Origin: Candidatus Woesearchaeota archaeon
Lineage (GTDB): Archaea > Nanobdellota > Nanobdellia > Pacearchaeales > GW2011-AR1
DNA length: 64,000 nucleotides
Assembly: GCA_964467035.1 (NCBI GenBank)
Contig: CAYXNX010000001.1
Span: 51,373 to 115,372, forward strand
Direction: 5' to 3'
Shown: one piece after another, positions 1 to 64,000 of the stretch
How positions within the stretch are numbered: position 1 is the stretch's first letter
Layout of the letters: each line of letters starts with the position of its first letter
Translations under genes and position numbers: made by a program
The notes under the pieces: generated by a model
Seen by the model: only the letters and a program-made list of their open reading frames with translations
Database searches by the model: none
What the model was told of the DNA's origin: nothing

Positions 1-749
1 CTAGTAGCATTAGCAGATATATTTTGAGGATCATAAGAAAAAATCCCAGATACATTAATTTTTGAGATATCAATTTCCAAAACAGCAGTATCTCCGTCAT
101 AATATTTTCCATTATCCCTTGTATTCAAAGCTGTCAAAATAGTGGAATATTTTTCTAATTGAGAATTAGCTGATGAAAAATTAGTAACTCTTGTGTATGG
201 ATCTGAAAATAAAACAGTATAATTAACTGAAAAATTCTTATATCCCACATCTTTCGTAGTTTTATCATAATTTAAAATACAATGTCCAGAATTATTTGTT
301 TCATTAGTTCCAATCAGAACAGAATTTTCATAAAAATTACATCTAACTTGCTCAATTCCCGAATTTGTTGAAGAATCATAAACTCTTGCAACCAAAATTT
401 CAATATTTGGAACAACCCCTTTATCATCCTCCCCACCAACAGAATCACTCCCCCTTATCAAAATAGAATTGTTTAAAGGAGATGTTAAATTAATCTCAAT
501 ATCATAATCAGTTGTCCCTCCCAAAATTCCAAATCTTCCACGAATTGCTCCGACAATATACTCTCCAACCAGCCCAATTCCTCCAACAGTTCTTTGACTA
601 TAACTTATTGAAGAAGAATTATCATATGAAAAAGAATCTATTTTATTATCACTAGAATAACTCGTTGAAGAACCCTGAAAAGATGAAACAAACGCAGTTA
701 GAACAATCCCAAAAAAAATCACTAAAATAATTAATTTTTTATTTATCAT
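1..749 (-). CDS. secreted/surface protein, N-terminal part only (gene continues beyond window start)
   Basis: ATG at 749 on minus strand; N-terminal hydrophobic signal MINKKLIILVIFFGIVLTAF; Ser/Asn/Thr-rich; open to window edge. Confidence 0.5.
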   Translation of the reverse strand, partial: MINKKLIILVIFFGIVLTAFVSSFQGSSTSYSSDNKIDSFSYDNSSSISYSQRTVGGIGLVGEYIVGAIRGRFGILGGTTDYDIEINLTSPLNNSILIRGSDSVGGEDDKGVVPNIEILVARVYDSSTNSGIEQVRCNFYENSVLIGTNETNNSGHCILNYDKTTKDVGYKNFSVNYTVLFSDPYTRVTNFSSANSQLEKYSTILTALNTRDNGKYYDGDTAVLEIDISKINVSGIFSYDPQNISANAT

Positions 750-914
750 TTTTGGATTTTTTAATAATAATTTCCTCCTTTTCAACATCTAAAAAAATTT
801 CAATATCATCGCTTTTTTTCAAACCAAGATTTTCCAACAAAGAATTAGGAAGAGCAATTCTATTTAATTGTTGAATTTTCAATTGACCAAATTTAACTCT
901 TTTTTTACTCATTA
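739..914 (-). CDS. AbrB/SpoVT/MazE-like swapped-hairpin DNA-binding protein, 58 aa
   Basis: Translation MSKKRVKFGQLKIQQLNRIALPNSLLENLGLKKSDDIEIFLDVEKEEIIIKK; stop overlaps start of downstream gene; not in ORF track (<60 aa). Confidence 0.45.
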
Positions 915-960
915 TACCAATACTATTATAATACTAAAATTAGTATTTAAAATTAACTGT

Positions 961-2367
961 TTAAATAGAATAATCTCCAATATATTCTTCAACTTCTTCA
1001 GTCTTCTCAGAATTTTCCTTAAGAGAATTAGCTATTTGTTTAATCCATTTAACTCTATCAAGTTTGACTTCATCATCCAAATTTTCCCTATCAGGATTAT
1101 AAGATTTTTCAAGCCAATAATCTCCAATTTCAAATCTTACAACCAATCTATTACTCACAATCTCAGATTTTGTAACTGAAACTTTTTTCTCACCAGTTTT
1201 AGATTGAACCAAAAAAGATTCTTTTTCTGTTAAATCATATTCGCTTAAATTTTCCAAAGTTTGATTATCTTTTGTTTCATTAGTTGTTAAATTTGATTCA
1301 ATTGTTTCATTGTCAATTAGCTCTGTTTCGTTATCAATTAGCTCTGTCTCGTTATCAATTAGCTCTGTCTCATTGTCAATTCTATCTGTTTCATTATCTT
1401 CTGAATTTTGAGAATCTCCAGAATCTTTTGAAAAAGATTCAATTTCCTCTCCAGAGTAAATCAATTTAACAGAAAAATCTTCAGAACTAACATTTAAAGG
1501 ATTTAAATCAATACTTAAATCATAAGTTTCATCTTGTAAAAACTCTTCACCAAATCCTTCGTGTGTTTCAGAATAATCAGTTGTAATAATTGCAATCCCA
1601 TCAGAAATTGAAAGCTCCACATCTTCTTCAGAAGAGACAATTTCAGCACTTTGTCCTTCAGATAATTCATATTCAAAAGGAGAATTTGCTGAAACAACAT
1701 CCTCCACAACATCGACTTGAGTTTGAACTGCATTTCCAGTTATAGAAGAACCCTCACCAGTTTGATTTTTTTCAGTTTGACTTTCTTCAGTTTGATTTTC
1801 TTCAGTTTGATTTTCTTCAGTTTGATTTTCTTCATCCCCCAAGTTTGAGGTTGAGGTATCATTTGAATCTCCACTATCTGAACTTGATGTATCATTTGAA
1901 TCTCCACTATCTGAACTTGATGTATCATTCACAGAATTATCCCCAGAACTCTCGCCAGAATCTTGAGATTCTTCAATTATTTTCATTGTAAATTCAACTT
2001 CGGGATAAACAGTCTTCTCCCCAACCAAACCATAACCGCTCCCATTTCCTGAAACTTGCTTATCACTAATAAAAAACTTTCCAGAATTTTCTTGCTCAGA
2101 AACTAAATCAGATAATTTATAAGATTGTGTTTTCCCATTAGAAATTAATTCAATATCTGTATCAGAAGGAATTAACTCTCCCTTGTTTAATGAAATAATC
2201 ATTTCCCCATCTTCCAAAGATTCAACATTTAAAATTGACTTTCCCACAATAGAATTTGAAAAATAAATAACAACAAAAGACAGAACCAAAATTACAAACA
2301 CAGCTAAATAAGAAAAAAGCTTTTTATTATTTAAAACCTCTTTTTTTTGTAAAATTTTTCTTGCCAT
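961..2367 (-). CDS. membrane-anchored acidic repeat protein (NETELID and SGDSNDTSSSD tandem repeats)
   Basis: N-terminal TM; internal tandem peptide repeats; low-complexity acidic. Confidence 0.5.
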   Translation of the reverse strand: MARKILQKKEVLNNKKLFSYLAVFVILVLSFVVIYFSNSIVGKSILNVESLEDGEMIISLNKGELIPSDTDIELISNGKTQSYKLSDLVSEQENSGKFFISDKQVSGNGSGYGLVGEKTVYPEVEFTMKIIEESQDSGESSGDNSVNDTSSSDSGDSNDTSSSDSGDSNDTSTSNLGDEENQTEENQTEENQTEESQTEKNQTGEGSSITGNAVQTQVDVVEDVVSANSPFEYELSEGQSAEIVSSEEDVELSISDGIAIITTDYSETHEGFGEEFLQDETYDLSIDLNPLNVSSEDFSVKLIYSGEEIESFSKDSGDSQNSEDNETDRIDNETELIDNETELIDNETELIDNETIESNLTTNETKDNQTLENLSEYDLTEKESFLVQSKTGEKKVSVTKSEIVSNRLVVRFEIGDYWLEKSYNPDRENLDDEVKLDRVKWIKQIANSLKENSEKTEEVEEYIGDYSI

Positions 2368-3066
2368 TTAACCTTTTGTTTGAACCATAGTTATTGCATT
2401 CCCCCAATCCACCTCACCACTAACTTGTGCATAAACTGAAATCACATCACCTTTCTTAAATTTAATAATATTTTCTGATTGCAAATCAAAATCTCTTTGA
2501 GTTTTATCTGATGAATCAATTAAATTACTAAAACCAGTATACTCTCCATTTTTGTAAACTTTCAATTCAACCTCTCCATCTCCAGAAATATCAAGATTTG
2601 TAGAAATTCCTGTAACACTTCCCTCCCTCATCATAACATATCCCTTAGTTTCACTTGTTTCCACACCAGTTACACTTTCCAAATAACTTGATTCATTAAC
2701 TATGCCAGATAAACCAAAATTCAAATTTTGAATATTTGTAACAATATTTTTTTGCACTTTTTCAAATTCATTAGTAGAATAAGTTACAACATAAACTTCC
2801 CCAGGTTTATTTTGTTGAGTATAATTCACCCCGTAGATTCCAATATTATTTTTATCAATTTTTTTAATTTTAACATTTTCAGGAAGTTTTGATTGATTTA
2901 TTTTATTAATATCTCTAACCTCTTCCTCACTAATTCCTCTTTTTGTTAAAAAAGATTTAACATATTCTTCTGCATCTCCTGTTACAGGTTCAGAAACAGA
3001 TTTTGCAAAAGCTCCGACTGAAAAAATAATCAAAAATGCAAATAAAACTAAAAATAATTTTTTCAT
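2368..3066 (-). CDS. secreted protein with signal peptide
   Basis: MKKLFLVLFAFLIIFSVGAFA signal; contiguous with upstream gene. Confidence 0.5.
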   Translation of the reverse strand: MKKLFLVLFAFLIIFSVGAFAKSVSEPVTGDAEEYVKSFLTKRGISEEEVRDINKINQSKLPENVKIKKIDKNNIGIYGVNYTQQNKPGEVYVVTYSTNEFEKVQKNIVTNIQNLNFGLSGIVNESSYLESVTGVETSETKGYVMMREGSVTGISTNLDISGDGEVELKVYKNGEYTGFSNLIDSSDKTQRDFDLQSENIIKFKKGDVISVYAQVSGEVDWGNAITMVQTKG

Positions 3067-3081
3067 TTTCCTCTTTTATAT

Positions 3082-3363
3082 TCATCCCAAATTTGTAGGA
3101 TTTTGTCCTTGTTCTGATTCTTGCAATTGTTGCTCTAATTGTTGGTTTCTTGCTAAAACAACAGTTTGTTCATCATTACTCAATACAATGTAACCTTGTT
3201 GATTTACTTGCTGTATTATTGTATTAACTGCTGCTTGCTGACTTTCTATTTGTTTGTTAATAACATAACCTTGGAAAGAAGGTGCTATAACAACTACTGT
3301 TAATAACGCAAGTGTAAGAATAACAATAACACCAATTGCAACTTTAAATTTAACGTCTTTCAT
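3082..3363 (-). CDS. small membrane protein with Gln-rich coiled coil
   Basis: one TM helix then Q-rich segment. Confidence 0.35.
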   Translation of the reverse strand: MKDVKFKVAIGVIVILTLALLTVVVIAPSFQGYVINKQIESQQAAVNTIIQQVNQQGYIVLSNDEQTVVLARNQQLEQQLQESEQGQNPTNLG

Positions 3364-3412
3364 CTTACCTCCAATAGTTTAAATTAATTAATCTTTTTAA
3401 ATTATTTGGTAA

Positions 3413-4618
3413 TTATCTAACAATTTCTCCCAACCCTATCAATCTCCAATGCCCTTTAATATTTCTTGCCAAACCTACACTATCCCCTTCAAAAGGAACT
3501 ACAGGAATACTTAAATTCATTTCTAAAACACCTTTTGACAATTTCACAACTTTTCCAACAGTTGTCGAAGTGCAAACACTCATCATCAACATTTCCCCTG
3601 GTTTAAAATCTTCAACATCTTGATGCCCCTCCATACCTAAAATCTCTTTAAAATGCTGGGCTTTAATCTTTAAATTATCCGTAATTTCAGGTAAACTTCC
3701 TTTCAGCCCTGCAACAGTTCCAGAAAGCAAATCAGTTTTTGTCAAAGCCATATCCAACTCTGTTTCAATAGATAAACTTCCTCCAGGAGTTGCCTTTTCT
3801 AATTTATGGCTTCCCCTAAAAATAGATTTAATTTTTGTTCTAACTGTTTCATATCTTTTTTGATTTTTTTCAACAACCAACCTCCCGGGTTTTATCTCAA
3901 TTTCATCCCCTTCTTTTAATTTACCCTTAATTAAAGCACCCCCCAAAACCCCTCCGTGCAAATCCTTAATTTTAGTTCCAGGTTTATTAATATCAAAACT
4001 TCTAGCAACAACAAAAACCGGTTCACTTTTTTCATCTTTTTCAGGAATATCCATGCTGGATAAATTTTCATAAATTTTATCAATATTAATTTTTTGTTCA
4101 GCAGATACCGGAATTATTGGAGAATTTTCTGCAATAGTTCCTTTAACAAATTCTTTTATCTCTTTATAATTTTTCAAAGCTTGCTCTTTAGAAACTAAAT
4201 CAATTTTATTTTGAACAATTACGATTTTATTAATATTCTTAGCTTGTAAAGCAATTAAATGTTCTTTTGTTTGAGGTTTAACACCCTCATTAGCAGCTAC
4301 AACTAAAATCGCAGCATCAACCATTGCAGCTCCAGAAAGCATAGTAGCCATCAACATTTCATGCCCAGGCACATCAACAAAAGTCAAATACCTAAAAACT
4401 TCTCCCTCTTTTATACCATATTTTCCATCTTTTTTTCTTAGAATAACATCTGCATAACCTAATTTAATTGTAATCCCTCTCTTAAGCTCCTCGCTATGAG
4501 TATCAGCAAACTTCCCAGTAAGAGCATTCAATAAAGTTGTTTTCCCATGATCAATATGCCCCACAACACCCACATTTAACACCGGAAGCTTTGAAATATC
4601 AATTTGTTCTTTTACCAT
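3413..4618 (-). CDS. eif2g: translation initiation factor 2 gamma subunit (aIF2-gamma)
   Basis: GTPase motifs VGHIDHGKTTL, DVPGHE, NKID; C-terminal beta-barrel domains; length 401 aa. Confidence 0.85.
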   Translation of the reverse strand: MVKEQIDISKLPVLNVGVVGHIDHGKTTLLNALTGKFADTHSEELKRGITIKLGYADVILRKKDGKYGIKEGEVFRYLTFVDVPGHEMLMATMLSGAAMVDAAILVVAANEGVKPQTKEHLIALQAKNINKIVIVQNKIDLVSKEQALKNYKEIKEFVKGTIAENSPIIPVSAEQKINIDKIYENLSSMDIPEKDEKSEPVFVVARSFDINKPGTKIKDLHGGVLGGALIKGKLKEGDEIEIKPGRLVVEKNQKRYETVRTKIKSIFRGSHKLEKATPGGSLSIETELDMALTKTDLLSGTVAGLKGSLPEITDNLKIKAQHFKEILGMEGHQDVEDFKPGEMLMMSVCTSTTVGKVVKLSKGVLEMNLSIPVVPFEGDSVGLARNIKGHWRLIGLGEIVR

Positions 4619-4639
4619 AAAATTTCAAGAAATACTTTG

Positions 4640-4960
4640 TTAAAAAATGTTTGGGTTGGTAGATTTGGTGAAACCACATAATATTTATTTTTCTATAACT
4701 AATTAATTCACCAACCTCTAAAGAGTTAGTGGGCGAAAGAAGACGAACACGAGTGCTAATTTTAATAAACAAAATTTTGATTCCCTTTCAAGAGTGGGCA
4801 ATCCAATGGGGTTAGGAATTGCCAGAGGGTGGGGCGTCTACAAACGACGCTCAAAATAAAAGAACCAAAATTTTGAAAGACAAGTGTAAGAACAAATTAG
4901 GAATATGGTGAGGGTAAGGTTTTGTCAAAAGCAAGATAGTAGAAATTCCTGAAAAATTCA
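4640..4960. ncRNA. candidate structured non-coding RNA (identity unknown) in ORF-free GC-rich patch
   Basis: 390-nt region with no ORF on either strand; local GC well above background; hairpins ggcaat..attgcc and ggcgtc-uacaaac-gacgcu. Confidence 0.2.
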
Positions 4961-5013
4961 AACTTATTTCTAAAATTATGAAAAGTCATTGGGAATACTC
5001 TAATGATTGTAAA

Positions 5014-5262
5014 TTACCTTCCATAAACATTCTTCCTATGACCCACTTTCAAAACATATAAAATCTTAACATCCTTTTCAATATCAATAATCAATCTATA
5101 ATTTCCTATTCTTAATTTATACCCTCTCAACTCAACCAAAGGTTCAAGAAATCTAAAAGGATCAATTTTACATTCTTGAAGTTTCATCCAAATTCTTTTT
5201 TTAATTTGATTGTCTAATTTATTTAAATAATTTAAAGCTCTTTTTTCAAAAATAAGTTTATA
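5014..5262 (-). CDS. RelE/ParE-family toxin, no in-frame ATG at expected start
   Basis: Frame immediately downstream of antitoxin translates YKLIFEKRALNYLNKLDNQIKKRIWMKLQECKIDPFRFLEPLVELRGYKLRIGNYRLIIDIEKDVKILYVLKVGHRKNVYGR; first ATG only at 5187. Confidence 0.5.
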   Translation of the reverse strand, partial: YKLIFEKRALNYLNKLDNQIKKRIWMKLQECKIDPFRFLEPLVELRGYKLRIGNYRLIIDIEKDVKILYVLKVGHRKNVYGR

Positions 5263-5266
5263 CCTT

Positions 5267-5509
5267 TTAAATGCCTAAAATTTTCTTAGCTTCTTCTTCA
5301 GTATAAAATTCTCCTTTCTTAATTTTCTCTCTTGCTTCTTTAATCTCAACAATTGTCTTCTGACTCAACTTAGGCTGTTTCTCACACAATTTCATTAGAT
5401 GAATCAATTTTCTAACTAATTCATCATAACTTTCATTCTTGTATTGTCTAAATGCATCCAATTCTGATTTTGTCTTTTGATTTATTCTTATTGTTGTTTC
5501 CATATACAA
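5267..5509 (-). CDS. antitoxin of RelE-type pair (family recurring 4 times in window)
   Basis: C-terminal motif EAREKIKKGEFYTEEEAKKILGI shared with 35248..35481, 43152..43355 and 63679..63943. Confidence 0.5.
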   Translation of the reverse strand: MYMETTIRINQKTKSELDAFRQYKNESYDELVRKLIHLMKLCEKQPKLSQKTIVEIKEAREKIKKGEFYTEEEAKKILGI

Positions 5510-5701
5510 ACATATACATAAGTAGATTATTTAAACTTTTCGTGTAAAAATTCAAAATTATTTCTAAAACTATAAAGATTTATTAAAATACTGTAAATCT
5601 ATTCTTTCCTTAAACTCTTATTTTGAGCTAAATAACAGCTACTACCTAAAACTTCTGCAGATCCAATAATAAAATACAAAGTTCATAAAAAAAGCACAAC
5701 A

Positions 5702-5875
5702 TATGGAAATAAAATTTGTTAATTTTCCTATCCAGGGTAACATAGACATTTTCAAAAATAAAGTTTTAATAGTTTCATGGAAAAATCCAAAGATAGGGAT
5801 TTTAATTCACTCAAAAAATATAGCAGACAATTTAAGAGAATATTTTAATCAAATCTGGAAAGAAAATCAATAAGC
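5702..5875 (+). other. orphan 57-aa ORF, possible gene remnant
   Basis: MEIKFVNFPIQGNIDIFKNKVLIVSWKNPKIGILIHSKNIADNLREYFNQIWKENQ; upstream frame closed by stops. Confidence 0.15.
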
Positions 5876-5914
5876 TCTAAATAAAAGAAATCTACCAAAT
5901 AGTTATAATAACCT

Positions 5915-6187
5915 CTATAAATCAGAATAATATTTTGGATAAAAAACCTTAACCATTAAATTCAACCCAATCATTCTCCCATTAGTATATTCAAATTGAT
6001 TATCACCAAGAATACTAGGCAAATATTCATCAATAATCCTATTAAAAATCATCAAATCCCCTGTCCCAGGTTTAAAAGCAGGATTAGTTCCTTTAACACT
6101 AGTCCATCCTTTATTAGCTCCCAAAGCATAATTTACCATTCCTTCTAAAATATCTTTTCTAATCTTCAAAATACTTGTAGAATCCAT
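5915..6187 (-). CDS. hypothetical protein
   Basis: ORF, start overlaps S6e stop. Confidence 0.35.
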   Translation of the reverse strand: MDSTSILKIRKDILEGMVNYALGANKGWTSVKGTNPAFKPGTGDLMIFNRIIDEYLPSILGDNQFEYTNGRMIGLNLMVKVFYPKYYSDL

Positions 6188-6582
6188 TATTCACTTTTCT
6201 CTTCACTCTCTTCTTTCTTAAAAACCTCTTCCAACTTTTTCCCGCCTTCTTTAATAACTTTAGTATTAATCTGAGAAGTTACTAAAGCAATTTGGTTTCC
6301 TCTTACTGATTTCTTCTTTCTTACTCCCTTATTTTTCACTTTTCTCAAAAAAGGCCCTTTTGTAAACATAACTTTCCTCAAATTCGACCCTTCTTCTTCC
6401 TTTTTTCCTGGAAAACCAGATTTATCACTTGTCCCAGTTATTTCAAGTTCATAACCCTGAAGCTCTCCAGAAACATCACCCCCAGAAATTCTTTCTCCCA
6501 TTTTTTTCCCAACTAAAAATTCATTTTCAATTTCCAGTTTATAGGTTTTGCCTTTATCTGATATATTAATCTTAAACGCCAT
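6187..6582 (-). CDS. rps6e: 30S ribosomal protein S6e
   Basis: MAFKINISD.., GFPGKK, KGPFLRKVKNKGVRKKKSVRGNQI typical of S6e. Confidence 0.8.
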   Translation of the reverse strand: MAFKINISDKGKTYKLEIENEFLVGKKMGERISGGDVSGELQGYELEITGTSDKSGFPGKKEEEGSNLRKVMFTKGPFLRKVKNKGVRKKKSVRGNQIALVTSQINTKVIKEGGKKLEEVFKKEESEEKSE

Positions 6583-6632
6583 ATTTATCCATCATCAAGA
6601 GCATTTTTAAAGCTTGCTATCTGCAAAAATCT

Positions 6633-7376
6633 ATGTCACAAGAAATTATTTTAGCAATAATTCAAGCTCTCACCGAATTCCTCCCAATATCTAGTTCTGG
6701 CCATCTAGCCTTCTTTTCAAATCTTATCGGTTCCCCAAATCTTTTTTTAATCACAATCCTACATATTGCCTCACTACTTGCAATTTTAATTTTCACAAGA
6801 AAAGAAATCTATGAAATCGCAACAATAAAACAAAATAAACTTTTAGCCTACTTAATAATCGCAACAATCCCTGCCGCCCTTTTTGGATTTTTTTTCAAAG
6901 ATTTTATTGAATCAGCCCTAAACTCTTTTCTTTTTATAGGAATATCTTTCCTCTTCACAGGCACAATCCTTTTACTAACAAAAATCCCAGTAAAATCTTC
7001 AAAATTAAATTTGAAAAATTCCCTATTCATTGGCTTATTTCAAACATTAGCCTTATTTCCAGGAGTTTCAAGAAGCGGAATGACAATCTCTGCCTCTTTG
7101 TTTTCAGGAATTTCAAAAGAAAAAGCAACAAAATTTTCCTTCCTTCTTTTCATTCCATTATCAATAGGTGCAATAATCTTAGAATCAGGGAATGCTTATT
7201 TTTCAATCCCTCTTGCAATCGCATTCATTATTTGTTTTTTCTTAAGCATTCTATTCCTTAATCTAATTTACATAATAATCAAAAAAGACAAATTTTGGCT
7301 ATTTTCATTCTATTGTTTTTTAATTGGAATAATATCTTTAATAATTTATTTTATGAATCTCTTCCAATTTCCTTAG
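6633..7376 (+). CDS. uppP: undecaprenyl-diphosphatase (UppP/BacA)
   Basis: motifs FLPISSSGHL and PGVSRSGMTIS; polytopic membrane protein. Confidence 0.85.
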   Translation: MSQEIILAIIQALTEFLPISSSGHLAFFSNLIGSPNLFLITILHIASLLAILIFTRKEIYEIATIKQNKLLAYLIIATIPAALFGFFFKDFIESALNSFLFIGISFLFTGTILLLTKIPVKSSKLNLKNSLFIGLFQTLALFPGVSRSGMTISASLFSGISKEKATKFSFLLFIPLSIGAIILESGNAYFSIPLAIAFIICFFLSILFLNLIYIIIKKDKFWLFSFYCFLIGIISLIIYFMNLFQFP

Positions 7377-7962
7377 ACCTTTTTTTAATTCTTTCAGCAA
7401 TTTCACTCAACAACTTAAAATCTTCTTTTTCTTCTCTAACCATTTCCTCAATCTTCCCAAAATCTCTTGATTGCAACAAAAAATTCATCGAACAAACTTC
7501 AACAAATGGAATTAAATTACCCATTCTTTGATAAAATTCATTTTCAATCAAATAAACTCTTTCAGGATTTTCAAATCTCTTCTGATCTTTCTCATCCATA
7601 TTTTCCAAATACATTCTTTGATCCTCTTGTTGTTCCTCTGAAAACTCTTCATAAACTTTTAAAGGTCTCCAACCTCTTCCAGAAATATTCTCAGAAAGAA
7701 CAGTCAAACACTTATATCCTTTCGGCTCCGAATCTTCTCCAATGTAAAAAGAAATATAAGGCCTTTTAAAACCAACAGAAGGAAAATAACTAAATTTTAA
7801 AAAACTGGGTTTAACACAAACTCCCTGAACATAATTCAAACTAACCTTTTTTTCCAAAGGATCAACAACCCCTAAAACCTCTCCCTTACCAACTTCTCTA
7901 ACATCATAAACTCTTTTTCCGTTTCTCAAGAAAAATTCATCCCGAACATCTAAATCAACCAT
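7351..7962 (-). CDS. hypothetical protein
   Basis: 203-aa ORF, no motif recognised. Confidence 0.35.
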   Translation of the reverse strand: MVDLDVRDEFFLRNGKRVYDVREVGKGEVLGVVDPLEKKVSLNYVQGVCVKPSFLKFSYFPSVGFKRPYISFYIGEDSEPKGYKCLTVLSENISGRGWRPLKVYEEFSEEQQEDQRMYLENMDEKDQKRFENPERVYLIENEFYQRMGNLIPFVEVCSMNFLLQSRDFGKIEEMVREEKEDFKLLSEIAERIKKRSKEIGRDS

Positions 7963-8008
7963 AAATAATAAAACAAAAACAAATTATTAAACTTTATTAA
8001 ATTCTAAA

Positions 8009-8401
8009 CTATAATTTAATTTTATCAAGAAGCTCCTCTTCCTCTTTCATATGAGCCCGAAGTTTATCAACCAACATTCTACCATCAGTATCTAAAGAAG
8101 CAATAATTTCACTTTCATCTCCAGATTTTATTGCATCATGAATAACCTTCAAATGTCCCTTCAATAATCTATGAGAAGTTTTCATCTTTTCAATCGGAAA
8201 ATCTTCTTCTGAAAAATTCTCTTCAAAAAACTTCTCTTCCTTATCTTCATGAGTATTCCACATATCATGCAATTTTTTAAAAACATGGGATAAATTAGCG
8301 TGATTAACTTCATTATTTTCTTCGGTATCTATAATAGTCTCTAACTCAATTAATTCCCTATTTATAGCCTCATGTTCTTTTTTTATATTAAAATTTTTCA
8401 T
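8009..8401 (-). CDS. hemerythrin-like HHE cation-binding domain protein
   Basis: spaced His/Glu pattern (H..E..H.....HE). Confidence 0.3.
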   Translation of the reverse strand: MKNFNIKKEHEAINRELIELETIIDTEENNEVNHANLSHVFKKLHDMWNTHEDKEEKFFEENFSEEDFPIEKMKTSHRLLKGHLKVIHDAIKSGDESEIIASLDTDGRMLVDKLRAHMKEEEELLDKIKL

Positions 8402-8445
8402 GTTAATTTGAGGTAATTAAATTATTTAAGTTTAACTATAAAAAA

Positions 8446-9042
8446 TCAGTCATTTACAATAGGCACAAAAACAAAATTCTGAAACTCTTGAATTTTATTC
8501 TCCCCTGATTCCTTTTTAACAACAACAATAGAATCTCTAACAGGAGCAACTAAAACTCCCTTAAATTTTAAATTATTATTAACTAAATCACTTGGGAATT
8601 CATCGAAAGCTGCACTTACTAAAATTCTATCAAATTTTTCATCACCAATTTTCTTCAATGCATTTCCACAATTTATCTCAATATTTTCATAATTTTTCAA
8701 TTTTTCTTTAGAACTTTGCACCAATTCGCTTATTCTTTCAATACCTAAAATCTTTCCATTTTTATTCAGTTCACTTAACAAAGCTAAAACATAACCACTT
8801 CCAGAACCAACTTCCAAAATCTTATCTCCCTCCTCAACTTCCAACAAAGTAAGCATAAAAGCAATAGTATAAGGTTGAGAAATCGTCTGTCCTCCAAAAA
8901 TTGGTAAAGGCACATTTTTATATGATTCTTCCTTTAACTCAGGTGAAACAAACAAACTCCTATCTACTTTTTCAAAAGCATCCATAATTTTATCTGGAAA
9001 ATTAAATTTCTTCAATTCCTTAATCATATTTTCTTTATTCAT
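8446..9042 (-). CDS. pcm: protein-L-isoaspartate O-methyltransferase
   Basis: ISQPYTIAFMLTLLEV..ILEVGSGSGY SAM-binding motif. Confidence 0.8.
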   Translation of the reverse strand: MNKENMIKELKKFNFPDKIMDAFEKVDRSLFVSPELKEESYKNVPLPIFGGQTISQPYTIAFMLTLLEVEEGDKILEVGSGSGYVLALLSELNKNGKILGIERISELVQSSKEKLKNYENIEINCGNALKKIGDEKFDRILVSAAFDEFPSDLVNNNLKFKGVLVAPVRDSIVVVKKESGENKIQEFQNFVFVPIVND

Positions 9043-9268
9043 TTTAATCCAAAGTATTTAACACAAAAAAATATTTAACACACAATTATGCAAATAACAA
9101 AGACCCCCAAATTTTAAGTAATTTTTGGTTTTAGATTCAAACAAATAAAATCAAAATCAGTCAAAGAAAAAAGGAATTAAGATAATTAAAACAAAAATTC
9201 CAAATTTTTAATAAACCAAAAATTATTTAATAATAACTATCCAAATACATAAAGGTAATCAAATAAAA

Positions 9269-9829
9269 ATGAAGTTTACAATTTGCAAAAAAATATTTGG
9301 AAAATATTCTGTCCAAGATTCTTCTGGAAAAAATTTATTTTTTTGCAAAAGAAAATTCCCTCTTTTTTGGAGATATAAGTTTATAGATTCAAATAAAAAA
9401 GAAATTTTTTCAATAAAAAGAAAAAAATTTTCATTTGCCTACGAAATTTATGAGTTAAAAAAAGAAAATAACAATTATGCAAAAGTGATAAAAGAACCAG
9501 CATTCAATATGCTTTTTCCAACAATCCCGTTAGGAGTAAATAAAAAATCAAACGACTTAACAATAGCAAAGATAAAAAAACAAAAAGGGACAACAATCAA
9601 AATGAATGCTAAAAATTTGATACAAGAAAATTATCAAGCAGATTTTATCCAAGAAGGCAAAACTATTGCAAAATCAAAAAAAATATTGGGATTAAAAGGA
9701 GTAACAAAACTATATGATGTTGAGATTATTAAAAGTCAAGATACTCCATTAATTTTTGCTAGCTTAATTATAATGGATATTATGTCAAAAAATACTAAAA
9801 AAACTCAAACAGCATGCAATCAGGCATAA
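9269..9829 (+). CDS. LURP-one-related / DUF567 (tubby-like fold) protein
   Basis: pattern FSIKRKKFSFAYEIYELKKENN.. resembles LOR family. Confidence 0.35.
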   Translation: MKFTICKKIFGKYSVQDSSGKNLFFCKRKFPLFWRYKFIDSNKKEIFSIKRKKFSFAYEIYELKKENNNYAKVIKEPAFNMLFPTIPLGVNKKSNDLTIAKIKKQKGTTIKMNAKNLIQENYQADFIQEGKTIAKSKKILGLKGVTKLYDVEIIKSQDTPLIFASLIIMDIMSKNTKKTQTACNQA

Positions 9830-9935
9830 GAATTGGGGGAAGAAAATAAAATAAAAATTCACTGAACAATACTACTTCCAATAAAATCTATTAATTCTAA
9901 ACTCCCCCCAACTATTAAAGAGAAGTGTGATACTT

Positions 9936-9953
9936 TTTCAAAGCGCCCCGACC
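9936..9953. repeat. attL-like 18-bp direct repeat tttcaaagcgccccgacc (copy of tRNA-Asp 3' end)
   Basis: exact match to 19792..19809. Confidence 0.7.
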
Positions 9954-9970
9954 GCACGTCATGAATTTGT

Positions 9971-11431
9971 TTAACGCTCTTTTTGTTTTAGTTTATTTAA
10001 TTTATTGAATCCCTCCAATAATTCTTTTATTTCTTTCTGAGCCTCTTCAATGATGGCTTTGCTTTCTCTATAATTAACTTCTTTCTCTTTCTCTTTCCGA
10101 TATCTATTAATTGATAAATCCCATCCTTTTTCTTTTATTTCTTCAAAAGGAACAAAGAAATGTTTTTCAAATCTGTCCTCGTTGCATTCATTGAATCTTT
10201 TTTTAAATCTCTCTAAAACATCAGGAATATCATTCTTTTCTATAGGATTTCTTTTATCATCTAAACTAAATCCATCATTTTCCATTTTGTAAAACCAAAC
10301 TTTTTCTGTAGGTTCTCCTTTTGTGAAGAATAAAACTGCAGTTGAAACTCCTGCATATGGCTTAAATACTCCCGAAGGCATAGATATAACTGCATCTAAT
10401 CGACACTCTTCTAATAACAGCTTTTTAACTGACTTATGAGCATTAGAATTACCAAATAAAACGCCTTCTGGAACAATTACAGCACATCTTCCACCAATAT
10501 TCAGAGAATTATACATAAGCTGTAAAAAAAGCAACTCTGTTTTGCTTGTGCTTATTGTTAAATCATCAGATTTCTCGCTTTGATTTATAGATCCCTTAAA
10601 TGGAGGATTTGCTAAAATTAAATCATAAATTCCTTTTTCATCATATCTTTTTGATAGAGTATCTTCTCCAATTATATTTGGATTAGTAATTCCGTGCATC
10701 ATTAAATTCATAACTGCAATTCTAACCATTGTTCTATCAATATCATAACCATAAAGGGATTCTTCATCCAATATTTTCTTTTTCTGATAAGTTAAGGTGC
10801 TAATACCATTTTTTTTATTTGTTTTTAATATGTGTTCATAAGCATTGACTAAAAATCCAGCAGTTCCACAGGCAGGATCTAAAATTCTATCACCAAATTC
10901 TGGTTTTGAGAGTTCAACCATCATCTTAATTATGTGTCTTGGAGTTCTAAATTGTCCATTCTTACCAGCAGTTGTTAATTCAGACAAAAGATATTCATAA
11001 ATATCTCCTTGTGTATCTTGGTTTTGTTCTTTTATATGTAAATCGTTGATAATATTAACTGCCTCAATTAAAAGCGAAGCAGTTGGTAATGAAAATGTAG
11101 CATCTTTCATATAATTATTATAATGTGAATTATTTCCTCCAAGGGTTCTCATAAAAAGAAATACTCTATCTCGAACATGAGGCAATATTTTGTCAGCAGG
11201 GTATTCACTCCAAACAGACCACTTACAATCTTCATTTCCCTCAAAAATAGATTTGTGTTTAATTCCCTTTAATCTTGCGTTTTGCTCTTCCCAAATGTCT
11301 CTGTCTTCAAGCTTTTTCATAAAAATTAAGTAGGATATTTGCTCAATTGCCTGAAGAGGATTACTAATTCCTCCGCTCCAAAATTTATCCCATAATTTTC
11401 TTATTTTTGATTTAAGTTCTGTGTGTAACAT
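9971..11431 (-). CDS. hsdM: type I restriction-modification system methyltransferase subunit
   Basis: N6-adenine MTase motifs DPACGTAGFL and NPPF. Confidence 0.9.
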   Translation of the reverse strand: MLHTELKSKIRKLWDKFWSGGISNPLQAIEQISYLIFMKKLEDRDIWEEQNARLKGIKHKSIFEGNEDCKWSVWSEYPADKILPHVRDRVFLFMRTLGGNNSHYNNYMKDATFSLPTASLLIEAVNIINDLHIKEQNQDTQGDIYEYLLSELTTAGKNGQFRTPRHIIKMMVELSKPEFGDRILDPACGTAGFLVNAYEHILKTNKKNGISTLTYQKKKILDEESLYGYDIDRTMVRIAVMNLMMHGITNPNIIGEDTLSKRYDEKGIYDLILANPPFKGSINQSEKSDDLTISTSKTELLFLQLMYNSLNIGGRCAVIVPEGVLFGNSNAHKSVKKLLLEECRLDAVISMPSGVFKPYAGVSTAVLFFTKGEPTEKVWFYKMENDGFSLDDKRNPIEKNDIPDVLERFKKRFNECNEDRFEKHFFVPFEEIKEKGWDLSINRYRKEKEKEVNYRESKAIIEEAQKEIKELLEGFNKLNKLKQKER

Positions 11432-11433
11432 GT

Positions 11434-12591
11434 TTATTGTGTTTCCTCTTTGTTTAAATCAGAGAGTGGAACCTTAAATACCTTTATAATACTTTTACAT
11501 TCATCTATGAGTTGTTGATAATTTTTTACTTGGATATTATGTAAATATTGGTTAAAAAGTTCAATAAAATCTTGCGGTTCTTTTCCGACTATTACCAAAC
11601 CAAACTGAATTCTATTACCTTCTTTTTTAGATTCCATGTAATGTATTAATTGAGAGATTGCTCTCCCAACTTGTGCTCCTATTGCATCTCTTTTTCTTTG
11701 TTTTACAATTGTTTTTGAAGAAGGAAGTTTCAACTCTATAAATATGTCCTTTCCTCTTTGAGATTTAAAACGGGAAACCCAAAGATCAATGTACCCTTTC
11801 TTATCTTTTCCAAATTTAACTTCAACCTCTTTTTCTAAATTAAATTGGCTAATATTTTGATATTTAAAATCAATAATCCAAATATTATTTTTAAGTTCAT
11901 CTCTTAATTCATCTTCAGAAATCTTCGGATTATTAACTTTTTCTTCAAATTCTTTTAATTTTTCTTCATAATAGGGAATATTCGTATGCAATTGGTTATG
12001 ATAATAATTCATAAACCCTGTAAATATTCTTGATGCTGTTTGTGGATCATTTTGTGGCAAATTCTCCATTATATCGTCAGGAGAAATATATTTTTTATTT
12101 TCTTTTTTAGTGTGTTTTAAATCTATCCAATCATTTATTATGTCTTCTTCTTCAGATGTGAGATCCTTAACAAGAAATAATCTTATTCGTTTATATTTAT
12201 CTGAAAAAGTTTGGATAAATTTCCTAAATCTTAATATATTAACTATTAAAATTTTTTTCCCATTTGAGAGAGTTTTATATTTAAAATTCCTGCTTATAGT
12301 TCGTGATACAATTAAATAATCAATTTCTTCTGAAACTAAATCAAATAAAGGAGTATGTGGGCCAATAATACTTGGGCCTGCTTTATTGGGCGTAAAATCG
12401 CATAAGACACTTCCAAAAGTTGTTTTACTTGTCCAATAAGGCTTAACAAAAATATTTAATTCATTTGCTATCATTCTGATAGTGGATTTAAGATATTTCT
12501 CACATCTTTGTTTAATATATTTGAGTGCAGTGGTATTGGAATACATCTTTTCAAGATCTCCTTTACGTATCCTTTGAAAATAATAACCCAT
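11434..12591 (-). CDS. uncharacterised protein with C-terminal PD-(D/E)xK nuclease-like motif (Shedu/DUF4263-like?) between hsdM and hsdS
   Basis: GYIDLWVSRFKSQRGKDIFIELKLPSSK then QVGRAISQLIHYM; position typical of defence insertions. Confidence 0.3.
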   Translation of the reverse strand: MGYYFQRIRKGDLEKMYSNTTALKYIKQRCEKYLKSTIRMIANELNIFVKPYWTSKTTFGSVLCDFTPNKAGPSIIGPHTPLFDLVSEEIDYLIVSRTISRNFKYKTLSNGKKILIVNILRFRKFIQTFSDKYKRIRLFLVKDLTSEEEDIINDWIDLKHTKKENKKYISPDDIMENLPQNDPQTASRIFTGFMNYYHNQLHTNIPYYEEKLKEFEEKVNNPKISEDELRDELKNNIWIIDFKYQNISQFNLEKEVEVKFGKDKKGYIDLWVSRFKSQRGKDIFIELKLPSSKTIVKQRKRDAIGAQVGRAISQLIHYMESKKEGNRIQFGLVIVGKEPQDFIELFNQYLHNIQVKNYQQLIDECKSIIKVFKVPLSDLNKEETQ

Positions 12592-12592
12592 C

Positions 12593-13717
12593 TTACAATT
12601 CCCCCCTAAATGCTTTACTAATAAGAGAATTAAATAATTCTTCAGAATTTTGTTTAGTTTTGTTTATTTGTTCTTTCATTTTTTCAACTTGTTTAACAAT
12701 AAAGGCAAATTTTTGTTGGAGAGGAAGGGGGGCATCTATAAAATTAATTCTGTAAACATCATTCCTGTTTAAGCCAGGTATTGCCGTAGAACTATTTAGT
12801 TTTAAGTTATAAAATTTTAATAAATAATACAAATATGCAAGGTCCATTTTCTTTAAGGGTTTTACATAATAAGTTGTATCAATAGCCCAAAAATTTTCTT
12901 TAGAATAATTAACCTCTCCTATTGACCCCTTTCTTCCTATGATTATTCCAGGACCTTCAATTAAAAATTTTGAATGTTTTCCCACAATTCCGTTAGACCC
13001 ATAAACAGGATATTTTCCCCCATCTCTTTGTTTTTCAGATAAACCTTTTCCATATGTTAATTCAAATAATTCTTTTCCTGTTTTTTCTTCAAACTCCTTA
13101 TTATAAAACATTTCATAAAAAACACTTTTCAAATATTCATCAAGTAATTCCTCTGCTTTTTCGCTTTTGTTAGTTAATTCCTCTGCTTTTTCTAAAAGTT
13201 TGACAATTCTTTCTTGTTCTTGCAAGTCTGGTTTGCCGTTGGAGAAAGGAATAGGTATTTTTATTGATTCAAATCTCCCTTTAGTTATGTGTTTCATAGT
13301 TGAGCCATGACTTTCTTTTAAGAAAAGATGAATAGTTTTTTTAACAAAATAATAAAGATATTTTTTATAAATAGATTCTTTTTTTGGAACAACCTTAAAG
13401 ATATGCTGATTTAACCAACCCTCTTCTTTATCCCATAAAAACGCATCTAATGTTGCAGACCATGAAATTAACAAGTCGCCTTTCTTAACAAGATATTTTT
13501 TATCAAAAGTTTTAGTTGTATAATTTGGATTAGTGATTGATCCAGTTAAATCCTGAATTCTAATTATTAATTTTCCTTTTGATTCCCATTCAAAAGGTTT
13601 GAATGCCCTACCATTTACAAATTGAGCTACATCTTTAAGTTCCAGTTCTTTCCATTCAGTTTTATTTTTTTGTATTTGTTGTTTCATTTTCTTTTTTCTT
13701 TTTCTGTTGAAATTCAT
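12593..13717 (-). CDS. hsdS: type I restriction-modification specificity subunit
   Basis: LKDVAQFVNGRAFKP target-recognition domain opening; coiled-coil spacer; two TRD halves. Confidence 0.8.
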   Translation of the reverse strand: MNFNRKRKKKMKQQIQKNKTEWKELELKDVAQFVNGRAFKPFEWESKGKLIIRIQDLTGSITNPNYTTKTFDKKYLVKKGDLLISWSATLDAFLWDKEEGWLNQHIFKVVPKKESIYKKYLYYFVKKTIHLFLKESHGSTMKHITKGRFESIKIPIPFSNGKPDLQEQERIVKLLEKAEELTNKSEKAEELLDEYLKSVFYEMFYNKEFEEKTGKELFELTYGKGLSEKQRDGGKYPVYGSNGIVGKHSKFLIEGPGIIIGRKGSIGEVNYSKENFWAIDTTYYVKPLKKMDLAYLYYLLKFYNLKLNSSTAIPGLNRNDVYRINFIDAPLPLQQKFAFIVKQVEKMKEQINKTKQNSEELFNSLISKAFRGEL

Positions 13718-14852
13718 AATTTCTTGTAGTTATATTTTCTATTATTTTAACAAGTTCAATGATTAACCTTTTCGCTCTTTCTTTGTCTATGTCGGTTTTT
13801 ACAATACTTCTTAATGCAGGAAGTTTTTCTGCAGTTGTGTAAGTGGGCTTAGGTTTTTCTTTTCCAGTTAAATCTACCAAATAAACAGGAACAACTACTT
13901 CAGAAATTATTTTGTGCCAATTAGAATGAATATAATTATTTCTTATAAATTCTCTTAATTGGTGTAAATACTTTTTTTCCTCTCCAGAAATATATTTCTC
14001 TACACAACAATCATTAATTAAATCAGACAATTCTCCTTCATAATGATTTCTTTTTTTATAATACCATATTTCTTTTAAAAAAGATTCAATAAAAATAGAT
14101 AACATACAAACAGAGGCATTAAAATTTCCAAACCAATAATTACTTATAGTTTCATAGTATAATGATTTATTTTCTGGTTCAAGATGAATTTTAGTTTCTA
14201 ATAGAGGTAATTCTCTAATTCTCTCTAAAATTTCTTCTTTTTTATTAAGAAAAGATTTGTAAATTTCCTCAGCCTCCTCCTTTTTTAAAAAATATTCTTC
14301 ATTCTTTATTTTTCTTTTGTTGAAATGTTCAGACCTATCCATTAGTTCATTTAATTCGTTAATTGCTTCGTCTATATGTTTTATAGCATCCGAATCTTCT
14401 TCATATCCTTCCTTTAACATTTTTTCTTTTTTGTACAAAAATCTATCTCTTTGAAAAATAAGATTTGTGTATGAAACAAATTTAGAAGGGTTTTCTACTG
14501 CATCTAAATTAAAATTATTTTCTAAATCTTGGAAATACTTAGCAAATTTGTAAATATTATTATTCTCATCTTTAAACGATTGAAATAATCTTGAATTGCC
14601 TCTATGTTCCGAAAACTCCTTACGGCTAATAATTTTTTTGTCATATAAAAAATCCAATAATGTTTGAATATCGCATTCATTTTTTATTTCTCTTGCGAGA
14701 TAATGATAGAGATTACTTTTATTATTAACAAAAAGTTTATCAAAACTCCCTTTTATTTCTTTTTTTAAATCTTCAAACTCTTTTTTAAGTTTTTCAAATT
14801 GAAATGTTATTTTTTCTGGTTCTGAAAATTTATCTTTATTCTTCTTGTCCAT
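13662..14852 (-). CDS. uncharacterised 396-aa protein with HEPN-like Rx4H motif (Abi-like) between hsdS and hsdR
   Basis: C-terminal FIRNNYIHSNWH; helical Lys/Glu-rich N-terminus. Confidence 0.3.
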   Translation of the reverse strand: MDKKNKDKFSEPEKITFQFEKLKKEFEDLKKEIKGSFDKLFVNNKSNLYHYLAREIKNECDIQTLLDFLYDKKIISRKEFSEHRGNSRLFQSFKDENNNIYKFAKYFQDLENNFNLDAVENPSKFVSYTNLIFQRDRFLYKKEKMLKEGYEEDSDAIKHIDEAINELNELMDRSEHFNKRKIKNEEYFLKKEEAEEIYKSFLNKKEEILERIRELPLLETKIHLEPENKSLYYETISNYWFGNFNASVCMLSIFIESFLKEIWYYKKRNHYEGELSDLINDCCVEKYISGEEKKYLHQLREFIRNNYIHSNWHKIISEVVVPVYLVDLTGKEKPKPTYTTAEKLPALRSIVKTDIDKERAKRLIIELVKIIENITTRNYEFQQKKKKENETTNTKK

Positions 14853-14853
14853 T

Positions 14854-15081
14854 TTAATTCTCTTTTCCTAAATTCAATATTTTAAATAAAATTCCGTATA
14901 TTCCTGAAATTTCTGCTATAAAAAAACACAGGATAAGCAAAGGATGTAACCAGCCATAGCCAGAAAGGGTTGGTATACCTTCTAAAGACTCTCTCAAAAT
15001 TTGAGTAAAAGAAAATGATAGATTTATTATTAATGCTAATATGCTACTTATTAAAATTTCAATTTGCGTTTTTTGTTCCAT
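14854..15081 (-). CDS. small two-TM membrane protein
   Basis: 75 aa, two hydrophobic helices; overlaps neighbours by 1-4 nt. Confidence 0.4.
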   Translation of the reverse strand: MEQKTQIEILISSILALIINLSFSFTQILRESLEGIPTLSGYGWLHPLLILCFFIAEISGIYGILFKILNLGKEN

Positions 15082-15716
15082 TATTGTGGTCTCCCATGAA
15101 TTTTTTCTTTAACTACTTCATCAAAAAATTTATCCACTCCAAAAGTTGATATCTTTTTATTTGTAATGAATGCTTTTGTTGAATCTTTAGAAATATAATC
15201 TACTAATGATTTTCCTGTATTATGAGTACAATGCAACAAAGCAATAAAATCTTTCTTTGGAGATTTTTCAAATTCGCAGTAATAAGCCATTTCTTTATTA
15301 TTCAACTTTATCCCGTGTCTATTTCCATGACCAATTAAATATATTACCCTTGCTTTAGGATTATTAATTATTTTTTTAAGATTTGCTCTATCAGTATTAA
15401 AATATATCTTATATGCCCAATTTTTCTTCCTAAAAAATTTAACTAATTTTTTCAAATTTTGTCTATAAATTAGTAATTTTTCAGGCATGTAATCATTACA
15501 TAAGATTATTGCAATATGATTTTTATTAGAATTTAATTCAAAATTTTTATGTAAATAATACCATTGTGGTAAGATGAATATAGAAAATGCAGGAACAAAT
15601 AAATAATTAATAATAAAAGTTCCAATTTTAAGATAAAGCCATGCAATCCCCATGTAAATAAAAAAGGCTAAAACAATTAAATGCAAATTAGTCAAAATCC
15701 AAGATAGCAAACTCAT
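15081..15716 (-). CDS. membrane-anchored minimal caspase-like (clan CD, His/Cys dyad) protein
   Basis: two N-terminal TM helices; IAIILCNDY strand, IYLIGHGNRHG (His motif), ALLHCTHNTG (DxCHSG-like Cys motif). Confidence 0.3.
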   Translation of the reverse strand: MSLLSWILTNLHLIVLAFFIYMGIAWLYLKIGTFIINYLFVPAFSIFILPQWYYLHKNFELNSNKNHIAIILCNDYMPEKLLIYRQNLKKLVKFFRKKNWAYKIYFNTDRANLKKIINNPKARVIYLIGHGNRHGIKLNNKEMAYYCEFEKSPKKDFIALLHCTHNTGKSLVDYISKDSTKAFITNKKISTFGVDKFFDEVVKEKIHGRPQ

Positions 15717-15886
15717 TCTTCATCCTCCAAATCAATCTCTTTTCTTACCATTTCTCTCAGTTTCTCATTTATAGACTTCTCCTCTTTTTCACAGAGTTTT
15801 TTTAACAGAAGAAATTCACTTTTATACAATCTTGTAGAAACAATCTTCCTCTCTTCCCCGCTTAAAGGATTATCTTTTATTACCAT
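15713..15886 (-). CDS. ribbon-helix-helix (CopG/Arc-like) protein, 57 aa
   Basis: MVIKDNPLSGEERKIVSTRLYKSEFLLLKKLCEKEEKSINEKLREMVRKEIDLEDEE; ATGA overlap with caspase-like gene; not in ORF track. Confidence 0.45.
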   Translation of the reverse strand: MVIKDNPLSGEERKIVSTRLYKSEFLLLKKLCEKEEKSINEKLREMVRKEIDLEDEE

Positions 15887-15947
15887 TAAAGATGTCAGAT
15901 AATTAGAGTATTTAAATCTTTTCTAAAAACCTGTATACACCTTTTGA

Positions 15948-16304
15948 CTAGTTATATTCCAAAATTTCTTTCTTTGGCTCCTTATGTCCAAGGCTAAGAG
16001 TTAAAGGAATTGATATATTTGCTTCTTTTCCTGCTTTTTTGAAAGTAACTATCAATAACACATAAACATGGTTTGTTTTATAATTAATTGACATTTTAAT
16101 GCTTTTAATTGATTTTAAAGTGTTCTTGTCTATGCCTAAATTTTCACTTGCATCCATTATCTCAATACCACATATAAAGTTATTGCGGTTTACGTCAAGA
16201 ACAAAATCCCCAATATCTATGGATACCCTTGCCTTTTCCCCATTATTTATAAAGAATATATCATTCTCAAAATCATAATCTATTGTTTTAATCTCTCTTG
16301 CCAT
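15948..16304 (-). CDS. DUF2283-family protein (antitoxin-like partner of DUF4258)
   Basis: YDFENDIFFINNGEKARVSIDIGDFVLDVNRNNFICGIEIMDASENLG. Confidence 0.5.
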   Translation of the reverse strand: MAREIKTIDYDFENDIFFINNGEKARVSIDIGDFVLDVNRNNFICGIEIMDASENLGIDKNTLKSIKSIKMSINYKTNHVYVLLIVTFKKAGKEANISIPLTLSLGHKEPKKEILEYN

Positions 16305-16588
16305 TTTCTATCACTATTCCAAGCACTTATAACTTTTAAATCTTTTGAAACAACGATTTCAATTATCAATACTAAAGAGTATTTTCTACTCATTTTAAAC
16401 CAAAGTTTAAATCTATCTTCTGTTTTTCCTTTTTCAATCTTTTCCAATTTATTTATTTGTGATAAAAAACTTCTCACCATGCTTTCGCTTATAGGTCTTT
16501 CACCCATTTTTTTGTAAAAATGAGGGTCAAAACTTACATTGTTTTGATTAAGATTTTCAAGGAATTTTTTAACTTCTTTCATTTCCAT
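16280..16588 (-). CDS. DUF4258-family protein (toxin-like)
   Basis: FDPHFYKKMGERPISESMVRSFL resembles DUF4258 H..ER..R.I motif; overlaps DUF2283 gene. Confidence 0.45.
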   Translation of the reverse strand: MEMKEVKKFLENLNQNNVSFDPHFYKKMGERPISESMVRSFLSQINKLEKIEKGKTEDRFKLWFKMSRKYSLVLIIEIVVSKDLKVISAWNSDRKWQERLKQ

Positions 16589-19329
16589 TTTAACCCATTA
16601 CATTTTTGAACTATTTTTTCAAGCTGTTTTTTAGTGAAAGAATCCAGAGGTCTTGCATCTGCAAGAGGATGCTCAGCAAGATTTTTTAATTCAATATGCT
16701 TTGCTCTTACAAAAACTTGTTCTAATAATCTTAAAAATTTCAATTGCTGAGAATTATAATGTTCATTTTTATCCATAACAAATTTATCAAATTCCCATTT
16801 AATCATCTCTTGAGGATCTGGCAATCCCTTTATATCTAATAATTCTCTTAAAAAAGAAATAAAATCTTTAGTCTGTTGAATATTCTCAATAGTCAAAGAA
16901 GGATTTAATTCTCTAAGTTTCTTTTCTATTCGGATAATCTCTTTTGGTGTAACTCCCTCGCCATTTTTTATTTTTTGCATAAGAGGATCGCTGTTAATAA
17001 AATAACTAAAATCTTCATCTTCTTTAACCTGCATCATTTCTTTTTCAACTTTAACTACTATATCTGGAGCATCTATTTTTAACATTTTCTTTCTTTCTTT
17101 TTCATAAAAAATCATGAGAGGGGCAATATCTCTAACTAAAAAATCAACATCTTCAAAAGTAATCTCTTCCCAGAATTGTTCTTTTTGGATTCTAATCAGA
17201 TCATCTTTTTTCTGTCTTACAGCATCAAGATTCTTATCCCAAATCGCTTCTGCCCTTTCAACTACATACTCCTGAACTTTTGCTATTTTATCATTATTCT
17301 CTGTTTTGATATAATCAAACAATTTAACACATTGGGAAATAAAACTATACACTTTTGTGTTCTCAGAAGGAGAATAAATTAACAAAGGGGCTATCTCATC
17401 TTTCAATTCTTTTATATGTTCTTTTAAATCAAATTTAGATGAAATAACTTTTTTAATAATCCCTTTCTTTTCTACCACCATAGGAGATTCTATGTCTATT
17501 TTTTTAACAGTATCTTTTATTTGCTTTTCAAGTATTCTTTTCTCTTTTTCATTAAGATTTTTTTCTAGAGTATCAACTTGTTCTAAGAATATTCTTGTTT
17601 TTGCATCTAAAGTTGGGGTTTTATGATTTAAATCTTGTAATTTGTGAACAAGTATATTTGAGTAGTCTCCAAATTTAAAATCAAGAATTAAAAAATTGTC
17701 TTTTATGTGTTGACCTTCATTATTTGTCGGAAGCCATTCTTTGTTTTCACATGCTGAGAAATTTCTGGTTCCTCTACCCAACATCTGCCAAAATCGTATA
17801 GAAGACATAACAGGTTTCACGAAAACTAAATTCATTACTTCAGGAATATCCACTCCTGTATCTAAAACACCGACAGATAAAGCAATTCTTGGACTATCTC
17901 TTTTTCCAAATCTTTTAACTTCGTCCATATAGCGTGCCCTGTCTGAAGTAATTACTTTAATTTCTTTTGCTAATGTAGGATAAAGTTTCTGGAAAAGAGC
18001 TTCTATAGATTCAGCGTGTTTAATGCTCGCACAAAAGAAAATGCTTTTACAAGGTCTTTTATCATCTGATTTATAACACCTTTCCATAAACTCTCTAATT
18101 ATTAACTCATTTGTCCTTTTATCTGTAAATAATCTTTCAAATTTAGAACCTGGAGTTTGGAAGCGTTCAGGATCTTCTTCCTGGACTTTTAACTTTTGTT
18201 GCAATTCCTTACTTAATGTTTTACCCTCTATTCCTAAAGAAAGGATTTTTGTTTCAATAATCTCTGAAACATATGGTGCTAAAACGCCATCTCTCACTGC
18301 AGAAAGATAATCATACTTATATGTTGGTTTTTTATTTTCACAACCAAATAATTCATAAGTGTTCCTCGAATCTTCAAAAGAAGGCGTGGCAGTAAGACCA
18401 ATTTTTATAGCATCAAAATACTTAAAGATATCATTATTTTTATCATAATAAGATCTATGTGCTTCATCAAAGATTATTAAGTCAAATGCTCCAGGACCAA
18501 ATTTCTCATAAAATTTTCCTCTTGGTTTTTGAGGAGACATCAGTGTTTGAACTGTAGAAACATAAAATCTTGCACTATCTGAGAAACCCTCTATGTTTAA
18601 CTCACAAACTGGAGTTTCAGGAAAGAATTTTTTAAAGCCTTTTTCTTTTGCTTGATTAGATAAAGAAATTCTATCAACTACAAATAAAACTTTTTGAACA
18701 TTTTCTGTTTTTACTAAACAATCAATTAAAGCCATAGCAACCCTTGTTTTTCCTGTTCCAGTAGCCATATTAATAAGAGCCCTTTTATGGCCTTGAAAAA
18801 TATGCTCTAAAATTACCTTAACAGCTTCAACCGCCCTTTTCCTGTCAAGGATATCTGATCTAATCTTAGAATTAACAGGATTTTTTCTTTTTTTCATCAA
18901 ACTAACAATTCTATGCAAATCTTTTTGTGAAAAAGGTAATGTGATTTTTCTTCTCCTGTCTAAATCATCTACATAATACCAACTTGTTCCATTTGTGAGA
19001 AAAATAGGGATTTTTATTTTGATTTGCTTTTCAATATCATTTCTATAAGTTCTTGCTTGGATTTCTCCTTTTTCAACGCTAACAGATGTTTTTTTTGCTT
19101 CAATAATTGCCAAAGGTGTTCTATCCTCATCTAATAATAAATAATCTATAAATCTATCAATTCCTTTTTCTATCCCTAATCCAATACCAAAATATTCCTT
19201 AGTTTGAAAATTAGATTTAACAGGATTTATTTCTTCTTTTACATAATGTCCTTTAACTTTCCATCCTGCTCTTTCTAAAATAGGATCAATTAATTTTTTT
19301 CTTGTTTCTTTCTCAGATATTTTATCCAT
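16579..19329 (-). CDS. hsdR: type I restriction enzyme R subunit
   Basis: N-terminal nuclease domain, helicase motifs NMATGTGKT and DEAH, 916 aa. Confidence 0.9.
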   Translation of the reverse strand: MDKISEKETRKKLIDPILERAGWKVKGHYVKEEINPVKSNFQTKEYFGIGLGIEKGIDRFIDYLLLDEDRTPLAIIEAKKTSVSVEKGEIQARTYRNDIEKQIKIKIPIFLTNGTSWYYVDDLDRRRKITLPFSQKDLHRIVSLMKKRKNPVNSKIRSDILDRKRAVEAVKVILEHIFQGHKRALINMATGTGKTRVAMALIDCLVKTENVQKVLFVVDRISLSNQAKEKGFKKFFPETPVCELNIEGFSDSARFYVSTVQTLMSPQKPRGKFYEKFGPGAFDLIIFDEAHRSYYDKNNDIFKYFDAIKIGLTATPSFEDSRNTYELFGCENKKPTYKYDYLSAVRDGVLAPYVSEIIETKILSLGIEGKTLSKELQQKLKVQEEDPERFQTPGSKFERLFTDKRTNELIIREFMERCYKSDDKRPCKSIFFCASIKHAESIEALFQKLYPTLAKEIKVITSDRARYMDEVKRFGKRDSPRIALSVGVLDTGVDIPEVMNLVFVKPVMSSIRFWQMLGRGTRNFSACENKEWLPTNNEGQHIKDNFLILDFKFGDYSNILVHKLQDLNHKTPTLDAKTRIFLEQVDTLEKNLNEKEKRILEKQIKDTVKKIDIESPMVVEKKGIIKKVISSKFDLKEHIKELKDEIAPLLIYSPSENTKVYSFISQCVKLFDYIKTENNDKIAKVQEYVVERAEAIWDKNLDAVRQKKDDLIRIQKEQFWEEITFEDVDFLVRDIAPLMIFYEKERKKMLKIDAPDIVVKVEKEMMQVKEDEDFSYFINSDPLMQKIKNGEGVTPKEIIRIEKKLRELNPSLTIENIQQTKDFISFLRELLDIKGLPDPQEMIKWEFDKFVMDKNEHYNSQQLKFLRLLEQVFVRAKHIELKNLAEHPLADARPLDSFTKKQLEKIVQKCNGLKWK

Positions 19330-19370
19330 ATTATTTGAAGAGAATCATGATATAAAAACTTATTTCTAAT

Positions 19371-19736
19371 TTATTTTACCCTAAATGCAGACTCAAGAAT
19401 CATTTTCCCAGAATCAGATATAATATATAGCTTTCCTTTTTTAGATTTTGGATTCAAACACTTTTTTGTTTCAGCAGACCATTCTTTTTGTTCAATCTCT
19501 GCAACAACTCTTCTTAAATCTTCTTTTGTTGCTTTTTCAAAGGGCTTATTTAGAATTAAAGCAAAAGTTCGAATATCTAACATATATCTTCCAATTTTAG
19601 CGACGCCAATTCCTTCACTTAAAAGATAATCTCTGAATTTAATACACGATTGTTTATTCTTAGCAGAAATTTTGTTATTTGACTTAATAAGCTCAACATT
19701 TCTTTCAAGCTGTCTTTTGTAGTTATGTATATCCAT
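19371..19736 (-). pseudogene. tyrosine recombinase/integrase N-terminal (SAM-like core-binding) domain only; catalytic domain missing
   Basis: 121 aa with A-T--i--fr-yl-----s--ti--yl-d-r-F pattern; ORF stops 41 nt before hsdR start. Confidence 0.5.
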
Positions 19737-19791
19737 TACTCATTTAACGTCCCAAGGGAGTAATAAAGGACATTGATGAGCGTTATCAAAA

Positions 19792-19809
19792 TTTCAAAGC
19801 GCCCCGACC
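19792..19809. repeat. attR-like 18-bp direct repeat overlapping tRNA-Asp 3' end
   Basis: exact match to 9936..9953. Confidence 0.7.
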
Positions 19810-19871
19810 GGGAATCGAACCCGGGACTCAACCGCGACAGGGTTGTATTATAACCACTTAACTACCAGGGC
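19800..19871 (-). tRNA. tRNA-Asp (anticodon GUC)
   Basis: hand-folded cloverleaf: acceptor GCCCUGG/UCGGGGC, D stem GUUA/UAAU, anticodon stem CAACC/GGUUG, loop CUGUCGC, T arm CCGGG-UUCGAUU-CCCGG. Confidence 0.85.
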
Positions 19872-19961
19872 AACTTAAACAATTTGGGTTTATTTGTTTT
19901 TAAATCTTACTAGTCAATATAAAAATAAAAATAAAAAGAAAAAAATTTGAAGAGAAGTTAT

Positions 19962-20213
19962 TTATTTTTCTTCGTCTTCTGAATCGTCTTCTGATTCATC
20001 TTCTGAATCGTCTTCTGATTCATCTTCCGAACTGTCGTCTTCCGAATCATCTGAATTATCATCAGAGTCATCGTCTTCTTCTGAATTTTCTGATTCGTCT
20101 TCACTTACTTCGACAGCTTCACTTTCTTCTGCTTCACTTTCTGGAGTTTCATTTAAATCTGCATTTTCAGATTCTCCAGATGTTTGTTCTTGGTTTATTT
20201 GTTCGTCTTCCAT
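19962..20213 (-). CDS. highly acidic (Asp/Glu/Ser-rich) low-complexity protein
   Basis: ORF of 83 aa, DSEDES-type repeats. Confidence 0.3.
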   Translation of the reverse strand: MEDEQINQEQTSGESENADLNETPESEAEESEAVEVSEDESENSEEDDDSDDNSDDSEDDSSEDESEDDSEDESEDDSEDEEK

Positions 20214-20291
20214 GTTTGTTAAATATTTTTTTGATTTTTAAATTTATCTTAATCCTAATGAGTGACATCATTTTAGGATTTTTGGGAAGTT

Positions 20292-20299
20292 TTAAATAT
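20292..20299 (+). promoter_or_regulatory. TATA-like box upstream of tRNA-Ile
   Basis: tttaaata about 25 nt upstream of tRNA 5' end. Confidence 0.3.
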
Positions 20300-20321
20300 T
20301 GTTTATTTTTATTTAAATCAA

Positions 20322-20443
20322 GAGCCCATAGCTCAGTCAGGTTAGAGCGCTGGTCTTATATGGCTACAATTCATTAGGATTGTTGTTCTCTAAGGATGAC
20401 CTAAGAGAGCCAGAGGTCCCCGGTTCGAATCCGGGTGGGCTCA
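20322..20443 (+). tRNA. tRNA-Ile (anticodon UAU) with 47-nt intron at canonical 37/38 position (intron 20361..20407)
   Basis: exons fold as acceptor GAGCCCA/UGGGCUC, D stem GCUC/GAGC, anticodon stem CUGGU/GCCAG, loop CUUAUAA, T arm CCCGG-UUCGAAU-CCGGG; intron ends pair with the exon anticodon-loop region. Confidence 0.7.
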
Positions 20444-20583
20444 GAATTAAGGGGAACTTCGCGAATCAAAGATTCGCGGCGTGAGGTCCCCGGTTCGAAT
20501 CCGGGTGGGCTCAGAATTAAGGGGAACTTCGCGAATCAAAGATTCGCGGCGTGAGGTCCCCGGTTCGAATCCGGGTGGGCTCA
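20414..20583 (+). repeat. 3 tandem copies (period 70 nt) of tRNA-Ile 3' portion (variable loop+T arm+acceptor 3' strand) separated by identical 40-nt hairpin spacer
   Basis: aggtccccggttcgaatccgggtgggctca x3; spacer contains cgcgaatc-aaa-gattcgcg hairpin. Confidence 0.8.
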
Positions 20584-20590
20584 GAAAAAA

Positions 20591-20983
20591 ATGATAAAAT
20601 TATTCGCAATTACTTTTTTTGGAACATTCATCGTAACTAGAATTATTACAACATTATTCCATGATTTTAATTGCACTAAACTAAAAAAAGACAAATCAAA
20701 AACACTTACAGGAATTATTAGAAAAAAATCAGGCCGAGATATTCCCCATATACATTTTGGATTTTTAATTTTAATCTTAACTTTAATTATTTATTTATTA
20801 AGCAAATTTGAAATAATTTTATTTGCTATTGGCTCAAGTCTTATATTAGATCAATTAATTCCTTGGATAAGTTTAAAATTTAATTTTATTCAAAAAATAG
20901 ACTATTTTAAAATTAAAGGAATTTTGTCCACCATAATCTTGCACATTTTATTTTTTATTTTAATTTTATATTTTTCTAAATAA
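20591..20983 (+). CDS. polytopic small membrane protein
   Basis: 130 aa, 3-4 TM. Confidence 0.4.
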   Translation: MIKLFAITFFGTFIVTRIITTLFHDFNCTKLKKDKSKTLTGIIRKKSGRDIPHIHFGFLILILTLIIYLLSKFEIILFAIGSSLILDQLIPWISLKFNFIQKIDYFKIKGILSTIILHILFFILILYFSK

Positions 20984-21023
20984 CTTTCCAAACATTTAAA
21001 TAGAATGTTTATTTTATTCTTTT

Positions 21024-21293
21024 ATGCCAAAGAAAAAGGTTGCAAAAAAGAGTGTGAAGAAAAGTTCTAATAAATCTAACAAAAAAATTGCAAGTAAAAA
21101 GACAAATAAAAAAACAGCCAAATCTTTTAATAAAAAACAGACAGATTCTCAATCAATCTTAGGAGCTTTCATAGCAACTTTTTTCAGTTTAATTGGAGCA
21201 GTAATTTCTTTATTAATCTGGCACAAAAACGAATATGTTGTTTTTTACGCTAAACAATCTTTAATTTTATTTCTCATTGCCTCATTGCATTAG
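21024..21293 (+). CDS. Lys-rich N-terminus plus TM protein; apparent frameshift, reading continues in another frame to 21397
   Basis: frame shifted by 2 nt after 21290 reads ALVLSIFSGLVLWIPIIGWGIGVVLQIFVIILWVLT*. Confidence 0.35.
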   Translation: MPKKKVAKKSVKKSSNKSNKKIASKKTNKKTAKSFNKKQTDSQSILGAFIATFFSLIGAVISLLIWHKNEYVVFYAKQSLILFLIASLH

Positions 21294-21647
21294 TTTTATC
21301 AATATTTTCCGGATTAGTATTATGGATACCAATCATTGGATGGGGAATCGGCGTAGTTTTACAAATTTTTGTAATCATCCTTTGGGTTTTAACATAGATT
21401 TATTCTTTATCTGGAGAAAAAAGAAAAATTCCTTTTATTAGAGTCTTTATGAGATAATTTTTTAAAAATATTAAAGTTAAAATAGTTGTAGGATTAATCA
21501 AAAACCTGAAAAATTTAAAAAATTCTCAAACAATTAAAACTCCCAAAATTTAAAAAGATAGTTAGATTTAAAAACTATTTTGCGATTTATTTTTTAGATG
21601 CTTTGGATAATTCCTCCAGGAATTTTCTAAAAGAAATCAAAGTCTTT

Positions 21648-21720
21648 GCCCCTGTGGTGTAGCGGTCAAGCATAGAGCCCTTTCGAGGCTCTGACCCGGG
21701 TTCGAGTCCCGGCGGGGGCA
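21648..21720 (+). tRNA. tRNA-Glu (anticodon UUC)
   Basis: acceptor GCCCCUG/CGGGGGC, anticodon stem GAGCC/GGCUC loop CUUUCGA, T arm CCGGG-UUCGAGU-CCCGG. Confidence 0.85.
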
Positions 21721-22143
21721 TTTAAAGATAAGGATTGAACAAAGTGAAATCCTTCTTTCTCCGAGAACTTCTGAGAACTCTGCTTGACAATTTCAATGAA
21801 AGGGAAGTTAAATGTTAAGAAACCATAGGGGTCATACAAGTTCGAGTCCGAGCAATTTTGCGAGTGGAGGAAAACAAGGGGTGAATCAAGGCGAGCAGGG
21901 TTGCGAGAAGGCGGGGGCATTTAAAGATAAGGATTGAACAAAGTGAAATCCTTCTTTCTCCGAGAACTTCTGAGAACTCTGCTTGACAATTTCAATGAAA
22001 GGGAAGTTAAATGTTAAGAAACCATAGGGGTCATACAAGTTCGAGTCCGAGCAATTTTGCGAGTGGAGGAAAACAAGGGGTGAATCAAGGCGAGCAGGGT
22101 TGCGAGAAGGCGGGGGCATTTAAAGATAAGGATTGAACAAAGT
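21721..22143 (+). repeat. 2.1 tandem copies of a 199-bp unit immediately after tRNA-Glu; each unit ends with the tRNA 3'-terminal 10 nt ggcgggggca
   Basis: 21721..21919 and 21920..22118 identical; third partial copy to 22143; contains degenerate T-loop-like gttcgagtcc. Confidence 0.8.
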
Positions 22144-22298
22144 CTGTGCGACCAACGGACATATGTCCCTAGGCTATACACAAAAAACACACCCAAAACT
22201 TTATAAAACAACTTCTCAATTAAATTAAGTAATAAATAGAAAAAACAGATTTTATTATTAATTTGTTAGAGAAATATTAACTATTTCTCACTAAAAAA

Positions 22299-23543
22299 AT
22301 GAACAAGTTTGAACAAATACTAGGAAGAGACAATCCTATCTTAAAATCAATAAAAGATAAGGAATTTGAAATCCCTACAGAAATACAAGAAAAAACAATT
22401 CCTCCAATTTTAGAAGGAAAAGATGTTATAGCTAGTTCTGCAACTGGTTCGGGAAAAACCTTCGCCTTTTCTGTTGGACTAATTAAAAACATTGAAAAAA
22501 ACAAAGGATTGCAAGGTATTGTCCTAACTCCTACAAGAGAATTAGCAGAACAAGTTAAAAAAGAACTATCAAACTTTTCAAAAATAAAAGAATTAAGCGT
22601 TGTAGAAATCTATGGAGGAGTTTCAATAGAACCCCAAATAAAAAGACTAAAAACAGCAGAAATAGTAATTGGAACACCTGGCAGAATTTTAGACCATTTA
22701 CAAAAAAACACACTCAATCTATCAAAAATAAATACTCTTGTTTTAGATGAAGCTGACAGGATGTTAAATATGGGTTTTATAGAAGATGTGAACAAAATCA
22801 TTTCAAAAATACCTAAACAAAAACAAACCCTTTTATTCTCTGCAACACTACCTCCCAGAATAATCAACTTATCAAAAAAATATATGAAAAACCCAATAGA
22901 ACTCTCCGCCCAAACAAATGTAGACCCAAAAAAATTAGAACAGGTTTTTTACGACATATCCCCTGACTTAAAATTCTCTCTTTTAGTCCACTTATTAAAA
23001 CAAGAAAAATCAAAACTTGTAATGATTTTCTGCAATACAAGAAACAATGTAGATTTTTTAGCAAACAATCTAAAACCCTTAGGATTTAACTCTACACCCA
23101 TTCACGGAGGATTTTCCCAAGATAAAAGAACAAAAACCCTAAACAAATTCCACTCCCAAGACACAAATATTTTAATTGCAACAGATGTAGCAGCAAGAGG
23201 ATTGGATATAAAAGAAGTAACCCACATCTACAACTATGACATACCAGCTAATGCTGAAGAATACACTCACAGAATTGGCAGAACAGCTCGTGCAGGAAAA
23301 GAAGGAAAAGTTATAAACATAGTTTCAAAACGAGACTACGACAATTTTAGAAATGTTGAGCCCTTAGAATTTGGAATTAAAGAATTAAAACCCCCTTATA
23401 TTGAAAAAGTTAGTCTAAAATGGATGCCAAAAAAAGATTTTAAAAAAGGATTTTCAAGAAGAAACAACCAAAACAATTCAAAACCCCAAAGAAATAGAAA
23501 TTCTAGAAAAAAATTCCAAAAAAATACAAGACGAAAATATTAA
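22299..23543 (+). CDS. DEAD-box ATP-dependent RNA helicase
   Basis: motifs ASSATGSGKTFAF, PTRELA, DEAD, SAT, HRIGRTARAG; basic C-tail. Confidence 0.9.
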   Translation: MNKFEQILGRDNPILKSIKDKEFEIPTEIQEKTIPPILEGKDVIASSATGSGKTFAFSVGLIKNIEKNKGLQGIVLTPTRELAEQVKKELSNFSKIKELSVVEIYGGVSIEPQIKRLKTAEIVIGTPGRILDHLQKNTLNLSKINTLVLDEADRMLNMGFIEDVNKIISKIPKQKQTLLFSATLPPRIINLSKKYMKNPIELSAQTNVDPKKLEQVFYDISPDLKFSLLVHLLKQEKSKLVMIFCNTRNNVDFLANNLKPLGFNSTPIHGGFSQDKRTKTLNKFHSQDTNILIATDVAARGLDIKEVTHIYNYDIPANAEEYTHRIGRTARAGKEGKVINIVSKRDYDNFRNVEPLEFGIKELKPPYIEKVSLKWMPKKDFKKGFSRRNNQNNSKPQRNRNSRKKFQKNTRRKY

Positions 23544-23567
23544 AAATATCAGATTCTCTAATTAAAT

Positions 23568-24749
23568 ATGAATACAATAAAAAGAGCTGGTTTATCAACA
23601 ATCCTTGCTTTGTCTTCTACATTTTTTCCAGGTTGCCCTCCTTACAGTCCATCCCCTTCACCAACCCCCTCACCAACACCCACCCCAACACCCACAACAG
23701 AAGTTGAAGGGAGAATTGATAATAATAACGAACACCATCCTGCAAATTTTGAAATAGACAACACAGAATATGACTTTTATTTCAATAACCAAGGAAGTTC
23801 AGGAGTTGTAATTAATGACAAAGATAACTGGGACTATTACTTGGGACTTTTCCAAGACCCTTTAGGAAACCCTTCCTATGTCCAACATCCAGAAGGATCA
23901 GCTGTAAAAGTTGAATACTTTGATGAAGACAAAGCAGGAATTTCAATTTATCATTCAAAAATTGATTACTCCAAAGATTTAGAAATCCCAAAACACTATA
24001 TCACAAACCCCAAAAAAAATCTTGAAAAAACAACATCTGAAGACATTTGCGATTCAATCCACGACATAACTAAAAATAAAAAATTATTGAGCAATTTTGC
24101 AGGACTAATTAGTTTATCCGGATGTGTTGCAAGCATTGTCGGAGATACAGCAACATTCCCTTCAGGAGAAGCTCTTTTAGGATGTGCAGCAAGCTATACC
24201 CATAGCAGAGATTTAACAGAAAAACTAGTAGATGGTGCAGAGAAAATAAGCGAAGCTACTTTGGGTTGTGATTTCAGTATTTCATCTCTAAATGATACAT
24301 CTCCTTCTGAAATGCCTCAAGAACCAATCTCTGGAACAGGTTTACCAACAATCAATTGGATTTATAATCCAGACAATAACCACCAATACACAATAGGCTC
24401 TCCAGGAAATTGGCAACAAGCACAAAGAGAAGCAAAAAATTTAGGAGGATACCTAGCAGTAATAAACAATTCTGAAGAAAATCAATGGCTGTTAAATACT
24501 TTTGCAGACACAGATAATGGCTACCCTTCCTTTTGGATAGGATACTCTGATTTGGGCACAGGAGGAATTTGGGAATGGGTAAACAATTCTTCATCAGGTT
24601 ACCAAAACTGGGAATTTGGAGAACCCTCAAACAATTCTCAAGAAAACTGCGCAGTTTGGCAAAATCTATACTCTTACTCAGAAGGAAAATGGAAATCTGT
24701 TGATTGCGATATAGAAAGACCAGGACTTATAGAAAGAGATACAATATAA
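23568..24749 (+). CDS. secreted/lipoprotein-like protein with PT-rich linker and C-terminal C-type lectin-like domain
   Basis: signal and Cys, SPSPSPTPSPTPTPTPT linker; C-terminal WQQAQREAKNLGGYLAVINNSEENQWL..FWIGYSD..ENCAVW..GKWKSVDCD. Confidence 0.5.
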   Translation: MNTIKRAGLSTILALSSTFFPGCPPYSPSPSPTPSPTPTPTPTTEVEGRIDNNNEHHPANFEIDNTEYDFYFNNQGSSGVVINDKDNWDYYLGLFQDPLGNPSYVQHPEGSAVKVEYFDEDKAGISIYHSKIDYSKDLEIPKHYITNPKKNLEKTTSEDICDSIHDITKNKKLLSNFAGLISLSGCVASIVGDTATFPSGEALLGCAASYTHSRDLTEKLVDGAEKISEATLGCDFSISSLNDTSPSEMPQEPISGTGLPTINWIYNPDNNHQYTIGSPGNWQQAQREAKNLGGYLAVINNSEENQWLLNTFADTDNGYPSFWIGYSDLGTGGIWEWVNNSSSGYQNWEFGEPSNNSQENCAVWQNLYSYSEGKWKSVDCDIERPGLIERDTI

Positions 24750-24783
24750 TCAATCTTAAAAACCCTTAAAATATACTAATTTA

Positions 24784-25131
24784 ATGATAGATTTCGCCTG
24801 CAAAACTTTTAACATAGAAGATGTAATAAAATGTGAACTAAACTTAACAAAAGCAGATTTCAAAATTTTTCTCCATTTTGTTAAAAATAACGAAAAAGAA
24901 TTTGATTCCCAGACACTTGCAAGACAAACAAACTTACAAACAACAACAGCTCAAAAAGCTGTAAAAAAATTACATGAAAAAAATATTATAACTCGTTATC
25001 AAAAAAATTTGCCAAAAGGAGGATATAACTTCACCTATAAATCCCAACAAAAATACAAAATAAGAAAAATTCTTAAACAAATAATTAATGAGTGGACAGA
25101 AAGAGTTTACCAAGAAATCGAAAAATGGTAA
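24784..25131 (+). CDS. winged-helix DNA-binding transcription regulator
   Basis: 115 aa, HTH-like central segment. Confidence 0.35.
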   Translation: MIDFACKTFNIEDVIKCELNLTKADFKIFLHFVKNNEKEFDSQTLARQTNLQTTTAQKAVKKLHEKNIITRYQKNLPKGGYNFTYKSQQKYKIRKILKQIINEWTERVYQEIEKW

Positions 25132-25682
25132 GAACAATTTACGCAGGAATTGATGAATCAAATCACGGAAAATTCCCAGAAGTTTATGCGATAGCTTTTT
25201 CAAATATACCCTCAGATACTTTAGAAGCTTTAACAGATATTCCAAAATTAAGGAAAAAACAAAAAAGAACATCAGTTTTTGCAAAATTTAACTCTTCAAG
25301 AGATTATTCATTTCTTTTATTAGACAATTTTTATTACAAACAAATAAAAAAACAATTCCACCCCGGTTTAATCACAGCAAGCTTAATGGGAGAAAATTTT
25401 GCAAAAAATTTAGATGCAGAATTAAGACTTTTCATTGACGGAGAAACTTCAAGAACCCAAATAACAAATACAAAATCAATTCTTGAAGAAATTTGCGGTT
25501 TTGACAAAAGACAAATCCATATAAAAGCAGGTCCAAACTTTGATAAAATCTATCCTATTGTAAATTTAGCAGACCAAGTCGCATACCAACTTTACAAAAC
25601 ACCTTTAGAAAACCTGTCCCAAAATTCAAAAAGAAAAGAAATCCTCTACAAATATTTTCCTTTCTATACTAAAACTTTTTAA
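25125..25682 (+). CDS. DUF3800-like protein
   Basis: N-terminal IYAGIDESNHG and C-terminal IVNLADQVAYQLY. Confidence 0.35.
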   Translation: MVRTIYAGIDESNHGKFPEVYAIAFSNIPSDTLEALTDIPKLRKKQKRTSVFAKFNSSRDYSFLLLDNFYYKQIKKQFHPGLITASLMGENFAKNLDAELRLFIDGETSRTQITNTKSILEEICGFDKRQIHIKAGPNFDKIYPIVNLADQVAYQLYKTPLENLSQNSKRKEILYKYFPFYTKTF

Positions 25683-25704
25683 ATCAAAAAAGATTAATTA
25701 AATT

Positions 25705-26547
25705 ATGAAAAAAGAGTTTATAATTTTATTTCTAACAATACTCACAGTAAGTTTTACTAGTGCAATATGTTCTTTAGATGCTACTTTGGTTAATCAAGAC
25801 CCTTACCCTGCAATCCCTGGAGAATATGTAGATGTTGTTTTCCAATTAACAGGTTTAGAAAACCCCGAATGCGGTGAAGTAAGTTTTAGGGTAGTTGAAA
25901 ATTTTCCTTTTTCACTTGACGAGGGAACTCAAAATAAAATCACTGTTGAAAGTAGCACCCATACACAAGAATTTAAGCCATTTCTTTTAGCCCCTTACAA
26001 ATTAAAAGTTGATAAAAATTCCTTAGATGGAAAAAACCCAATAAAAGTAAAATATGCAAAAAATGGATTAGATGAAAAGTCCAATTTTCAAGAAAAATTT
26101 AACATAACTATTGAAGATGCAAGAGTTGATTTTGAAATACACATAGAAGACTATTCCCAACAAACAAAAGAACTAACTTTAGAAATATTAAACACAGGAA
26201 AATACGATGTTGAAGCAGTAACTTTAGAAATACCTGAACAAGAAAATATCAAAATAATTGGAAGCAACAGGCAAATAATTGGAGACATATATTCAAATGA
26301 AGATGATAGAGCAATAATAAAAGCAATTACTAAAGAAGGAAAAATAAAATTAGATATTCTTTACATAGATAAAATTGGAGAAAGAAGGAAAGTTCAAAAA
26401 GAAGTTTATTTTAACCCAAAAAATTTTGAACCAATAGAAGAAGAATCAAAACTTAGCCCAACACTTGCTTTAATAATAGGAATCCTAATTCCAATAATCA
26501 TTTACTTTGTCTATAACTGGAACAAAAAAAGAAAAAACAAAAGATAA
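25705..26547 (+). CDS. cell-surface protein, signal peptide plus C-terminal TM anchor and basic tail
   Basis: hydrophobic N-term, C-terminal TM followed by KKRKNKR. Confidence 0.4.
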   Translation: MKKEFIILFLTILTVSFTSAICSLDATLVNQDPYPAIPGEYVDVVFQLTGLENPECGEVSFRVVENFPFSLDEGTQNKITVESSTHTQEFKPFLLAPYKLKVDKNSLDGKNPIKVKYAKNGLDEKSNFQEKFNITIEDARVDFEIHIEDYSQQTKELTLEILNTGKYDVEAVTLEIPEQENIKIIGSNRQIIGDIYSNEDDRAIIKAITKEGKIKLDILYIDKIGERRKVQKEVYFNPKNFEPIEEESKLSPTLALIIGILIPIIIYFVYNWNKKRKNKR

Positions 26548-26577
26548 ACTTAAAAACTATATTTCCAATAATATATA

Positions 26578-27150
26578 ATGGAAAACAACCCAAAAATTCC
26601 TGAAAAAAAGAGCGTTATACTTCTTATTTTCTTATCAGTAATAACTATGGGGATTTATCCTTATATCTGGTATCTAAAAAGAGTTAAAGAATTTAATAAT
26701 TTAGAAACACCAACAAAAGCAAAAAAAGGCATTGCAATATTTGCATTGGCTTTAATAATTTTATTATTATTGTCTGGAATTATAATGAATATTTACATAA
26801 CAATCTCCTCTCAAAAAACAGCTTCAAGTTTCTCTGAAATTCCTGCAACATTTTTAATTTTTTTTGGAACTAATTTCCTATTGTCTATTTTATTAGCAGT
26901 TACAACCTTACTAATGGCGTTTAGATATAAAAAAATCTTAAATGAAGCTTTAGAAAATAAAGAAACTTTTGTAAAAATCTCTTCATTATTCACATTTTTC
27001 TTCCAATTTTTATATCTTCAATATGAAATAAACAGAATCATTGAAGATAAAGAAGAAGATTCTCGTATAGCTCCTTGGGTTTGTTTCGGAATCTTCATAG
27101 GTCTACCAATATTGTTTTCAATAATTGGAGCAATAATCTCTTTAATTTAA
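26578..27150 (+). CDS. polytopic membrane protein
   Basis: 190 aa, 4 TM. Confidence 0.4.
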   Translation: MENNPKIPEKKSVILLIFLSVITMGIYPYIWYLKRVKEFNNLETPTKAKKGIAIFALALIILLLLSGIIMNIYITISSQKTASSFSEIPATFLIFFGTNFLLSILLAVTTLLMAFRYKKILNEALENKETFVKISSLFTFFFQFLYLQYEINRIIEDKEEDSRIAPWVCFGIFIGLPILFSIIGAIISLI

Positions 27151-28460
27151 AATGTTTCTTTTTCAGCTTTAACAGAAGTAGGTGCTTCTCCCCCATGCCA
27201 GGTAAATCTTGGCCTAACCCTCATAGGATATAACCTTTCAGAATTATCATCCAAAATCACAGCACTACCTTTTAAATTTGGCAAATCACCAATACTTTTC
27301 TTAATACCTGTCAATAAATAAGACTGCATAATTGAATTCAAGGCTTCCAAATCTGGTTTAGCTGTCAATCTATGAGAAATAATAATATCACTCTGAGTCA
27401 TAACATCTTTATGAATCTCTCCAGGTTGCTGTGTCGCTAAAACCAAAGACAATCCTGGCTGTCTACCTTCTCTTAAAACCTGAACCAAAGAATCAGTTGC
27501 CAAGGTCTTCCCTTGTTTAGGTAAAAACTCATGTGCTTCATCAATAAAAATCCAAACCAAAGGAGTTTCTTTTAAAGATTGAAAAGACAAATAATTAGCT
27601 CCATGCCTAACTGCCTCAACCTCTTCCATTTTCCTTGCCAACATTCTTTTATTAAACAACTTTCTCGACAACAAACCAATAACCATAGCCCGAACATTAA
27701 AAGCCCCAACACTTGAATAAACAGACAAATCAATTACAGAAGTTTCTCCAGGATTAAGTAAATCATCAATATCAGTTCCTTTATCTTCTTTAGACGCAAA
27801 CACTCCCCAAGTTTTAGCAGCTTCAAACAATCCAATCACAGAATTCCTTTCACTTCCCGCTGTCTTCGAATTTTTAACATTTTCAATAATATCATCAATA
27901 TCATACTCCTTCTCCAAAGAATCAAGGTGATATAAAGTTCTCTCAATTAAAGCAGAAGCAGGGTCAACAATACTCATCCCAAACATCAAAATCCAATCTT
28001 GAGCTTTCATATCTCTAACTTTAATAGAAAAGGAAGAATCAACAGGAATACCTTTTTCTTTATAAACTTGAGATTTCCCTATTGGAACAAAAACCTTAAC
28101 AGGTAATTTTTTTGGGCTAAGCTTCCACTCTCCCAACAATAACATATCTTTTTCATTTGCATATTTCATAGTCCAAAAAATCCCCATAGTATCAAAAATC
28201 AGTGGAGCAATATTACTTCTAACATCTACAGGAAGATTTGAAATTTCCTCAGCAACAACTCCTAAAGTATAAGATTTTCCTGAACCTCTTTTTCCAGCAA
28301 TCAGCATTACATGACTCCTCGCTACATCTAAATAAATAGGATTTGACAAACTTGTATAACGCCCCATATGAACATACCCTCTACCAAGATTTATCAACCC
28401 TTTTTTCCCAAAAACTTTTTTGTCTTCATCATCTCTTCCTACAATAATATCATAAGGCAT
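27147..28460 (-). CDS. P-loop ATPase of HerA/FtsK (DUF87) superfamily
   Basis: Walker A AGKRGSGKSYTLG, Walker B WIFIDEAHEF. Confidence 0.6.
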   Translation of the reverse strand: MPYDIIVGRDDEDKKVFGKKGLINLGRGYVHMGRYTSLSNPIYLDVARSHVMLIAGKRGSGKSYTLGVVAEEISNLPVDVRSNIAPLIFDTMGIFWTMKYANEKDMLLLGEWKLSPKKLPVKVFVPIGKSQVYKEKGIPVDSSFSIKVRDMKAQDWILMFGMSIVDPASALIERTLYHLDSLEKEYDIDDIIENVKNSKTAGSERNSVIGLFEAAKTWGVFASKEDKGTDIDDLLNPGETSVIDLSVYSSVGAFNVRAMVIGLLSRKLFNKRMLARKMEEVEAVRHGANYLSFQSLKETPLVWIFIDEAHEFLPKQGKTLATDSLVQVLREGRQPGLSLVLATQQPGEIHKDVMTQSDIIISHRLTAKPDLEALNSIMQSYLLTGIKKSIGDLPNLKGSAVILDDNSERLYPMRVRPRFTWHGGEAPTSVKAEKETF

Positions 28461-28594
28461 ATAATAACATAAAAAACCAAATATTTAAAATGATTGTTAT
28501 AACCCCAACAAAATCCACAACCCAAAATAAACAAAGATTCATTAAACAATAATAGCACCAAAATATTTTTAAATGGAAATTTATTAAACCATCT

Positions 28595-29497
28595 ATGGAA
28601 GATGAAATAAAAAAAGAGGAAAACCAAACATCAGATAATTTTCCCGAGAATAAAGAACCAAATTCTTTTCCCGAAAATAAAGAACAAAGTTCTCAATCTC
28701 TCCCTCCAAACAAAAAACCAAACCAAAATAATCAATTAACAGATTTCTTAGATAAAATTCCAAAACACAACTGGGCAATTGCAACTTATCTTTTAGCAAT
28801 AATTTCAGTTTTGCTTTTAGTAACTTCAGGAGGAATAACAGGAAAAGCAATATCTAATAATCAAATTGAATCACAAATCGAGGATTTTGTAACAAACCAA
28901 ATGATGCAAGGAATGGATGCAGATGCAAATATTGAAAGCATTACAGAAACAAGCGGACTTTATGTTGTTTCAACAAATATTGGAGGAGATATAGTTCCTT
29001 TATATTTCACTCAAGACGGAAGCTATATAACTCAAGGCAGAGAATTAATGCCAACAGACACTGATTCTTTAAATAATTTAGAACAAAACACAGAAACAAA
29101 CGAAAATTCAGAAGCAGAAGTTGATTGGTCTATTTTTGAAAATAAACTACCTGATAATGTAAAAGAACAAATTTTGAATTCTGAAACAGAAAAACCAACC
29201 CCTACAGATAATGAAAGAGTTGTAGAATTTGAATCATATCAAAAATGCGAAAATAATTTAATTATATTCTATCATCCAGAATGTAGCTGGTGTACAGAAT
29301 ATTTCCCTGTTTTAGAACAAATGCAACAAGAAAATCCAGATATGAATATATACGCTTTACTTTTAAGCGAAAATTCAGAAATTGCTAATAAATACGGAGT
29401 AACTGGAACACCTGCAAGCATAATTGATTGCAAATACTTTGCAAGTGGATATATGGATAAACCAACTTTAGAAAATGTTTTAGAGGAATTTAGATGA
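28595..29497 (+). CDS. membrane-anchored thioredoxin-fold protein (CxxC)
   Basis: TM helix; C-terminal IIFYHPECSWCTEYFP. Confidence 0.5.
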   Translation: MEDEIKKEENQTSDNFPENKEPNSFPENKEQSSQSLPPNKKPNQNNQLTDFLDKIPKHNWAIATYLLAIISVLLLVTSGGITGKAISNNQIESQIEDFVTNQMMQGMDADANIESITETSGLYVVSTNIGGDIVPLYFTQDGSYITQGRELMPTDTDSLNNLEQNTETNENSEAEVDWSIFENKLPDNVKEQILNSETEKPTPTDNERVVEFESYQKCENNLIIFYHPECSWCTEYFPVLEQMQQENPDMNIYALLLSENSEIANKYGVTGTPASIIDCKYFASGYMDKPTLENVLEEFR

Positions 29498-29892
29498 AAA
29501 TCTCAGAATTACAACCAGGACAAGGCAAAGTTAATCTTGAAGTAACTGTAACTTCTATGGAAGAACCAAAAACAATTAACAAATATGGAAAAGATTTAAA
29601 ACTTTGCAATGCAAAAGTAACTGACGGAGAATCAGAAATAAAATTAACTCTTTGGAACGACGATGTAGACAAAGTAAAAACTGGCTCAATACTTAAAATT
29701 GAAAATGGATATGTAAATGAATTTCAAGGAGAAAAACAATTAACAACCGGAAAATTTGGAAAACTTGAAATCCTTGATGGCTCTCAAAAAACAGAGGAAA
29801 ATTCAGAGTCACAATCAGAAAACTCTCAAGAATCTGAAGATAATGTTAAAGAAGAAAAAGTTTCTTTTGATGACGAAATTCAAGATTATTAA
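29494..29892 (+). CDS. OB-fold single-stranded nucleic-acid-binding protein (SSB/RPA-like) with acidic tail
   Basis: KVNLEVTV..KLTLWND..ILKIENGYV OB pattern. Confidence 0.4.
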   Translation: MKISELQPGQGKVNLEVTVTSMEEPKTINKYGKDLKLCNAKVTDGESEIKLTLWNDDVDKVKTGSILKIENGYVNEFQGEKQLTTGKFGKLEILDGSQKTEENSESQSENSQESEDNVKEEKVSFDDEIQDY

Positions 29893-30329
29893 ATTTTTAA
29901 ACAATTCTCTACAGCATACTTTGCAATTTTTGTATTAGCACCTAAATTAAGAAAAAAACTTTGCAAATCTTTTTTATCCTTAGAACAATTAATTAAAACT
30001 AATTTTACACCATATTTATTCACTAGAAAAATATTTTGTCTCTCCCTAGCAAATTTATTAGCAATTTCAAAATCATTTCCTTGTAATAATTTTTTTACAT
30101 CAATCCCAATTTTAATATCTTTATCCTTTGCAATTTTGCACAAAACATGATTTAAACCAGAATCTCTTTGCTTCAATTTATCTCTTGGACTATCTTCTCT
30201 TGGAAAAACCAGTCCCACTCCCAACTCCAAAACTTTTCTGTTAAAATTTTCATCTTTAGCCCTAACTAAAATTTCATTTTTATTTTTTACTTTCCGAATT
30301 TCTTTCAAATCTCCCTCAACCAATTCCAT
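29889..30329 (-). CDS. hypothetical protein, weak resemblance to RNase P protein subunit p30
   Basis: DSGLNHVLCKIAKDKDIKIGIDVKKLL segment. Confidence 0.2.
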   Translation of the reverse strand: MELVEGDLKEIRKVKNKNEILVRAKDENFNRKVLELGVGLVFPREDSPRDKLKQRDSGLNHVLCKIAKDKDIKIGIDVKKLLQGNDFEIANKFARERQNIFLVNKYGVKLVLINCSKDKKDLQSFFLNLGANTKIAKYAVENCLKI

Positions 30330-30379
30330 ATCTTATTTAAGAAAACAAACTTTATAAATGTTAAACAAATAATAAAATA

Positions 30380-30673
30380 ATGCGACTTTACAGAAAAGGA
30401 AAACCAGTAGATTTTGGAAGTAGTTGGTTTTCAACAATTTCAGAAGCAACAGAATTTGAAAAACCAAACGAAGAAAACATTATTTCAATAATGTGGCTAA
30501 AAAAACAACTTTTTAATAAATATTTTGAACACAATGGAATGGGATACAGGGCAAAATCTCCCAAGAATTATGCTCTTGCAAATCCTGTTATAGAATCAAT
30601 GACTATGGATAAATTTGAAGAAAGATTGCATCACCCAATAATCTCAAAATTTTATTGGGATGGAGAATATTAA
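30380..30673 (+). CDS. hypothetical protein
   Basis: 97-aa ORF. Confidence 0.3.
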   Translation: MRLYRKGKPVDFGSSWFSTISEATEFEKPNEENIISIMWLKKQLFNKYFEHNGMGYRAKSPKNYALANPVIESMTMDKFEERLHHPIISKFYWDGEY

Positions 30674-31359
30674 CCAGAAATCACTGACCCTCTAAAATTT
30701 TGACCTAAAAGCAACTTATCTAAATTATTCAAATTGTTTCCAACAATATAAGTTTTAATTTTTTCTTCTAAAATAATTTTAGCCGCATTTTGGTCTAAAA
30801 CAAAATGCTGTCCTGGGGAAAATTTAATAGAATTTGCCATTTTAAAAAAATCTTTCCAAGAAATTTCTTTTATAAATTTCGCACTTTTATACTTTTTTGG
30901 ATTTTTATCAAACAGCCCATCAACATTTGTAACATTAATAAATTCGCTTCCAAATTTTTTTGCAATCAAAGAAGCAGTTGAATCACTTGTTTGATTTGGC
31001 TTATACCCTAATGCACCGCAAAAAACAAAATTCTGTTTTTTCAAATATTTTTTAATTTCTTTCATTTTATGTGGAATTCCTTTTTCAGGGTCTAATTTAA
31101 AAAAATAACTCATAAATCTCGCATTAGTCCTTGTAACTGAAATACCTGCAAAACTCTGCAATTTATTACTTGCTTTAATCTCCCTTAATCCTTGAATATA
31201 CATTCTCGCCACCGAACCTCCCCCGCAAACCACCACAAACTTATAATTTTTAGAATGTTGTTTCAAAATTTTTTTAAACTTTTTAAGAAAACTTAAATTA
31301 ATTTTATTATCTTTAATAATCTGACTTCCCCCCAAACTTAAAACAATCACCTTTTTCAT
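30670..31359 (-). CDS. pyrH: uridylate (UMP) kinase, amino-acid kinase fold
   Basis: MKKVIVLSLGGS..VVVCGGGSVAR; 229 aa. Confidence 0.6.
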   Translation of the reverse strand: MKKVIVLSLGGSQIIKDNKINLSFLKKFKKILKQHSKNYKFVVVCGGGSVARMYIQGLREIKASNKLQSFAGISVTRTNARFMSYFFKLDPEKGIPHKMKEIKKYLKKQNFVFCGALGYKPNQTSDSTASLIAKKFGSEFINVTNVDGLFDKNPKKYKSAKFIKEISWKDFFKMANSIKFSPGQHFVLDQNAAKIILEEKIKTYIVGNNLNNLDKLLLGQNFRGSVISG

Positions 31360-31664
31360 AAATAAAAAAAGAAATTTATATATTTAAATTTACCTAACAG
31401 TAAACAACTTATCATCATCTACATCAAATACTCCCAATCTTACCCCTGCATCAATCCACCCATGAGCATAATTCAAAGCACCAAAACAATTAACATAATC
31501 TCCTTTTTCAAAAAAATGCCTTGCATCACTTAAATAATTCCCCGCCATCTCAATAATTTCCTTCGCCTCTTCTTTTTTAACAATATTTTCCTTCACAATT
31601 TCAAAAGCCCTTTCAGTAGTTTTAAAATATTTTTCAATCTTTTCTTTTGTTATTTTGGATTTCA
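31250..31664. repeat. 415-bp direct repeat copy 1 (pyrH 5' end plus intergenic plus 91-aa gene)
   Basis: near-identical to 32629..33043. Confidence 0.85.
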
Positions 31665-31665
31665 T
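31390..31665 (-). CDS. conserved small archaeal protein (91 aa), co-operonic with HEPN/MNT
   Basis: ATGA overlap with upstream HEPN gene; duplicate copy at 32768..33043. Confidence 0.45.
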   Translation of the reverse strand: MKSKITKEKIEKYFKTTERAFEIVKENIVKKEEAKEIIEMAGNYLSDARHFFEKGDYVNCFGALNYAHGWIDAGVRLGVFDVDDDKLFTVR

Positions 31666-32054
31666 AATTTCAGTTTTACAAATTTTTTCAATTTATTAAT
31701 TAACTCTTTCATCAAAAATTCATTCCTATCTAAATAATCTTTATCAATAAAAAATCCTTCATAAGATACCCTATTTCTTAAAACTCTAAGGTCATTAAAA
31801 AAATGATTATAACTCCTAAATTCCGAATATTTATCAACTAAATAGTCAAATAATTCTTTATGACTTAAAGTTTTGTAACCGTCAATCAACAAAACAGAGG
31901 TAGCTAATTCTTTTATAATTTCATAATAATCTGAAATAATTAAAGCAGACATTTTTTCCTTATTTTGAAGTTTAATTCTATCCTCAATTAAATTTATCAT
32001 TTTCAAAATACTTTTTGCTCTTTCTTTATCCGGAGTTATTTTTATCAAACTCAT
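31662..32054 (-). CDS. HEPN-domain protein (partner of MNT), R-N-x-x-x-Y variant motif
   Basis: RVLRNRVSYEG. Confidence 0.5.
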   Translation of the reverse strand: MSLIKITPDKERAKSILKMINLIEDRIKLQNKEKMSALIISDYYEIIKELATSVLLIDGYKTLSHKELFDYLVDKYSEFRSYNHFFNDLRVLRNRVSYEGFFIDKDYLDRNEFLMKELINKLKKFVKLKL

Positions 32055-32596
32055 TTTAATCTTACAAAACCTTTTAAAATAAATCCATTCAAAATATTGT
32101 TTTTCAATTCTTTATTTAATCTATTAATATCTGATTCAAATAAGATATTTAATTTTTTATTTAAAATATCCTCAAATTTTTTTATATTTAATTTCTTTGA
32201 TTTTGATTCTACAAAAATATCAACATCACTTTCATTTATGTCTTCACCTTTTGAATAACTTCCAAAAACAATAATAGAATTAGGCACACAGAAGTCATAT
32301 AAATAATCAACTAATTTAGATTCATACAAATTATGAATATTAAGAACTTTTTTCGCAAATAAAAATTCATTACTTTCTCTATTTGCAATATATCCAAAAA
32401 ATCTATCACCTTTCTTTTTTGATAAAATTTTTTGATTTTCTAAATTAATAAGATGTTTTTTAACAGAAGTCGGAGCTAAATTAATTTTTCGCGAAATTTC
32501 TTTAATAAAATGGATATTCAAAGGATCTTGAGAAAAAACACTAAATACTTTCCAAACACTTTGTTCAAATAAACATATTTGTTCCATAATAAACAT
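32051..32596 (-). CDS. minimal nucleotidyltransferase (MNT) with N-terminal wHTH
   Basis: IIVFGSYSKGEDINESDVDIFVE. Confidence 0.7.
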   Translation of the reverse strand: MFIMEQICLFEQSVWKVFSVFSQDPLNIHFIKEISRKINLAPTSVKKHLINLENQKILSKKKGDRFFGYIANRESNEFLFAKKVLNIHNLYESKLVDYLYDFCVPNSIIVFGSYSKGEDINESDVDIFVESKSKKLNIKKFEDILNKKLNILFESDINRLNKELKNNILNGFILKGFVRLK

Positions 32597-32628
32597 TTAT
32601 ATTGCTTAAAGTATATAAATGTTTCTAC

Positions 32629-32738
32629 TAGAATGTTGTTTCAAAATTTTTTTAAACTTTTTAAGAAAACTTAAATTAATTTTATTATCTTTAATAATCT
32701 GACTTCCCCCCAAACTTAAAACAATCACCTTTTTCATA
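32629..32738 (-). pseudogene. duplicated 5' fragment of pyrH (first ~36 codons)
   Basis: inside 415-bp repeat copy 2. Confidence 0.6.
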
Positions 32739-32767
32739 AATAAAAAAAGAAATTTATATATTTAAAT

Positions 32768-33043
32768 TTACCTAACAGTAAACAACTTATCATCATCTAC
32801 ATCAAATACTCCCAATCTTACCCCTGCATCAATCCACCCATGAGCATAATTCAAAGCACCAAAACAATTAACATAATCTCCTTTTTCAAAAAAATGCCTT
32901 GCATCACTTAAATAATTCCCCGCCATCTCAATAATTTCCTTCGCCTCTTCTTTTTTAACAATATTTTCCTTCACAATTTCAAAAGCCCTTTCAGTAGTTT
33001 TAAAATATTTTTCAATCTTTTCTTTTGTTATTTTGGATTTCAA
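32768..33043 (-). CDS. second copy of the 91-aa small protein (ATG replaced by TTG)
   Basis: identical protein; start codon position reads TTG. Confidence 0.4.
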   Translation of the reverse strand: MKSKITKEKIEKYFKTTERAFEIVKENIVKKEEAKEIIEMAGNYLSDARHFFEKGDYVNCFGALNYAHGWIDAGVRLGVFDVDDDKLFTVR

Positions 33044-33291
33044 TGTTTTGTATAACCTCCTTTTTTCTCATATTCTTTATGTAATTGATGGACCTCTAAA
33101 ATAATCTGTAAAATCCTTAATTCATCTCCAGCAACATTTGTATAAAAAGCTCTTGCCTCTTTAGTTAACTTAATTAAAAATAAATTACTTACACCATATT
33201 TTTGTTGAAAATATTTATAAATTGGAAGTCTCTTAGAAATTGGTTCACCTACCCTACCACTTTTCAAAAAATCAATAGTTTTAGTAATCAA
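33040..33291 (-). CDS. hypothetical small protein
   Basis: 83-aa ORF. Confidence 0.3.
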   Translation of the reverse strand: MITKTIDFLKSGRVGEPISKRLPIYKYFQQKYGVSNLFLIKLTKEARAFYTNVAGDELRILQIILEVHQLHKEYEKKGGYTKH

Positions 33292-33392
33292 AAAATAAAG
33301 ATCTTGATTAGTTTTATTTCCCTTGCTTAATTCAGATTCAATATTTAACTTAACCCTAAATAACTCCTTACTTAATTAAGTAATTTTGTCCT

Positions 33393-33659
33393 TCATACTT
33401 TAATAGCCTCAGAAATCAGCTTATTTAATTTTTTATTGTTTGGAAAAATCCAGATAATTTTATCCTCTTCAAACATAATCTTATTTGATTTTTCAAGATA
33501 ATTTAATATCAACTTAAATGTTTGATACTGCATTTGTTTAGGCAATGCCTTCCATAATTGCATCCGAGTAGGATAATCTCCAAAATCTTGTATTAACTTT
33601 TCAACTACTAAAATTGAATCCAACTTAGGATAATGTAGAATATTTATTTTGTTTTTCAT
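33393..33659 (-). CDS. hypothetical small protein
   Basis: 88-aa ORF. Confidence 0.3.
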   Translation of the reverse strand: MKNKINILHYPKLDSILVVEKLIQDFGDYPTRMQLWKALPKQMQYQTFKLILNYLEKSNKIMFEEDKIIWIFPNNKKLNKLISEAIKV

Positions 33660-33699
33660 TGTATAAACTTATACAATACATTATTTAAACTTTTCGATT

Positions 33700-33819
33700 A
33701 CAAAATCTCAATAATTTCCTTCGCCCCTTCTTCTTTAACAATATTTTTCTTCACAATTCTCAAGATCTTTTCAGTAAGATTATAATATTTCTCTAATTTT
33801 TTGTTATTTTATCTTTCAT
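33700..33819 (-). pseudogene. degenerate third copy of the 91-aa gene 5' end (in-frame stop after 8 codons)
   Basis: similar to 31550..31665; ATGA overlap with HEPN gene. Confidence 0.35.
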
Positions 33820-34268
33820 ATTTGTTTATTAATAATCTTAATTAGTTTAGTATAAATTTGTTTTGTAAATTTAATAACTTTTTTAGCATATTCTACATCA
33901 ATTTTAGTTCCGTAATACAACATTCCATTTCTAAAAAATCTAATCTGATTCAAAAAACCAATTTCCTTATCTGTAAATTCTAAATTTTTTAAATAAGAAA
34001 CTTCGGCTTCATGAGCTTTAAAACCAGAAGCATTAAATCCATGAATAAACATTTCAGCCCTAATCAATTCCATTAAAATATCATAACATTTTTTAACATA
34101 ATCGTTAGCATTTAGCTCATTAATTCCTATTTTTTCAATTAATATAATCAAATAATTATAATTTTGTTGAGATTCATCTATTAAAAATTTTGCTCTTGAT
34201 TTATCTGAAAATTGTTTTTTAACAATTCCCAATTTAAGAAATTCCTCAAATTTTTTAACAGGTTTCAT
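33816..34268 (-). CDS. HEPN-domain protein
   Basis: FFRNGMLYYG. Confidence 0.5.
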   Translation of the reverse strand: MKPVKKFEEFLKLGIVKKQFSDKSRAKFLIDESQQNYNYLIILIEKIGINELNANDYVKKCYDILMELIRAEMFIHGFNASGFKAHEAEVSYLKNLEFTDKEIGFLNQIRFFRNGMLYYGTKIDVEYAKKVIKFTKQIYTKLIKIINKQI

Positions 34269-34813
34269 AATTCAATTCCTCCAACAAGAACAATACCATT
34301 AAGTATATTTTCCTTTAAATTTTTATTCATTTCTTTAAATGAATCATAAAAATTAAGATTAATTTCTTTACTCAAAATTTTTTCAAAATTAGACAAATCT
34401 ATCTTTTTTTTCTTTCTTCCAATAATTGCTATATCAATATCAGAATTAAATATATCATCTCCTCTTGAGTAACTTCCAAAAAGAATAATTGTTCCACCTG
34501 CAAATTCTTTTTCCAAAAAATCAACAACATTTAAAAGATATAACTGTTCTAGATTATTGGCTCTTTTTAATTGTAAAATTTTATGATTATCTCTATTTAA
34601 TTCAATGCTCCAACGTTTAGATTCTTTATCTTGGTTAATAGTTATAAACTCCTTTTTTTCTAATAAAGGAAGAGCTTTCATAACTGCTGGAGCACTTACT
34701 TTTAAAAACTTAGAAAGAGATCTTTGATTAAAGCTTTGACCTGCCCGTACAAATAAAAAATCCAAAATATCTCTTTGCAAATTAGTTAATTTATGTCTAT
34801 TAATATTTACCAT
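34265..34813 (-). CDS. MNT nucleotidyltransferase with wHTH
   Basis: IILFGSYSRGDDIFNSDIDIAII. Confidence 0.7.
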   Translation of the reverse strand: MVNINRHKLTNLQRDILDFLFVRAGQSFNQRSLSKFLKVSAPAVMKALPLLEKKEFITINQDKESKRWSIELNRDNHKILQLKRANNLEQLYLLNVVDFLEKEFAGGTIILFGSYSRGDDIFNSDIDIAIIGRKKKKIDLSNFEKILSKEINLNFYDSFKEMNKNLKENILNGIVLVGGIEL

Positions 34814-35015
34814 AGTTAATATATATTAACCAAAGTTTATAAGTTTTTCTAATTTAACGGCTTTGTTGAAAAAGTTAAGATAATTTTTGATTTTACTAAA
34901 AGTTTAGGAAACTCCTGTAGAATATAGGGTGGGTTTTTCGACGAAGTCGAAACTTGTAGTGGGAAAATGTAAAATCAAAAACAAATAAAAATTTAGATTT
35001 TCAACAAAGCCTAAT

Positions 35016-35261
35016 TTAACCGTAAACTTTCTTTCTAGTATCTATATCAAAAACAATCCACACTTCCTCTTTCAACTCTAATAAAACTCTATACCCTCCA
35101 ATTCTTAATCTAAAAGAACTTTTATAACCTTGTAATTTTTTTATATCAATTCTTTTACCATCTAATAAATCCTTTAATTTTACATTAATTAAATTTCTTA
35201 TATTAAAAGGTAATTTAAAATATTTCTTTTTTGCTTTTGAAGAGAACTCAATCTTTTTCAT
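35016..35261 (-). CDS. RelE/ParE-family toxin
   Basis: FRLRIGGYRVLLELKEEVWIVFDIDTRKKVYG. Confidence 0.6.
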   Translation of the reverse strand: MKKIEFSSKAKKKYFKLPFNIRNLINVKLKDLLDGKRIDIKKLQGYKSSFRLRIGGYRVLLELKEEVWIVFDIDTRKKVYG

Positions 35262-35481
35262 TTTCTTTCAAAATTTCTTCAAAGGAAATTGTCTCTCCTT
35301 TTTTAAATTCCTCTAAAGCTTCCTTTCTCAAACTCTCACTTTCTTTAGATAAAGGAAGAAAAGGCTCTATAAAATGCCATATAACTTCATCATAAGAATC
35401 CAGCAAAAGCTGTTCTTTAAGTTTAGTCATTGCCAAATGTGTTTCATCTTTTATTCTAAGTTGCATACAATATGAATACAT
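35248..35481 (-). CDS. cognate antitoxin (same family as 5267..5509)
   Basis: C-terminal EEFKKGETISFEEILKE. Confidence 0.5.
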   Translation of the reverse strand: MYSYCMQLRIKDETHLAMTKLKEQLLLDSYDEVIWHFIEPFLPLSKESESLRKEALEEFKKGETISFEEILKENEKD

Positions 35482-35901
35482 TTTGTATTTATAAATTTTT
35501 CTAAACTCAAAACTCTTTTTCTTAATTTCATAACTAACTTGAAGGAGAAAAATTTATGTGGCAGTTTTTCTATATCAACAAGCAGTAGAAAAAGCATTAA
35601 AGGTTTATTCTTATTTTGACACAAGGAAGTAGTTCCTCAACCTTATTCTTTAATTTATCTTGCCACCAATACTTCAATCCCTGAAAAATATTTTTCTTTT
35701 TTAAGAAAATTAACTCTTTCATCAAAAATTCATCCTACCCAAATAATCTTTATCAACAAAAAATCCTTTACAAGATATTCTATTTCTCAAACATTTAACT
35801 TTCTTCAGTATTTAAAACTCAAAACAGAAAGTTTTGATTTGCTGAATTTTTTATCAAGAAAATTTAGAATATTAAATAAAAATTTGAAAAAAACTTTATA
35901 A

Positions 35902-37314
35902 TTACCTATAATCTCTTCTTCTATTTCTTTTTTTCAAAGCCAAAGCACCAGAGCCACCTACCAAAGCAGCTAAACCTGTTAATCCCCATCCCCCACTTAA
36001 AGGGATATTTGGAAAATCCATTTCATCAAGAGGGTCTGTTCCATACTGAACCTCTTCCCCATCATCAACACCATCCAAATCTGTATCAAAATGAAAGGGG
36101 TCTGTTCCATACTGATTAACCTCTTCCCCATCAGTTAAACCATCTCCGTCTGTATCAGGGTTAGAAGAATCTGTCCCTAACTCAAATTCTTCTAAATCAG
36201 TTAAACCATCATTATCTTGGTCTCTTGTAGGACTTGCAGGGCGAAAATTGGTAACATAAACCTCTCCACCACTATTATTTTCAACTTGTCTTTCCTTAAT
36301 TGCCCCTTCATCAATCAAAACTTCTGTAGAATATTTTGATTTTCCAGCAACAGGAGCTTCCCAATAATTCCCTTTAAAATATTGGTCTGGATTTTCCCCA
36401 GATTTTTCATCAGATTCTACCTGAACAACAGTTCTCCAATTAATAAAAGAATTATTCCCCTCTTCAATACCTGCATTAACTCCAGTTCCTTTAATCTCAA
36501 AAGCAACATTTTCCCCATTACCATAAAAAATATTATCCCTTACTTCTACATTTGAAACAGTTTCTTTAGAACTTTTCCCAGAATCTCCATAAACACGAGC
36601 AGCAGGACTTTTATCTCCTTCACTAAATTCAAAAATATTATTTCTTAACTCCAAATTACTATCAATCCCATCATAATTCAAAGGAGCTTTTAAAATACAA
36701 TTCTCAATTCTTCCATCAGGTCTTCCTTCTGAAGTTGTCCCAAGGTAACTAATAACATTACCCCTTCCAGGCAATACCAAATCATAAAATTCAACATCAT
36801 CAAGCCCATCTATCCCTGTCCCAGTTATTAATTCTGATAAATGTTCTCCATTTTCATAAGTTCCGATAAATCTTGTAGGTCTTGAAACAATAGGGCTATT
36901 AGTTCCCGGCTTAAATTCCCCCTCACCCAATTTTACTACAAGATGATTTGGATTATAATTATCTCCAGTTTCCTTAGTAAAATTTTCAAACAATTCCCGA
37001 GCAAGATTGCCTTCTTCCCCATGCACCAAATAATTTTCTTCACCCATTCCTTCTTCAACAGGTGTTTTATAAGAAAAATCATTAATCATATACTGAGAAT
37101 CATCAATCTCTCCCCCATTTACAGGAGTAAAAGGAGCATATTCACTATTTGGGATATCATTTATATTTCTTACTTCAACATATTGCTGAGGATTATCAAA
37201 ACTATATTCCTGTCCTTGAGCACCTAAAGAACTTAATCCAATAACTCCAGTTAACAAAGCTCCTTTAAATCCAGTTCTTAGCTTATTTGTTAAATTTTGC
37301 TTTTTATTCTGCAT
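35902..37314 (-). CDS. surface protein with parallel beta-helix repeats, Asp-rich calcium-binding repeats and PGF-CTERM-like tail
   Basis: DQDNDGLTD/DTDGDGLTDGEE repeats; C-term GLTGLAALVGGSGALALKKRNRRR; GC higher than neighbours. Confidence 0.5.
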   Translation of the reverse strand: MQNKKQNLTNKLRTGFKGALLTGVIGLSSLGAQGQEYSFDNPQQYVEVRNINDIPNSEYAPFTPVNGGEIDDSQYMINDFSYKTPVEEGMGEENYLVHGEEGNLARELFENFTKETGDNYNPNHLVVKLGEGEFKPGTNSPIVSRPTRFIGTYENGEHLSELITGTGIDGLDDVEFYDLVLPGRGNVISYLGTTSEGRPDGRIENCILKAPLNYDGIDSNLELRNNIFEFSEGDKSPAARVYGDSGKSSKETVSNVEVRDNIFYGNGENVAFEIKGTGVNAGIEEGNNSFINWRTVVQVESDEKSGENPDQYFKGNYWEAPVAGKSKYSTEVLIDEGAIKERQVENNSGGEVYVTNFRPASPTRDQDNDGLTDLEEFELGTDSSNPDTDGDGLTDGEEVNQYGTDPFHFDTDLDGVDDGEEVQYGTDPLDEMDFPNIPLSGGWGLTGLAALVGGSGALALKKRNRRRDYR

Positions 37315-37391
37315 AATCCCCTAACAAACAAATACTTTATAAATTTTTCTATTTCAATTTATAATAATTAAAACAAAATTTCACCCAATTT

Positions 37392-39599
37392 TTAACGTAC
37401 TTCCCATTTATTAAATCCAGCACTATCACTTAAATAAATTTTTCCCCCTTTATACACAAAAATTTGTTGCTCACCGAATCCTGTTCGGAACCAAAAATTA
37501 ACACCTCCTTTTAATTCCAAAGTGCAATTTCCATAAATACTTGTTTCAGGACCTTCAATTGAATAATTCTGAATCCCTTTATACCCTGTTTCAGGCACAC
37601 ACTTCCCATCTTCACACCCATAATTGCAAAAAATCTTTTTTGTATCTACATTTGCCCCATTACAATAAGCTTCTTCAACATACCAATCATCATTTCCAAA
37701 AGGATTATAAACACACTCATCCCAAACTGCTTCATTTGAATCCATTGCAACACTATAAATATATGAATCAAAATCATAATCCTTTACTTCATAATCAACA
37801 TTTAACAAATCACCACTTGTATTCATAAAATCATAATCAAAACACCCAATCTCTCCCAAACTTGTATCTTGAAAATCACTCCCATTAAAAGAATAAAAAC
37901 TTAAACCATCTGCTAAAAGAACCTTATCATGATAAGGACTATAATACCCGTGAGTAGGAGAAAAACTTGCTGTATAATTATCCTTAAACTTGTCTTCACT
38001 ATTAGTAGTTTCATTATTATGAACTATTTGCAACTTATTATCCTCCCACCAATGCAAATCTCCATACTCATTCCCAAAAGGACTTAAATAAGCTGTATCT
38101 ACTTTTTCAATAAATCCCGGATTATTTGTATCTTCAATATCATAAAATCTCCATAAATTACTAGTTGGATTAAAAACCAAAACCTTATCCCCTTTTTCAG
38201 ACCAAACATTAATCCTCCCCCCACCAACACTATCAAAACTATAAGCATTACTCACTTTTGCTGAAGGATTTGGGTCATCCCCATAATAAAAACTACAAGT
38301 CCTATTACACTCCCAATTATCCATCTCAGGGTCACAAGGACCTTCACCATGTTCTACAATTAATTTAATAGGGTAATAACTATCCTCTCCCATTTCTCCA
38401 GCAAACTCTAAATACCCTTCTTCTCCACCACTTCCCAAAAATTCATAACTTGACTTTAACCCGATTGCAAAAAAATCATCTTTCAAATTTGCCTTCAAAT
38501 CTTCTTCTGCATTACTTCCCAAAAAATACCTATCAACACTTGTCTCATTTGCTGACTCATTATAAAAAGAAGTAGAATTTTCAACATAAAAACCCAACCC
38601 ATTTGCCCCCTGCCCAATATCATTAAATAAATCTTCATTTCCTGTTTCATTATCTGGATAATTTGATTCATTTGTTATTTGAGTATCATTAAATCTTGAA
38701 ATAGAAACATTTATAGCACGAGTTCCACTTTGTCTTATTAACGGAACTGTAAGCTCAACACCTCTTATTTCCACAATATCATCAATAACTGAAGTATCAA
38801 ACTCTATAAAACCCCTATAAACAGAATTGTAAGAATTTTGCCCAGATTCTGTATTACCAATAGTTTTCAGATTTGTGCTACCTAAAAAAGAAGCACGAAG
38901 ATCTACTCTTTCAAAATCATAAACATCTCCATTTTGTTTAACAGTCCCTTTAAAAGGTCCATCAAAACAATTTACTACACAAGGAAGCCCATCAACTGGG
39001 TCAACCTCAATAGGATACTCAGCATTTTCCAACCATTCTTTATCAATCTCAACATTTAAATCAAGAAGTTTATTCCTTTCATCAAAATAAATTACATAAT
39101 TTCCATAAGAAACATCCCCATTATAATCAGTAGCAAAAGGCCTTGCAAGAGAATGAACAAACTGCTTATTAAAATCTCTTAAAACCAATTCCTCATTTTC
39201 AATACTTACTTTAACTCCTTTATGGATTTCATAAATTCCAAAATCAAAAACATTTTTTTCAGGAATATCATCAACCGGAATTATTGTTTTTTCAAGTTTT
39301 GGATTTGATAATTTTTCTAATTCAACAAATTGCTCTCCATCATAAAAAAATATATCTTCTGGAAAAATCTCAGTTCTATAACCTCCCCCACTTTTTCTAA
39401 ATGTTTTAGAGCTATATGTTCTCTTGGAAATAATTTCTTTTCCTTCTACTTCTTCAACACTTGAATTAACCTGCTCTTCAACAACATTTCCACTAATCTT
39501 ATTTTCTGTTTGAAAAAAATTCCCATCCCCCACCGCCCACGCCAAACCCCCAATTACCAAAACAACTATTCCAAAACTCATCCAAAATTTACTATTCAT
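37392..39599 (-). CDS. large secreted protein (735 aa) whose N-terminus is the intact copy of the R element
   Basis: MNSKFWMSFGIVVLVIGGLAWAVG signal. Confidence 0.5.
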   Translation of the reverse strand: MNSKFWMSFGIVVLVIGGLAWAVGDGNFFQTENKISGNVVEEQVNSSVEEVEGKEIISKRTYSSKTFRKSGGGYRTEIFPEDIFFYDGEQFVELEKLSNPKLEKTIIPVDDIPEKNVFDFGIYEIHKGVKVSIENEELVLRDFNKQFVHSLARPFATDYNGDVSYGNYVIYFDERNKLLDLNVEIDKEWLENAEYPIEVDPVDGLPCVVNCFDGPFKGTVKQNGDVYDFERVDLRASFLGSTNLKTIGNTESGQNSYNSVYRGFIEFDTSVIDDIVEIRGVELTVPLIRQSGTRAINVSISRFNDTQITNESNYPDNETGNEDLFNDIGQGANGLGFYVENSTSFYNESANETSVDRYFLGSNAEEDLKANLKDDFFAIGLKSSYEFLGSGGEEGYLEFAGEMGEDSYYPIKLIVEHGEGPCDPEMDNWECNRTCSFYYGDDPNPSAKVSNAYSFDSVGGGRINVWSEKGDKVLVFNPTSNLWRFYDIEDTNNPGFIEKVDTAYLSPFGNEYGDLHWWEDNKLQIVHNNETTNSEDKFKDNYTASFSPTHGYYSPYHDKVLLADGLSFYSFNGSDFQDTSLGEIGCFDYDFMNTSGDLLNVDYEVKDYDFDSYIYSVAMDSNEAVWDECVYNPFGNDDWYVEEAYCNGANVDTKKIFCNYGCEDGKCVPETGYKGIQNYSIEGPETSIYGNCTLELKGGVNFWFRTGFGEQQIFVYKGGKIYLSDSAGFNKWEVR

Positions 39600-40065
39600 T
39601 TAACATTACCTCAATTTCATCAACAATCTTCTTAGATTTATCTAACAAATTATTTAAAATTTCCTTATTAACTTCAGTTTTAATACCGTATTGAAATTCC
39701 TCTCTCAAAGTTTTTGCATCTTTTTCTATCATTTGACCAGTAGTTCTAATAAATGAAACAACTGATTTATCTAATTTTATCTCTCCAATTTCAATAAAAT
39801 GTTCAATTGCATTAATACTACACTCATAATTTTTGGATTCAAACCCTTTACTAAACAATATAATTAAAAAAGAATGATAAACTGCATAATACAATTGAGC
39901 AACTACCCAATCTTCAAATCCTCCCTCAATATTATAATTAGCCGCCTTAATATTATGTTTCGCTTTTTTAATATGTGCACTAGATAATTCTAAGTTTGGA
40001 ACTATCCTCTTCATTCTCTTCTCACTTTTCAAACACCAATTAAATTTTGATTCAATATCTTGCAT
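39592..40065 (-). CDS. HEPN-domain protein (PF05168-like)
   Basis: AQLYYAVYHSFLIILFSKG..SKNYECSINAIEHF. Confidence 0.45.
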   Translation of the reverse strand: MQDIESKFNWCLKSEKRMKRIVPNLELSSAHIKKAKHNIKAANYNIEGGFEDWVVAQLYYAVYHSFLIILFSKGFESKNYECSINAIEHFIEIGEIKLDKSVVSFIRTTGQMIEKDAKTLREEFQYGIKTEVNKEILNNLLDKSKKIVDEIEVMLNE

Positions 40066-40630
40066 TTTTTATCACCTCTAAAAATACTGATTCCCCTTTT
40101 ATCACAATTCCTTTTCTAATAATATCCAAAATAACTTCATTTTTAATTTTTACCTTATTGATTAAATCTTGTTCTTTCAAAATTAAAGGGACAATAGGCT
40201 TACTCCTAGATCTAGAAATACTTAAACAAAAATCATTAACTTGTTTAATTTTATTTGTCATAAATAAAACATCAACATCATTAAAACTTTTTTTATCTAA
40301 AATAGAACCAAACAAAATAATCAAATTTGCATTTTCAAATTCTTTAAGTTCTTCAAAATAAATTTTGGCAAATCCTTTTAAATTATTTCTTTCTTCAATA
40401 AGTAAAAATTCACAAATTTTAATTGTTTGATCTTCTTCAAAATTCAACCAATATTTTTTAACATTCCCAATATTTTCCGATAAAACAAATTTTTTCATTT
40501 CAAGATTTTTAAGAATTTTAAACGCACTTCCAACACTAATATTAAGTTTTCTAGAAATCTGATTAATACTATTATTTTCAAAATTTTTTAATAAATACAA
40601 GATTATTTTTTTGGTATTTCTTGAAATCAT
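40052..40630 (-). CDS. MNT nucleotidyltransferase with wHTH
   Basis: ILFGSILDKKSFNDVDVLFM. Confidence 0.6.
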   Translation of the reverse strand: MISRNTKKIILYLLKNFENNSINQISRKLNISVGSAFKILKNLEMKKFVLSENIGNVKKYWLNFEEDQTIKICEFLLIEERNNLKGFAKIYFEELKEFENANLIILFGSILDKKSFNDVDVLFMTNKIKQVNDFCLSISRSRSKPIVPLILKEQDLINKVKIKNEVILDIIRKGIVIKGESVFLEVIKNARY

Positions 40631-40676
40631 TTTCCTTTAAAGTGAATAATCATTCACAAATAATGAATGTTTATAA

Positions 40677-40849
40677 ATCTTTCCAAATCCCACGCACTCA
40701 CCCCCACCTCCCACACCAAACCCCAAATTACCAAAACCACAATTCCTAAACTCGTCCAAATTTACTATTCATTTCACCCCTCCAACCACCCACGCCCTCG
40801 CCGCTCCCAAAACAACTATTCCAATTAAAAATAAATTTTTACTTCGCAT
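40677..40849. repeat. two tandem degenerate R elements (orphan start + signal-peptide-coding fragments)
   Basis: reverse complement reads MNSKFGRV* and MRSKNLFLIGIVVLGAARAWVVGG. Confidence 0.6.
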
Positions 40850-41459
40850 TTTCAAAATCCTCTTTTTTTATTTTAATCCATCTTGAACAAACTTTTAGCA
40901 AATGATTAGATAAAGAAAAAGGACTACCTCTTTTTCTATCAAAATAAGTATAAAGAATAATTTCAGTACCTCTTTTATTTAAATCTTCTAAAATTGGACA
41001 AAAATCAGTATCAGAAGAAATCAAAACAATTTTTTTAATAAGAGGATAATCTTCTTTAATATGACTTAAATCTAAAGCCAACAAAATATCAACCCCTTTT
41101 TGTTTATACTCAAATCCATCATTTACTTTTAATCTTTGGACTCTTCCCTCTCTAAAAATAATTCCCTCTTTAATTAAAGAACTTCGAAAGGAATCATACT
41201 TAACTTTTCTTCTAATTTGTTCTCTAGTAGGATTATTTGACTGGAATGGCGGAGCAGTATATAAAAAAATTTTTTCAAAATCAAAATTTTCCCCCAAACA
41301 GATATTTTCTACAAAATTTTTAATTTTAAAAGGAATATAATACCCTTCACCCAAATGAATGTTTAATTTTGATAAAAACCCCAAATCTATAAAAAATAAA
41401 ACTTTATTATTCATTTTTAAAAAAGCCTCCAAAATTTTTTTCAGAAAAATAAAAAACAT
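40839..41459 (-). CDS. NYN/LabA-like (PIN-fold) nuclease domain protein
   Basis: IVLISSDTDFCPILEDLNKRGTEIILY. Confidence 0.45.
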   Translation of the reverse strand: MFFIFLKKILEAFLKMNNKVLFFIDLGFLSKLNIHLGEGYYIPFKIKNFVENICLGENFDFEKIFLYTAPPFQSNNPTREQIRRKVKYDSFRSSLIKEGIIFREGRVQRLKVNDGFEYKQKGVDILLALDLSHIKEDYPLIKKIVLISSDTDFCPILEDLNKRGTEIILYTYFDRKRGSPFSLSNHLLKVCSRWIKIKKEDFENAK

Positions 41460-41551
41460 CTAGTGACCTAAAAAGATCACTAGGGAACATTTCACTAACA
41501 AAAGAATGATCCAATTTATAAACTTTTCTATTAGTTTGGATTGTTGCACGA

Positions 41552-41806
41552 TTAGGTAACAATTTTAAATATTCTATATCTAGCATTATAGTCTTTTAAC
41601 AATTTTACTAGGTTTTTAGGTTTATTTTTCATTAAGATAACTCCTTTTGCTAATTTCTCAAAAGTGTTTTGTTTGAGAACACCTTCTCTAAAATAGGAAT
41701 AAGTCCCAAAATTAGAATAATCCTTATATCCATAGAGTTTTCTATTAAATTCAAGTCTTTTCTTTGGAGCTATAGAATCAAACCCATAAATTAACACGTA
41801 TTTCAT
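41552..41806 (-). CDS. hypothetical small protein (faint Cas2/VapD-like pattern)
   Basis: 84-aa ORF MKYVLIYGFDSIAPKKRLEFNRKLYGY. Confidence 0.25.
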   Translation of the reverse strand: MKYVLIYGFDSIAPKKRLEFNRKLYGYKDYSNFGTYSYFREGVLKQNTFEKLAKGVILMKNKPKNLVKLLKDYNARYRIFKIVT

Positions 41807-41859
41807 ACTGGTAACTATGAACAGTAATATTTAAATATTACTGTATACTAATACAGTAT

Positions 41860-42732
41860 ATGAATACAGTAAAAAGAGATTGGAAAACTTATAATGAAAA
41901 ACTAATAAAAAGAGGAGAGTTCTACTTAAATCCAAAATTCCTTGATACATGGTTAGATGAAATAAAGAAGATGAATGCTGGTAAGATAGGAGAACCTTAT
42001 CTTTATCCTGATTCTATGATAAAATTTCTAGCTGTTTTGCATGCAAAAAATTTTGATTATAGAGCTCTTGAAGGTATTATGAGGGTTTTTTCAGGAATGA
42101 ATTTTAATTTTCCAGTAATAAGTTATACTCAAATTTGTCGTCGAGTTAATAATCTTGACCTTTCATTTGATATTAAGGAAAAAGATTTAGTTGTTGCAAT
42201 TGATGGTTCTGGAGAAAAAGTCAGTAATAGAGGAGAATGGATAAGACAAAAGTGGAAGGTGAGAAGAGGTTGGATAAAAGTAGTGATAATGGGAACCCCT
42301 GAAGGAAAGATAGTTGATATAAGAGTTGGAAATGAAAAGCTTGATGAAAGAAAAGCTGCTAGAGGTATGTTAAGAGATAATAATTCTAAAATCAGTAAGG
42401 CAATTATGGATGGCCTGCATGATTGCAGAGATACATTTAATGTTTGTGAAAAAAGAAAAATAGAGCCAGTGATAAAAATTAGAAAGAATGCGAGAACAAG
42501 ATCAAAAGGATCTCCAAAAAGAAGAGAAGCTGTTGTTGAATATCAAAGATTAGGACATAATGATTGGGTTAGAAAAAAAGGATATGGAATGAGGTGGCCT
42601 GCTTCAGAGGGTATTTTTTCTGCTGATAAAAGAATATTTGGGGAGAGTGTTAGAGCAACTAAAAAAAGAAACATGTATCAGGAAGTCAAACTAAAATTTT
42701 GGGTATACAATAAACTTCAGAAAATAGGGTAA
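41860..42732 (+). CDS. putative DDE-type transposase (IS5/ISH-like)
   Basis: VVAIDGSGEKV candidate first Asp; 290 aa, basic; only plus-strand gene in minus-strand array. Confidence 0.35.
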   Translation: MNTVKRDWKTYNEKLIKRGEFYLNPKFLDTWLDEIKKMNAGKIGEPYLYPDSMIKFLAVLHAKNFDYRALEGIMRVFSGMNFNFPVISYTQICRRVNNLDLSFDIKEKDLVVAIDGSGEKVSNRGEWIRQKWKVRRGWIKVVIMGTPEGKIVDIRVGNEKLDERKAARGMLRDNNSKISKAIMDGLHDCRDTFNVCEKRKIEPVIKIRKNARTRSKGSPKRREAVVEYQRLGHNDWVRKKGYGMRWPASEGIFSADKRIFGESVRATKKRNMYQEVKLKFWVYNKLQKIG

Positions 42733-42808
42733 AAAAAGGTTAGATAGCGAGAGCCTTGTTTAAATTAAGAATCATGCAACAGAGCATATTAGTTAAAATC
42801 AAAGTCTT

Positions 42809-42901
42809 ATTCATTAAAAAATACCTCCTTGAACCATCCCTCCCAAACCCCAAATTACCAAAACCACAGTTCCAATTAAAAATAAATTTTACTATTTCCC
42901 A
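42809..42901. repeat. R element (orphan)
   Basis: reverse complement ATGGGAAATAGTAAAATTTATTTTTAATTGG.. overlaps RelE stop. Confidence 0.55.
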
Positions 42902-43155
42902 TAAACTTTACCTCTTTTATCCATTTTAAAAATAATAATTTTTTTATCTTTATAACTTATTCTATATAAAACCCTATAATCTCCAATTCTAATCCTAAAA
43001 CAATTATGCTTTCCAATTATGGATTTAGAATCAGAAGGAACAGAAGTTTTATTAAAAACTTGATTTAACTTACCCAAAATTCTTTTAGAAATATTTTTAT
43101 CTTGTTTTTCCAAAAATTTTATAGGTTGAGAATCATAAACTAAAGAAAAATTCAT
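42892..43155 (-). CDS. RelE/ParE-family toxin
   Basis: FRIRIGDYRVLYRISYKDKKIIIFKMDKRGKVYGK. Confidence 0.6.
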   Translation of the reverse strand: MNFSLVYDSQPIKFLEKQDKNISKRILGKLNQVFNKTSVPSDSKSIIGKHNCFRIRIGDYRVLYRISYKDKKIIIFKMDKRGKVYGK

Positions 43156-43355
43156 AAGCTTAATTCTTTTTCAATATCTTCATTAGAAATCAACAAACCT
43201 TTTTTTTCGTTTTCATAACTTTCTTCAAGCAAATTTTCTTCTTCAGTTGTTAAAAAAGAATCATCCAAAGTTTCCTGAATATTTAAAACAAGATTTTTTA
43301 AATTATTCAAATCATTATGTATTGTTTCCAAGGTTATATTTTCCATATTAAACAA
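43152..43355 (-). CDS. cognate antitoxin
   Basis: C-terminal ENEKKGLLISNEDIEKELSL. Confidence 0.5.
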   Translation of the reverse strand: MFNMENITLETIHNDLNNLKNLVLNIQETLDDSFLTTEEENLLEESYENEKKGLLISNEDIEKELSL

Positions 43356-43357
43356 AA

Positions 43358-43543
43358 TTAATGAAGACTTAAAAAACTTTCCCTCCTTTCAGTTTTATAT
43401 CTTTTAGATTCTCGTGCAAATCCCCCAACCACCGCCCACACCAAACCCCTCATTACCCTTTCTAAATCTCCCACCTCCCACGCCAAACCCCCAATTACCA
43501 AAACTCCAGTTCCAATTAAAAATAAATTTTTACTATTCACCAT
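43358..43543 (-). pseudogene. orphan R element with 61-codon ORF (signal-peptide fragment, duplicated GLAWxVG motif)
   Basis: MVNSKNLFLIGTGVLVIGGLAWEVGDLERVMRGLVWAVVGGFAR. Confidence 0.45.
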
Positions 43544-44019
43544 CTTTTTTCAAACCCCTCTCTAAAATCCTGAATATTTTTATTAGTTAATTTTGAAACA
43601 AAATCCAAAATATAATCAAAAAAAGATTCTGCGCTTTTTATAGTTTCTCCCACTTCATCTTTAGAAATTTCAAAATCTACATAATACTGTTTATCAACCC
43701 TTTCATACTTTGCTTTCCTAATCTCAGAATTATCTAAATTAAACAAATCTTTCAATAAAATTATTGAAGCCATATGATTCTCAGACTTTATTCCAACTTT
43801 AAAAAACAAAGAAATTAAAATATTATACATAGAATAATAAGCAAGAACAACAGATTCTTCCAATTTATTTTCTCTAAAAAGAATTTTTGCAGAACTAAGA
43901 TTACTCTCAGATTTAAGAATATAAGAATCTTTCAAATTTTCACTAGGATCAACAAGTTCTAATTTTCCTTGTTTTTTTAATTTAGTCAAAAAATCCATTT
44001 TTAGCGTAAAATTCTTCAA
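43537..44019 (-). CDS. HEPN-domain protein (PF05168-like)
   Basis: VVLAYYSMYNILISLFFKVGIKSENHMASIILL. Confidence 0.45.
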   Translation of the reverse strand: MKNFTLKMDFLTKLKKQGKLELVDPSENLKDSYILKSESNLSSAKILFRENKLEESVVLAYYSMYNILISLFFKVGIKSENHMASIILLKDLFNLDNSEIRKAKYERVDKQYYVDFEISKDEVGETIKSAESFFDYILDFVSKLTNKNIQDFREGFEKRW

Positions 44020-44540
44020 ATCCTTTTAAGATAACATGATTCTTTTCAATTTCTTTTATCAAAATATGCTTTGAGTCATATTTACCCATTTTCAAACTCA
44101 ATCTTGAATCAATTTTCAATAAATCTTCTTTTAATTCTTTACTTGAATTTTCAATATAAATATCAATGTCACTATTTTTTTTTGCAATTTCCTTAGAATA
44201 AGAACCAAATAAAATAGCTAATTTAATCCGTTTATCTAATTGAATTCTTTCAATTAATCTTCTTAAAGAAGGATAATTTTTAATAACACGATTCAATTTG
44301 TAAACTTCAGACATTAATATATAATTTCTCGCTTCTATACTTTTTTTAAGAAAAAAAACTTTATTCCTCCCTTTTTCTTCAAAATCTACAACATTCTCTT
44401 TCATTAATTCATTCATTCTCCTTACCACAACCATATGGTTAGTTTTTAATAACTTAGCAATTTCCCTAATATGATTTTTTTCTTTGATTAATTGAATAAT
44501 TACTTCCAATTTAAAATCTTTATGTTCCATATGTAACACT
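43982..44540 (-). CDS. MNT nucleotidyltransferase with wHTH
   Basis: AILFGSYSKEIAKKNSDIDIYIE; track start is GTG, ATG 9 nt later. Confidence 0.6.
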
Positions 44541-44555
44541 TATGTTCCATTATTT

Positions 44556-44655
44556 ATAAATCTTTCCAAATCCCACGCACCCACCCCCACCGCCCACGCC
44601 AAACCCCCAATTACAAAACAACTATTCCAATTAAAAATAAATTTTTATTATTCAT
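44556..44655. repeat. R element (orphan; stop after 14 codons)
   Basis: begins tttataaatctttccaaatcccacgcac as at 40668; reverse complement MNNKNLFLIGIVVL*. Confidence 0.6.
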
Positions 44656-45065
44656 TTTAATTTATCTTCAATCAATTTAGACAATTTTTTAATTACCAAT
44701 ACAATTTCTTTTTCATAATTTTGAAGAAAAGTTTCATTCACTTTTTTCCCATAATATACAATTCCATTTCTTGATTTTCTTAAAGTATCTATAAGTAATA
44801 ATTGATTGTCATTTAATAAATCATAATTTGTAGAGAAGTATTCTAACAATTTTTTATGACTTAGAGTCTTAAATCCATCTATGTACATAATACTTGTCAA
44901 AAAACCTAGAACAATTTCATAATATTCTTCAACAATTTTATATGGTTTATCTCTAGGCAAAATTTTAATTATATCCAATCTCTCTTTAGAAATTTCGAAC
45001 AATTCTCTAGACCTAATTAAATCTTTCTCTATTTTAAAAATTTCTTCATCCATAAATACCTCCAT
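44652..45065 (-). CDS. HEPN-domain protein
   Basis: RKSRNGIVYYGKKV. Confidence 0.5.
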   Translation of the reverse strand: MEVFMDEEIFKIEKDLIRSRELFEISKERLDIIKILPRDKPYKIVEEYYEIVLGFLTSIMYIDGFKTLSHKKLLEYFSTNYDLLNDNQLLLIDTLRKSRNGIVYYGKKVNETFLQNYEKEIVLVIKKLSKLIEDKLK

Positions 45066-45573
45066 ACAAAGTCAATCCATTTAAAATTTTATTTTTTAAA
45101 GGTTTATTCAATTTATTTAAGTTATTTACATTAATAAAATTTATCTCTCTACCTAAATTATCTTCAAATTTAGAAACATCTAACTTTTTTTTAATATTGG
45201 ATAAAATAAAAATATCAATGTCACTTAACTCTACATCATTGCCTGTTGAATAAGAACCAAAAAGTATTATTGCCTTAGGATTTAAGTTAAATTTAATGGA
45301 TTCAACCAAATCATAGAGAGAATAAAGATTATACAATTTTTTGTAAAAAGTAAATCTATCATTATCTCTATGCGCAACATAACCATCAAAAGGTTTAGAT
45401 TTTTTAATTTTTATCAAACCTTCTTTCAATAAGTCTTGTATATTTTTTCTAACAGAAGTATGAGCCAAATTTATTTTTTTACTAATCTCTCTAATAAAAT
45501 GAATATTTGTTGGTTCTTTAAAAAAAACTTCTAAAACTTTTAGGTAGCTACTTTTTTGTATCATTATAAACAT
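45046..45573 (-). CDS. MNT nucleotidyltransferase with wHTH
   Basis: IILFGSYSTGNDVELSDIDIFIL. Confidence 0.7.
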   Translation of the reverse strand: MFIMIQKSSYLKVLEVFFKEPTNIHFIREISKKINLAHTSVRKNIQDLLKEGLIKIKKSKPFDGYVAHRDNDRFTFYKKLYNLYSLYDLVESIKFNLNPKAIILFGSYSTGNDVELSDIDIFILSNIKKKLDVSKFEDNLGREINFINVNNLNKLNKPLKNKILNGLTLYGGIYG

Positions 45574-45689
45574 AAATATACTAATTAGTATATAAAACTA
45601 TCGGTCAAACTCTGCTTTAACTAATTTAAAAAAATCATCATCTGCAAAAATCAAAGTATCATTAATTAAAAAATACCTCCTTAAAAAAA

Positions 45690-45860
45690 TCCCCCACACC
45701 AAAACCCCCATTACCCTTTCCAAATTCCCAACCACCCCCACACCAAATCCCTCATTACCCTTTCCAAATTCCCAACCACCCCCACACCAAATCCCTCATT
45801 ACCCTTTCCAAATCCCCACCGCCCACGCCAAACCCCCCATTACCAAAACCAAAATCCTAA
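45690..45860. repeat. tandem array (3 units, about 48 nt period) of the G/W-rich core of the R element
   Basis: cccaaccacccccacaccaaatccctcattaccctttccaaat repeated. Confidence 0.65.
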
Positions 45861-45869
45861 AATAATTAT

Positions 45870-48722
45870 TTACTCTCCAACTTTAATAACTAATCTTTCA
45901 TTTGAATCATCCCAATAAATCTGCCCATCCCCCATATGCTGAGTCCCAGTAACATTTGTATCTCCATCAACATGCAAATCTTGTTGGGGACTATCTGTTC
46001 CTATTCCCACATTTCCTGAATCATCAATTCTCATTGACTCACTAGCAGAACCTGTATAAAACGCTAATTCATTAAACCCATCAGAAGGACCAAAAACAAT
46101 TCCAGCTCTTTTACTTCCATCTAAATGATTCCAAACACCCTTATCATCTCCTCTATCTACAAAAATATCTCCACCACTTACATCCAGTTTAGCTTGAGGA
46201 CTATCTGTTCCTATTCCTACTTTACCATCTGATTTTATTACCATTCTTGTATCATCTATTGAAACCTCATTGTCATCAGCAGTTCCGTCATTCAAGAAAT
46301 ACAAATCCCCCCTACCGTATGTTCCAGTCCTAGCAAAAGCGATTCCTCCCTTTCCATAATCTGCTGTTGTCGCAGTAAATACAATTCCTGTAGCTGTGTC
46401 ATAACCTGTTGCATAATTTTTTAGTCTTAAGGGATATGTCAATAAACCATCTGATGTGTCAACTATTTCTAATTTTGTACTTGGACTATCTGTTCCTATT
46501 CCTACATTACCTCCATTAAAATAGGAACTTGTACCTGAGCCACTAGTGAGTTTAATCTTTGTTTCACCATTTTGTGACAATTCTAAATATCCTCTATTAT
46601 TATCATTTGAGTATAATTTAGCATAGGTTTCTCCCGTAGACTCATCACTTAAAGTTAAACCATCATTTGCACCTGTTTGAATTTCTAATTTTTCATTAGG
46701 ACTATCTGTTCCTATCCCTACTTTACCCCCATTTGTAACTGTAAATAAAGAATCTGTTTCAGCAGAATCCTTCTTAACTGAAAATAAACCTGTTCCAGAG
46801 TTACTTTCATCCATAACCATATTAATATTTTTAGTAGAATATAAAGTCATATCTTGATCTGAATCAGTAACATCTAATTTATTAACCCCCGATGCTACAC
46901 CTGTTGGAAAAGAAATATCTTGAAAAGTAACTGAAGAAGAAGTTTTAACATCCTGATTCATTCCATAAAGCTCATTTGCTCCTTGCCCTGTATTAACAGT
47001 TGAAAAATTTACATCATCAGTTGTATTCAAAGATTGGTCAAATATATTTCCTGTTATAAATCCTTGATTATCTACATAATTAATTGCTGGTTCTGTTTGA
47101 TTATACAACCATTTCTTAACCCCTTCCCCTTCAACAAAAACATTGCTTCCAAAATAACCATTTCTCCATTGCCAAGTTTCATTACCTACATCAAAAGTAT
47201 TATCCCAATCAATAGGCAATAAACTCCCATTTATATCTAAATTATTAACTCCTAACGAGGTTATGTTATAAGTATAAAGTGCCTGAGCAAAAACCTCTCC
47301 ATCAATTACAGAAACTCCTCCGTTTTGCCAACCCTCATCAAAATTAACCTCTCCGGTAATTTCCATCCCTTCACTTACATTTAAACTATTAAACACAACA
47401 TCATCAGTTGTATTCAAAGATTGGTCAAATATATTTTCTGTTATAGCTCTTGTATCTATTGTGTTGTTTAGTAAAGTTTCATTGAAGTCTAAAGTAGAAC
47501 CATCAAAGGAGTTGTAATTATCTCCTGTTGTCCAATTAAAAACTCCAAAAAAATCCCCATAAAAAGCAGGTGAAGAAATATTATAAATAGCATTAAAATA
47601 ATCTGCTTTTGCTTCTCCTGCAATATCTAAAGCATCTCCAGTCATCTCTCCCTCAACTTTAACATCATCACTAAAATAAAATCTACTATTAGAATAATCA
47701 TATCCTAAAACATTAGTATCTATAAGATAATTTTCAGATTCTGAATTATTTGTATGGAAAAACATTATTGTAGGGTCATCCTCACTTGATACATCACTTA
47801 TTAAAGTTGCAATTTCTCCCAAATTAATAACACTATCTGTACCTCCAAAAGAACCTACATCATTTGAATATGGGTTTAATGTAGGAATATCTAACATCGA
47901 ACCAGGAGAAAAAGCACTATAGTTTAGTGTAAATGTTGAAAGGTTTATATTTGTATTTTCATCTCCTATAAAGACACTTTGATTAGTTGTTGAACCTCTT
48001 TCTGTTACTGATTGTAGTGTGTCAGTTTCTGAAGAAGCTGACCTATCATCTATTGTGGAATTTAATTCTGTTTCGTTTAAATAAATATAATTGGAATCAT
48101 TATAAAGATAAATTCCTCCACCTGATTTTTCTGTGTTAGTATCTTCAGCATCTATATTTCCACATTCCCAATTTCCAGAAGTAGTATTATAAATAGCAAC
48201 TTCTTCATCAGAACAACTAAGTCCTCCAATATATTCGTCAGAAGTATAAAGAACATTTGAACAACTTCCATCTTGTGAACAATTTGTATCTGCTTCAAAG
48301 TTATCCCTTGCATCAATAGTCCTATTTAATTCTGTTTCATTGAAATCTAAATCTATATCATTATCATTTGAATCTAAAGAAATTGAAAGATATTTAGAAA
48401 GTGTTGTTGCTATATTTCTGAATTGCAATGTTGTTGAACTTTTCCCACCAAATACTCCAATACCATCTGTTCCTATATTACTTCCATCATTTGCTTCTCC
48501 ACTTCCCCCGCTCTGATTCACATCATCCCAGTTACCAATACAATCATTCCCAATACAATATCCGCTATCAGAACTTATATTTCCTAAAACTGTCAAATTC
48601 CCTGTATTTCCATAAATAATTGCTAAATCAGTTCCTGATTTATTTTGAAACTTATAATCTCCTGCACTAACAAAACCAACCATACAAATTATCAACAAAA
48701 TCAAAACCAGTTTTTTATTCAT
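45870..48722 (-). CDS. giant secreted protein (950 aa) with repeated VGIGTDSPxxKLxV motifs
   Basis: signal peptide; four GIGTDSP repeats in C-terminal third. Confidence 0.5.
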   Translation of the reverse strand: MNKKLVLILLIICMVGFVSAGDYKFQNKSGTDLAIIYGNTGNLTVLGNISSDSGYCIGNDCIGNWDDVNQSGGSGEANDGSNIGTDGIGVFGGKSSTTLQFRNIATTLSKYLSISLDSNDNDIDLDFNETELNRTIDARDNFEADTNCSQDGSCSNVLYTSDEYIGGLSCSDEEVAIYNTTSGNWECGNIDAEDTNTEKSGGGIYLYNDSNYIYLNETELNSTIDDRSASSETDTLQSVTERGSTTNQSVFIGDENTNINLSTFTLNYSAFSPGSMLDIPTLNPYSNDVGSFGGTDSVINLGEIATLISDVSSEDDPTIMFFHTNNSESENYLIDTNVLGYDYSNSRFYFSDDVKVEGEMTGDALDIAGEAKADYFNAIYNISSPAFYGDFFGVFNWTTGDNYNSFDGSTLDFNETLLNNTIDTRAITENIFDQSLNTTDDVVFNSLNVSEGMEITGEVNFDEGWQNGGVSVIDGEVFAQALYTYNITSLGVNNLDINGSLLPIDWDNTFDVGNETWQWRNGYFGSNVFVEGEGVKKWLYNQTEPAINYVDNQGFITGNIFDQSLNTTDDVNFSTVNTGQGANELYGMNQDVKTSSSVTFQDISFPTGVASGVNKLDVTDSDQDMTLYSTKNINMVMDESNSGTGLFSVKKDSAETDSLFTVTNGGKVGIGTDSPNEKLEIQTGANDGLTLSDESTGETYAKLYSNDNNRGYLELSQNGETKIKLTSGSGTSSYFNGGNVGIGTDSPSTKLEIVDTSDGLLTYPLRLKNYATGYDTATGIVFTATTADYGKGGIAFARTGTYGRGDLYFLNDGTADDNEVSIDDTRMVIKSDGKVGIGTDSPQAKLDVSGGDIFVDRGDDKGVWNHLDGSKRAGIVFGPSDGFNELAFYTGSASESMRIDDSGNVGIGTDSPQQDLHVDGDTNVTGTQHMGDGQIYWDDSNERLVIKVGE

Positions 48723-48723
48723 T

Positions 48724-51573
48724 TTAAATCCTAAAAATCATATCACCTCCTTTTTCATAAATCTCAGCATCACCAATTGATAAATTTTGGGTTATATTAA
48801 CATTTCCCCCAACTTTCAATTTATCTTCCGAACTATTAACCCCAATTCCCACATTATAATCTAAATCATTTGGATGTAATGTATCTTCACTAACATCCCA
48901 CTCACCACTTAAAGTATCATTGCTTCCGTGATAAGCTGTATAATGAACAACAATATCAGAATCTGCTTCAGTTATATTAATATTAAAACCACCATCTGTA
49001 AAATTAACCAACTCTCCTTTTATATATCCGATAGAATCTCCGTTTTGGTCTGCATATCTTATTCCAATACACTCAGAACTATCTCCATATTCTGAAACTG
49101 CATTAATTGAATTACCTGAAGCTCCACTATGCACAACTCCTTGCTCTAAATTTGTTCCTGTCCATTTTGCATATCCGTGCATTGTCCCACCATAGTTATC
49201 AACATTATTTGCATTTTGAGTTCCTTCATCATCAACATCCTCATTCTCAACAGGAGCAACAGCTGTAAAAGTAACTCTATCAGGTTCAAAAGGAACATTT
49301 GAAATTGTCTTAATTCCTTCTTCTTCAATTACAAAACTCCCTGTATCAACTAAATTAACAACAGTTCCATTAACTATAGTTGCATTAACTCCATGACTGG
49401 CAGTAGACAAACATTGCCCTGAATCTAAACAAACATCATTAGTTGCTTCAATATCATCAACATTTAAAGTGCCTGTTGCTTCTTCGTAAAAGAAATCATC
49501 ATCTTCCCCTATATTTTCACTTACAGAACTATCAACAAAAAGAACATTATTATTACTTAAACCAGAAATTGCATTTCTCAAACCAGTATTTGAAGAAATT
49601 TGATTAGTTAAACCTCCTGGCATCAAACCAGATAAAACATCTGTAGCTAATCTTGTCGCTCTTGTGTATTCATTTAATGATAAATGATAATACTCATCAA
49701 TCTCTGGACTTCCTCCTTGCAAATCAGATAAAGTATTATGTGAAATTGAAGAAACAATTGTAACCCACGCACTTCCATCAAAAGTATAACCAACACTTTC
49801 ATCCTCTACAATAACTGCCCAACCAACACTTGGCTCACCATAATCAGTATCAGAATCCATCCAATAACTTCCTGTTTCATTCCATTCAACAATATAATTC
49901 TCTAATCCTGCCCAATCTCCTTCAGCCCCACTTGGCTCTTCTGAAGCACCCTTTGAAATCAGATTATCTCTTCTATTTTCATACCAGTTATTATGATTAT
50001 CCCCATTCCAAGGGTCTGCAACAACACCCAATTCATAAATAGTTCCTTCAAAATAAGCACCTGTTACATAACCATCATGAAAATCCTTTCCATTTCCACC
50101 AGTATAACCAATTCCCCCATTTCCACTATGAGCATTCATTATTTCAGGAGTTTCCTCATTCCCAATTTCAACCCCATTAACATAAAAACTATAATTCCCA
50201 TCACTATCATAATTCATAGAAACATAATAATCTGTATCTGTAGAAATAGAAGTTGAAAAATGATTGCCATCCCAACCCTGTGATTCACTCCACCACCGAG
50301 CATATAAATCTCCTTGATAAATATAAAGCAAAACCCCATTAACATGAGCCCCTTCTGCTAATATGGCCTGTCTTGAAGTTATATCACTTCCAGAATTAAA
50401 AATAACATTATGTGTTCTTTCACTTCCAGAATCTTGCTCATCCCATTGAGATTCCCAAATAGCTAAATCTGCCATACTCCAAGCATCATCATCTCCATCA
50501 AAACTCACCCCATAACCTTTTTCATCACTATCATCAGTTGGACTTCCAAGTTCAGAAATGTAATGATTAGAACTTCCTGATTTATCAATTCCTCCTTCAG
50601 TTAAATTAAAATCATAAAACATAATATAATCATCTGAAAAAACAGCTGCCCCAGATTCAGAATTCACAGCATCAGAATTATTAAAATATAAATAAAATGT
50701 TTCATCACTTGAAGAACTTAAAGTAGGAATCTTAACATAAGCACTTAATACCTGGGCAGATTTGTTAAATCTCTCTATCCTATGTTCAAATTTTTCATCC
50801 CCTGAACTATCTCCAAAAATAATATCATCTCCATTATCTTGAGCTTCACTAAATAAATCATTCGCTCCATTTATTTGAACTTGAATTAAAGCATTTGTTT
50901 CATCTTCATCAACACTAGAACTTTGAATTGTTAAAGGAATTCTTTTATCCCAAGCAAAACTATACCAATCAGCTGAAGGAGAAACAATATATCTATCCCC
51001 ATCACTAGGATTATCAGGAGGAGAGTTTAAATCTTTATCTGAAACAGGAGATTTCCAAGTTGTTGTTGCATTTGTTTGAGGATTAATAGTTTGAGTATTT
51101 AATTGTCCCCCAATTTCTTGAAAAATCCCTTCAGCATTAGTAGAATTATAATAACCCGCATTATCGCTTACACTAATTTCCAAAGCTGAAACATTTCCAA
51201 TACTACTTTGAAAAACCTGCCTTTCCTCGCCCCCAAAATCCAAATCTTCACCATTAACAAACATTTCAATATAATAATACTCTCCATAATTCAAAGACAA
51301 AGGATTTGAATCATTATCTCCTAACAAAATATCATACTTTCCAGAAGAAACAGCCCCATTAAACTCATTTGAAGAGTTATAAATCAAATTACCTCCTGTT
51401 GGAGAATCATAAATTAAAACAGTCAAATTTCCTAAATCAAGATTACTCCCCCCCTCTAAAACATTTCCTTGTAACGCTAACAAATCATCTTTACTAACAA
51501 CAAAAGAAGTTAATAAAGTAACCAAAACTAACAAAAACACCATTGTTAAAAAATATTTAAAAAATTTTTCCAT
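48724..51573 (-). CDS. giant secreted protein (949 aa), Ser/Asp/Gly/Asn-rich
   Basis: signal/TM N-terminus; 1 nt from downstream gene. Confidence 0.5.
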   Translation of the reverse strand: MEKFFKYFLTMVFLLVLVTLLTSFVVSKDDLLALQGNVLEGGSNLDLGNLTVLIYDSPTGGNLIYNSSNEFNGAVSSGKYDILLGDNDSNPLSLNYGEYYYIEMFVNGEDLDFGGEERQVFQSSIGNVSALEISVSDNAGYYNSTNAEGIFQEIGGQLNTQTINPQTNATTTWKSPVSDKDLNSPPDNPSDGDRYIVSPSADWYSFAWDKRIPLTIQSSSVDEDETNALIQVQINGANDLFSEAQDNGDDIIFGDSSGDEKFEHRIERFNKSAQVLSAYVKIPTLSSSSDETFYLYFNNSDAVNSESGAAVFSDDYIMFYDFNLTEGGIDKSGSSNHYISELGSPTDDSDEKGYGVSFDGDDDAWSMADLAIWESQWDEQDSGSERTHNVIFNSGSDITSRQAILAEGAHVNGVLLYIYQGDLYARWWSESQGWDGNHFSTSISTDTDYYVSMNYDSDGNYSFYVNGVEIGNEETPEIMNAHSGNGGIGYTGGNGKDFHDGYVTGAYFEGTIYELGVVADPWNGDNHNNWYENRRDNLISKGASEEPSGAEGDWAGLENYIVEWNETGSYWMDSDTDYGEPSVGWAVIVEDESVGYTFDGSAWVTIVSSISHNTLSDLQGGSPEIDEYYHLSLNEYTRATRLATDVLSGLMPGGLTNQISSNTGLRNAISGLSNNNVLFVDSSVSENIGEDDDFFYEEATGTLNVDDIEATNDVCLDSGQCLSTASHGVNATIVNGTVVNLVDTGSFVIEEEGIKTISNVPFEPDRVTFTAVAPVENEDVDDEGTQNANNVDNYGGTMHGYAKWTGTNLEQGVVHSGASGNSINAVSEYGDSSECIGIRYADQNGDSIGYIKGELVNFTDGGFNINITEADSDIVVHYTAYHGSNDTLSGEWDVSEDTLHPNDLDYNVGIGVNSSEDKLKVGGNVNITQNLSIGDAEIYEKGGDMIFRI

Positions 51574-51660
51574 TTTCTCTTTTTTATAATATAAATTGTG
51601 AATAATACTATATAAATATTGTGCCTTTCTTAAAAATTTACCGACGAAGTATCTTAAAAA

Positions 51661-53637
51661 CTAAATAAACCCAACAGCATCTAAAACTCTTTTATCAGGA
51701 GACAAAACATAAACATGGTCTTTTGTAGAACGCACTCCCCGATAAATTTTTTGCAAAAATTCTCTCTGAGCTTTATCTTTATAAACAGCCCAAAAATACT
51801 GGGGATGTGTTTGCTTCAAAATTTTCCAAAAAAGAGATTTAACTTGAGGATTCGGATACTTTGTAAAAACAATACTTTTGCACTGTTCTCCTGGAAAATC
51901 AACTCCTCGCCCACATTTAGTTGTAAACAAAACAGGAATCTCTTTATTTTTGAACCTTGCAATATACTTTTGAGCTTCACTTTGCAAAGCAAAAATCTTA
52001 GCTTTAGTTACCAAATTATCCAAACCATAAGCTCTTTTTTCATCATCACTAGGCAAATCATCAAAAGAATTAACATGAACAAGGGCAGGTTTTGGAGCTT
52101 GCCCAACAACTTCATCAAAAGATTCTAAAAAATCTTTTCTTGATTTATATCCGCTCTTAAAATTACTGAACTTGCAATCAAATTCTTTTCCAGTTTTTTT
52201 AACATCTATCTCTCCCTGATTTATAATTTCTGCATCAATAACTTCAAAATTATCCAAACCATAAACATATCTTAACACATTTTCATTATGTATTGTCCCA
52301 GACATCATAACAATTGCTTCGCTTTTATCAACCATTTCTTCAAACCTTTTCGCCAAATTTGTAGTAACAATACTTGCATAAAATCCTCTTTCACTTTCAG
52401 AAAAAGAAACAAAACTATCTTCCAAAAAATCAGAAAATTCAGAAACAATCTCATATACATTATGGACATAATTATCTTCATCCACTTCTTTAATAAAATC
52501 AGAACTATTGCTTAAAACTTCAAATAAATTCACAACATTGCTCTCATCTAATTTAAAAACATCTCCACTTCCAATTGAATCTTTAAATTCTTGATTATTA
52601 ATAATTTGAGAAACAATTCTTCTTAGCTTTAATAAAACATTTTCAGTTTCAACTTCTGTAACAAAAACATTCTTCAAAGCACTTTGCAAACGATTAAAAT
52701 TAATATTTTTAACATTTGAAAAACTATCCAAAAACTCATCACACTCATCAATAATTTCAACCTTTGTTTTAGGCTTTCTATCCATCAACATCTCTAACTT
52801 ATATTTTGCAGAATTAAAAACAACCGCTTCAGCTTCAGCATAAGAATTAAATTGATTATAATAACTACACCCTTTTTTTCTATTATGAATAGTATACTCA
52901 ACCCCTTTCAAACCCAGATATCTTTTTTTCTCAGATTTTAAAGGAAAATCATATTCAGAAGGCATTATCGGACTCCAATAAGGACAAACAGGGGCAACAC
53001 TCATTCTTCTAATATCTTTCAAATCCAAATCATTTTTAACTTTAGGATTTTCTTTCAAATACTCTTTTAATTTATCAAAATTACTTTCTTTAATTTCAAT
53101 CTTGCACGGAAGTTCTGAAAAATCCGCATTTTCCCCCCGACAAAACAAACACCTATGATTTTGTCTTCCAGTTATAACTTTAATCTTCAACTTTTTATGA
53201 TTATCTTTCAAAACATAACAACTTTTAGAATAATCTTCATAATATTGCTTTTGCAAAGCTTTCCCAGGAACAACAATACTGGCACTTCCGAGCTCTTTTG
53301 CAATATTCAAAGCAATTGCACTTTTTCCACTCCCACACACCCCCCGAATAAAAATAACCTTTTTACCTTCTTCAATTAAATCTACAGCTTCTTTAACAAT
53401 ATCTCCTTGTGTTTTCCCATTTGAAAATTTTAAACCCTCCCTCCTCTCCCCATTTTTATAAAAATTAAAACCCTTCACATCATCTTCTAAATTAAACTTC
53501 TCATCAGAAAATTCTTGTTCTTCCCAAATATCAAGTTCATTTTCTTTATTTGAAAGTTGATTATTTGATTTTTGGTTAGATTGGGAAACTTGTAATCTAC
53601 CATCAGAATCAAATTTTAGTTGTGACACCTCATCCAT
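51661..53637 (-). CDS. Rad3/XPD/DinG-family helicase with Fe-S cluster Cys motifs
   Basis: P-loop GVCGSGKS, IIDECDEF (DExD), CLFCRG..C..VCPYW cysteines, GRGVDFPG, QKIYRGVRS. Confidence 0.45.
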   Translation of the reverse strand: MDEVSQLKFDSDGRLQVSQSNQKSNNQLSNKENELDIWEEQEFSDEKFNLEDDVKGFNFYKNGERREGLKFSNGKTQGDIVKEAVDLIEEGKKVIFIRGVCGSGKSAIALNIAKELGSASIVVPGKALQKQYYEDYSKSCYVLKDNHKKLKIKVITGRQNHRCLFCRGENADFSELPCKIEIKESNFDKLKEYLKENPKVKNDLDLKDIRRMSVAPVCPYWSPIMPSEYDFPLKSEKKRYLGLKGVEYTIHNRKKGCSYYNQFNSYAEAEAVVFNSAKYKLEMLMDRKPKTKVEIIDECDEFLDSFSNVKNINFNRLQSALKNVFVTEVETENVLLKLRRIVSQIINNQEFKDSIGSGDVFKLDESNVVNLFEVLSNSSDFIKEVDEDNYVHNVYEIVSEFSDFLEDSFVSFSESERGFYASIVTTNLAKRFEEMVDKSEAIVMMSGTIHNENVLRYVYGLDNFEVIDAEIINQGEIDVKKTGKEFDCKFSNFKSGYKSRKDFLESFDEVVGQAPKPALVHVNSFDDLPSDDEKRAYGLDNLVTKAKIFALQSEAQKYIARFKNKEIPVLFTTKCGRGVDFPGEQCKSIVFTKYPNPQVKSLFWKILKQTHPQYFWAVYKDKAQREFLQKIYRGVRSTKDHVYVLSPDKRVLDAVGFI

Positions 53638-53703
53638 AGATAACTAAATCAAAAACAACACTTTTAAATTTTTATGTAGAAAATTTTTCAAAATACCTAA
53701 AAA

Positions 53704-54087
53704 TCACTTAAACAATAATTCAATTTTTTTTGGATTTCTTTTTATATCTTTAACAATACTTGCAGGCCCAATAATTGTCATAGATGCAGTATCTCCAACC
53801 AAAATTTTTGCAATTCCTTTAGAAAACCGCGCTCCAAAACCTTCTTCACTTTCACTTCCAATAACTGCTAATTCAATTCCTTTAAAATTTTGAACATGCC
53901 CAATCATTGCCATAGTATCCTCAATTAACCTTGTCTCTTCTTCAGGTTTTAAACGCCCTTGCAAAACAATAACTTTATTTTTCAAAACAATATTTAATAA
54001 TTTCTTAATTCTCTCCCCAGCGCTTAAATGCCTTATTTCTGAATATGGTAAAAACTCAATTGTTAACCCCTTTATTTTTTTAACCAT
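53704..54087 (-). CDS. hypothetical protein encoded downstream of small GTPase (possible regulatory partner)
   Basis: 127-aa ORF. Confidence 0.3.
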   Translation of the reverse strand: MVKKIKGLTIEFLPYSEIRHLSAGERIKKLLNIVLKNKVIVLQGRLKPEEETRLIEDTMAMIGHVQNFKGIELAVIGSESEEGFGARFSKGIAKILVGDTASMTIIGPASIVKDIKRNPKKIELLFK

Positions 54088-54117
54088 TTTAATATAAATT
54101 CATACTCCTTTTTAAAT

Positions 54118-54747
54118 TTACTCAACAAGCTTAAACAAAGTCTCATAAAACTCCTCAATATTGTCTCCTGTCTTCGCACTTATCCCAACAACCTCATACT
54201 CTGGAAAAGCTGATTTAATTTTATCAATATTTGCCTTTTTCAAATCAATCTTATTTGCTACAATTAAAACAGGAATATTTCTTGCAACCAAATTTCCAAT
54301 AATAGTAATATTTACTTGCGAATAAGGATTTTTAGTAGCATCTAAAACAACAATAACAGCATCCATATCTTCAATCCATTTAATTGATTCAATAATTCCT
54401 TCAGTTGCTTCCTTTGCTCTTTTCTGGGCTTCTTTCTTTTTAACCCCAAACTTAATAAAATCTTCATAATCAATCTTTGTAGCAATCCCCGGAGTATCAA
54501 CCATTTTAAAATTTAAACTCTTACCTTTATGATTAATTTCAACTTTTTCTTTATATTGAATATGTCTTGTCTCATGAGGAACATTAGAAACATCCCCAAT
54601 CTCTTCACCAATCCAATCCTTGCATAAATGATTTGCTAAACTTGTCTTTCCTGCATTTGGAGGACCATAAAAGCCCAAACTAATATTTTTCCTCTTTTTG
54701 AAAATATTCGGAAACACTTTTTTTAAAAAATTTGATAAGGATCTCAT
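54118..54747 (-). CDS. small GTP-binding protein
   Basis: G1 GPPNAGKTSL, G3 DTPGI, G4 NKIDL. Confidence 0.7.
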   Translation of the reverse strand: MRSLSNFLKKVFPNIFKKRKNISLGFYGPPNAGKTSLANHLCKDWIGEEIGDVSNVPHETRHIQYKEKVEINHKGKSLNFKMVDTPGIATKIDYEDFIKFGVKKKEAQKRAKEATEGIIESIKWIEDMDAVIVVLDATKNPYSQVNITIIGNLVARNIPVLIVANKIDLKKANIDKIKSAFPEYEVVGISAKTGDNIEEFYETLFKLVE

Positions 54748-54799
54748 AATTAATAATTAAAGTATTTATGTTTTTTTAAATATTTGCGTTTAAAAACAT

Positions 54800-57424
54800 T
54801 TATTTTTTCTTTTTAGATTCTTTACTTTTTAAAAAACTCAAACCAAAACCTATATCTTTCCCTTTGTATGTTTTCAAAGCATAATCAATTTGTTCTCCAC
54901 TCCACCTACTATTTTTTAATTTTTTCTTTATTTCTTCATCACTCAATCTTTTCTTCCTCGCATTTCTTATAAAATAAATCAAATTTTTAAGATTAGATTT
55001 ATCTTTAAATAAATAATCTTCATATTTTTCTTCATACCACTTTTCTAATAAATAATAAATCACCATAGTAACAGCAAGCAAACCCCCAAATGCTAAAAAC
55101 AAAACAAGCAATACACTCATACCCTCCTCATCCGCTTTATTAGTTTGATTTTTTATTAAACTCAAATCAGGAACAAAATACATTTCAGTTTTAACATCAT
55201 TTGCTTCAGCAAAAACAATGTTTGTATCTTGTGAAAGATTAACAAAGATTCCTGTTAAATCCACCATCTCATTCCCAAAAGAATAGTTTCCATTAAAAAC
55301 AATATTATCTCTATCTTTATTAATCATAAAATAACCCTTTTTATTAAAAAATTCTTTAGGAGAAATTAAAACATTAAACTCGCTAAAAACAGGTTCCACC
55401 CTATTTGGATATTGAATTGAATAAACTTTTCGAGTTATCTCAACATTCATATTATCTAAAAACCAAGAAACAATTTTTTCTTTAGTTTTTTCAGTATCAT
55501 TATAATTCCTGTCTCCAAAAATATCACTTACCTTAACTAACTTAATATCATTTGCATTTAAAGTTAATTTTGAAGTTCTAATCCGGGTTGGTTGAATTGA
55601 TAAAGGAATCTCTTTAAAACCAACAAGTTCTTCCATCAGATTAACATAATCTCCATCAGGTGTATCAGAACTTGAAACATATTTTTTATATTGATTTTTA
55701 AAATCACCCAAACTAGTTTCCAAGCTATTAAAATCCAAATCATCTTCAAATAAAGGTTTATAAGAATCAGGAAAATCATTATAAACTTTTTTAATTTCTT
55801 CAAGATTTGAAGTATATTTTTTAAGTGTAGAATTAATTGCTTGTTTAGGAGATTCAATATTTACCTCAAAAACTTTAGAACCAATAATTTCTCCAGAGCT
55901 CTTCAAACTTACTTTAACAGTTTTATTTCCTGTTGTTAAAAAAGTATAAACTTTTTCATTTTTTTCTGTAACTTCTTCCCCCTCCCCAAAATCCCAAACA
56001 TAACTTAAATCAGATTCATTAAAAGAAGGGTCAATAAAAACTTTAAATAAAGTAGGTCTAGCAGCAGAAACAGTTGTTGGAAATATTTGCCTTACAATTC
56101 CCAAAGGTTCTTGAGAAGAATAACCGACTGAAAGATTTTCTTCAGATAAAATCAAATTATCCCCTAAAAAAATATCCACAGAATAATTCCCCTTAGTTTT
56201 AGGCAAATCAAAATCTCCTTTTCTTAAATCAAAAACAGAAAGATTAGTTTTTACAAATGCAGGTGTTTTATCTAATTCAAACAAATAATTTTCTTCTAAA
56301 CCACCTCCACCCTGAACATCATAATCTATTTTCAAATTGCTTAAATCCAAATTTTGGTTTTTACCTGAAATTTTTAAAGGAACAATACATCCTGAAGTAC
56401 AATCTTTTTGATATTTTTCTTGTAAATATTCTTCAATATACTCTTCAATTACAACATTATTTTGTTTAGAAAAAGAGTCAGAATTTAACTTAAAATCACC
56501 CACTTCTGAATATTTTTGGGGAACAGCATTAATCCCATAACTTGCCACACCTTCTGGATTAGTAGTTGGATCCCAATGAAAACCACACCCTCCTCCAAGA
56601 TTAGCCGATAAAGTATAATTCCCATTAACCTCTCCATCTTTTAACGAAACACAAACATAATGCTCTGATTTCTCTTTATTTGTATAATCCATAACACACT
56701 CACTTTTTCCCAAAGAAGGATTTGTCAAATCACAAGTTTCTTTTAAATTTCCTTGATGATAAATATACCCTTTCAAATCACCTCCCTTAAAATCTCCCTT
56801 AATTCTTTCAATATCTGCACTTATTTTAAAAGCTGGTGCAACAGGTAATTCAAATTTATCACAATAAGTTTTTTTATCCAAATCAACTTGATATGGAAAA
56901 TCCCCCTCACTACATAAAGGGCTTAATTCCTCCCCACAATTTTCTTCAATATATTTATTATTAACCCAATTAACATTCCCGTCATCACCCATATCAATAA
57001 CCAACTGATTTTCACAAGAACTCCGAACATCACTCTCCAAACCCAATTCAAAATTATTTAATTCAATCCCTTTACCCAATAACTCAAACCCTACAAGTTT
57101 TTCATCATCAAGCTCAAAAGATTTTGAATTAAACTTTTCCCCCTTTATTTCATAATCCTCTTTACACCCCAAGGGTTCGCAAGTGTAAGTAATATTATTA
57201 GCATCAATAAAATCAACCACATTTATCTTAGAACTATCCCCATTTGAAAAATGAATTTTTAAATTTTCATTAATTCTATTATCAAAACTTATATTCAAAC
57301 TACCTTTTAAAAAATCTTCATCATAATAATTCTCATTAATTTCTCCTGCAAGATTTCCCGACTCTGCACTCACAAAAATAAAAATACATATTGCAAAAAC
57401 AAAAAACAAAGTTTTCAACCCCAT
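54800..57424 (-). CDS. large surface protein (874 aa), signal peptide plus C-terminal TM and basic tail
   Basis: MGLKTLFFVFAICIFIFVSAES; C-terminal TM. Confidence 0.5.
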   Translation of the reverse strand: MGLKTLFFVFAICIFIFVSAESGNLAGEINENYYDEDFLKGSLNISFDNRINENLKIHFSNGDSSKINVVDFIDANNITYTCEPLGCKEDYEIKGEKFNSKSFELDDEKLVGFELLGKGIELNNFELGLESDVRSSCENQLVIDMGDDGNVNWVNNKYIEENCGEELSPLCSEGDFPYQVDLDKKTYCDKFELPVAPAFKISADIERIKGDFKGGDLKGYIYHQGNLKETCDLTNPSLGKSECVMDYTNKEKSEHYVCVSLKDGEVNGNYTLSANLGGGCGFHWDPTTNPEGVASYGINAVPQKYSEVGDFKLNSDSFSKQNNVVIEEYIEEYLQEKYQKDCTSGCIVPLKISGKNQNLDLSNLKIDYDVQGGGGLEENYLFELDKTPAFVKTNLSVFDLRKGDFDLPKTKGNYSVDIFLGDNLILSEENLSVGYSSQEPLGIVRQIFPTTVSAARPTLFKVFIDPSFNESDLSYVWDFGEGEEVTEKNEKVYTFLTTGNKTVKVSLKSSGEIIGSKVFEVNIESPKQAINSTLKKYTSNLEEIKKVYNDFPDSYKPLFEDDLDFNSLETSLGDFKNQYKKYVSSSDTPDGDYVNLMEELVGFKEIPLSIQPTRIRTSKLTLNANDIKLVKVSDIFGDRNYNDTEKTKEKIVSWFLDNMNVEITRKVYSIQYPNRVEPVFSEFNVLISPKEFFNKKGYFMINKDRDNIVFNGNYSFGNEMVDLTGIFVNLSQDTNIVFAEANDVKTEMYFVPDLSLIKNQTNKADEEGMSVLLVLFLAFGGLLAVTMVIYYLLEKWYEEKYEDYLFKDKSNLKNLIYFIRNARKKRLSDEEIKKKLKNSRWSGEQIDYALKTYKGKDIGFGLSFLKSKESKKKK

Positions 57425-57458
57425 ATTTTATATAAAAAAACAGGTTTTATAAATTATT

Positions 57459-59483
57459 CTAAAATTGCTCATTTTTTCTAAAAGTTTTAACAAAGAAAAA
57501 ATAAAAAATCAAAGTTAAAAATCCTGCAATTACAAAATTCACCAAAGAGAAAAACGGCTCAACAGTCATTGGAGGACAAGGAAATTTAACATCCCCACTT
57601 TCGCAATTATTTTCAGAACTTTCACCATCTGAATTCCCATTTTCATCATACCACTCAGCAGTCCAGCTAACAGTATACTCATCTCCTGGCTCAACACACT
57701 CCCCAATTAAATCACCAACCTCAGTTTCACAACTCCCAAATCTATTATACAAATCACTACTAGCAGGAATACAATTATCTATGGTTTCAACCCAGCCCGT
57801 TATGGAATTACAACTACCACTCCCCCAACCACACCCACAACTATAAATCAGACCACATTTAATATGTGTTCCATTTTTACCCCCATCAGGAACTTCCCTA
57901 ACAATCCATTCTTCATCAGAATCATAACTACTATTAGCTTTCCATTCATCACCCACAGGATTAGACTCTTCTTCAAAATCATAACAACTAGGCGGATTGC
58001 CACCTGAACTACTACCATATTCTCTAATCGCTTGAAGAAGTTCTTCACCATCTAAATCTGAAGAATTTGGATGAGCATTATCCTTACAAACAGATCTTTC
58101 ATCAAACTCGCTACAAGCAATTTTTTGGCGAGGACCAGGAGGATCGGGTCCAGAATCAACAACATTTAAAGTAACACTACTCGATAAACCCTCATAAGAT
58201 ACCAATACCGTAGTCTCCCCTTCATCCAAACCTTTAAACACATTATCCCCTGCAGAATTATTTGCAACATTTGGCTTACTACTAGAAAAGGAGGCATCAT
58301 CAGTAACATCCTCCTTCTCTCCGTTTGAATCAATAAGCTTTGCTGTATACCTTTGAATTTCCCCTACCCCAATCCCAGAAGTTGGAGGTTCCAATTCAAT
58401 ATGAGAATCAACAACTACTCCTCTCCCCCCTTCCCAACTTAAAAAAGGATAAGACACCTTATCATCCTCATTAACAATATTCCAAATATAATTCTCATCA
58501 ACACTATCTTCATCCACCTCACCAATACTCCAACTACCAAAAGTATCAACATCCCTCATTTGATTTGTTGATTTTCCTTCACCACCATCACTATCATCCT
58601 GCCCCGATGTATCTTTATCCCAATATGAATTTTCAATTGTTCCCCCACTATTCCACCCAACCAACCCACCAACATAATTATCATCTCCACTCACCTCTCC
58701 AGTTGAATATGATTTTTCAATTGTTCTACTATTATACCCAACCAACCCTCCGCCTATTTTTGTTGAATCTTCAGTAATATCTCTTAACATAACTTCCCCT
58801 TCAGAATACGAATTTTTAATTGTCCCCGAATTTTGATAAACTAATCCTCCTGCGTCTGAAGCATTCACTATACCCTTAAAATAAGAATTCTCAATTGTTC
58901 CAAGATTAACACCAGCCAATCCTCCTGCATCATCAAAACCATTAACAGTTCCTATAAAAGAAGAATTTTTAATTAACCCTCCTCTCCCAATTGTAGAAGC
59001 TATCCCCCCACAACGAGCATTCGATCCGCAAATTATGTCTCCTGTCACATGACAATTTTGAATAATCCCTCTATTTTCTTCGCCAACCTGAACAAGAATA
59101 GCCAATGCTGCCCCATCATAACCACTTTCTGTTTCAACAGACACATTAATTAAATTAAGATTTTTAACTTCTGAATCAGAATTATAAGAAATCATAAGAA
59201 AGAGAGCTTTATTACCATAAGATTTTGCCCCTATTTCCAAGTTAGTTATATTATACCCTTGCCCATCAAAACTTCCATTAAATCTCTGAATTGGATTAAA
59301 ATTTTCCATCTCACTACAATCAATATTATTAACTAATTTATATTCTTCATATTGTCCAAATGTAGTTCTTGAAATACCTTGCAAATCCTGACAATTACTA
59401 ATCTCAGTAACAGCACCCACCCCGCCCACCAAAAAAACACCTACAAAAACTAACAAAAATAAAATCAATAAACTCTTTTTCAT
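57459..59483 (-). CDS. Cys-rich surface protein, paralog B (start at MKKSLL; track's upstream extension is probably not translated)
   Basis: N- and C-termini identical to paralog A; C-terminal PFFSLVNFVIAGFLTLIFYFFFVKTFRKNEQF. Confidence 0.5.
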   Translation of the reverse strand: MKKSLLILFLLVFVGVFLVGGVGAVTEISNCQDLQGISRTTFGQYEEYKLVNNIDCSEMENFNPIQRFNGSFDGQGYNITNLEIGAKSYGNKALFLMISYNSDSEVKNLNLINVSVETESGYDGAALAILVQVGEENRGIIQNCHVTGDIICGSNARCGGIASTIGRGGLIKNSSFIGTVNGFDDAGGLAGVNLGTIENSYFKGIVNASDAGGLVYQNSGTIKNSYSEGEVMLRDITEDSTKIGGGLVGYNSRTIEKSYSTGEVSGDDNYVGGLVGWNSGGTIENSYWDKDTSGQDDSDGGEGKSTNQMRDVDTFGSWSIGEVDEDSVDENYIWNIVNEDDKVSYPFLSWEGGRGVVVDSHIELEPPTSGIGVGEIQRYTAKLIDSNGEKEDVTDDASFSSSKPNVANNSAGDNVFKGLDEGETTVLVSYEGLSSSVTLNVVDSGPDPPGPRQKIACSEFDERSVCKDNAHPNSSDLDGEELLQAIREYGSSSGGNPPSCYDFEEESNPVGDEWKANSSYDSDEEWIVREVPDGGKNGTHIKCGLIYSCGCGWGSGSCNSITGWVETIDNCIPASSDLYNRFGSCETEVGDLIGECVEPGDEYTVSWTAEWYDENGNSDGESSENNCESGDVKFPCPPMTVEPFFSLVNFVIAGFLTLIFYFFFVKTFRKNEQF

Positions 59484-59504
59484 ACTTATCAAGAGGATAA
59501 CATA

Positions 59505-59512
59505 TTTATAAA
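59505..59512 (-). promoter_or_regulatory. TATA box for paralog B
   Basis: tttataaa 22-29 nt upstream of ATG 59483; same at 63047..63054 for paralog A. Confidence 0.35.
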
Positions 59513-59632
59513 TCTTATTAAAATAAATAATTTTATGAAAAATATCCAAAAATAAAAATACATATTCCAAAAACAAAAAACAAAGTTTTCAACCCCATAT
59601 TTTATATAAAAAAACAGGTTTTATAAATTATT

Positions 59633-62600
59633 CTAAAATTGCTCATTTTTTCTAAAAGTTTTAACAAAGAAAAAATAAAAAATCAAAGTTAAAAATCCTG
59701 CAATTACAAAATTCACCAAAGAGAAAAACGGCTCAACAGTCATTGGAGGACAAGGAAATTTAACATCCCCACTTTCGCAATTATTTTCAGAACTTTCACC
59801 ATCTGAATTCCCATTTTCATCATACCACTCAGCAGTCCAGCTAACAGTATACTCATCTCCTGGCTCAACACACTCTCCAACTAAATCACCAACATCAGTT
59901 TCACAATATCCATAATCATCATCAGTGCATCCAGTTATAGTTTCAACCCATTCCCTTTTATTGTTACAATTACCCTCACTCCAATCACACCCACAACTAT
60001 AAATCCGACCACATTTAATATGTGTTCCATTTTTACCCTCATCAGGAACTTCCCTAACAATCCATTTATCCTCATCAGCATAACTACTATTAGCTTGCCA
60101 TTCATCACCCACAGGATTAGACTCTTCTTCAAAAGTATAACAACTAATCGGATTGTCACCTGAACCATAAGTTTCAATATTTGAAAGAAGTTCTTCATCA
60201 TCTAAATCTGAAGAATTTGGATGAGCATTATCATTACAAACCTGATCTCTCCCAAAATCACTACAACCTAAGGATTGGGGAGAAATTCCTCCAACAACCT
60301 CCAAAATAGCACTACTCTCTAAACCTTCATAAAATGCATCTATTATAACTACTCCTTCAACCAAACCTTCAAACTCATTATCCCCCTCAGAATTATTTGC
60401 AACATCTGGATCACTACTAGAAAAGGAGGCCTCATCAATAACATCCTCCTCCTCTCCATTTGAATCAATAAGCTTCGCTGTATAATCTTGAATGCCCCCT
60501 TCATCAATCTCAGAATTTTGAGGTTCCAATTTAATATGAGAATCAACCAATTCATCATCATCTACAATTATTAAATGAGCACCACTGGCAAAACATCCTT
60601 GATAAGTTGCAAGAACTACTGTTTCTCCAACATCTTCTGGCACAACTTTATTATCCCCATTTATTGTTGCAATACTTTGATTCAAAGAATAGATATCTGA
60701 ATTATCAGTAACATCCTCTCCGCTCTCAAAATCTAAAACAGTAAAATTATCCGTTGATTCACTCAAACTTACATTAACACTCATCTCAGGAGGAACAAGA
60801 CCCAAATCATACTGGTTACAATCAGGACCCCCCTCCCCTACTTTCAATCTAACTGAATCACTCTCCGCCTCATCCCCATCATTATAATAAGCTACAATAT
60901 CAACTGTCCCATTACTCACCCCTGTTGCTTCATCCCCATTTATTGAAGCAATTGAACTATTACTACTGTTTATTATTGCATAATCAGTAACAACTTGGCT
61001 AGAACTTCCTGAATAATAAGCAGTAACATTATAAGTTTGAAAATCCCCTACCCCAATTTCTGCCTCATCAGGTTTTAACTCAATGCTAGATAATTCATCA
61101 GTTCCCTTAGGAGTAATTGTCAAATCAGTACAATTCCGATGAAGAACGCCAGAATCATCTGTATAATTCGCGCAAACTACTGTTTCTCCAACACTTACCG
61201 GCACAACTTTATTATCCCCATTTATTGTTGCAATACTTTGATTCAAAGAATAGATATCTGAATCATCTACTACATTATGTGTCCTTATTCCATCAAGAGG
61301 ACCAAGCAAAGACTCATAACCATTAACAGTATATTCCCAATCAGGAATACTACCTAAATCAACACTCCTGCTTTTTGGTTCAATTTCTATATAATCCACA
61401 CTTATCGTGGAAGGACGAGGAGAGCTAGAACAACCACTAGTATCAAACTCACAAGTATCATCACAAGTTAAAGTTCCTCCTGTAAAATCATCAAAATCCG
61501 AACAAGTTTTTCCTCCTAACTCATCCCCATCACAAGCTTCTTTCCCCACATCTAGATGACCATCATTATTACAATCATAATCAGTACATCCACTAGTATC
61601 AAACTCACAAGTATCATCACAAGTTAAAGTTCCTCCCGAAAATCCAAAAGACTCACAATCTTTCCCATCTAATCGATCTCTATCACAAGCCTCTCCTTCA
61701 TCTAAAATACCATTATTATTACATTCCCCCGCTCCACTACCCAACACACGAAATGTCTGACTAGTATTAAAAACCCCCTCATTATCAGAGTTCAAAATTC
61801 CCACAAATGCCCTTCCTTCAATTTCCTCACCCACTTCAATATTGCTAACTTCTTCATCTCCACTATATTCTATCGCGTCAGAACAATCATGAGATTCATA
61901 TTCACAAACCCGTATATCCACATTATCCACATTTTCCGAATCCCATTCAACTTTAGGAATAGATTCTCCTTGCTCAATCTCCTCCAACAGATTATCCCCA
62001 GAATCCAATGCCCTTACATTAAAAATTCTCCCCTCCCCTTCGTCACTCTCATAACATCCACTAGTATCAACTCTACATTCGCTCTCACTTCCAGGACTAT
62101 AACAACCCAACTCTCCCCCATCCCAATCACCAATATCTTCACAAGAATCCATACCCTCCATAAAAATAGGATCCCCATTACTACCAAAATCACAAGATTC
62201 ACCCGCAAAACCAACATCTATATATCCATCTCCACAAGCACGTTCAACACAATCACTAAAAGAACCACCATCATAAACTATTTCTGGAGTTGTCCCATCC
62301 TCACCAGTATCTCCTTCGCCAGGATTCCATTGAACCCAATGATAACCCAAAGTAGGTTCCTGGACATTTGGAGATTGGTCAAAATCCCCATATTCAAGCA
62401 ATTCATTATAACCGTCTTTTCTCTTCAAACTTATATCATCAAAATAACACTCTCCCTCTGGCTTATCATTCCCCGAGAAATCATCTTCTCTTCTTCCATC
62501 TAACCTTAATCTTACTTGATATTCTCCCCCCTTGCCCTCAGGAATTCTTATTTCAGTACCATACTCTCTCCAATTTATCAAAATTCCCTCTACACCATTC

Positions 62601-63025
62601 TGAGCCCCTTCAACCCTTTCTGTCCATCCAGGAGAACCATCGTCATAATAATCAAGATAATTATCACTGTAAACATCCATTAAACAAGAACCCTTTTCTA
62701 AATTAGCTTTAATATTGCCTTTTAAAATATAAGTTCCTTTCCCCAAATTAACATCTTGGCTAACAACATTGTAATCATTTAAACCCTCACTACCCAATTT
62801 TAAAACCTTGCCAGGATGAAAATAAAAACACTCCTCACTCTCTTCACAATCATCATCATCAAAACATGGATCTGTGTCAGGAAACTCACTATCCGAATCA
62901 TCATCTCCCGAAAGCTGAGGCTCCTCCCCCCAAGTCCAAGGATTCCACCAAGCTCCTTGAACACTCCCCGCCAAAAACACACCTACAAAAACTAACAAAA
63001 ATAAAATCAATAAACTCTTTTTCAT
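59633..63025 (-). CDS. Cys-rich giant surface protein, paralog A (about 1130 aa)
   Basis: shares first ~20 and last ~100 residues with paralog B. Confidence 0.5.
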   Translation of the reverse strand: MKKSLLILFLLVFVGVFLAGSVQGAWWNPWTWGEEPQLSGDDDSDSEFPDTDPCFDDDDCEESEECFYFHPGKVLKLGSEGLNDYNVVSQDVNLGKGTYILKGNIKANLEKGSCLMDVYSDNYLDYYDDGSPGWTERVEGAQNGVEGILINWREYGTEIRIPEGKGGEYQVRLRLDGRREDDFSGNDKPEGECYFDDISLKRKDGYNELLEYGDFDQSPNVQEPTLGYHWVQWNPGEGDTGEDGTTPEIVYDGGSFSDCVERACGDGYIDVGFAGESCDFGSNGDPIFMEGMDSCEDIGDWDGGELGCYSPGSESECRVDTSGCYESDEGEGRIFNVRALDSGDNLLEEIEQGESIPKVEWDSENVDNVDIRVCEYESHDCSDAIEYSGDEEVSNIEVGEEIEGRAFVGILNSDNEGVFNTSQTFRVLGSGAGECNNNGILDEGEACDRDRLDGKDCESFGFSGGTLTCDDTCEFDTSGCTDYDCNNDGHLDVGKEACDGDELGGKTCSDFDDFTGGTLTCDDTCEFDTSGCSSSPRPSTISVDYIEIEPKSRSVDLGSIPDWEYTVNGYESLLGPLDGIRTHNVVDDSDIYSLNQSIATINGDNKVVPVSVGETVVCANYTDDSGVLHRNCTDLTITPKGTDELSSIELKPDEAEIGVGDFQTYNVTAYYSGSSSQVVTDYAIINSSNSSIASINGDEATGVSNGTVDIVAYYNDGDEAESDSVRLKVGEGGPDCNQYDLGLVPPEMSVNVSLSESTDNFTVLDFESGEDVTDNSDIYSLNQSIATINGDNKVVPEDVGETVVLATYQGCFASGAHLIIVDDDELVDSHIKLEPQNSEIDEGGIQDYTAKLIDSNGEEEDVIDEASFSSSDPDVANNSEGDNEFEGLVEGVVIIDAFYEGLESSAILEVVGGISPQSLGCSDFGRDQVCNDNAHPNSSDLDDEELLSNIETYGSGDNPISCYTFEEESNPVGDEWQANSSYADEDKWIVREVPDEGKNGTHIKCGRIYSCGCDWSEGNCNNKREWVETITGCTDDDYGYCETDVGDLVGECVEPGDEYTVSWTAEWYDENGNSDGESSENNCESGDVKFPCPPMTVEPFFSLVNFVIAGFLTLIFYFFFVKTFRKNEQF

Positions 63026-63104
63026 ACTTATCAAGAGATTTAATTATTTATAAATCTTATTAAAATAAAAGTAAAATTTATAATCTCCCAAAATAAATAA
63101 TTTT

Positions 63105-63401
63105 ATGAAAAATATCCAAAAAACACTTTTAACAACTTTAATAATTTCCTTAATTACAATCCTTTTAGCAATCTTTGTCCAGTTTAATGCAATTTCAAAA
63201 ATAACTCAATGCAGTTATTTAGACCCAATCATCATCGACATTTTGGCATTTTCAGCTGCTTTATTTTTAATAATCGAAGGTTTTGCAAGAATTTTTGAAC
63301 ATCCCAAAGCAACACTAAAAAGACAATTCACAAGAATAATTAGAATATCTTTTGGTTTTACAATTCTAACTTTGCACATAATTCAGTTTATCCATAAATG
63401 A
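63105..63401 (+). CDS. small membrane protein
   Basis: 98 aa, 3 TM. Confidence 0.4.
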   Translation: MKNIQKTLLTTLIISLITILLAIFVQFNAISKITQCSYLDPIIIDILAFSAALFLIIEGFARIFEHPKATLKRQFTRIIRISFGFTILTLHIIQFIHK

Positions 63402-63439
63402 CAAAGTTATTTTAAAAAAATTAACTTATCTAGAAAGTT

Positions 63440-63690
63440 AATAAATAAATATTTTCTATTTTCCCAATTTCAGTAACTAAATAATCCTCATTTGGAAATT
63501 TTTTAATCTATATTCTAAACTCTCCAACCCCTATTCTGTATTCATCAATTTTACCTTTCATTTTTTAATACCTACTTTTTCACCTTGTTTAAAACATTTA
63601 AGAATTTTTAAGATTTTTTTCTAATAAATGGATTAAATTTTAGTAACTGTTTATCTGCTCTTTTAGAAATTATTAAGTTCATTCTTCAAA
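63440..63690 (-). pseudogene. degenerate RelE-family toxin (frameshift plus in-frame TAG)
   Basis: reverse complement reads MNLIISKRADKQLLKFNPFIRKKILKILKCFKQGEKVGIKK* then KGKIDEYRIGVGEFRI*IKKFPNEDYLVTEIGKIENIY. Confidence 0.3.
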
Positions 63691-63943
63691 CCCATATTTT
63701 TCCTCAAGTTCTTCAAATGTAAAATAATCTCCTTTTTTATATTCTTTAATAGAAGCTTCAATATTTTTTTTTAGTTTCTTCATTTAACTCTAAATGAGCC
63801 TCTATTAAATTCCAAATTATTTCCTCATAACTTTCTTTAGGATAAGTCTTCATACTTTTAAGTAGTTCAAGAATTTGTTTACTTACCCTTATACTAGTTT
63901 GTTCATTTATTTCCTGCATAAATTTGTATTCAATATGATGCAT
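63679..63943 (-). pseudogene. antitoxin of the recurring family, frameshifted in a T9 homopolymer
   Basis: ORF ends ..ETKKKY*; alternate frame continues ETKKNIEASIKEYKKGDYFTFEELEEKYGFEE. Confidence 0.35.
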
Positions 63944-64000
63944 TTAAATCTTTTTCAAATCCCCCAAATAATCACCCCATAACAACAATCAACGGCTTCA

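Follow-up and report, generated by a model that had tools for sequence, protein, structure and literature searches.

A small DPANN archaeon carries, at the end of its tRNA-Asp gene, a 9.9-kb stretch of foreign DNA with a complete type I restriction-modification (RM) operon and defence-like genes, from which the catalytic part of the integrase is gone. Within the window, meaning the whole 64-kb stretch of DNA that was analysed, the 18-bp core TTTCAAAGCGCCCCGACC occurs exactly twice, at 9936–9953 and 19792–19809. The identity extends one base past this core, so the exact direct repeat is 19 bp long (Table 1), which refines the 18 bp of the earlier note while upholding its claim of a repeat at the tRNA-Asp end. 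A second copy of the core appeared in none of 100 dinucleotide shuffles, and the window holds no third copy with two or fewer mismatches. The right-hand copy covers the final 10–11 nt of the tRNA-Asp gene, which is intact, its 3′-end being rebuilt by the repeat, and the distal copy starts 17 nt past the hsdM stop codon. Both island junctions are mismatch-free in Logan contigs that were assembled independently from the same sample, and exact-sequence look-ups of the window's proteins gave matches from that sample only.

Table 1. Positions of the features of the tRNA-Asp island within the window
Feature	Position	Strand	Basis
Distal att copy (attR in integrase orientation), 19-bp direct repeat TTTCAAAGCGCCCCGACCG	9936..9954	.	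Exact repeat, 0 expected by chance
hsdM, methyltransferase, 486 aa	9971..11431	-	Pfam N6_Mtase 1.3e-66 and HsdM_N; PADLOC MTase_I 3e-172, full length
Slot-2 protein, 385 aa, C-terminal Shedu-like (SduA_C/DUF4263) PD-(D/E)XK nuclease domain	11434..12591	-	
hsdS, specificity subunit, 374 aa, two target-recognition domains	12593..13717	-	Pfam Methylase_S 2.4e-41, two stretches; PADLOC Specificity_I 2e-55
Conserved accessory protein, 396 aa, helical N-terminal part and C-terminal HEPN domain (R304-x4-H309)	13662..14852	-	
Predicted membrane protein, 75 aa, directly upstream of the HEPN gene	14854..15081	-	ORF; no family match
Slot-1 protein, 211 aa, N-terminal long helix (membrane anchor?) and alpha/beta domain	15081..15716	-	
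Ribbon-helix-helix (RHH)-like protein, 57 aa	15713..15886	-	Pfam RHH_1 E=0.009, sub-threshold
DUF2283 protein, 118 aa	15948..16304	-	Pfam DUF2283 8.9e-8, 32.6 bits (cutoff 23)
102-aa protein, possibly DUF4258	16280..16588	-	Sub-threshold E=0.12
hsdR, type I restriction subunit, 916 aa	16579..19329	-	Pfam HSDR_N nuclease, ResIII/helicase, EcoEI_R_C; PADLOC REase_I 1.3e-92
TATA-like box (TTTTTATAT) of the predicted hsdR promoter	19350..19358	-	21–29 nt upstream of hsdR ATG
Integrase remnant, 121-aa ORF, N-terminal SAM-like/core-binding domain only	19371..19736	-	Alignment to the ~390-aa family
Element-derived integrase leader, inverted repeat GTCC-TTTATTA-...-GGAC around TATA-like box	19749..19771	-	Leader comparison across different tRNAs
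tRNA-proximal att copy (attL), 19-bp direct repeat	19792..19810	.	tRNA-Asp 3′ acceptor strand and 7–8 nt downstream
tRNA-Asp(GTC), integration target	19799/19800–19871	-	ARAGORN; Rfam tRNA 60.1 bits, full model

The RM operon and its embedded genes

The cargo is a single operon: hsdR is followed by a variable slot, then by a conserved HEPN-domain gene and hsdS, and a second slot separates hsdS from hsdM. All three hsd genes named in the earlier note are matched by both Pfam and PADLOC, and together they make up a full-length type I RM system, a predicted enzyme. Its hsdM is 84–85% identical to those of the related cassettes at loci L040 and L043, and its hsdR is 77% identical to those of the same two cassettes and 52% identical to that of L015. 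The ~35 nt that precede hsdR are shared with L043 and in part with L015, and the TTTTTATAT box belongs to the RM cassette rather than to the integrase, with a predicted promoter role.

Among the embedded genes, the 396-aa protein has a four-helix HEPN fold with the Rx4-6H motif, and the model of its N-terminal part, which has no Pfam match, consists of long helices; searches of Pfam, NCBIfam and PADLOC gave it no ATPase or P-loop family. A homologue of this protein stands alone beside a tRNA and another integrase in L045. The 385-aa protein of the second slot matches Pfam SduA_C at 32.3 bits (cutoff 27) over model positions 3–89 of 159 only, with a weak match to PDDEXK_9 and a PADLOC SduA match (E=5e-4) in which no stretch passes alone, and related cassettes have no homologue of its gene at this position. 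Upstream of the HEPN gene, the 75-aa protein has a 71–73% identical homologue at the same position in L041/L042. His130-Gly131 and Cys163 are invariant in the 211-aa protein (241 cluster representatives), which has no match in Pfam, PADLOC or PDB, whether searched by profile or by members, and whose single-sequence model is poor and of low confidence. The 57-aa RHH-like protein, with 73–75% identical homologues in the first slot of L040 and L043/44, is a candidate transcriptional controller of the cassette.

The 102-aa gene shares 10 nt with hsdR and 25 nt with the DUF2283 gene; with the latter it forms a putative toxin-antitoxin-like pair in which DUF2283 is second. The earlier note had described a DUF4258/DUF2283 pair: the DUF2283 assignment stands above its cutoff, whereas DUF4258 reaches only a sub-threshold 13.1 bits (cutoff 25) for the 102-aa ORF, though nearly the whole model is covered (positions 3–69 of 71). 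DUF2283 genes also adjoin integrases of the family described below in L006 and L037. When the 396-, 385-, 211- and 102-aa proteins were compared directly with PDB sequences, no significant match emerged.

The integrase remnant and its full-length family

The 121-aa ORF starts 62 nt downstream of tRNA-Asp on the same strand, 56 nt from the repeat, and its stop lies 41 nt ahead of the hsdR start at 19329, the spacing that the earlier note had given. Its residues 1 to ~94–117 align at 43–64% identity with the N-terminus of ~390-aa Phage_integrase proteins, which bears out the reading of this ORF as an N-terminal tyrosine recombinase fragment. The homology stops at about residue 107–117 (about 19392–19415), and the final ~10–14 residues match nothing in the integrase family. 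No Pfam model matches the ORF above threshold (an N-terminal SAM-like domain is sub-threshold at E=0.09), and its relatives match Phage_int_SAM_1. The ORF has neither the catalytic R, K, HxxR, W and Y nor the CxxC..CxxC zinc ribbon, and a catalytic domain is found neither in it nor in any of the window's six frames, in agreement with the deletion claimed earlier.

There is no other copy of the integrase family in the 64-kb window, where tblastn matches were at chance level and a candidate at 31.6–32.6 kb proved to be a nucleotidyltransferase pair. An in-frame internal deletion that kept the original integrase C-terminus and stop, an idea prompted by the 41-nt gap here and the 40-nt gap in L015, was rejected, since the tail shows no significant similarity to the C-terminus of any member (z below 1). 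An alternative genetic code or recoding behind the short ORFs was likewise rejected: the neighbouring long genes are intact, and the frames in L004 are scattered in a manner typical of pseudogenes.

The full-length family consists of ~390-aa tyrosine integrases in Woese-, Pace- and Nanoarchaeota genomes, with Pfam Phage_integrase at residues ~135–298, invariant catalytic residues and a C-terminal zinc ribbon. More than 540 relatives were found in JGI metagenomes. Intact homologues, for which the earlier note had proposed a search, thus exist, and they stand beside tRNA genes. A tRNA lies upstream of the integrase start on the same strand in 13 of 28 genome loci (~50–70 nt away in 10, ~280 nt in 2, and an intron-bearing tRNA at ~60 nt in 1) and in 30 of 66 informative metagenome loci, at 50–330 nt; among the metagenome loci that have such a tRNA, those of the closest relatives lie at tRNA-Asp. 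The spacing and leader of the window remnant are those of the full-length relatives, its leader matching the GTGGTTTAATAGCCAC motif found in them at an equal distance from the tRNA, and we regard this leader as a putative promoter/operator.

Several full-length relatives are bounded by 14–16-nt repeats of the tRNA 3′-end. In L014, L022, L027 and L033, inserts of 1.9–10.3 kb are bounded by repeats of the last 10–15 nt of the tRNA plus 1–3 nt, with L079 and L133 as weaker cases, and in L022 and L033 the integrase is intact in the integrated state with the flanking repeats present. Locus L015, where 40 nt separate a full-length integrase from an hsdR with the same domain architecture, and small genes and hsdS come next, looks like an undamaged counterpart of the window island. 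A type I RM system is found in only 1 of 108 other integrase-family loci, which counts against the history preferred below.

The best relative of the full-length family, by structure and by sequence, is the archaeal chromosome-dimer resolvase XerA (PDB 4a8e at 1e-22; NCBIfam recomb_XerA_Arch at 140 bits). However, the recomb_XerA_Arch score is below the cutoff of 220, and the family has ~30 extra N-terminal and ~90 extra C-terminal residues, the latter with the zinc ribbon. Since family genes lie beside tRNAs, have flanking repeats and are often truncated, they behave as mobile-element integrases, unlike XerA. A viral origin was considered and set aside: the N-terminal pattern had no match in IMG/VR, and the full-length profile gave only relatives of 32–40% identity, at provirus ends.

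History of the island

We consider it highly probable that a small integrative element entered at tRNA-Asp and that its integrase was later deleted while the RM cargo was kept. The element would have consisted of a Xer-like tyrosine integrase directly followed by the type I RM operon, and its attP would have recombined with the 3′-end of the host's tRNA-Asp gene, duplicating the 19-bp core that now bounds the insert on both sides. A later deletion of ~0.8 kb would have taken the integrase codons from about 110 onward; what is left would be the N-terminal DNA-binding domain with a short tail of unrelated sequence, ending 41 nt ahead of hsdR, and the element would then have been unable to excise or integrate by itself. 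The cargo appears intact, comprising hsdR, hsdS and hsdM, the conserved HEPN protein encoded just upstream of hsdS, and two variable slots that hold the DUF4258-like/DUF2283 pair, the RHH protein, the His/Cys membrane-anchored protein and the Shedu-like nuclease. In the host, the RM enzyme would methylate the chromosome's own DNA and cut unmodified incoming DNA, and the embedded genes may act as additional or backup defences. The earlier note had called the island probably fixed, and self-excision has indeed probably been lost; but both att copies are intact, and the island could therefore still be mobilised in trans by a related integrase, so that 'fixed' would mean that it cannot excise itself and no more than that.

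This history must be weighed against others that draw on the same features. Related RM cassettes, 77–85% identical in hsdR and hsdM, occur without this integrase or tRNA in L040, L041 and L043/44, the last adjoining T4SS genes, and cassette and integrase could therefore have been brought together in a separate event. The repeat and stump would then be what an older integrated element left behind after losing its own cargo, and the cassette would have come later by homologous or illegitimate recombination, for example from a conjugative element, replacing everything from integrase codon ~110 to attR. The predicted hsdR promoter, which directly abuts the stump and also counts in favour of the first history, and the unmatched final residues of the stump are both in keeping with such a replacement. 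In contrast, the intact family integrase in L015 is followed by hsdR at almost the same distance as in the window, and the cassette fills the space from stump to attR almost exactly, leaving 17 nt distally; for these reasons one internal deletion offers the more economical explanation, and we judge a composite origin improbable. Slightly less probable again is that the integrase fragment has been retained as a small DNA-binding protein, expressed from the palindromic leader, that might occupy att, block related elements or stabilise the island. Its 121 codons are open behind the conserved TATA/inverted-repeat leader, and about 10 of the 28 genomes, as well as several metagenome contigs, likewise have N-terminal fragments, of 71–156 aa. 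This recurrence, however, is an ascertainment effect, since the homologue searches required N-terminal integrase motifs; moreover, the break points vary by locus (41, 71, 90, 101, 105, 118, 132 and 156 aa), internal stops or frameshifts occur in L023, L036, L037 and L004, the last with scattered catalytic pieces.

Self-splitting integrases of the SSV type are known in archaea (PMC7253208, PMC8371274), and most first-round database homologues of the 121-aa fragment are short, as they would be if attP lay inside the integrase gene and the ORF were Int(N), with the C-terminal part expected at the other end. The geometry is nevertheless the reverse: the repeat lies outside the ORF, upstream of its start, and the ORF reads from att into the element, whereas an SSV-type Int(N) reads outward through att. 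The distal end, where the hsdM stop almost reaches the repeat, has no integrase-like coding sequence, and the family signature is HxxR rather than the KxxR of the SSV1 type (PMC8371274). This geometry and the intact integrated relatives in L022 and L033 contradict splitting, to which we assign a negligible probability. We place at the same very low level the reading in which there is no island, the repeat having arisen by chance or as a stray piece of tRNA, with the RM operon an ancestral chromosomal locus. A comparison of island and flanks, suggested in the earlier note, gave a divided answer here, as GC content and strand-symmetric tetranucleotide usage are host-like and carry no signal, while GC3 skew differs: it is +0.25 in the island genes, +0.68 in other minus-strand genes (Mann-Whitney p=3e-5) and -0.36 in plus-strand genes (p=1.5e-3), deviates from the host's in all nine island genes, and therefore indicates that the island is without the host's strand-specific bias. 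Nor was an empty tRNA-Asp site found, which also leans towards this reading, among sequences that included no close relative of the host: homologues of the flanking LOR gene (65–68% identity) occur only on two 1.5-kb contigs with different neighbours and are not syntenic, and JGI metagenomes gave no exact match to the predicted 33-nt attB junction. Against this reading, the repeat is not reproduced by shuffling, its position is precisely the one seen for the rest of the integrase family, and the integrase remnant lies where expected. Four of five defining features of an island are present, namely the tRNA 3′-end target, the direct repeat, the integrase remnant and the deviant composition, which supports the island at tRNA-Asp; the fifth would be an empty site in related genomes.

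Known systems and meaning for DPANN archaea

The HEPN anticodon nucleases PrrC, of the prr locus, and RloC are linked to type I RM systems and carry, fused to the HEPN nuclease, an ABC-type ATPase domain at the N-terminus. As in the prr locus, a HEPN-domain gene here lies inside a type I hsd operon and adjoins hsdS, which by analogy suggests a backup function that would fire when restriction is inhibited. In contrast to PrrC and RloC, the 396-aa protein lacks an ABC/P-loop ATPase domain, and no search found sequence similarity between it and either protein.

The island shares with known tRNA-targeting tyrosine-integrase islands of bacteria and archaea, including the non-splitting archaeal pNOB8 type, integration at a tRNA 3′-end, a short repeat that rebuilds the tRNA, an integrase beside the tRNA-proximal att that is unsplit on integration, and decay through integrase truncation. 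It differs from the pNOB8 type in that the integrase is Xer-like, ~390 aa long, with canonical R-K-HxxR-W-Y rather than YxxR and with a C-terminal zinc ribbon, and from known tRNA islands in its DPANN host and in the shortness of the repeats (12–19 bp). A 2021 review of archaeal tyrosine recombinases makes no mention of DPANN, Woesearchaeota or Nanoarchaeota. The closest parallel in cargo layout is VPI-2 of Vibrio cholerae, an island with a type I RM operon and unrelated defence genes between the hsd genes, although VPI-2 is bacterial and much larger; its embedded tgvAB is a GmrSD-like type IV system experimentally shown to work (PMC11411939). The embedded candidate defence genes here encode instead a HEPN protein, a Shedu-like nuclease, a toxin-antitoxin-like pair and an uncharacterised His/Cys protein.

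Taken by itself, the window island is a real but ordinary genomic island, and nothing in it overturns current understanding. A broader possibility, which we hold to be rather doubtful, is that integrase and type I RM operon form a self-contained mobile lineage of DPANN archaea whose sole cargo is a gene-capturing defence operon moving between tRNA-integrating and conjugative elements. If so, hsdR, the RHH regulator, the 75-aa membrane protein, the HEPN protein, hsdS and hsdM would be its fixed core, the two slots would carry different defence genes in every copy, and the conserved HEPN protein would fire as a PrrC-like backup upon inhibition of the RM complex. Two by-products of the analysis are of more use than the island: a large family of tRNA-targeting DPANN integrases outside the coverage of the 2021 review, and a recurrent type I RM operon with a HEPN partner and two slots that could be mined for new archaeal defence genes. 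The island documents the gain and retention of a defence module in an ultra-small, host-dependent archaeon, in which a short-att tyrosine integrase targets a tRNA gene and then decays, locking its cargo in place.

Host and island boundaries

The window is AT-rich (GC ~28%) and archaeal. Since the contig that carries the island also encodes eIF2-gamma and ribosomal protein S6e, bears an apparently intron-containing tRNA, and has mobile-element genes related exclusively to those of Woesearchaeota, Pacearchaeota and Nanoarchaeota MAGs, we take the host to be a DPANN archaeon. That tRNA, located between tRNA-Asp and tRNA-Glu, was missed by ARAGORN and picked up only by an Rfam covariance model (59.8 bits); at ~122 nt it presumably holds an intron. 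Directly upstream of tRNA-Asp is an 83-aa ORF whose residues are nearly all Asp, Glu or Ser, with no family match.

The earlier note had described an 18-bp direct repeat overlapping the end of tRNA-Asp, and this stands: the 18-mer is exact, occurs only twice in the window, and extends by one base to 19 bp. The right copy spans the last 10–11 nt of the tRNA plus 7–8 nt beyond (−11 to +8 counted from the tRNA end), and the tRNA scores as complete. No third copy was found in the window with up to two mismatches allowed, nor a second copy in shuffled sequence. The copies are 9.86 kb apart, with the hsdM stop 17 nt from the left one. Because two independently assembled contigs from the same sample match both junctions without mismatch, the structure is not an assembly artefact. 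The genes hsdR, hsdS and hsdM are all full length (strong scores). As described earlier, other genes are embedded among them, and 41 nt separate the 121-aa ORF from hsdR.

Features of the window and of compared loci, with island genes in order from tRNA-Asp
Feature	Position	Strand	Remark
tRNA-Asp(GTC)	19800-19871	-	
Repeat, tRNA-proximal copy (attL)	19792-19810		19 bp
121-aa ORF (integrase stump)	19736-19371	-	first gene after tRNA-Asp
hsdR	19329-16579	-	second gene
102-aa ORF		-	
DUF2283 gene		-	
57-aa RHH-like gene		-	
211-aa gene	15081-15716	-	
75-aa gene		-	
396-aa gene		-	
hsdS		-	
385-aa gene		-	
hsdM	11431-9971	-	last island gene
Repeat, distal copy (attR)	9936-9954		19 bp
83-aa ORF	19962-20213	-	
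~122-nt tRNA	20322-20443	+	
Direct duplication, copies	31251-31664 and 32629-33042		exact, >=414 bp
NTP_transf_2 gene and 130-aa partner	31662-32596		
Small gene pairs	33816-45573	-	GC 0.21-0.26
Atypical tetranucleotide usage	45001-52500 and 57501-62500		correlation 0.92-0.93 and 0.83; ~0.98 elsewhere
Stretch with second tRNA 3'-end copy, L058	707-850		
Stretch with second tRNA 3'-end copy, L059	9853-9990		
RT-16 RNA, L013	3118-3257	-	72 bits
Cassette copy, L043/L044	287-4915		groundwater metagenome
Region of the lone HEPN gene, L045	9817-12429		

Elsewhere in the window, a nucleotidyltransferase gene and its partner are flanked by the duplication copies, each of which holds a 91-aa ORF. The gene and partner look like a toxin–antitoxin-like pair, which either duplicated its target on insertion or became enclosed by two copies of a gene. 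Several small genes that overlap in pairs (150/182, 157/192, 160/185 and 137/175 aa) resemble further nucleotidyltransferase/HEPN-type pairs. The regions of atypical tetranucleotide usage coincide with very large genes (950, 949, 705 and 1133 aa, the 705-aa one with a Glug motif), probably encoding repetitive surface proteins.

The integrase remnant and its family

The 121-aa ORF has no Pfam or NCBIfam match of its own, and its first-round homologues were all short, for which reason a self-splitting archaeal integrase of the SSV type (PMC7253208, PMC8371274) was considered. A family scan of one genome per species gave 28 loci, and the search for intact homologues called for in the earlier note found full-length proteins at 18 of them (17 of 388–400 aa, and one of 361 aa running off its contig end). 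These begin with the same MDIHNYKR... sequence, carry a Pfam Phage_integrase domain at residues ~135–298, and have invariant R, K, HxxR, W and Y residues; beyond these lie a CxxC...CxxC zinc ribbon and a helical tail. Among characterised proteins, XerA-type recombinases are the nearest, but the scores stay under the XerA family cutoff. The ORF aligns to residues 1 to ~94–117 of these proteins and nothing beyond, and no other piece of the family is present in the six frames of the 64-kb window, so the earlier reading of an N-terminal tyrosine recombinase stump lacking its catalytic domain is correct. An in-frame internal deletion keeping the original C-terminus was rejected: the stump's tail has no significant similarity to any family C-terminus.

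Truncated copies at ~10 of the 28 genome loci break at varied points, some with internal stops and one with scattered catalytic-domain pieces, as is typical of decaying pseudogenes. N-terminal pieces are over-represented by ascertainment, the search seeds having been N-terminal motifs. Self-splitting is ruled out, since in relatives bounded by repeats the integrase stays whole and the repeat lies outside the gene. The family is a Xer-like tyrosine integrase of conventional kind, and its targeting of tRNA genes is equally conventional. An Rfam RT-16 RNA lies ~7 kb from a full-length family integrase on a Woesearchaeota contig (L013).

Gene positions indicate that the family integrates next to tRNA genes, as in the window. 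A same-strand tRNA lies upstream of the integrase start at 13 of the 28 genome loci, ending ~50–70 nt away in 10 of these and ~280 nt in two (62 nt in the window), and at 30 of the 66 metagenome loci fetched with enough upstream sequence, at 50–330 nt; at the remaining one of the 13 genome loci (L026) the tRNA bears an intron and ends ~60 nt from the start. Close relatives that sit at tRNA-Asp include L010 (the nearest among the genomes), L021 and L058, and the site is also occupied by the more distant L059, L062, L065 and L066; no upstream tRNA was found at the top metagenome relatives L055–L057. In L058 and L059 a second, degenerate tRNA 3'-end copy lies ~75–110 nt downstream of tRNA-Asp, before the integrase leader; it resembles the scar that a previous integration would leave (tandem att), as expected where a site is used repeatedly. 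Elements at different tRNAs share a homologous leader between tRNA and start codon, in which an inverted repeat surrounds a TATA-like box (most loci, GTGGTTTAATAGCCAC; the window, GTCCTTTATTA...GGAC).

Inserts bounded by repeats measure 1.9 kb (L014), 5.9 kb (L027), 7.9 kb (L033) and 10.3 kb (L022), with weaker cases at L079 and L133; most other elements run past the 10 kb of flank fetched. These relatives' repeats consist of the last 10–15 nt of the tRNA plus 1–3 nt, a series into which the window repeat fits. Defence-like cargo occurs here too, since L033 carries AbiEii plus a reverse transcriptase and L022 has a HEPN protein.

Arrival, origin and mobility of the island

In compositional comparisons, GC skew separated island from host, whereas GC content and strand-symmetric tetranucleotide usage did not, so the donor had a similar composition. 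The window has strong strand asymmetry, with third-position GC skew (GC3 skew) of +0.68 in minus-strand and −0.36 in plus-strand genes; its minus strand is G-rich whatever the gene orientation. For the nine genes of the island, which all lie on the minus strand, the mean is +0.25, near the midpoint and different from both minus-strand (p=3e-5) and plus-strand (p=1.5e-3) host genes. This intermediate skew implies that the island has not acquired the host strand bias, which fits a comparatively recent arrival; the 19/19 repeat identity also points that way, weakly. An exact match to the reconstructed empty site (...GATACTT + TTTCAAAGCGCCCCGACCG + GGAATCG...) was sought in JGI metagenomes and none was found; the LOR gene flanking the island has just two homologues (65–68% identity), on 1.5-kb contigs with other neighbours.

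An apparently undamaged counterpart is the Woesearchaeota contig L015. There, a full-length family integrase (Phage_integrase and SAM-like domains) lies 40 nt ahead of an hsdR that shares all its domains, EcoEI_R_C among them, with that of the window and is 52% identical to it; three small genes and hsdS come next, before the contig ends. Over the ~45 nt upstream of hsdR, L015 and the window are similar; between the window and L043 this region is clearly conserved, including a TTTTTATA box. In the window this putative cassette-owned promoter directly abuts the stump's stop codon. In the simplest history, an integrase-plus-RM element lost ~0.8 kb from within its integrase gene.

A tyrosine recombinase that lacks its catalytic domain can neither cleave nor rejoin DNA, and the island should therefore be incapable of self-excision. 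With attL and attR both intact, it could nevertheless be mobilised by a full-length integrase of the stump's clade encoded elsewhere in the genome, and 'fixed', the term used in the earlier note, is an inference from the 64 kb visible.

The restriction-modification cassette

The RM system is presumably active. Its 396-aa HEPN gene has 28 homologues and lies immediately upstream of hsdS in cassettes L040 and L043/L044, with one more gene (353 aa) between the two in L041, so the gene is not incidental. Identity of hsdR and hsdM to the window is 77–85% in L040 and L043/L044, and 51% and 66% in L041. The protein differs from PrrC/RloC in lacking their ATPase domain. In L045 a family member occurs by itself right behind tRNA-Glu; after it come a different tyrosine integrase (~397 aa, MEKIDPYKHK...) and a series of small genes of no known family, which makes this another tRNA-linked element, with a second integrase type.

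The 57-aa and 75-aa genes are conserved in subsets of cassettes, and all genes beyond these, the HEPN gene and the hsd genes vary from copy to copy. The first slot of the window holds a DUF4258-like/DUF2283 pair and the 211-aa protein, the second a Shedu-like nuclease; the variable genes encode AlbA_2/HATPase proteins and a UvrD helicase in L041, a DUF3800 protein in L043, and four proteins without assigned family in L040. The 211-aa protein, without a match in Pfam, PADLOC or PDB, belongs to an unannotated family (~240 cluster representatives) whose invariant residues His130, Gly131 and Cys163 (GHG ... QxHC) follow a long N-terminal helix, which suggests a membrane-anchored Cys/His hydrolase. 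The HEPN, Shedu-like, toxin–antitoxin-like and His/Cys proteins probably serve in defence, and the RHH protein may regulate the RM system. In Vibrio cholerae, genomic island VPI-2 likewise has defence genes embedded in a type I RM operon, a tested bacterial precedent (PMC11411939).

The close cassette copy in L043/L044 lies directly beside TrbC-pilin, TrbL-like and VirB4/TraC-like genes, neighbours that place it on a conjugative element; at least two kinds of mobile element thus carry the cassette. About 5 kb past hsdM there is an RT plus HTH_40 gene, and L033 has a similar reverse transcriptase (RT) as cargo.

The island is of a textbook type in an under-studied host. Its integrase family is large in DPANN archaea (>540 relatives in JGI metagenomes) and is absent from the 2021 review of archaeal tyrosine recombinases, which makes no reference to DPANN, Woesearchaeota or Nanoarchaeota. 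The most interesting by-product is the modular RM cassette with its conserved HEPN partner.

Follow-up and report, generated by a model that had tools for sequence, protein, structure and literature searches.

Separable mini-caspase and HEPN-like cargo genes of a tRNA-Asp-integrated type I restriction-modification island in a DPANN archaeon

A restriction-modification island with embedded cargo

The window (the whole 64,000-nucleotide stretch of DNA analyzed here) comes from an uncultured DPANN archaeon and carries a type I restriction-modification (R-M) cluster. The cluster forms an island of ~9.9 kb that is integrated at a tRNA-Asp gene and bounded by 19-nt repeats of the 3' end of that gene. 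One att repeat (positions 19792-19810; 19-mer TTTCAAAGCGCCCCGACCG) overlaps the 3' end of tRNA-Asp (19799-19871, minus strand), and the second, identical copy (9936-9954) stops 17 nt short of the hsdM end at 9971 and marks the far end of the island. The R-M operon itself is encoded on the minus strand. Its first gene is hsdR (16579-19329, minus; 916 aa), whose product is 52-78% identical to HsdR proteins with ResIII/EcoEI_R_C domains in related loci (designated by L numbers below). Two overlapping small genes follow (15948-16588, minus), a toxin-antitoxin-like pair encoding a DUF4258-like protein of 102 aa and a DUF2283 protein of 118 aa; the Pfam E-value is 8.9e-8 for DUF2283 in the 118-aa ORF and only 0.12 for DUF4258 in the 102-aa ORF, and both genes are kept in locus L016. 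The operon continues with an RHH-like gene (15713-15886, minus; 57 aa), a probable transcription regulator of the cassette, which overlaps by 4 nt with the gene of a 211-aa membrane-anchored “mini-caspase” (15081-15716, minus). The latter shares 1 nt with the gene of a 75-aa two-TM protein (14854-15081, minus), and a 1-nt gap separates this from a 396-aa gene (13662-14852, minus). The specificity subunit gene hsdS (12593-13717, minus) is identified by Methylase_S (E 2.4e-41) and PADLOC Specificity_I (E 1.9e-55). Between hsdS and hsdM a second cargo slot holds a 385-aa Shedu-like gene of the SduA_C / PD-(D/E)XK type (11434-12591, minus), with matches to SduA_C (E 1.3e-7, 32.3 bits at a cut-off of 27) and PADLOC SduA (E 5e-4). 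The last gene, hsdM (9971-11431, minus; 486 aa), encodes a protein that shares 68-80% identity with the HsdM proteins of related loci, which carry HsdM_N/N6_Mtase domains.

An initial annotation of this DNA had described the RHH, 211-aa, 75-aa and 396-aa genes as four tightly packed genes running in the same direction between hsdS and hsdR. All four are found on the minus strand at the coordinates given for them, and none is a chance ORF. The 211-aa protein has 21 homologues (45-100% identity) and the 396-aa protein 29 (34-100%), the 75-aa protein recurs beside mini-caspase homologues in two other loci (93% and 69% identity), the RHH protein is conserved in seven other loci, and a 149-kb NCBI contig has all four exact sequences annotated as genes. 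The sequence motifs quoted for the 211-aa protein (IAIILCNDY at residues 68-76, IYLIGHGNRHG at 125-135, ALLHCTHNTG at 159-168) and for the 396-aa protein (FIRNNYIH at 302-309) are all present. The position of the block between hsdS and hsdR was also read correctly, but its gene list was incomplete, as hsdR and the RHH gene are separated by the 102-aa and 118-aa ORFs. Because these two genes and the Shedu-like nuclease gene are also present, the cargo of the operon exceeds the four genes originally listed.

The mini-caspase, its small TM partner and the RHH gene

The 211-aa protein had been proposed to combine two TM helices with a caspase/CHAT-like His/Cys dyad, and both parts of this proposal find support. 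Hydropathy places TM segments at about residues 5-27 and 31-50, and the AlphaFold model (pLDDT 88.6) has the alpha/beta caspase-hemoglobinase fold of clan CD. A Foldseek search with this model, the check that had been suggested for a caspase-like fold, returned SAVED-CHAT and caspase-7 as top matches (E 1.8e-4 to 7e-4, probability 1.00); GPI transamidase and legumain-type ligases are also among the structural matches. In the predicted structure a strand at residues 122-128 leads into H130-G131 and a strand at 157-161 into H162-C163, i.e. His-Gly would end one core strand and Cys the next, as in clan CD. H130, G131, H162 and C163, among them the His and Cys of the proposed dyad, are invariant in 46 diverse relatives. 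A weak hhalign alignment with caspase-3 (E 0.088) puts H130 on caspase-3 His121 and the strand after H130 on the strand preceding the caspase QAC motif. Neither Pfam nor NCBIfam has a match for the 211-aa protein; zero Pfam matches, including Peptidase_C14, CHAT and Peptidase_C13, were obtained with 46 family members, no PDB sequence was matched by the family profile, and the family has no match in PADLOC. A profile search nevertheless gathers 359 clusters into it. The 211-aa protein is a putative caspase-like protease with a membrane anchor, and its family is described in no library searched. By the positive-inside rule, charge counts assign the catalytic domain to the cytoplasm in 112 of 129 relatives, and that of the window protein probably lies there as well.

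Among known systems, SAVED-CHAT (PDB 8tl0), the TPR-CHAT protein Csx29 of Craspase (7zoq) and the caspase-like effector of type IV Thoeris have, like the mini-caspase, a His-Gly pair behind one strand and the Cys behind the following strand, and CHAT/caspase-like (clan CD) proteases of prokaryotic immunity have the defence-gene setting in common with it. In contrast to these proteases, the mini-caspase shows no sequence similarity to Pfam CHAT or Peptidase_C14 even by family profile, has a catalytic domain of only about 150 residues behind an N-terminal TM-hairpin anchor, and is found in DPANN type I R-M operons with no SAVED, TPR, TIR, gRAMP or gasdermin partner nearby; among the operon genes and the scanned neighbours in related loci, the signature partners gasdermin, SAVED/cyclase, gRAMP and TIR gave no match. 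DdvA (PDB 8rot; PMC6061681) is a membrane-spanning anti-sigma factor that contains a CHAT module and controls a CRISPR-Cas operon. This protein of about 1000 aa crosses the membrane once, keeps its zinc anti-sigma domain inside the cell and its TPR and CHAT parts outside, and has an ECF sigma factor as partner, whereas the mini-caspase has 211 aa, lacks an anti-sigma domain, has a catalytic domain predicted to be cytoplasmic and is accompanied by an RHH gene.

For the 75-aa protein, which is conserved, two hydrophobic segments (5-29 and 43-69 by hydropathy) agree with its description as a two-TM protein. It is a partner of the mini-caspase in this clade, and its gene is replaced jointly with the 211-aa gene in L016.

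The reading of the 57-aa protein as an RHH regulator is plausible. Its match to Pfam RHH_1 (E 0.0094, 16.3 bits) lies below the cut-off of 20.5, and a profile of seven RHH homologues has no significant match in the PDB. Upstream of its gene lies a TATA-like box (TTTAAATA, 15909-15916, minus) that ends 22 nt before the RHH ATG, and just upstream of this box a 20-bp imperfect palindrome (AAAAGGTGTATACAGGTTTT, 15926-15945) is a candidate RHH operator. The palindrome is perfect in L016 (AAAAGGTGTATACACCTTTT), a related version occupies the equivalent position in L006, and the other RHH loci have different palindromes at the equivalent place, the palindrome sequence varying with the RHH sequence. 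In all eight loci examined, a TATA-like box is located 28-32 nt upstream of the RHH start and is abutted by a palindrome, which lends the RHH reading indirect support. Judged from this arrangement, palindrome and TATA-like box are a candidate archaeal promoter of the RHH gene's own, which would produce a leaderless transcript.

RHH homologues precede the mini-caspase in seven loci (window, L001, L005, L006, L007, L008, L010), with a small TM gene between the two in some of them. The RHH proteins of L007, L008 and L010 carry a C-terminal extension of roughly 70 aa that the 57-aa window protein lacks. The unit resembles a type II toxin-antitoxin operon in that a small RHH gene comes first, with a 4-nt overlap and a promoter palindrome, and in L016 the RHH gene pairs with a gene for a NYN/PIN-like protein. 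It differs from one in its second gene, which encodes a membrane-anchored caspase-fold protein and no known toxin type, and in that pairing is not obligatory either way. An obligate RHH antitoxin-toxin pair is rejected by our data: five loci (L003, L014, L015, L028 and L029, the mini-caspase of L029 being 78% identical to the window protein) have a mini-caspase but no RHH gene, and a 73%-identical RHH gene precedes another gene in L016.

The HEPN-like 396-aa protein

The initial annotation had suggested an HEPN-like protein on the basis of an Rx4H motif. The helical HEPN fold is supported, in a C-terminal domain at about residues 225-380, and the motif is conserved, with R304, Y307 and H309 of R304-N-N-Y-I-H309 at least 90% conserved among the 29 homologues. 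The match of the 396-aa protein to Pfam DUF4145 (14.2 bits, E 0.047) is below the cut-off of 23.1; sub-threshold DUF4145 matches occur in 18 of the 29 family members (best E 1.3e-4), and the protein aligns with an above-threshold DUF4145 protein through IRNxYIH, the counterpart there being IRNKYIH. The model is of moderate confidence overall (pLDDT 61.6), and its N-terminal part consists of low-confidence helices. This N-terminal helical region of roughly 220 aa has conserved motifs of its own (AREIKNEC, DENNN). In the data seen, the family is confined to DPANN archaea, Methanosarcinales and Methanococcoides.

DUF4145 is an HEPN family that occurs in R-M operons (PMC3710099) and supplies the defence protein RAZR with its RNase domain (PMC13017515). 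The 396-aa protein has the C-terminal HEPN fold and the R-N-x-x-x-H motif in common with DUF4145 HEPN proteins including RAZR / PD-T7-4 (PMC13017515), and its gene shares the R-M operon location of R-M-linked DUF4145 genes (Anantharaman et al. 2013, PMC3710099). It departs from the DUF4145 family by its score below the Pfam gathering threshold and a beta-hairpin insert after the R-x4-H motif, and from RAZR by the N-terminal helical region where RAZR has a zinc finger. PrrC in the EcoprrI type Ic operon is the textbook embedded back-up effector silenced by the R-M enzyme, and it likewise is an HEPN-type nuclease encoded in a type I R-M operon. The likeness rests on gene embedding; binding to the R-M complex and the anticodon target are PrrC features. 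Whereas PrrC, compared here together with RloC, has an N-terminal ABC-type ATPase domain, the 396-aa protein has no detectable ATPase signature, with no match to an ATPase family in Pfam, NCBIfam or PADLOC.

Separable modules and their possible roles

The four genes had been taken together as one candidate defence module of a kind not recognized as a named system. The second point stands: none of the four proteins has a match in PADLOC-DB 2.0.0, defence candidates (PDC) included, and that library does hold PDC models, because a downstream neighbour of the mini-caspase in L010 matched PDC-S39. The first point does not. The gene-neighbourhood comparison that had been proposed upholds the embedding in R-M operons, which recurs in relatives, but not a fixed four-gene block, since the downstream genes vary. 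The mini-caspase lies inside type I R-M operons at 11 of 14 informative loci (window, L001, L006, L007, L008, L009, L010, L011, L014, L015 and L029), which span two hsd gene orders and HsdR types; the remaining informative loci are toxin-antitoxin, Fic or AbiE islands. The gene downstream of it differs at almost every locus, and six loci have no adjoining HEPN gene: the next gene is hsdS in L008, L009, L011 and L029 and an unrelated gene in L014 and L028, while in L015 hsdR follows directly. Conversely, five loci have the 396-aa family without a mini-caspase. In L016 and L017, as in the window, the gene is located between hsdR and hsdS of a type I operon. In the type II R-M locus L027 it has an N6_N4 methyltransferase on one side and a HinfI-type endonuclease on the other, and it adjoins an integrase in L018 and an IS605-type TnpB in L026. 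A clean exchange of cassettes is seen in L016, which has hsdR, the 102-aa and 118-aa genes, the RHH gene, the 396-aa gene and hsdM in common with the window (66-80% identity). There, between the RHH and 396-aa genes, a 153-aa NYN-like gene and a 116-aa gene stand in for the 211-aa and 75-aa genes.

The explanation we prefer, and hold to have about an even chance of being right, is that two separable accessory modules occupy a cargo slot, variable in content, within a mobile type I R-M island integrated at tRNA-Asp. One would be the RHH-led unit with its own palindrome-plus-TATA promoter, the mini-caspase and the 75-aa two-TM partner; the other would be the 396-aa protein, whose C-terminal half forms a divergent HEPN domain of the DUF4145 type in which the R-x4-H site is intact. 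Genes that reside within type I R-M systems are frequently defence genes (bioRxiv 10.1101/2024.01.29.577857), and the window operon offers further defence company in the Shedu-like nuclease and the DUF2283 pair. The mini-caspase and HEPN genes are probably both back-up antiviral genes; we infer their defence role, like the triggers and substrates of both modules. The R-M enzyme would form the first line of defence, with the embedded genes travelling along as back-up effectors of the abortive-infection type. The HEPN protein would act, by analogy with PrrC in EcoprrI and with RAZR, an RNase of the DUF4145 type, as a latent RNase whose N-terminal helical region senses infection or the loss of restriction. 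The mini-caspase would be a membrane-tethered cysteine protease, activated by a signal and anchored or gated by its TM hairpin and the small TM partner, and the RHH protein would set transcription of the cassette.

Under an alternative that we consider unlikely, all four genes form one abortive-infection system in which the mini-caspase, a conserved sensor or activator, licenses by proteolysis whichever effector is encoded downstream, in this case the 396-aa HEPN protein, with the RHH and two-TM proteins as accessories. Defence systems commonly join a conserved component to a variable effector, and in three independent loci the gene immediately behind the mini-caspase, or behind its TM partner, is of HEPN type. 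It is DUF4145-like in the window and PF05168-like in L001 (E 9e-4), and in L003 it matches DUF4145 above threshold (E 1.7e-6). As these belong to different HEPN families and the L003 pairing lies outside any R-M operon, the modules may interact. An RSKGIH motif in the L006 neighbour and a RiboL-PSP-type HEPN gene in the mini-caspase operon of L015 point the same way, as does the distant family member P0136, fused to a C-terminal region with RNNLEH, although no HEPN similarity was detectable when looked for in that extension. Obligate coupling is hard to reconcile with the five loci that have the 396-aa family alone, the many mini-caspases followed by hsdS, hsdR or unrelated genes, and L016, where the RHH and 396-aa genes persist and the 211-aa and 75-aa genes are absent; moreover, HEPN genes are often R-M passengers on their own (PMC3710099).

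The seven loci with an RHH gene directly before the mini-caspase, with or without a small TM gene between them, the 4-nt overlap in the window and the palindromes that abut each TATA-like box and change with the RHH sequence would also fit a regulatory switch. Here the tethered protease would cleave the RHH repressor, or be held by it, in response to a membrane or infection signal, which would de-repress the downstream cargo and possibly hsdS and hsdM; in a variant, the protease would control HsdR levels (restriction alleviation). ImmA/ImmR-type protease-repressor pairs, the CRISPR-Cas-controlling DdvA and, for the variant, ClpXP-dependent restriction alleviation offer analogies. We regard this as distinctly unlikely, given the five loci in which the mini-caspase has no RHH gene, the close RHH homologue that accompanies other genes in L016, the missing extension of the window RHH that could have faced the protease, and the extracytoplasmic CHAT domain of DdvA as opposed to the predicted cytoplasmic domain here. 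It is improbable that the mini-caspase is a general DPANN membrane protease or transpeptidase of the GPI8/legumain type (e.g. for surface-protein or lipoprotein maturation) that is only carried along in R-M islands. In its favour, DPANN genomes are compact, which makes adjacency by itself weak evidence, the family is large, and its structural matches include GPI transamidase and legumain-type ligases. Some more distant relatives (30-36% identity) have non-defence or mixed neighbourhoods, P0057 lying among ribosomal and tRNA-modification genes and P0171 beside a radical-SAM gene and an ABC transporter; across the wider family, the function may thus be that of a general membrane protease. The close subfamily behaves differently, as its distribution over R-M operons of two layouts and over toxin-antitoxin, Fic or AbiE islands demonstrates, and as R-M systems are under-represented in DPANN archaea (PMC12988326), its association with them is unlikely to be due to chance. 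The cytoplasmic placement by the positive-inside rule and the gain and loss of the gene as a cassette also speak against a passenger.

A broader proposal, to which we give rather little credence, is that a DPANN-wide family of ~200-aa membrane-tethered caspase-fold proteases, present in no library searched, acts as infection sensor or activator and proteolytically licenses interchangeable effectors, including HEPN RNases of several families. If true, archaeal R-M systems would physically contain, as their back-up, a minimal death cascade that runs from caspase to RNase.

Four genes and the folds of their products

The block lies on the minus strand of a type I restriction-modification (R-M) operon, between hsdR (16579-19329, minus) and hsdS (12593-13717, minus; Methylase_S, E 2.4e-41). 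Its four ORFs encode an RHH-like protein of 57 aa (15713-15886), a 211-aa protein (15081-15716) whose gene overlaps the RHH gene by 4 nt, a 75-aa protein (14854-15081) and a 396-aa protein (13662-14852), exactly as the initial annotation had placed them. All four are real genes with conserved homologues. On a 149-kb NCBI contig each of the exact sequences is called as a gene, the homology search returned 21 homologues for the 211-aa and 29 for the 396-aa protein, the RHH gene is conserved in seven other loci, and the 75-aa protein is a conserved neighbour in two others at 69-93% identity. The annotated homologues belong to MAGs of Pacearchaeota, Woesearchaeota and Nanoarchaeota, which bears out the earlier guess of a DPANN host. 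The sequence motifs quoted at that stage were all found in the translations, and hydropathy agrees with the two transmembrane (TM) segments that had been assigned to both the 211-aa and the 75-aa protein.

In single-protein scans the 211-aa and 75-aa proteins had no significant match in Pfam, NCBIfam, PHROGs, PADLOC or PDB sequences, and the 396-aa and RHH proteins had sub-threshold matches at most. An AlphaFold2 model of the 211-aa protein (21-sequence alignment; pLDDT 88.6, pTM 0.79) retrieved SAVED-CHAT and caspase-7 as top Foldseek matches (E 1.8e-4 to 7e-4, probability 1.00), and the caspase-like fold with a His/Cys motif that had been proposed is thus borne out by the model. Exhaustive profile searching (threshold E ≤ 1e-3) gathered a family of 359 clusters, most with members of 180-300 aa carrying N-terminal TM segments. 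Across 46 diverse members the sole invariant residues are H130, G131, H162 and C163; in the model, H130-G131 and H162-C163 end the consecutive core strands 122-128 and 157-161, as the caspase dyad does. A weak hhalign comparison with caspase-3 (E 0.088) aligned the first strand, with H130 on His121, and set the strand preceding C163 on the strand preceding QACRG. Neither the 46 members nor their profile matched a Pfam family or PDB sequence, CHAT and caspase included. One PDB match of the family profile, to poxvirus OPG086 (E 0.006), is confined to the TM segments and linker and was discarded. By a crude positive-inside count the catalytic domain would be cytoplasmic in 112 of 129 relatives. 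A homology search with profile A3 returned, among the matches listed, the same close set and one new protein; scans with profiles A1 and A2 found no relatives in viral contigs, and tblastn against plasmids matched neither the 211-aa nor the 396-aa protein. We conclude that the 211-aa protein is, on its modelled fold and dyad-type residues, a membrane-anchored mini-caspase of a family present in no library searched, and it may well be an active peptidase.

The close subfamily carries an invariant C-terminal tail, K-x3-H207-G-x-P210 (residues 203-210), which the wider family lacks; it may serve in autoinhibition or processing.

The model of the 396-aa protein is poor at the N-terminus and good at residues 226-308 and 354-378. 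Residues R304, Y307 and H309 of its IRNNYIH motif are at least 90% conserved among the 29 homologues, sub-threshold DUF4145 matches occur in 18/29 family members (best E 1.3e-4), and the family profile aligned over 104 columns, motif included, with the above-threshold DUF4145 protein of L003, one of the loci compared with the window. The Rx4H motif had been read as HEPN-like, and these data agree: judged by sequence, the protein is a divergent DUF4145-like HEPN protein, preceded by an N-terminal region of ~220 aa. DUF4145 is a recognised HEPN family whose members are fused to or located beside R-M components (PMC3710099), and the defence RNase RAZR has it as its catalytic domain (PMC13017515). 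The 526-aa neighbour of the mini-caspase in L006 and the 247-aa neighbour in L001 were compared with the 396-aa family and showed no relationship.

A distant mini-caspase relative, P0136 (427 aa), has a C-terminal extension (~240-427) that bears RLRNNLEH (R-x4-H), followed by a beta-rich stretch and a final helix, in the same order of elements as the HEPN part of the 396-aa protein. The RNNLEH motif is what speaks for a caspase-HEPN fusion (Rosetta stone); no profile or family matched the extension, and the fusion was not accepted but kept as a lead.

Neighbourhoods of the two families

The initial annotation had proposed the four genes as one system, and the neighbourhoods speak against this: partners vary, the 396-aa family occurs alone, and one locus shows a cassette swap. 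The context of the close mini-caspase subfamily was read in a small sample of 14 informative loci and is almost exclusively the type I R-M operon (11/14: window, L001, L006, L007, L008, L009, L010, L011, L014, L015 and L029). Among these 11 loci there are two different arrangements of genes and types of HsdR; in L014 and L015 the mini-caspase gene comes after hsdS and before hsdR or an ATPase gene. The remaining three are L003 (ParE-type toxin-antitoxin neighbourhood), L012 and L028 (Fic/AbiEii island). The gene downstream of the mini-caspase differs almost every time: it encodes a DUF4145-like HEPN protein in the window and L003, a PF05168-like HEPN protein in L001, the 526-aa protein, with an RSKGIH motif, in L006, a PDC-S39-like protein in L010 and an ATPase in L014, while hsdS follows directly in L008, L009, L011 and L029 and hsdR in L015.

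Five loci hold the 396-aa family without a mini-caspase. Two of these (L016, L017) are type I R-M operons; in a Methanosarcinales MAG (L027, 5380-8889) a 46%-identical homologue, with an N6_N4 methyltransferase on one side and a HinfI-type endonuclease on the other, is embedded in a type II R-M system. The family also adjoins an integrase (L018) and, in Methanococcoides alaskense (L026), an IS605-type TnpB.

The clearest case against one fixed system is L016. Its operon is otherwise syntenic with that of the window (hsdR 78%, RHH 73%, 396-aa protein 71%, hsdM 80% identity, and 77% and 66% for the small 102-aa and 118-aa proteins encoded between hsdR and the RHH gene), and between its RHH and 396-aa genes it carries genes for a 153-aa NYN-like and a 116-aa protein (L016 6012-6965) in place of the 211-aa and 75-aa genes (window 14854-15716). 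The latter two therefore act as a single exchangeable unit, and the RHH and 396-aa genes are part of the frame. Distant mini-caspase relatives (30-36% identity) have mixed contexts, namely integrase/Fic islands (P0063, P0064), a Dam-type methyltransferase (P0053) and housekeeping or metabolic neighbours (P0057, P0171). Both a fixed four-gene system and a strict RHH-toxin TA pair were rejected on the neighbourhood data.

Wherever the RHH gene accompanies the mini-caspase and the flank is readable, a small TM protein is present as well. The 75-aa type lies downstream of the mini-caspase (window, L006) and a 62-aa type upstream (L001, L008, L010), with a 63-aa protein in L011, where the RHH position is beyond the sequence; L007 has a longer TM protein, and the L005 sequence ends just past the mini-caspase. 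Homology between the downstream and upstream types was not detectable (E 0.12) and they were treated as analogous.

The R-M island, its cargo slots and the putative RHH promoter

The operon holds further cargo. The four genes of the original gene list stand; a DUF4258-like/DUF2283 pair and a Shedu-like gene are to be added to it. The pair consists of overlapping minus-strand ORFs of 102 aa (weak DUF4258) and 118 aa (DUF2283, E 8.9e-8) after hsdR and before the RHH gene (15948-16588); it is toxin-antitoxin-like and conserved in L016. The Shedu-like gene (385 aa; 11434-12591, minus), with an SduA_C nuclease domain above the Pfam cut-off (E 1.3e-7), lies between hsdS and hsdM, an interval which is a second cargo slot of the operon: in relatives it contains a 249-aa protein (L006), two TM proteins (L001) or three other genes (L016). 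The 249-aa protein looks NYN-like by eye only.

A perfect 19-nt direct repeat, TTTCAAAGCGCCCCGACCG, brackets the cluster. Copy 1 (19792-19810) overlaps the 3' end of the adjacent tRNA-Asp gene (19799-19871, minus) and copy 2 (9936-9954) stops 17 nt short of the hsdM end (9971); the type I R-M system and its passengers thus constitute a tRNA-integrated island of ~9.9 kb. Between tRNA-Asp and hsdR, a 121-aa ORF (19371-19736, minus) with a weak Phage_int_SAM_1 match (E 0.09) looks like an integrase N-terminal remnant. Just outside the island, beside the tRNA-Asp gene, an 83-aa ORF (19962-20213, minus) is made up nearly entirely of Glu, Asp and Ser. From ~20000 to 30000 of the window the GC skew is near zero and the AT skew clearly positive, differing from the rest, which probably marks a plus-strand gene block beginning just past the island.

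The RHH gene is preceded by a 20-bp palindrome, AAAAGGTGTATACAGGTTTT (15926-15945), and by a TATA-like box, TTTAAATA, that ends 22 nt ahead of the ATG. Each of the eight RHH loci examined has a palindrome and, just downstream of it, a TATA-like box 28-32 nt before the start codon. The element AAAA-NN-TGTATACA-NN-TTTT is common to L016 and L006; the palindromes of less closely related RHHs differ (GGTCCAC...GTGGACC, TAGCAACTTAAGTTGCTA and TGTAAACTTTAGTTTACA). Among random 90-nt windows about 1% reach a palindrome score ≥ 9, the best seen here, and about 3% a score ≥ 8. Palindrome and TATA-like box would fit an autoregulated RHH promoter that opens a transcription unit inside the R-M operon. The regulatory role once suggested for the RHH protein is made plausible by this arrangement at 8/8 loci; the RHH_1 match is below threshold (E 0.009) and the profile found nothing significant in the PDB.

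Longer RHHs of 128-147 aa occur in L007 (2902-3345), L010 (450-836) and L008 (258-647); they share a conserved C-terminal extension of ~70 aa (…NFSW.V.LD.G…KDSV.VP…), which the 57-aa RHH of the window lacks.

Proposed working, alternatives and meaning

We give an even chance to the reading that a mobile type I R-M island carries two separable back-up defence modules in its variable slot. The 396-aa HEPN protein would be a latent RNase, by the logic of PrrC (EcoprrI) and RAZR, and the mini-caspase a membrane-tethered cysteine protease switched on by a signal; its TM hairpin and small TM partner may anchor or gate it, and the RHH protein would set transcription of the unit. A defence role is suggested through guilt by embedding, for which Hma, BREX, DISARM and type I R-M cargo provide experimental precedent (bioRxiv 10.1101/2024.01.29.577857). 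The Shedu-like and TA-like genes of this operon strengthen the case. So does the reported scarcity of R-M systems among DPANN archaea (PMC12988326): it leaves the 11/14 R-M loci hard to explain by chance, and a housekeeping membrane protease that hitch-hikes with these operons is a very improbable account.

A cascade in which the protease acts on the HEPN protein could draw on three families of HEPN genes directly after the mini-caspase in three loci, one of them outside R-M, as well as on the possible fusion P0136, but we consider it unlikely, many loci having the mini-caspase or the HEPN gene but not both. Quite doubtful, too, is the view that protease and repressor form a switch in the manner of ImmA/ImmR or DdvA, or that the protease controls HsdR: the unit does have an RHH gene in the window, but some mini-caspase loci have none.

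Two separable modules, the reading we prefer, combine known and new elements. Both folds and the embedding principle are known already; the 396-aa protein adds a divergent new member to a known kind, DUF4145/HEPN, in the setting already described for it. The mini-caspase resembles the CHAT/caspase proteases in its modelled fold and presumably in its working, but its sequence fits no existing family model, and it lacks the signature partners of those proteases. PADLOC, PDC candidates included, does not contain it, in keeping with the initial view that no named system applies, and the literature searched on caspase-like proteases in connection with R-M, archaea, DPANN or transmembrane proteins gave no description of it. 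What is new is the membrane mini-caspase family, a compact one of 359 clusters, with caspase fold and invariant His/Cys, missed by Pfam, NCBIfam and PADLOC, together with the close association of this family with archaeal type I R-M.

In bacterial immunity, caspase-like proteases have lately come to light as effectors, as in Craspase, SAVED-CHAT, type IV Thoeris and gasdermin activation. Outside CRISPR and R-M, the immunity of archaea is poorly charted. DPANN archaea in particular are reported to have few known defence systems (PMC12988326). The 396-aa protein carries the R-M-linked DUF4145/HEPN theme into DPANN and methanogen genomes. Should the mini-caspase turn out to be a defence protease, it would represent a new clan-CD peptidase family, a further case of back-up effectors inside R-M operons and, to our knowledge, the smallest membrane-tethered caspase-type module. 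The putative RHH-controlled promoter and the two hypervariable cargo slots in a tRNA-integrated island would offer a natural map for further archaeal defence genes.

Follow-up and report, generated by a model that had tools for sequence, protein, structure and literature searches.

An intron-bearing tRNA-Ile(UAU) gene and tandem copies of tRNA 3′ ends in a DPANN-like archaeal genome

The window (the whole 64-kb stretch of DNA that was analysed) includes genes for tRNA-Asp, tRNA-Ile and tRNA-Glu, a truncated integrase gene, a defence island and two perfect tandem arrays, one at tRNA-Ile and the other at tRNA-Glu (Table 1). A permissive Rfam scan of positions 19700-22300 returned the three tRNAs only, plus sub-threshold noise. 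The window is archaeal, encoding aIF2-gamma (500 bits), ribosomal protein S6e and OapB, and has a GC content of ~29%. These markers and the GC content, together with the origin of the closest tRNA-Ile(UAU) genes among the matches listed, which are from Woese-/Pacearchaeota and 'Nanoarchaeota' MAGs, agree with the DPANN-like lineage that a previous sequence-only reading had proposed.

Table 1. Features of the tRNA cluster and of the adjoining defence island, with positions in the window.
Feature	Position	Strand	Details	Basis
Defence island	9971-19329	-	beside integrase remnant	Pfam
hsdM (type I R-M)	9971-11431	-		Pfam
Shedu-like nuclease	11434-12591	-		Pfam
hsdS (type I R-M)	12593-13717	-		Pfam
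hsdR (type I R-M)	16579-19329	-		Pfam
Truncated tyrosine-integrase gene	19371-19736	-	121-codon ORF just downstream of tRNA-Asp	
tRNA-Asp(GUC)	19799-19871	-		ARAGORN (GTC), Rfam
tRNA-Ile(UAU) gene with intron	20322-20443	+	122 nt; mature 75 nt; CCA not encoded	Rfam, ARAGORN -i, covariation
5′ exon, tRNA positions 1-37	20322-20360	+	anticodon TAT at 20357-20359	BHB scan and cloverleaf evaluation
47-nt BHB intron, canonical 37/38	20361-20407	+	internal hairpin ACAATTC-ATTA-GGATTGT, conserved	strict hBHBh′ and covariation
3′ exon, tRNA positions 38-73	20408-20443	+		BHB scan and cloverleaf evaluation
Perfect tandem array at tRNA-Ile	20413-20586	+	period 70, 2.5 copies	TRF (100% matches), repeat search
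34-nt block of the Ile array	20413-20446, 20483-20516, 20553-20586	+	G43 to A73 plus GAA	
36-nt spacers of the Ile array	20447-20482, 20517-20552	+	identical; GC-rich hairpin	
tRNA-Glu(UUC)	21647-21721	+	1.2 kb downstream of tRNA-Ile	ARAGORN (TTC), Rfam
Perfect tandem array at tRNA-Glu	21711-22143	+	period 199, 2.2 copies	TRF, repeat search
35-nt block of the Glu array	starts at 21711, 21910, 22109	+	last 10 nt of tRNA-Glu plus 25 nt of flank	

The Rfam tRNA model RF00005 matched positions 20322-20443 (+) over the full length with 59.8 bits (E 2e-10; gathering score 29), the single large insertion in the match being located in the anticodon loop. ARAGORN in its default mode missed this gene and called only tRNA-Asp and tRNA-Glu; in intron mode, it reported tRNA-Ile (tat) with i(40,47), a 47-nt intron after gene position 39. 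The gene was also searched for every strict hBHBh′ motif, defined by two 3-nt bulges with 4 bp between them and flanking helices of at least 2 bp, and splice sites were placed between the second and third bases of the bulges. In the motif at the canonical site, h is the 5-bp anticodon stem, the central helix pairs CUUA (positions 32-35) with UAAG, the bulges are UAU and AGA, and the inner helix h′ has 2 bp (GG/CC). The predicted cuts fall after 20360 and after 20407, and the spliced 75-nt RNA can be folded as a cloverleaf (-31.4 kcal/mol) with the anticodon loop CUUAUAA, which includes U33, the anticodon UAU at positions 34-36, A37 and A38; the discriminator is A73. This A73 and the TAGCTCAG...GGTTAGAGCGC D arm are common to other tRNA-Ile(UAU) genes, the comparison being with UAU genes alone. 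A TATA-like TTTAAATA is situated ~25-30 nt 5′ of the gene. The coordinates, the anticodon and the length and 37/38 position of the intron are thereby confirmed as the sequence-only reading had them, with the Rfam match, ARAGORN in intron mode and the strict motif search in agreement, and the cloverleaf and the pairing of the intron ends with the exon that it had described were likewise recovered.

The BHB conformer of the precursor (-37.6 kcal/mol) lies ~10 kcal/mol above the unconstrained minimum-energy fold (-47.7 kcal/mol), because the intron-internal hairpin competes for the UAAG segment. An alignment of 17 pre-tRNAs, comprising the window gene and 16 relatives of similar length, was evaluated against a model that combines the cloverleaf, the BHB and the intron hairpin. 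In this alignment, 97.5% of the cells were paired and compensatory changes occurred in 18 of 36 pairs; none of 500 shuffles was as good, and sliding the partners by 1-3 columns reduced pairing to 25-42%. All four tRNA stems were 100% paired across the 17 genes, and covariation was found in 3 of the 4 pairs of the inner BHB helix and in 6 of the 7 pairs of the intron hairpin. The covariation thus supports the predicted BHB fold despite its higher energy. In view of the guides in introns of tRNA-Trp, the intron was inspected by eye for a C/D-box guide; this possibility was rejected, no RUGAUGA/CUGA pair being present.

Relatives were obtained by a scan of species-representative genomes with a pattern made up of the D arm and CTTATA, which gave at least 119 loci; invariance of the anticodon loop among these relatives is circular, the loop being fixed by the search pattern. 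The matches listed are mostly from DPANN MAGs (Woese-, Pace-, Micr-, Aenigmat-, Nanohal- and Undinarchaeota and 'Nanoarchaeota'), with a bacterial minority from Ignavibacteria, Streptomyces, Saccharibacteria and Peribacteria. Among them, >70 species genomes of DPANN have tRNA-Ile(UAU), in most cases with the intron positioned as in the window gene. Where the 3′ end could be delimited, an insertion follows CTTATA in at least 61 genes, and only ~10 of the matches listed are intronless with a gene length of 75 nt. The intron-bearing genes listed span 86-149 nt (mode 119-122 nt), with a few at 218-313 nt, and 43 of 61 among the matches listed have a strict BHB exactly at 37/38. Several of the relatives listed have homologous introns of 46-48 nt. 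Synteny extends to the neighbouring gene, tRNA-Glu adjoining tRNA-Ile(UAU) also in six of the related loci (L003, L006, L010, L011, L012 and L122).

A different placement of the intron would give another anticodon, and the gene could alternatively be a pseudogene. ARAGORN in intron mode indeed shifts the intron by 1-3 nt in relatives L005, L006 and L056, which it calls Ser-tga or Ala-tgc, and further chance BHB-like motifs are present in the window gene. However, a 75-nt cloverleaf results from the 37/38 motif only, tRNA arms being destroyed with the other BHB candidates, and for the window gene ARAGORN in intron mode and the BHB rule both give tat. All stems are intact and covarying, and the D arm and A73 resemble those of other tRNA-Ile(UAU) genes. 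An identity other than Ile(UAU) is considered extremely improbable. The segment is best explained, with high probability, as a functional gene for an AUA-decoding isoleucine tRNA, an assignment that is separate from the origin of the arrays considered below.

Codon usage points to the need for such a tRNA. In 33 ORFs of the window, AUA makes up 28.5% of the Ile codons, and its frequency is 22 per 1000 codons, that of AUG being 14.6 per 1000. As AUA is used more than AUG, an efficient AUA decoder is needed. ARAGORN found no CAU tRNA within the 64-kb window, and profile searches found no TiaS-like domain in the ORFs scanned. The absence of tiaS from the genome, which the sequence-only reading had predicted, is a reasonable expectation. 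Similarly, no match to a tRNA-splicing-endonuclease family was obtained in the ORFs scanned with Pfam or NCBIfam, which are a part of the ORFs of the window. The gene would be transcribed as a 122-nt precursor, in which, as supported by the sequence and the covariation, CUUA of the anticodon loop pairs with UAAG at the 3′ end of the intron to form the strict BHB. By the known pathway, the archaeal splicing endonuclease would cut both 3-nt bulges and a ligase would join the exons. The expected product is a 75-nt tRNA with the loop CUUAUAA, to which CCA, not being encoded, would then be added and which would read AUA; by comparison with other systems, U34 is presumably modified, limiting misreading of AUG. 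By analogy, tRNA-Ile(UAU) would be a putative replacement here for the route via tRNA-Ile2(CAU) and TiaS (agmatidine).

The sequence-only reading did not remark that the last 31 nt of the tRNA-Ile gene open a perfect tandem array. These 31 nt are the first 31 nt of the 34-nt block that is repeated there. The spacer between the blocks is much more GC-rich than the genome and includes a hairpin, CGCGAATC-AAA-GATTCGCG, with -12.1 kcal/mol (z -2.7). The array at tRNA-Glu has two spacers of 164 nt, identical to each other, with a degenerate T-loop-like AAGTTCGAGTCCGAGC. Apart from these two, the 64 kb contain no perfect array of long period. A structured RNA in the 199-nt Glu unit was rejected, the unit being no more structured than shuffles (z -0.4). 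Reading the extra 3′ pieces as a split or permuted tRNA was rejected as well, there being no 5′ half or complementary leader and the copies starting at position 43 rather than 38. The ORF at 20591-20983 has no record in the assembly index. Metagenome loci retrieved on the basis of the helicase are at most 63% identical, and no strain-level variants of the arrays were found among them.

The arrays could be an assembly artefact or have a wrong copy number, the genome carrying a single tRNA 3′ end. All of the data are short-read metagenome assemblies, the copies are 100% identical, the partial terminal copies are suspiciously alike in length (34 and 35 nt), and Logan contigs break at both arrays, which leaves the copy number unconfirmed by them. 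Two Logan unitigs (SRR11308339) match the window with 100% identity; one ends at 20442 and the other starts at 22114, each exactly on a block 30-mer, and a block with two different left or right neighbours forces a k=31 graph to break at these points. Thus, the blocks have two contexts in the reads and the duplication is real in the data. Moreover, the 174-nt Ile array fits in one read pair, and analogous copies, some with one mismatch and with other spacers, are present in at least six other assemblies produced by different assemblers. An artefact is considered very unlikely.

Copies of tRNA ends in related loci were surveyed in the window and 200 fetched loci, in which ARAGORN in intron mode identified 206 tRNAs; the last and first 20 nt of each were searched for with at most one mismatch. 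Copies of the 3′ end were found downstream of 8 tRNAs and upstream of none, and copies of the 5′ end upstream of 6 tRNAs and downstream of none. Short outward-facing copies thus accompany about 13-14 of the 206 tRNAs, and inward-facing copies none. Decay of a tandem gene pair, which predicts inward-facing fragments, was rejected on this ground (0 of 14 face inward). The distance from the gene is at most 221 nt for each of the 16 copies. No partial copies occur between ~250 nt and 5 kb, though more than half of the 206 tRNAs have at least 3 kb of flank, and the single match at 5.6 kb corresponds to another complete tRNA-Gly gene.

Like copies occur in independent genomes (L031, L056, L106, L083, L160 and L033, the last a CPR bacterium). 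In four independent events at tRNA-Ile(UAU) of Woese-/Pacearchaeota (the window, L031, L056 and L106), the block starts at A42 or G43, and the spacers are mutually unrelated and unlike the native flanks. In four other events, the block starts in the T loop, and several 5′ copies end in the D loop. The tRNA-Met of the Saccharibacteria contig L033 is accompanied by three blocks with two different hairpin spacers. In relatives, 27-104 nt separate the blocks; overall, the spacers are of 27-164 nt and the blocks of 20-56 nt. Some spacers (in the window, L033, L056 and L160) share a 'GAAC plus GC hairpin' look, noted post hoc. The copies are not simple tandem duplications, since the flank that follows the last block is unlike the spacer.

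Loci L061, L067 and L106 have identical tRNA-Ile exons. Of these, L067 carries no copy of any kind and L106 carries one of the 3′ end. Locus L061 differs from its sister L067 by a single clean insertion of 72 nt, which separates the gene from its conserved upstream flank and comprises a 5′ copy (22 nt) and a spacer (50 nt). Hence, the copies are sporadic lineage-specific insertions with a long target duplication and not conserved functional elements.

The copies at tRNA-Ile and tRNA-Glu may be scars of site-specific integration that were amplified by unequal exchange, an origin to which we give about an even chance. A tyrosine integrase targeting tRNA genes would duplicate an identity block at the attachment site in the tRNA end; almost no DNA of the element would be left between the copies, and the unit would then be amplified by unequal exchange between the blocks. 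Integration scars are favoured because identity blocks at attachment sites would have the strict orientation and the site-specific boundaries that are observed. The repeats are outward direct repeats on the same strand with a site-specific inner boundary (A42/G43), as in duplication of an att site, but only 36 or 164 nt lie between them and no integrase-bearing element. Both arrays lack an integrase remnant, the only one being that beside tRNA-Asp. A free or integrated element with the same block (attP) was not found in the viral contigs, metagenomes, phages and plasmids searched: exact-match scans of viral_contigs with the 29-nt spacer core and with the 31-nt block gave no match, nor did one of metagenome_contigs with the 29-nt block, and blastn found neither the 199-nt Glu unit in phages nor a 140-nt piece from the Ile array in plasmids. 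Several further features do not fit integration scars. All known integrative elements are far larger than the enclosed DNA, the absence of copies at ~250 nt-5 kb is unexpected if large elements decayed gradually, the two Ile spacers are identical, and the 5′ copies that end in the D loop are not at a classical integrase sublocation.

The ORF of the integrase remnant gave no match in the Pfam, PHROGs, NCBIfam or PDB profile searches, and its identification as an integrase is due to its homologs only. These are 58-64% identical, and three of them (P0002, P0003 and P0005) score above the Pfam gathering threshold of Phage_int_SAM_1. Alignment with the homologs indicated that the remnant comprises the N-terminal SAM-like domain only and loses the frame after about residue 95; one homolog runs on into the start of the catalytic domain. 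A distal tRNA-Asp fragment that would bound the adjacent defence island was not found within the window. The presence of the integrase remnant and defence genes at tRNA-Asp suggests that the tRNA cluster is an integration hot spot.

Local errors of replication or repair at highly transcribed, structure-forming tRNA genes could produce such copies without an integrase, for instance by slippage, by fork stalling with template switching or by fill-in of a staggered break joined with filler DNA. This origin would account for the confinement of the copies to 221 nt, with none at intermediate distances, and for the perfection of the arrays, as expected of recent duplications; the failure of the searches to find a donor element agrees with it, and the outward-only orientation is also expected from selection for one intact gene once a duplication has crossed a gene end. 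However, the layout is block-spacer-block-different flank and not the block-flank-block-flank of a simple tandem duplication. The spacers are unrelated to the native flanks, that of the window being far GC-richer than the genome, and the inner boundary at A42/G43 is common to the four independent tRNA-Ile events. Errors of this type are a possible but doubtful source of the copies.

With its 34-nt repeat and 36-nt spacer, the array at tRNA-Ile is similar in geometry to a CRISPR unit, and the units could be CRISPR-like products of Cas1-type ectopic integration or, alternatively, functional RNAs or decoy attachment sites under selection. The two different spacers between the three blocks at tRNA-Met of L033, the repeated events at the same tRNA (the window, L033, L056 and L160) and the frequency of GC hairpins in the spacers point in the same direction. 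Yet there is no ruler, given the ranges of 27-164 nt for the spacers and 20-56 nt for the blocks, and the two spacers of the window are identical within each array. No cas domain above threshold was detected in the scanned ORFs of the window and no CRISPR array in the window. The copies are not conserved among the sisters L061, L067 and L106 despite identical tRNAs, and the 199-nt unit is unstructured and has no Rfam match. Both CRISPR-like integration and a selected function are most unlikely.

A further, unlikely explanation is that the units, each consisting of a 20-56-nt copy of a tRNA end and a 27-164-nt, often hairpin-bearing spacer, are products of a distinct, undescribed micro-insertion process at both ends of tRNA genes in lineages with ultrasmall genomes (DPANN, CPR) and not decayed large elements. 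Such a process may involve att-flanked mini-elements of sub-100-bp size mobilised in trans, or a repair pathway that leaves long target duplications, and either could act repeatedly at the same tRNA.

An intron-bearing tRNA-Ile(UAU) is an already described type that is common in DPANN archaea, and its duplicated tail is less ordinary. The window gene adds one more case of AUA decoding in DPANN by an intron-bearing UAU tRNA as opposed to the agmatidine route. It is also of value for annotation, as ARAGORN misses the gene by default and, when introns are allowed, gives some relatives a wrong Ser or Ala label. The tRNA-end copies mark the tRNA cluster as a recombination hot spot beside a defence island, and they can give false partial tRNA calls and break assemblies. 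Their uniformly tiny spacers across DPANN and CPR genomes are poorly explained by the usual model of decayed islands.

Partial tRNA genes that flank integrated elements (att duplications) are known from islands of Thermococcaceae, tycheposons and CIME-like remnants, the last of which lack an integrase. The copies in the window resemble these cases in being same-strand direct repeats of a tRNA end that point outward from the intact gene, in the presence of more than two att copies in tandem, and in having integrase fragments and defence cargo nearby. Known att cases enclose 9-23 kb or more, whereas 36 or 164 nt are enclosed here and 27-104 nt in relatives, with no intermediates. The formation of partial tRNA genes as by-products of integration is established (Thermococcaceae islands, PMC9897764; tycheposon preprint, 10.1101/2020.12.28.424599).

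The tRNA-Ile(UAU) gene can be compared with those of the three ARMAN lineages, all of which have tRNA-Ile(UAU) and lack tRNA-Ile(CAU) and TiaS (Fujishima et al. 2011; PMC3239211). The UAU anticodon, the DPANN host and the putative decoding of AUA in place of tRNA-Ile2(CAU) and TiaS are points of likeness with ARMAN-2, -4 and -5 (PMC3239211). The ARMAN-2 gene has an intron at 37/38 with a strict hBHBh′ motif, and the ARMAN-2 endonuclease cleaves the tRNA-Ile(UAU) precursor in vitro (PMC3239211). That intron is of 25 nt, compared to 47 nt here, and the present host is Woese-/Pacearchaeota-like, not of the Micr-/Parvarchaeota. In ARMAN, the absence of TiaS and the cleavage by the endonuclease have been shown, whereas both are predictions here. 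Taken together, the report of Fujishima et al. 2011 (PMC3239211) and the genome scan indicate that DPANN archaea as a rule have a UAU tRNA in place of the agmatidine route.

Nanoarchaeum equitans and Korarchaeum cryptofilum have been treated as the only archaeal cases of UAU among 167-217 complete genomes (PMC6000648, PMC8450103). The description of tRNA-Ile(UAU) by the sequence-only reading as exceptional and reported for Nanoarchaeum and Korarchaeum matches these surveys, but its occurrence in ARMAN (PMC3239211) and at the loci found here, at least 119 and mostly in DPANN, renders a restriction to these two genera out of date. The scan thus corrects the textbook impression that archaeal tRNA-Ile(UAU) exists in two species only. 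As in N. equitans and K. cryptofilum, a genomically encoded UAU would make tRNA-Ile2(CAU) unnecessary, and the Korarchaeum tRNA-Ile(UAU) gene is also intron-bearing; the window gene differs in belonging to a much larger set, which consists of MAGs only.

Eukaryotic tRNA-Ile(UAU) contains an intron, and in yeast pseudouridylation of U34 and U36 is intron-dependent. The splicing motif of the window gene differs from the eukaryotic case in being an archaeal BHB. The combination of UAU with a near-obligatory 37/38 intron (61 genes with and ~10 without among the matches listed) is the point of likeness; this near-universal association parallels the eukaryotic situation and suggests, as a testable idea, that modification of the anticodon may be linked to the intron.

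Two perfect tandem arrays in the window have their 5′ start inside a tRNA gene, one in tRNA-Ile(UAU) and the other in tRNA-Glu(UUC). The repeat unit of the tRNA-Ile array consists of a 34-nt block copied from the tRNA end (G43 to A73 plus GAA) and a 36-nt spacer, which includes a GC-rich hairpin and is identical between its copies. The last block is separated by 5 nt from the start of ORF 20591. In the tRNA-Glu array, the 164-nt spacer contains a degenerate T-loop-like sequence, AAGTTCGAGTCCGAGC, that is possibly an older scar. The 199-nt unit showed no significant structure, and a search of the phage collection with this unit gave no match.

Features of the tRNA region and further repeats, with positions in the window
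Feature	Position	Strand	Description
Type I R-M and Shedu-like defence island	9971-19329	-	hsdM, hsdS, hsdR and nuclease
Truncated tyrosine-integrase gene	19371-19736	-	SAM-like N-terminal domain only; directly downstream of tRNA-Asp
83-codon ORF	19962-20213	-	Nearly all Asp, Glu, Ser; between tRNA-Asp and tRNA-Ile
tRNA-Ile array, perfect	20413-20586		Period 70 nt, 2.5 copies; starts within 3′ exon
tRNA-Glu array, perfect	21711-22143		Period 199 nt, 2.2 copies; starts in final 10 nt of tRNA-Glu
Exact 393-nt duplication	31251-31643 and 32629-33021		1378 nt apart
Third copy of 393-nt duplication	33705-33801		81%
C-rich 48-68-nt repeats	39496-45848		At least 6 copies, e.g. CCCACGCCAAACCCCCAATTACCAAA; at MNT/HEPN-like gene ends
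IS5-family transposase gene	41860-42732	+	NCBIfam, 197 bits
Array, 44-nt period	45691-45844		
Exact 300-nt duplication	57373-57672 and 59547-59846		Shared by two adjacent ORFs of very large size, 705 and 1133 aa

On the tRNA-Asp(GUC) side, where the integrase remnant is located, a distal tRNA-Asp fragment was sought within the window and none was found. The gene for the Shedu-like PD-(D/E)XK nuclease of the defence island sits between hsdM and hsdS, and the island further includes several small ORFs that could be assigned to no family. The Asp/Glu/Ser ORF is built of 12/24-nt tandem repeats and is also present among the gene calls on the read-derived Logan contig.

Repeats are found elsewhere in the window as well. 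The 393-nt duplication is set among paralogous nucleotidyltransferase/HEPN-type small genes (31.6-45.6 kb), and the repeats at 39496-45848 may encode a common Gly/Trp-rich peptide on the minus strand. Segments sharing 82-93% identity also link the 705- and 1133-aa ORFs (57.4-63.0 kb), which look like paralogous surface-protein-like genes.

The window tRNA-Ile(UAU) gene was missed entirely by ARAGORN in default mode. In intron mode, the program misplaced the intron by 1-3 nt in some relatives (L005, L006, L056 and others), giving the labels Ala-tgc or Ser-tga. Annotations of DPANN MAGs probably contain errors that arise from such misses and mislabels. Unusually long introns of 238, 237 and 143 nt, all at 37/38 with a strict BHB, were found in the tRNA-Ile(UAU) genes of three fetched loci, L062, L095 and L118 (genes of 313, 312 and 218 nt, respectively).

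Locus L033 belongs to a Saccharibacteria (CPR) contig (CAYXGU010000014.1; locus positions 1258-1334 and 4307-4382 (-)), and this bacterium encodes both a tRNA-Ile(UAU) and an Ile2-like CAU tRNA. Downstream of the CAU tRNA, its T-loop-to-CCA block occurs two more times, set apart by two hairpin spacers that differ from each other. The UAU tRNA has copies on both sides, one of its 5′ end (34 nt) upstream and one of its 3′ end (20 nt) downstream. A loose likeness, 'TAAG/GAAC(C) then GC hairpin', was noted post hoc between the window spacers (20447-20482) and those of L033 and two further loci, L056 and L160. The spacers are otherwise unrelated, and the likeness spans an archaeon and a CPR bacterium.
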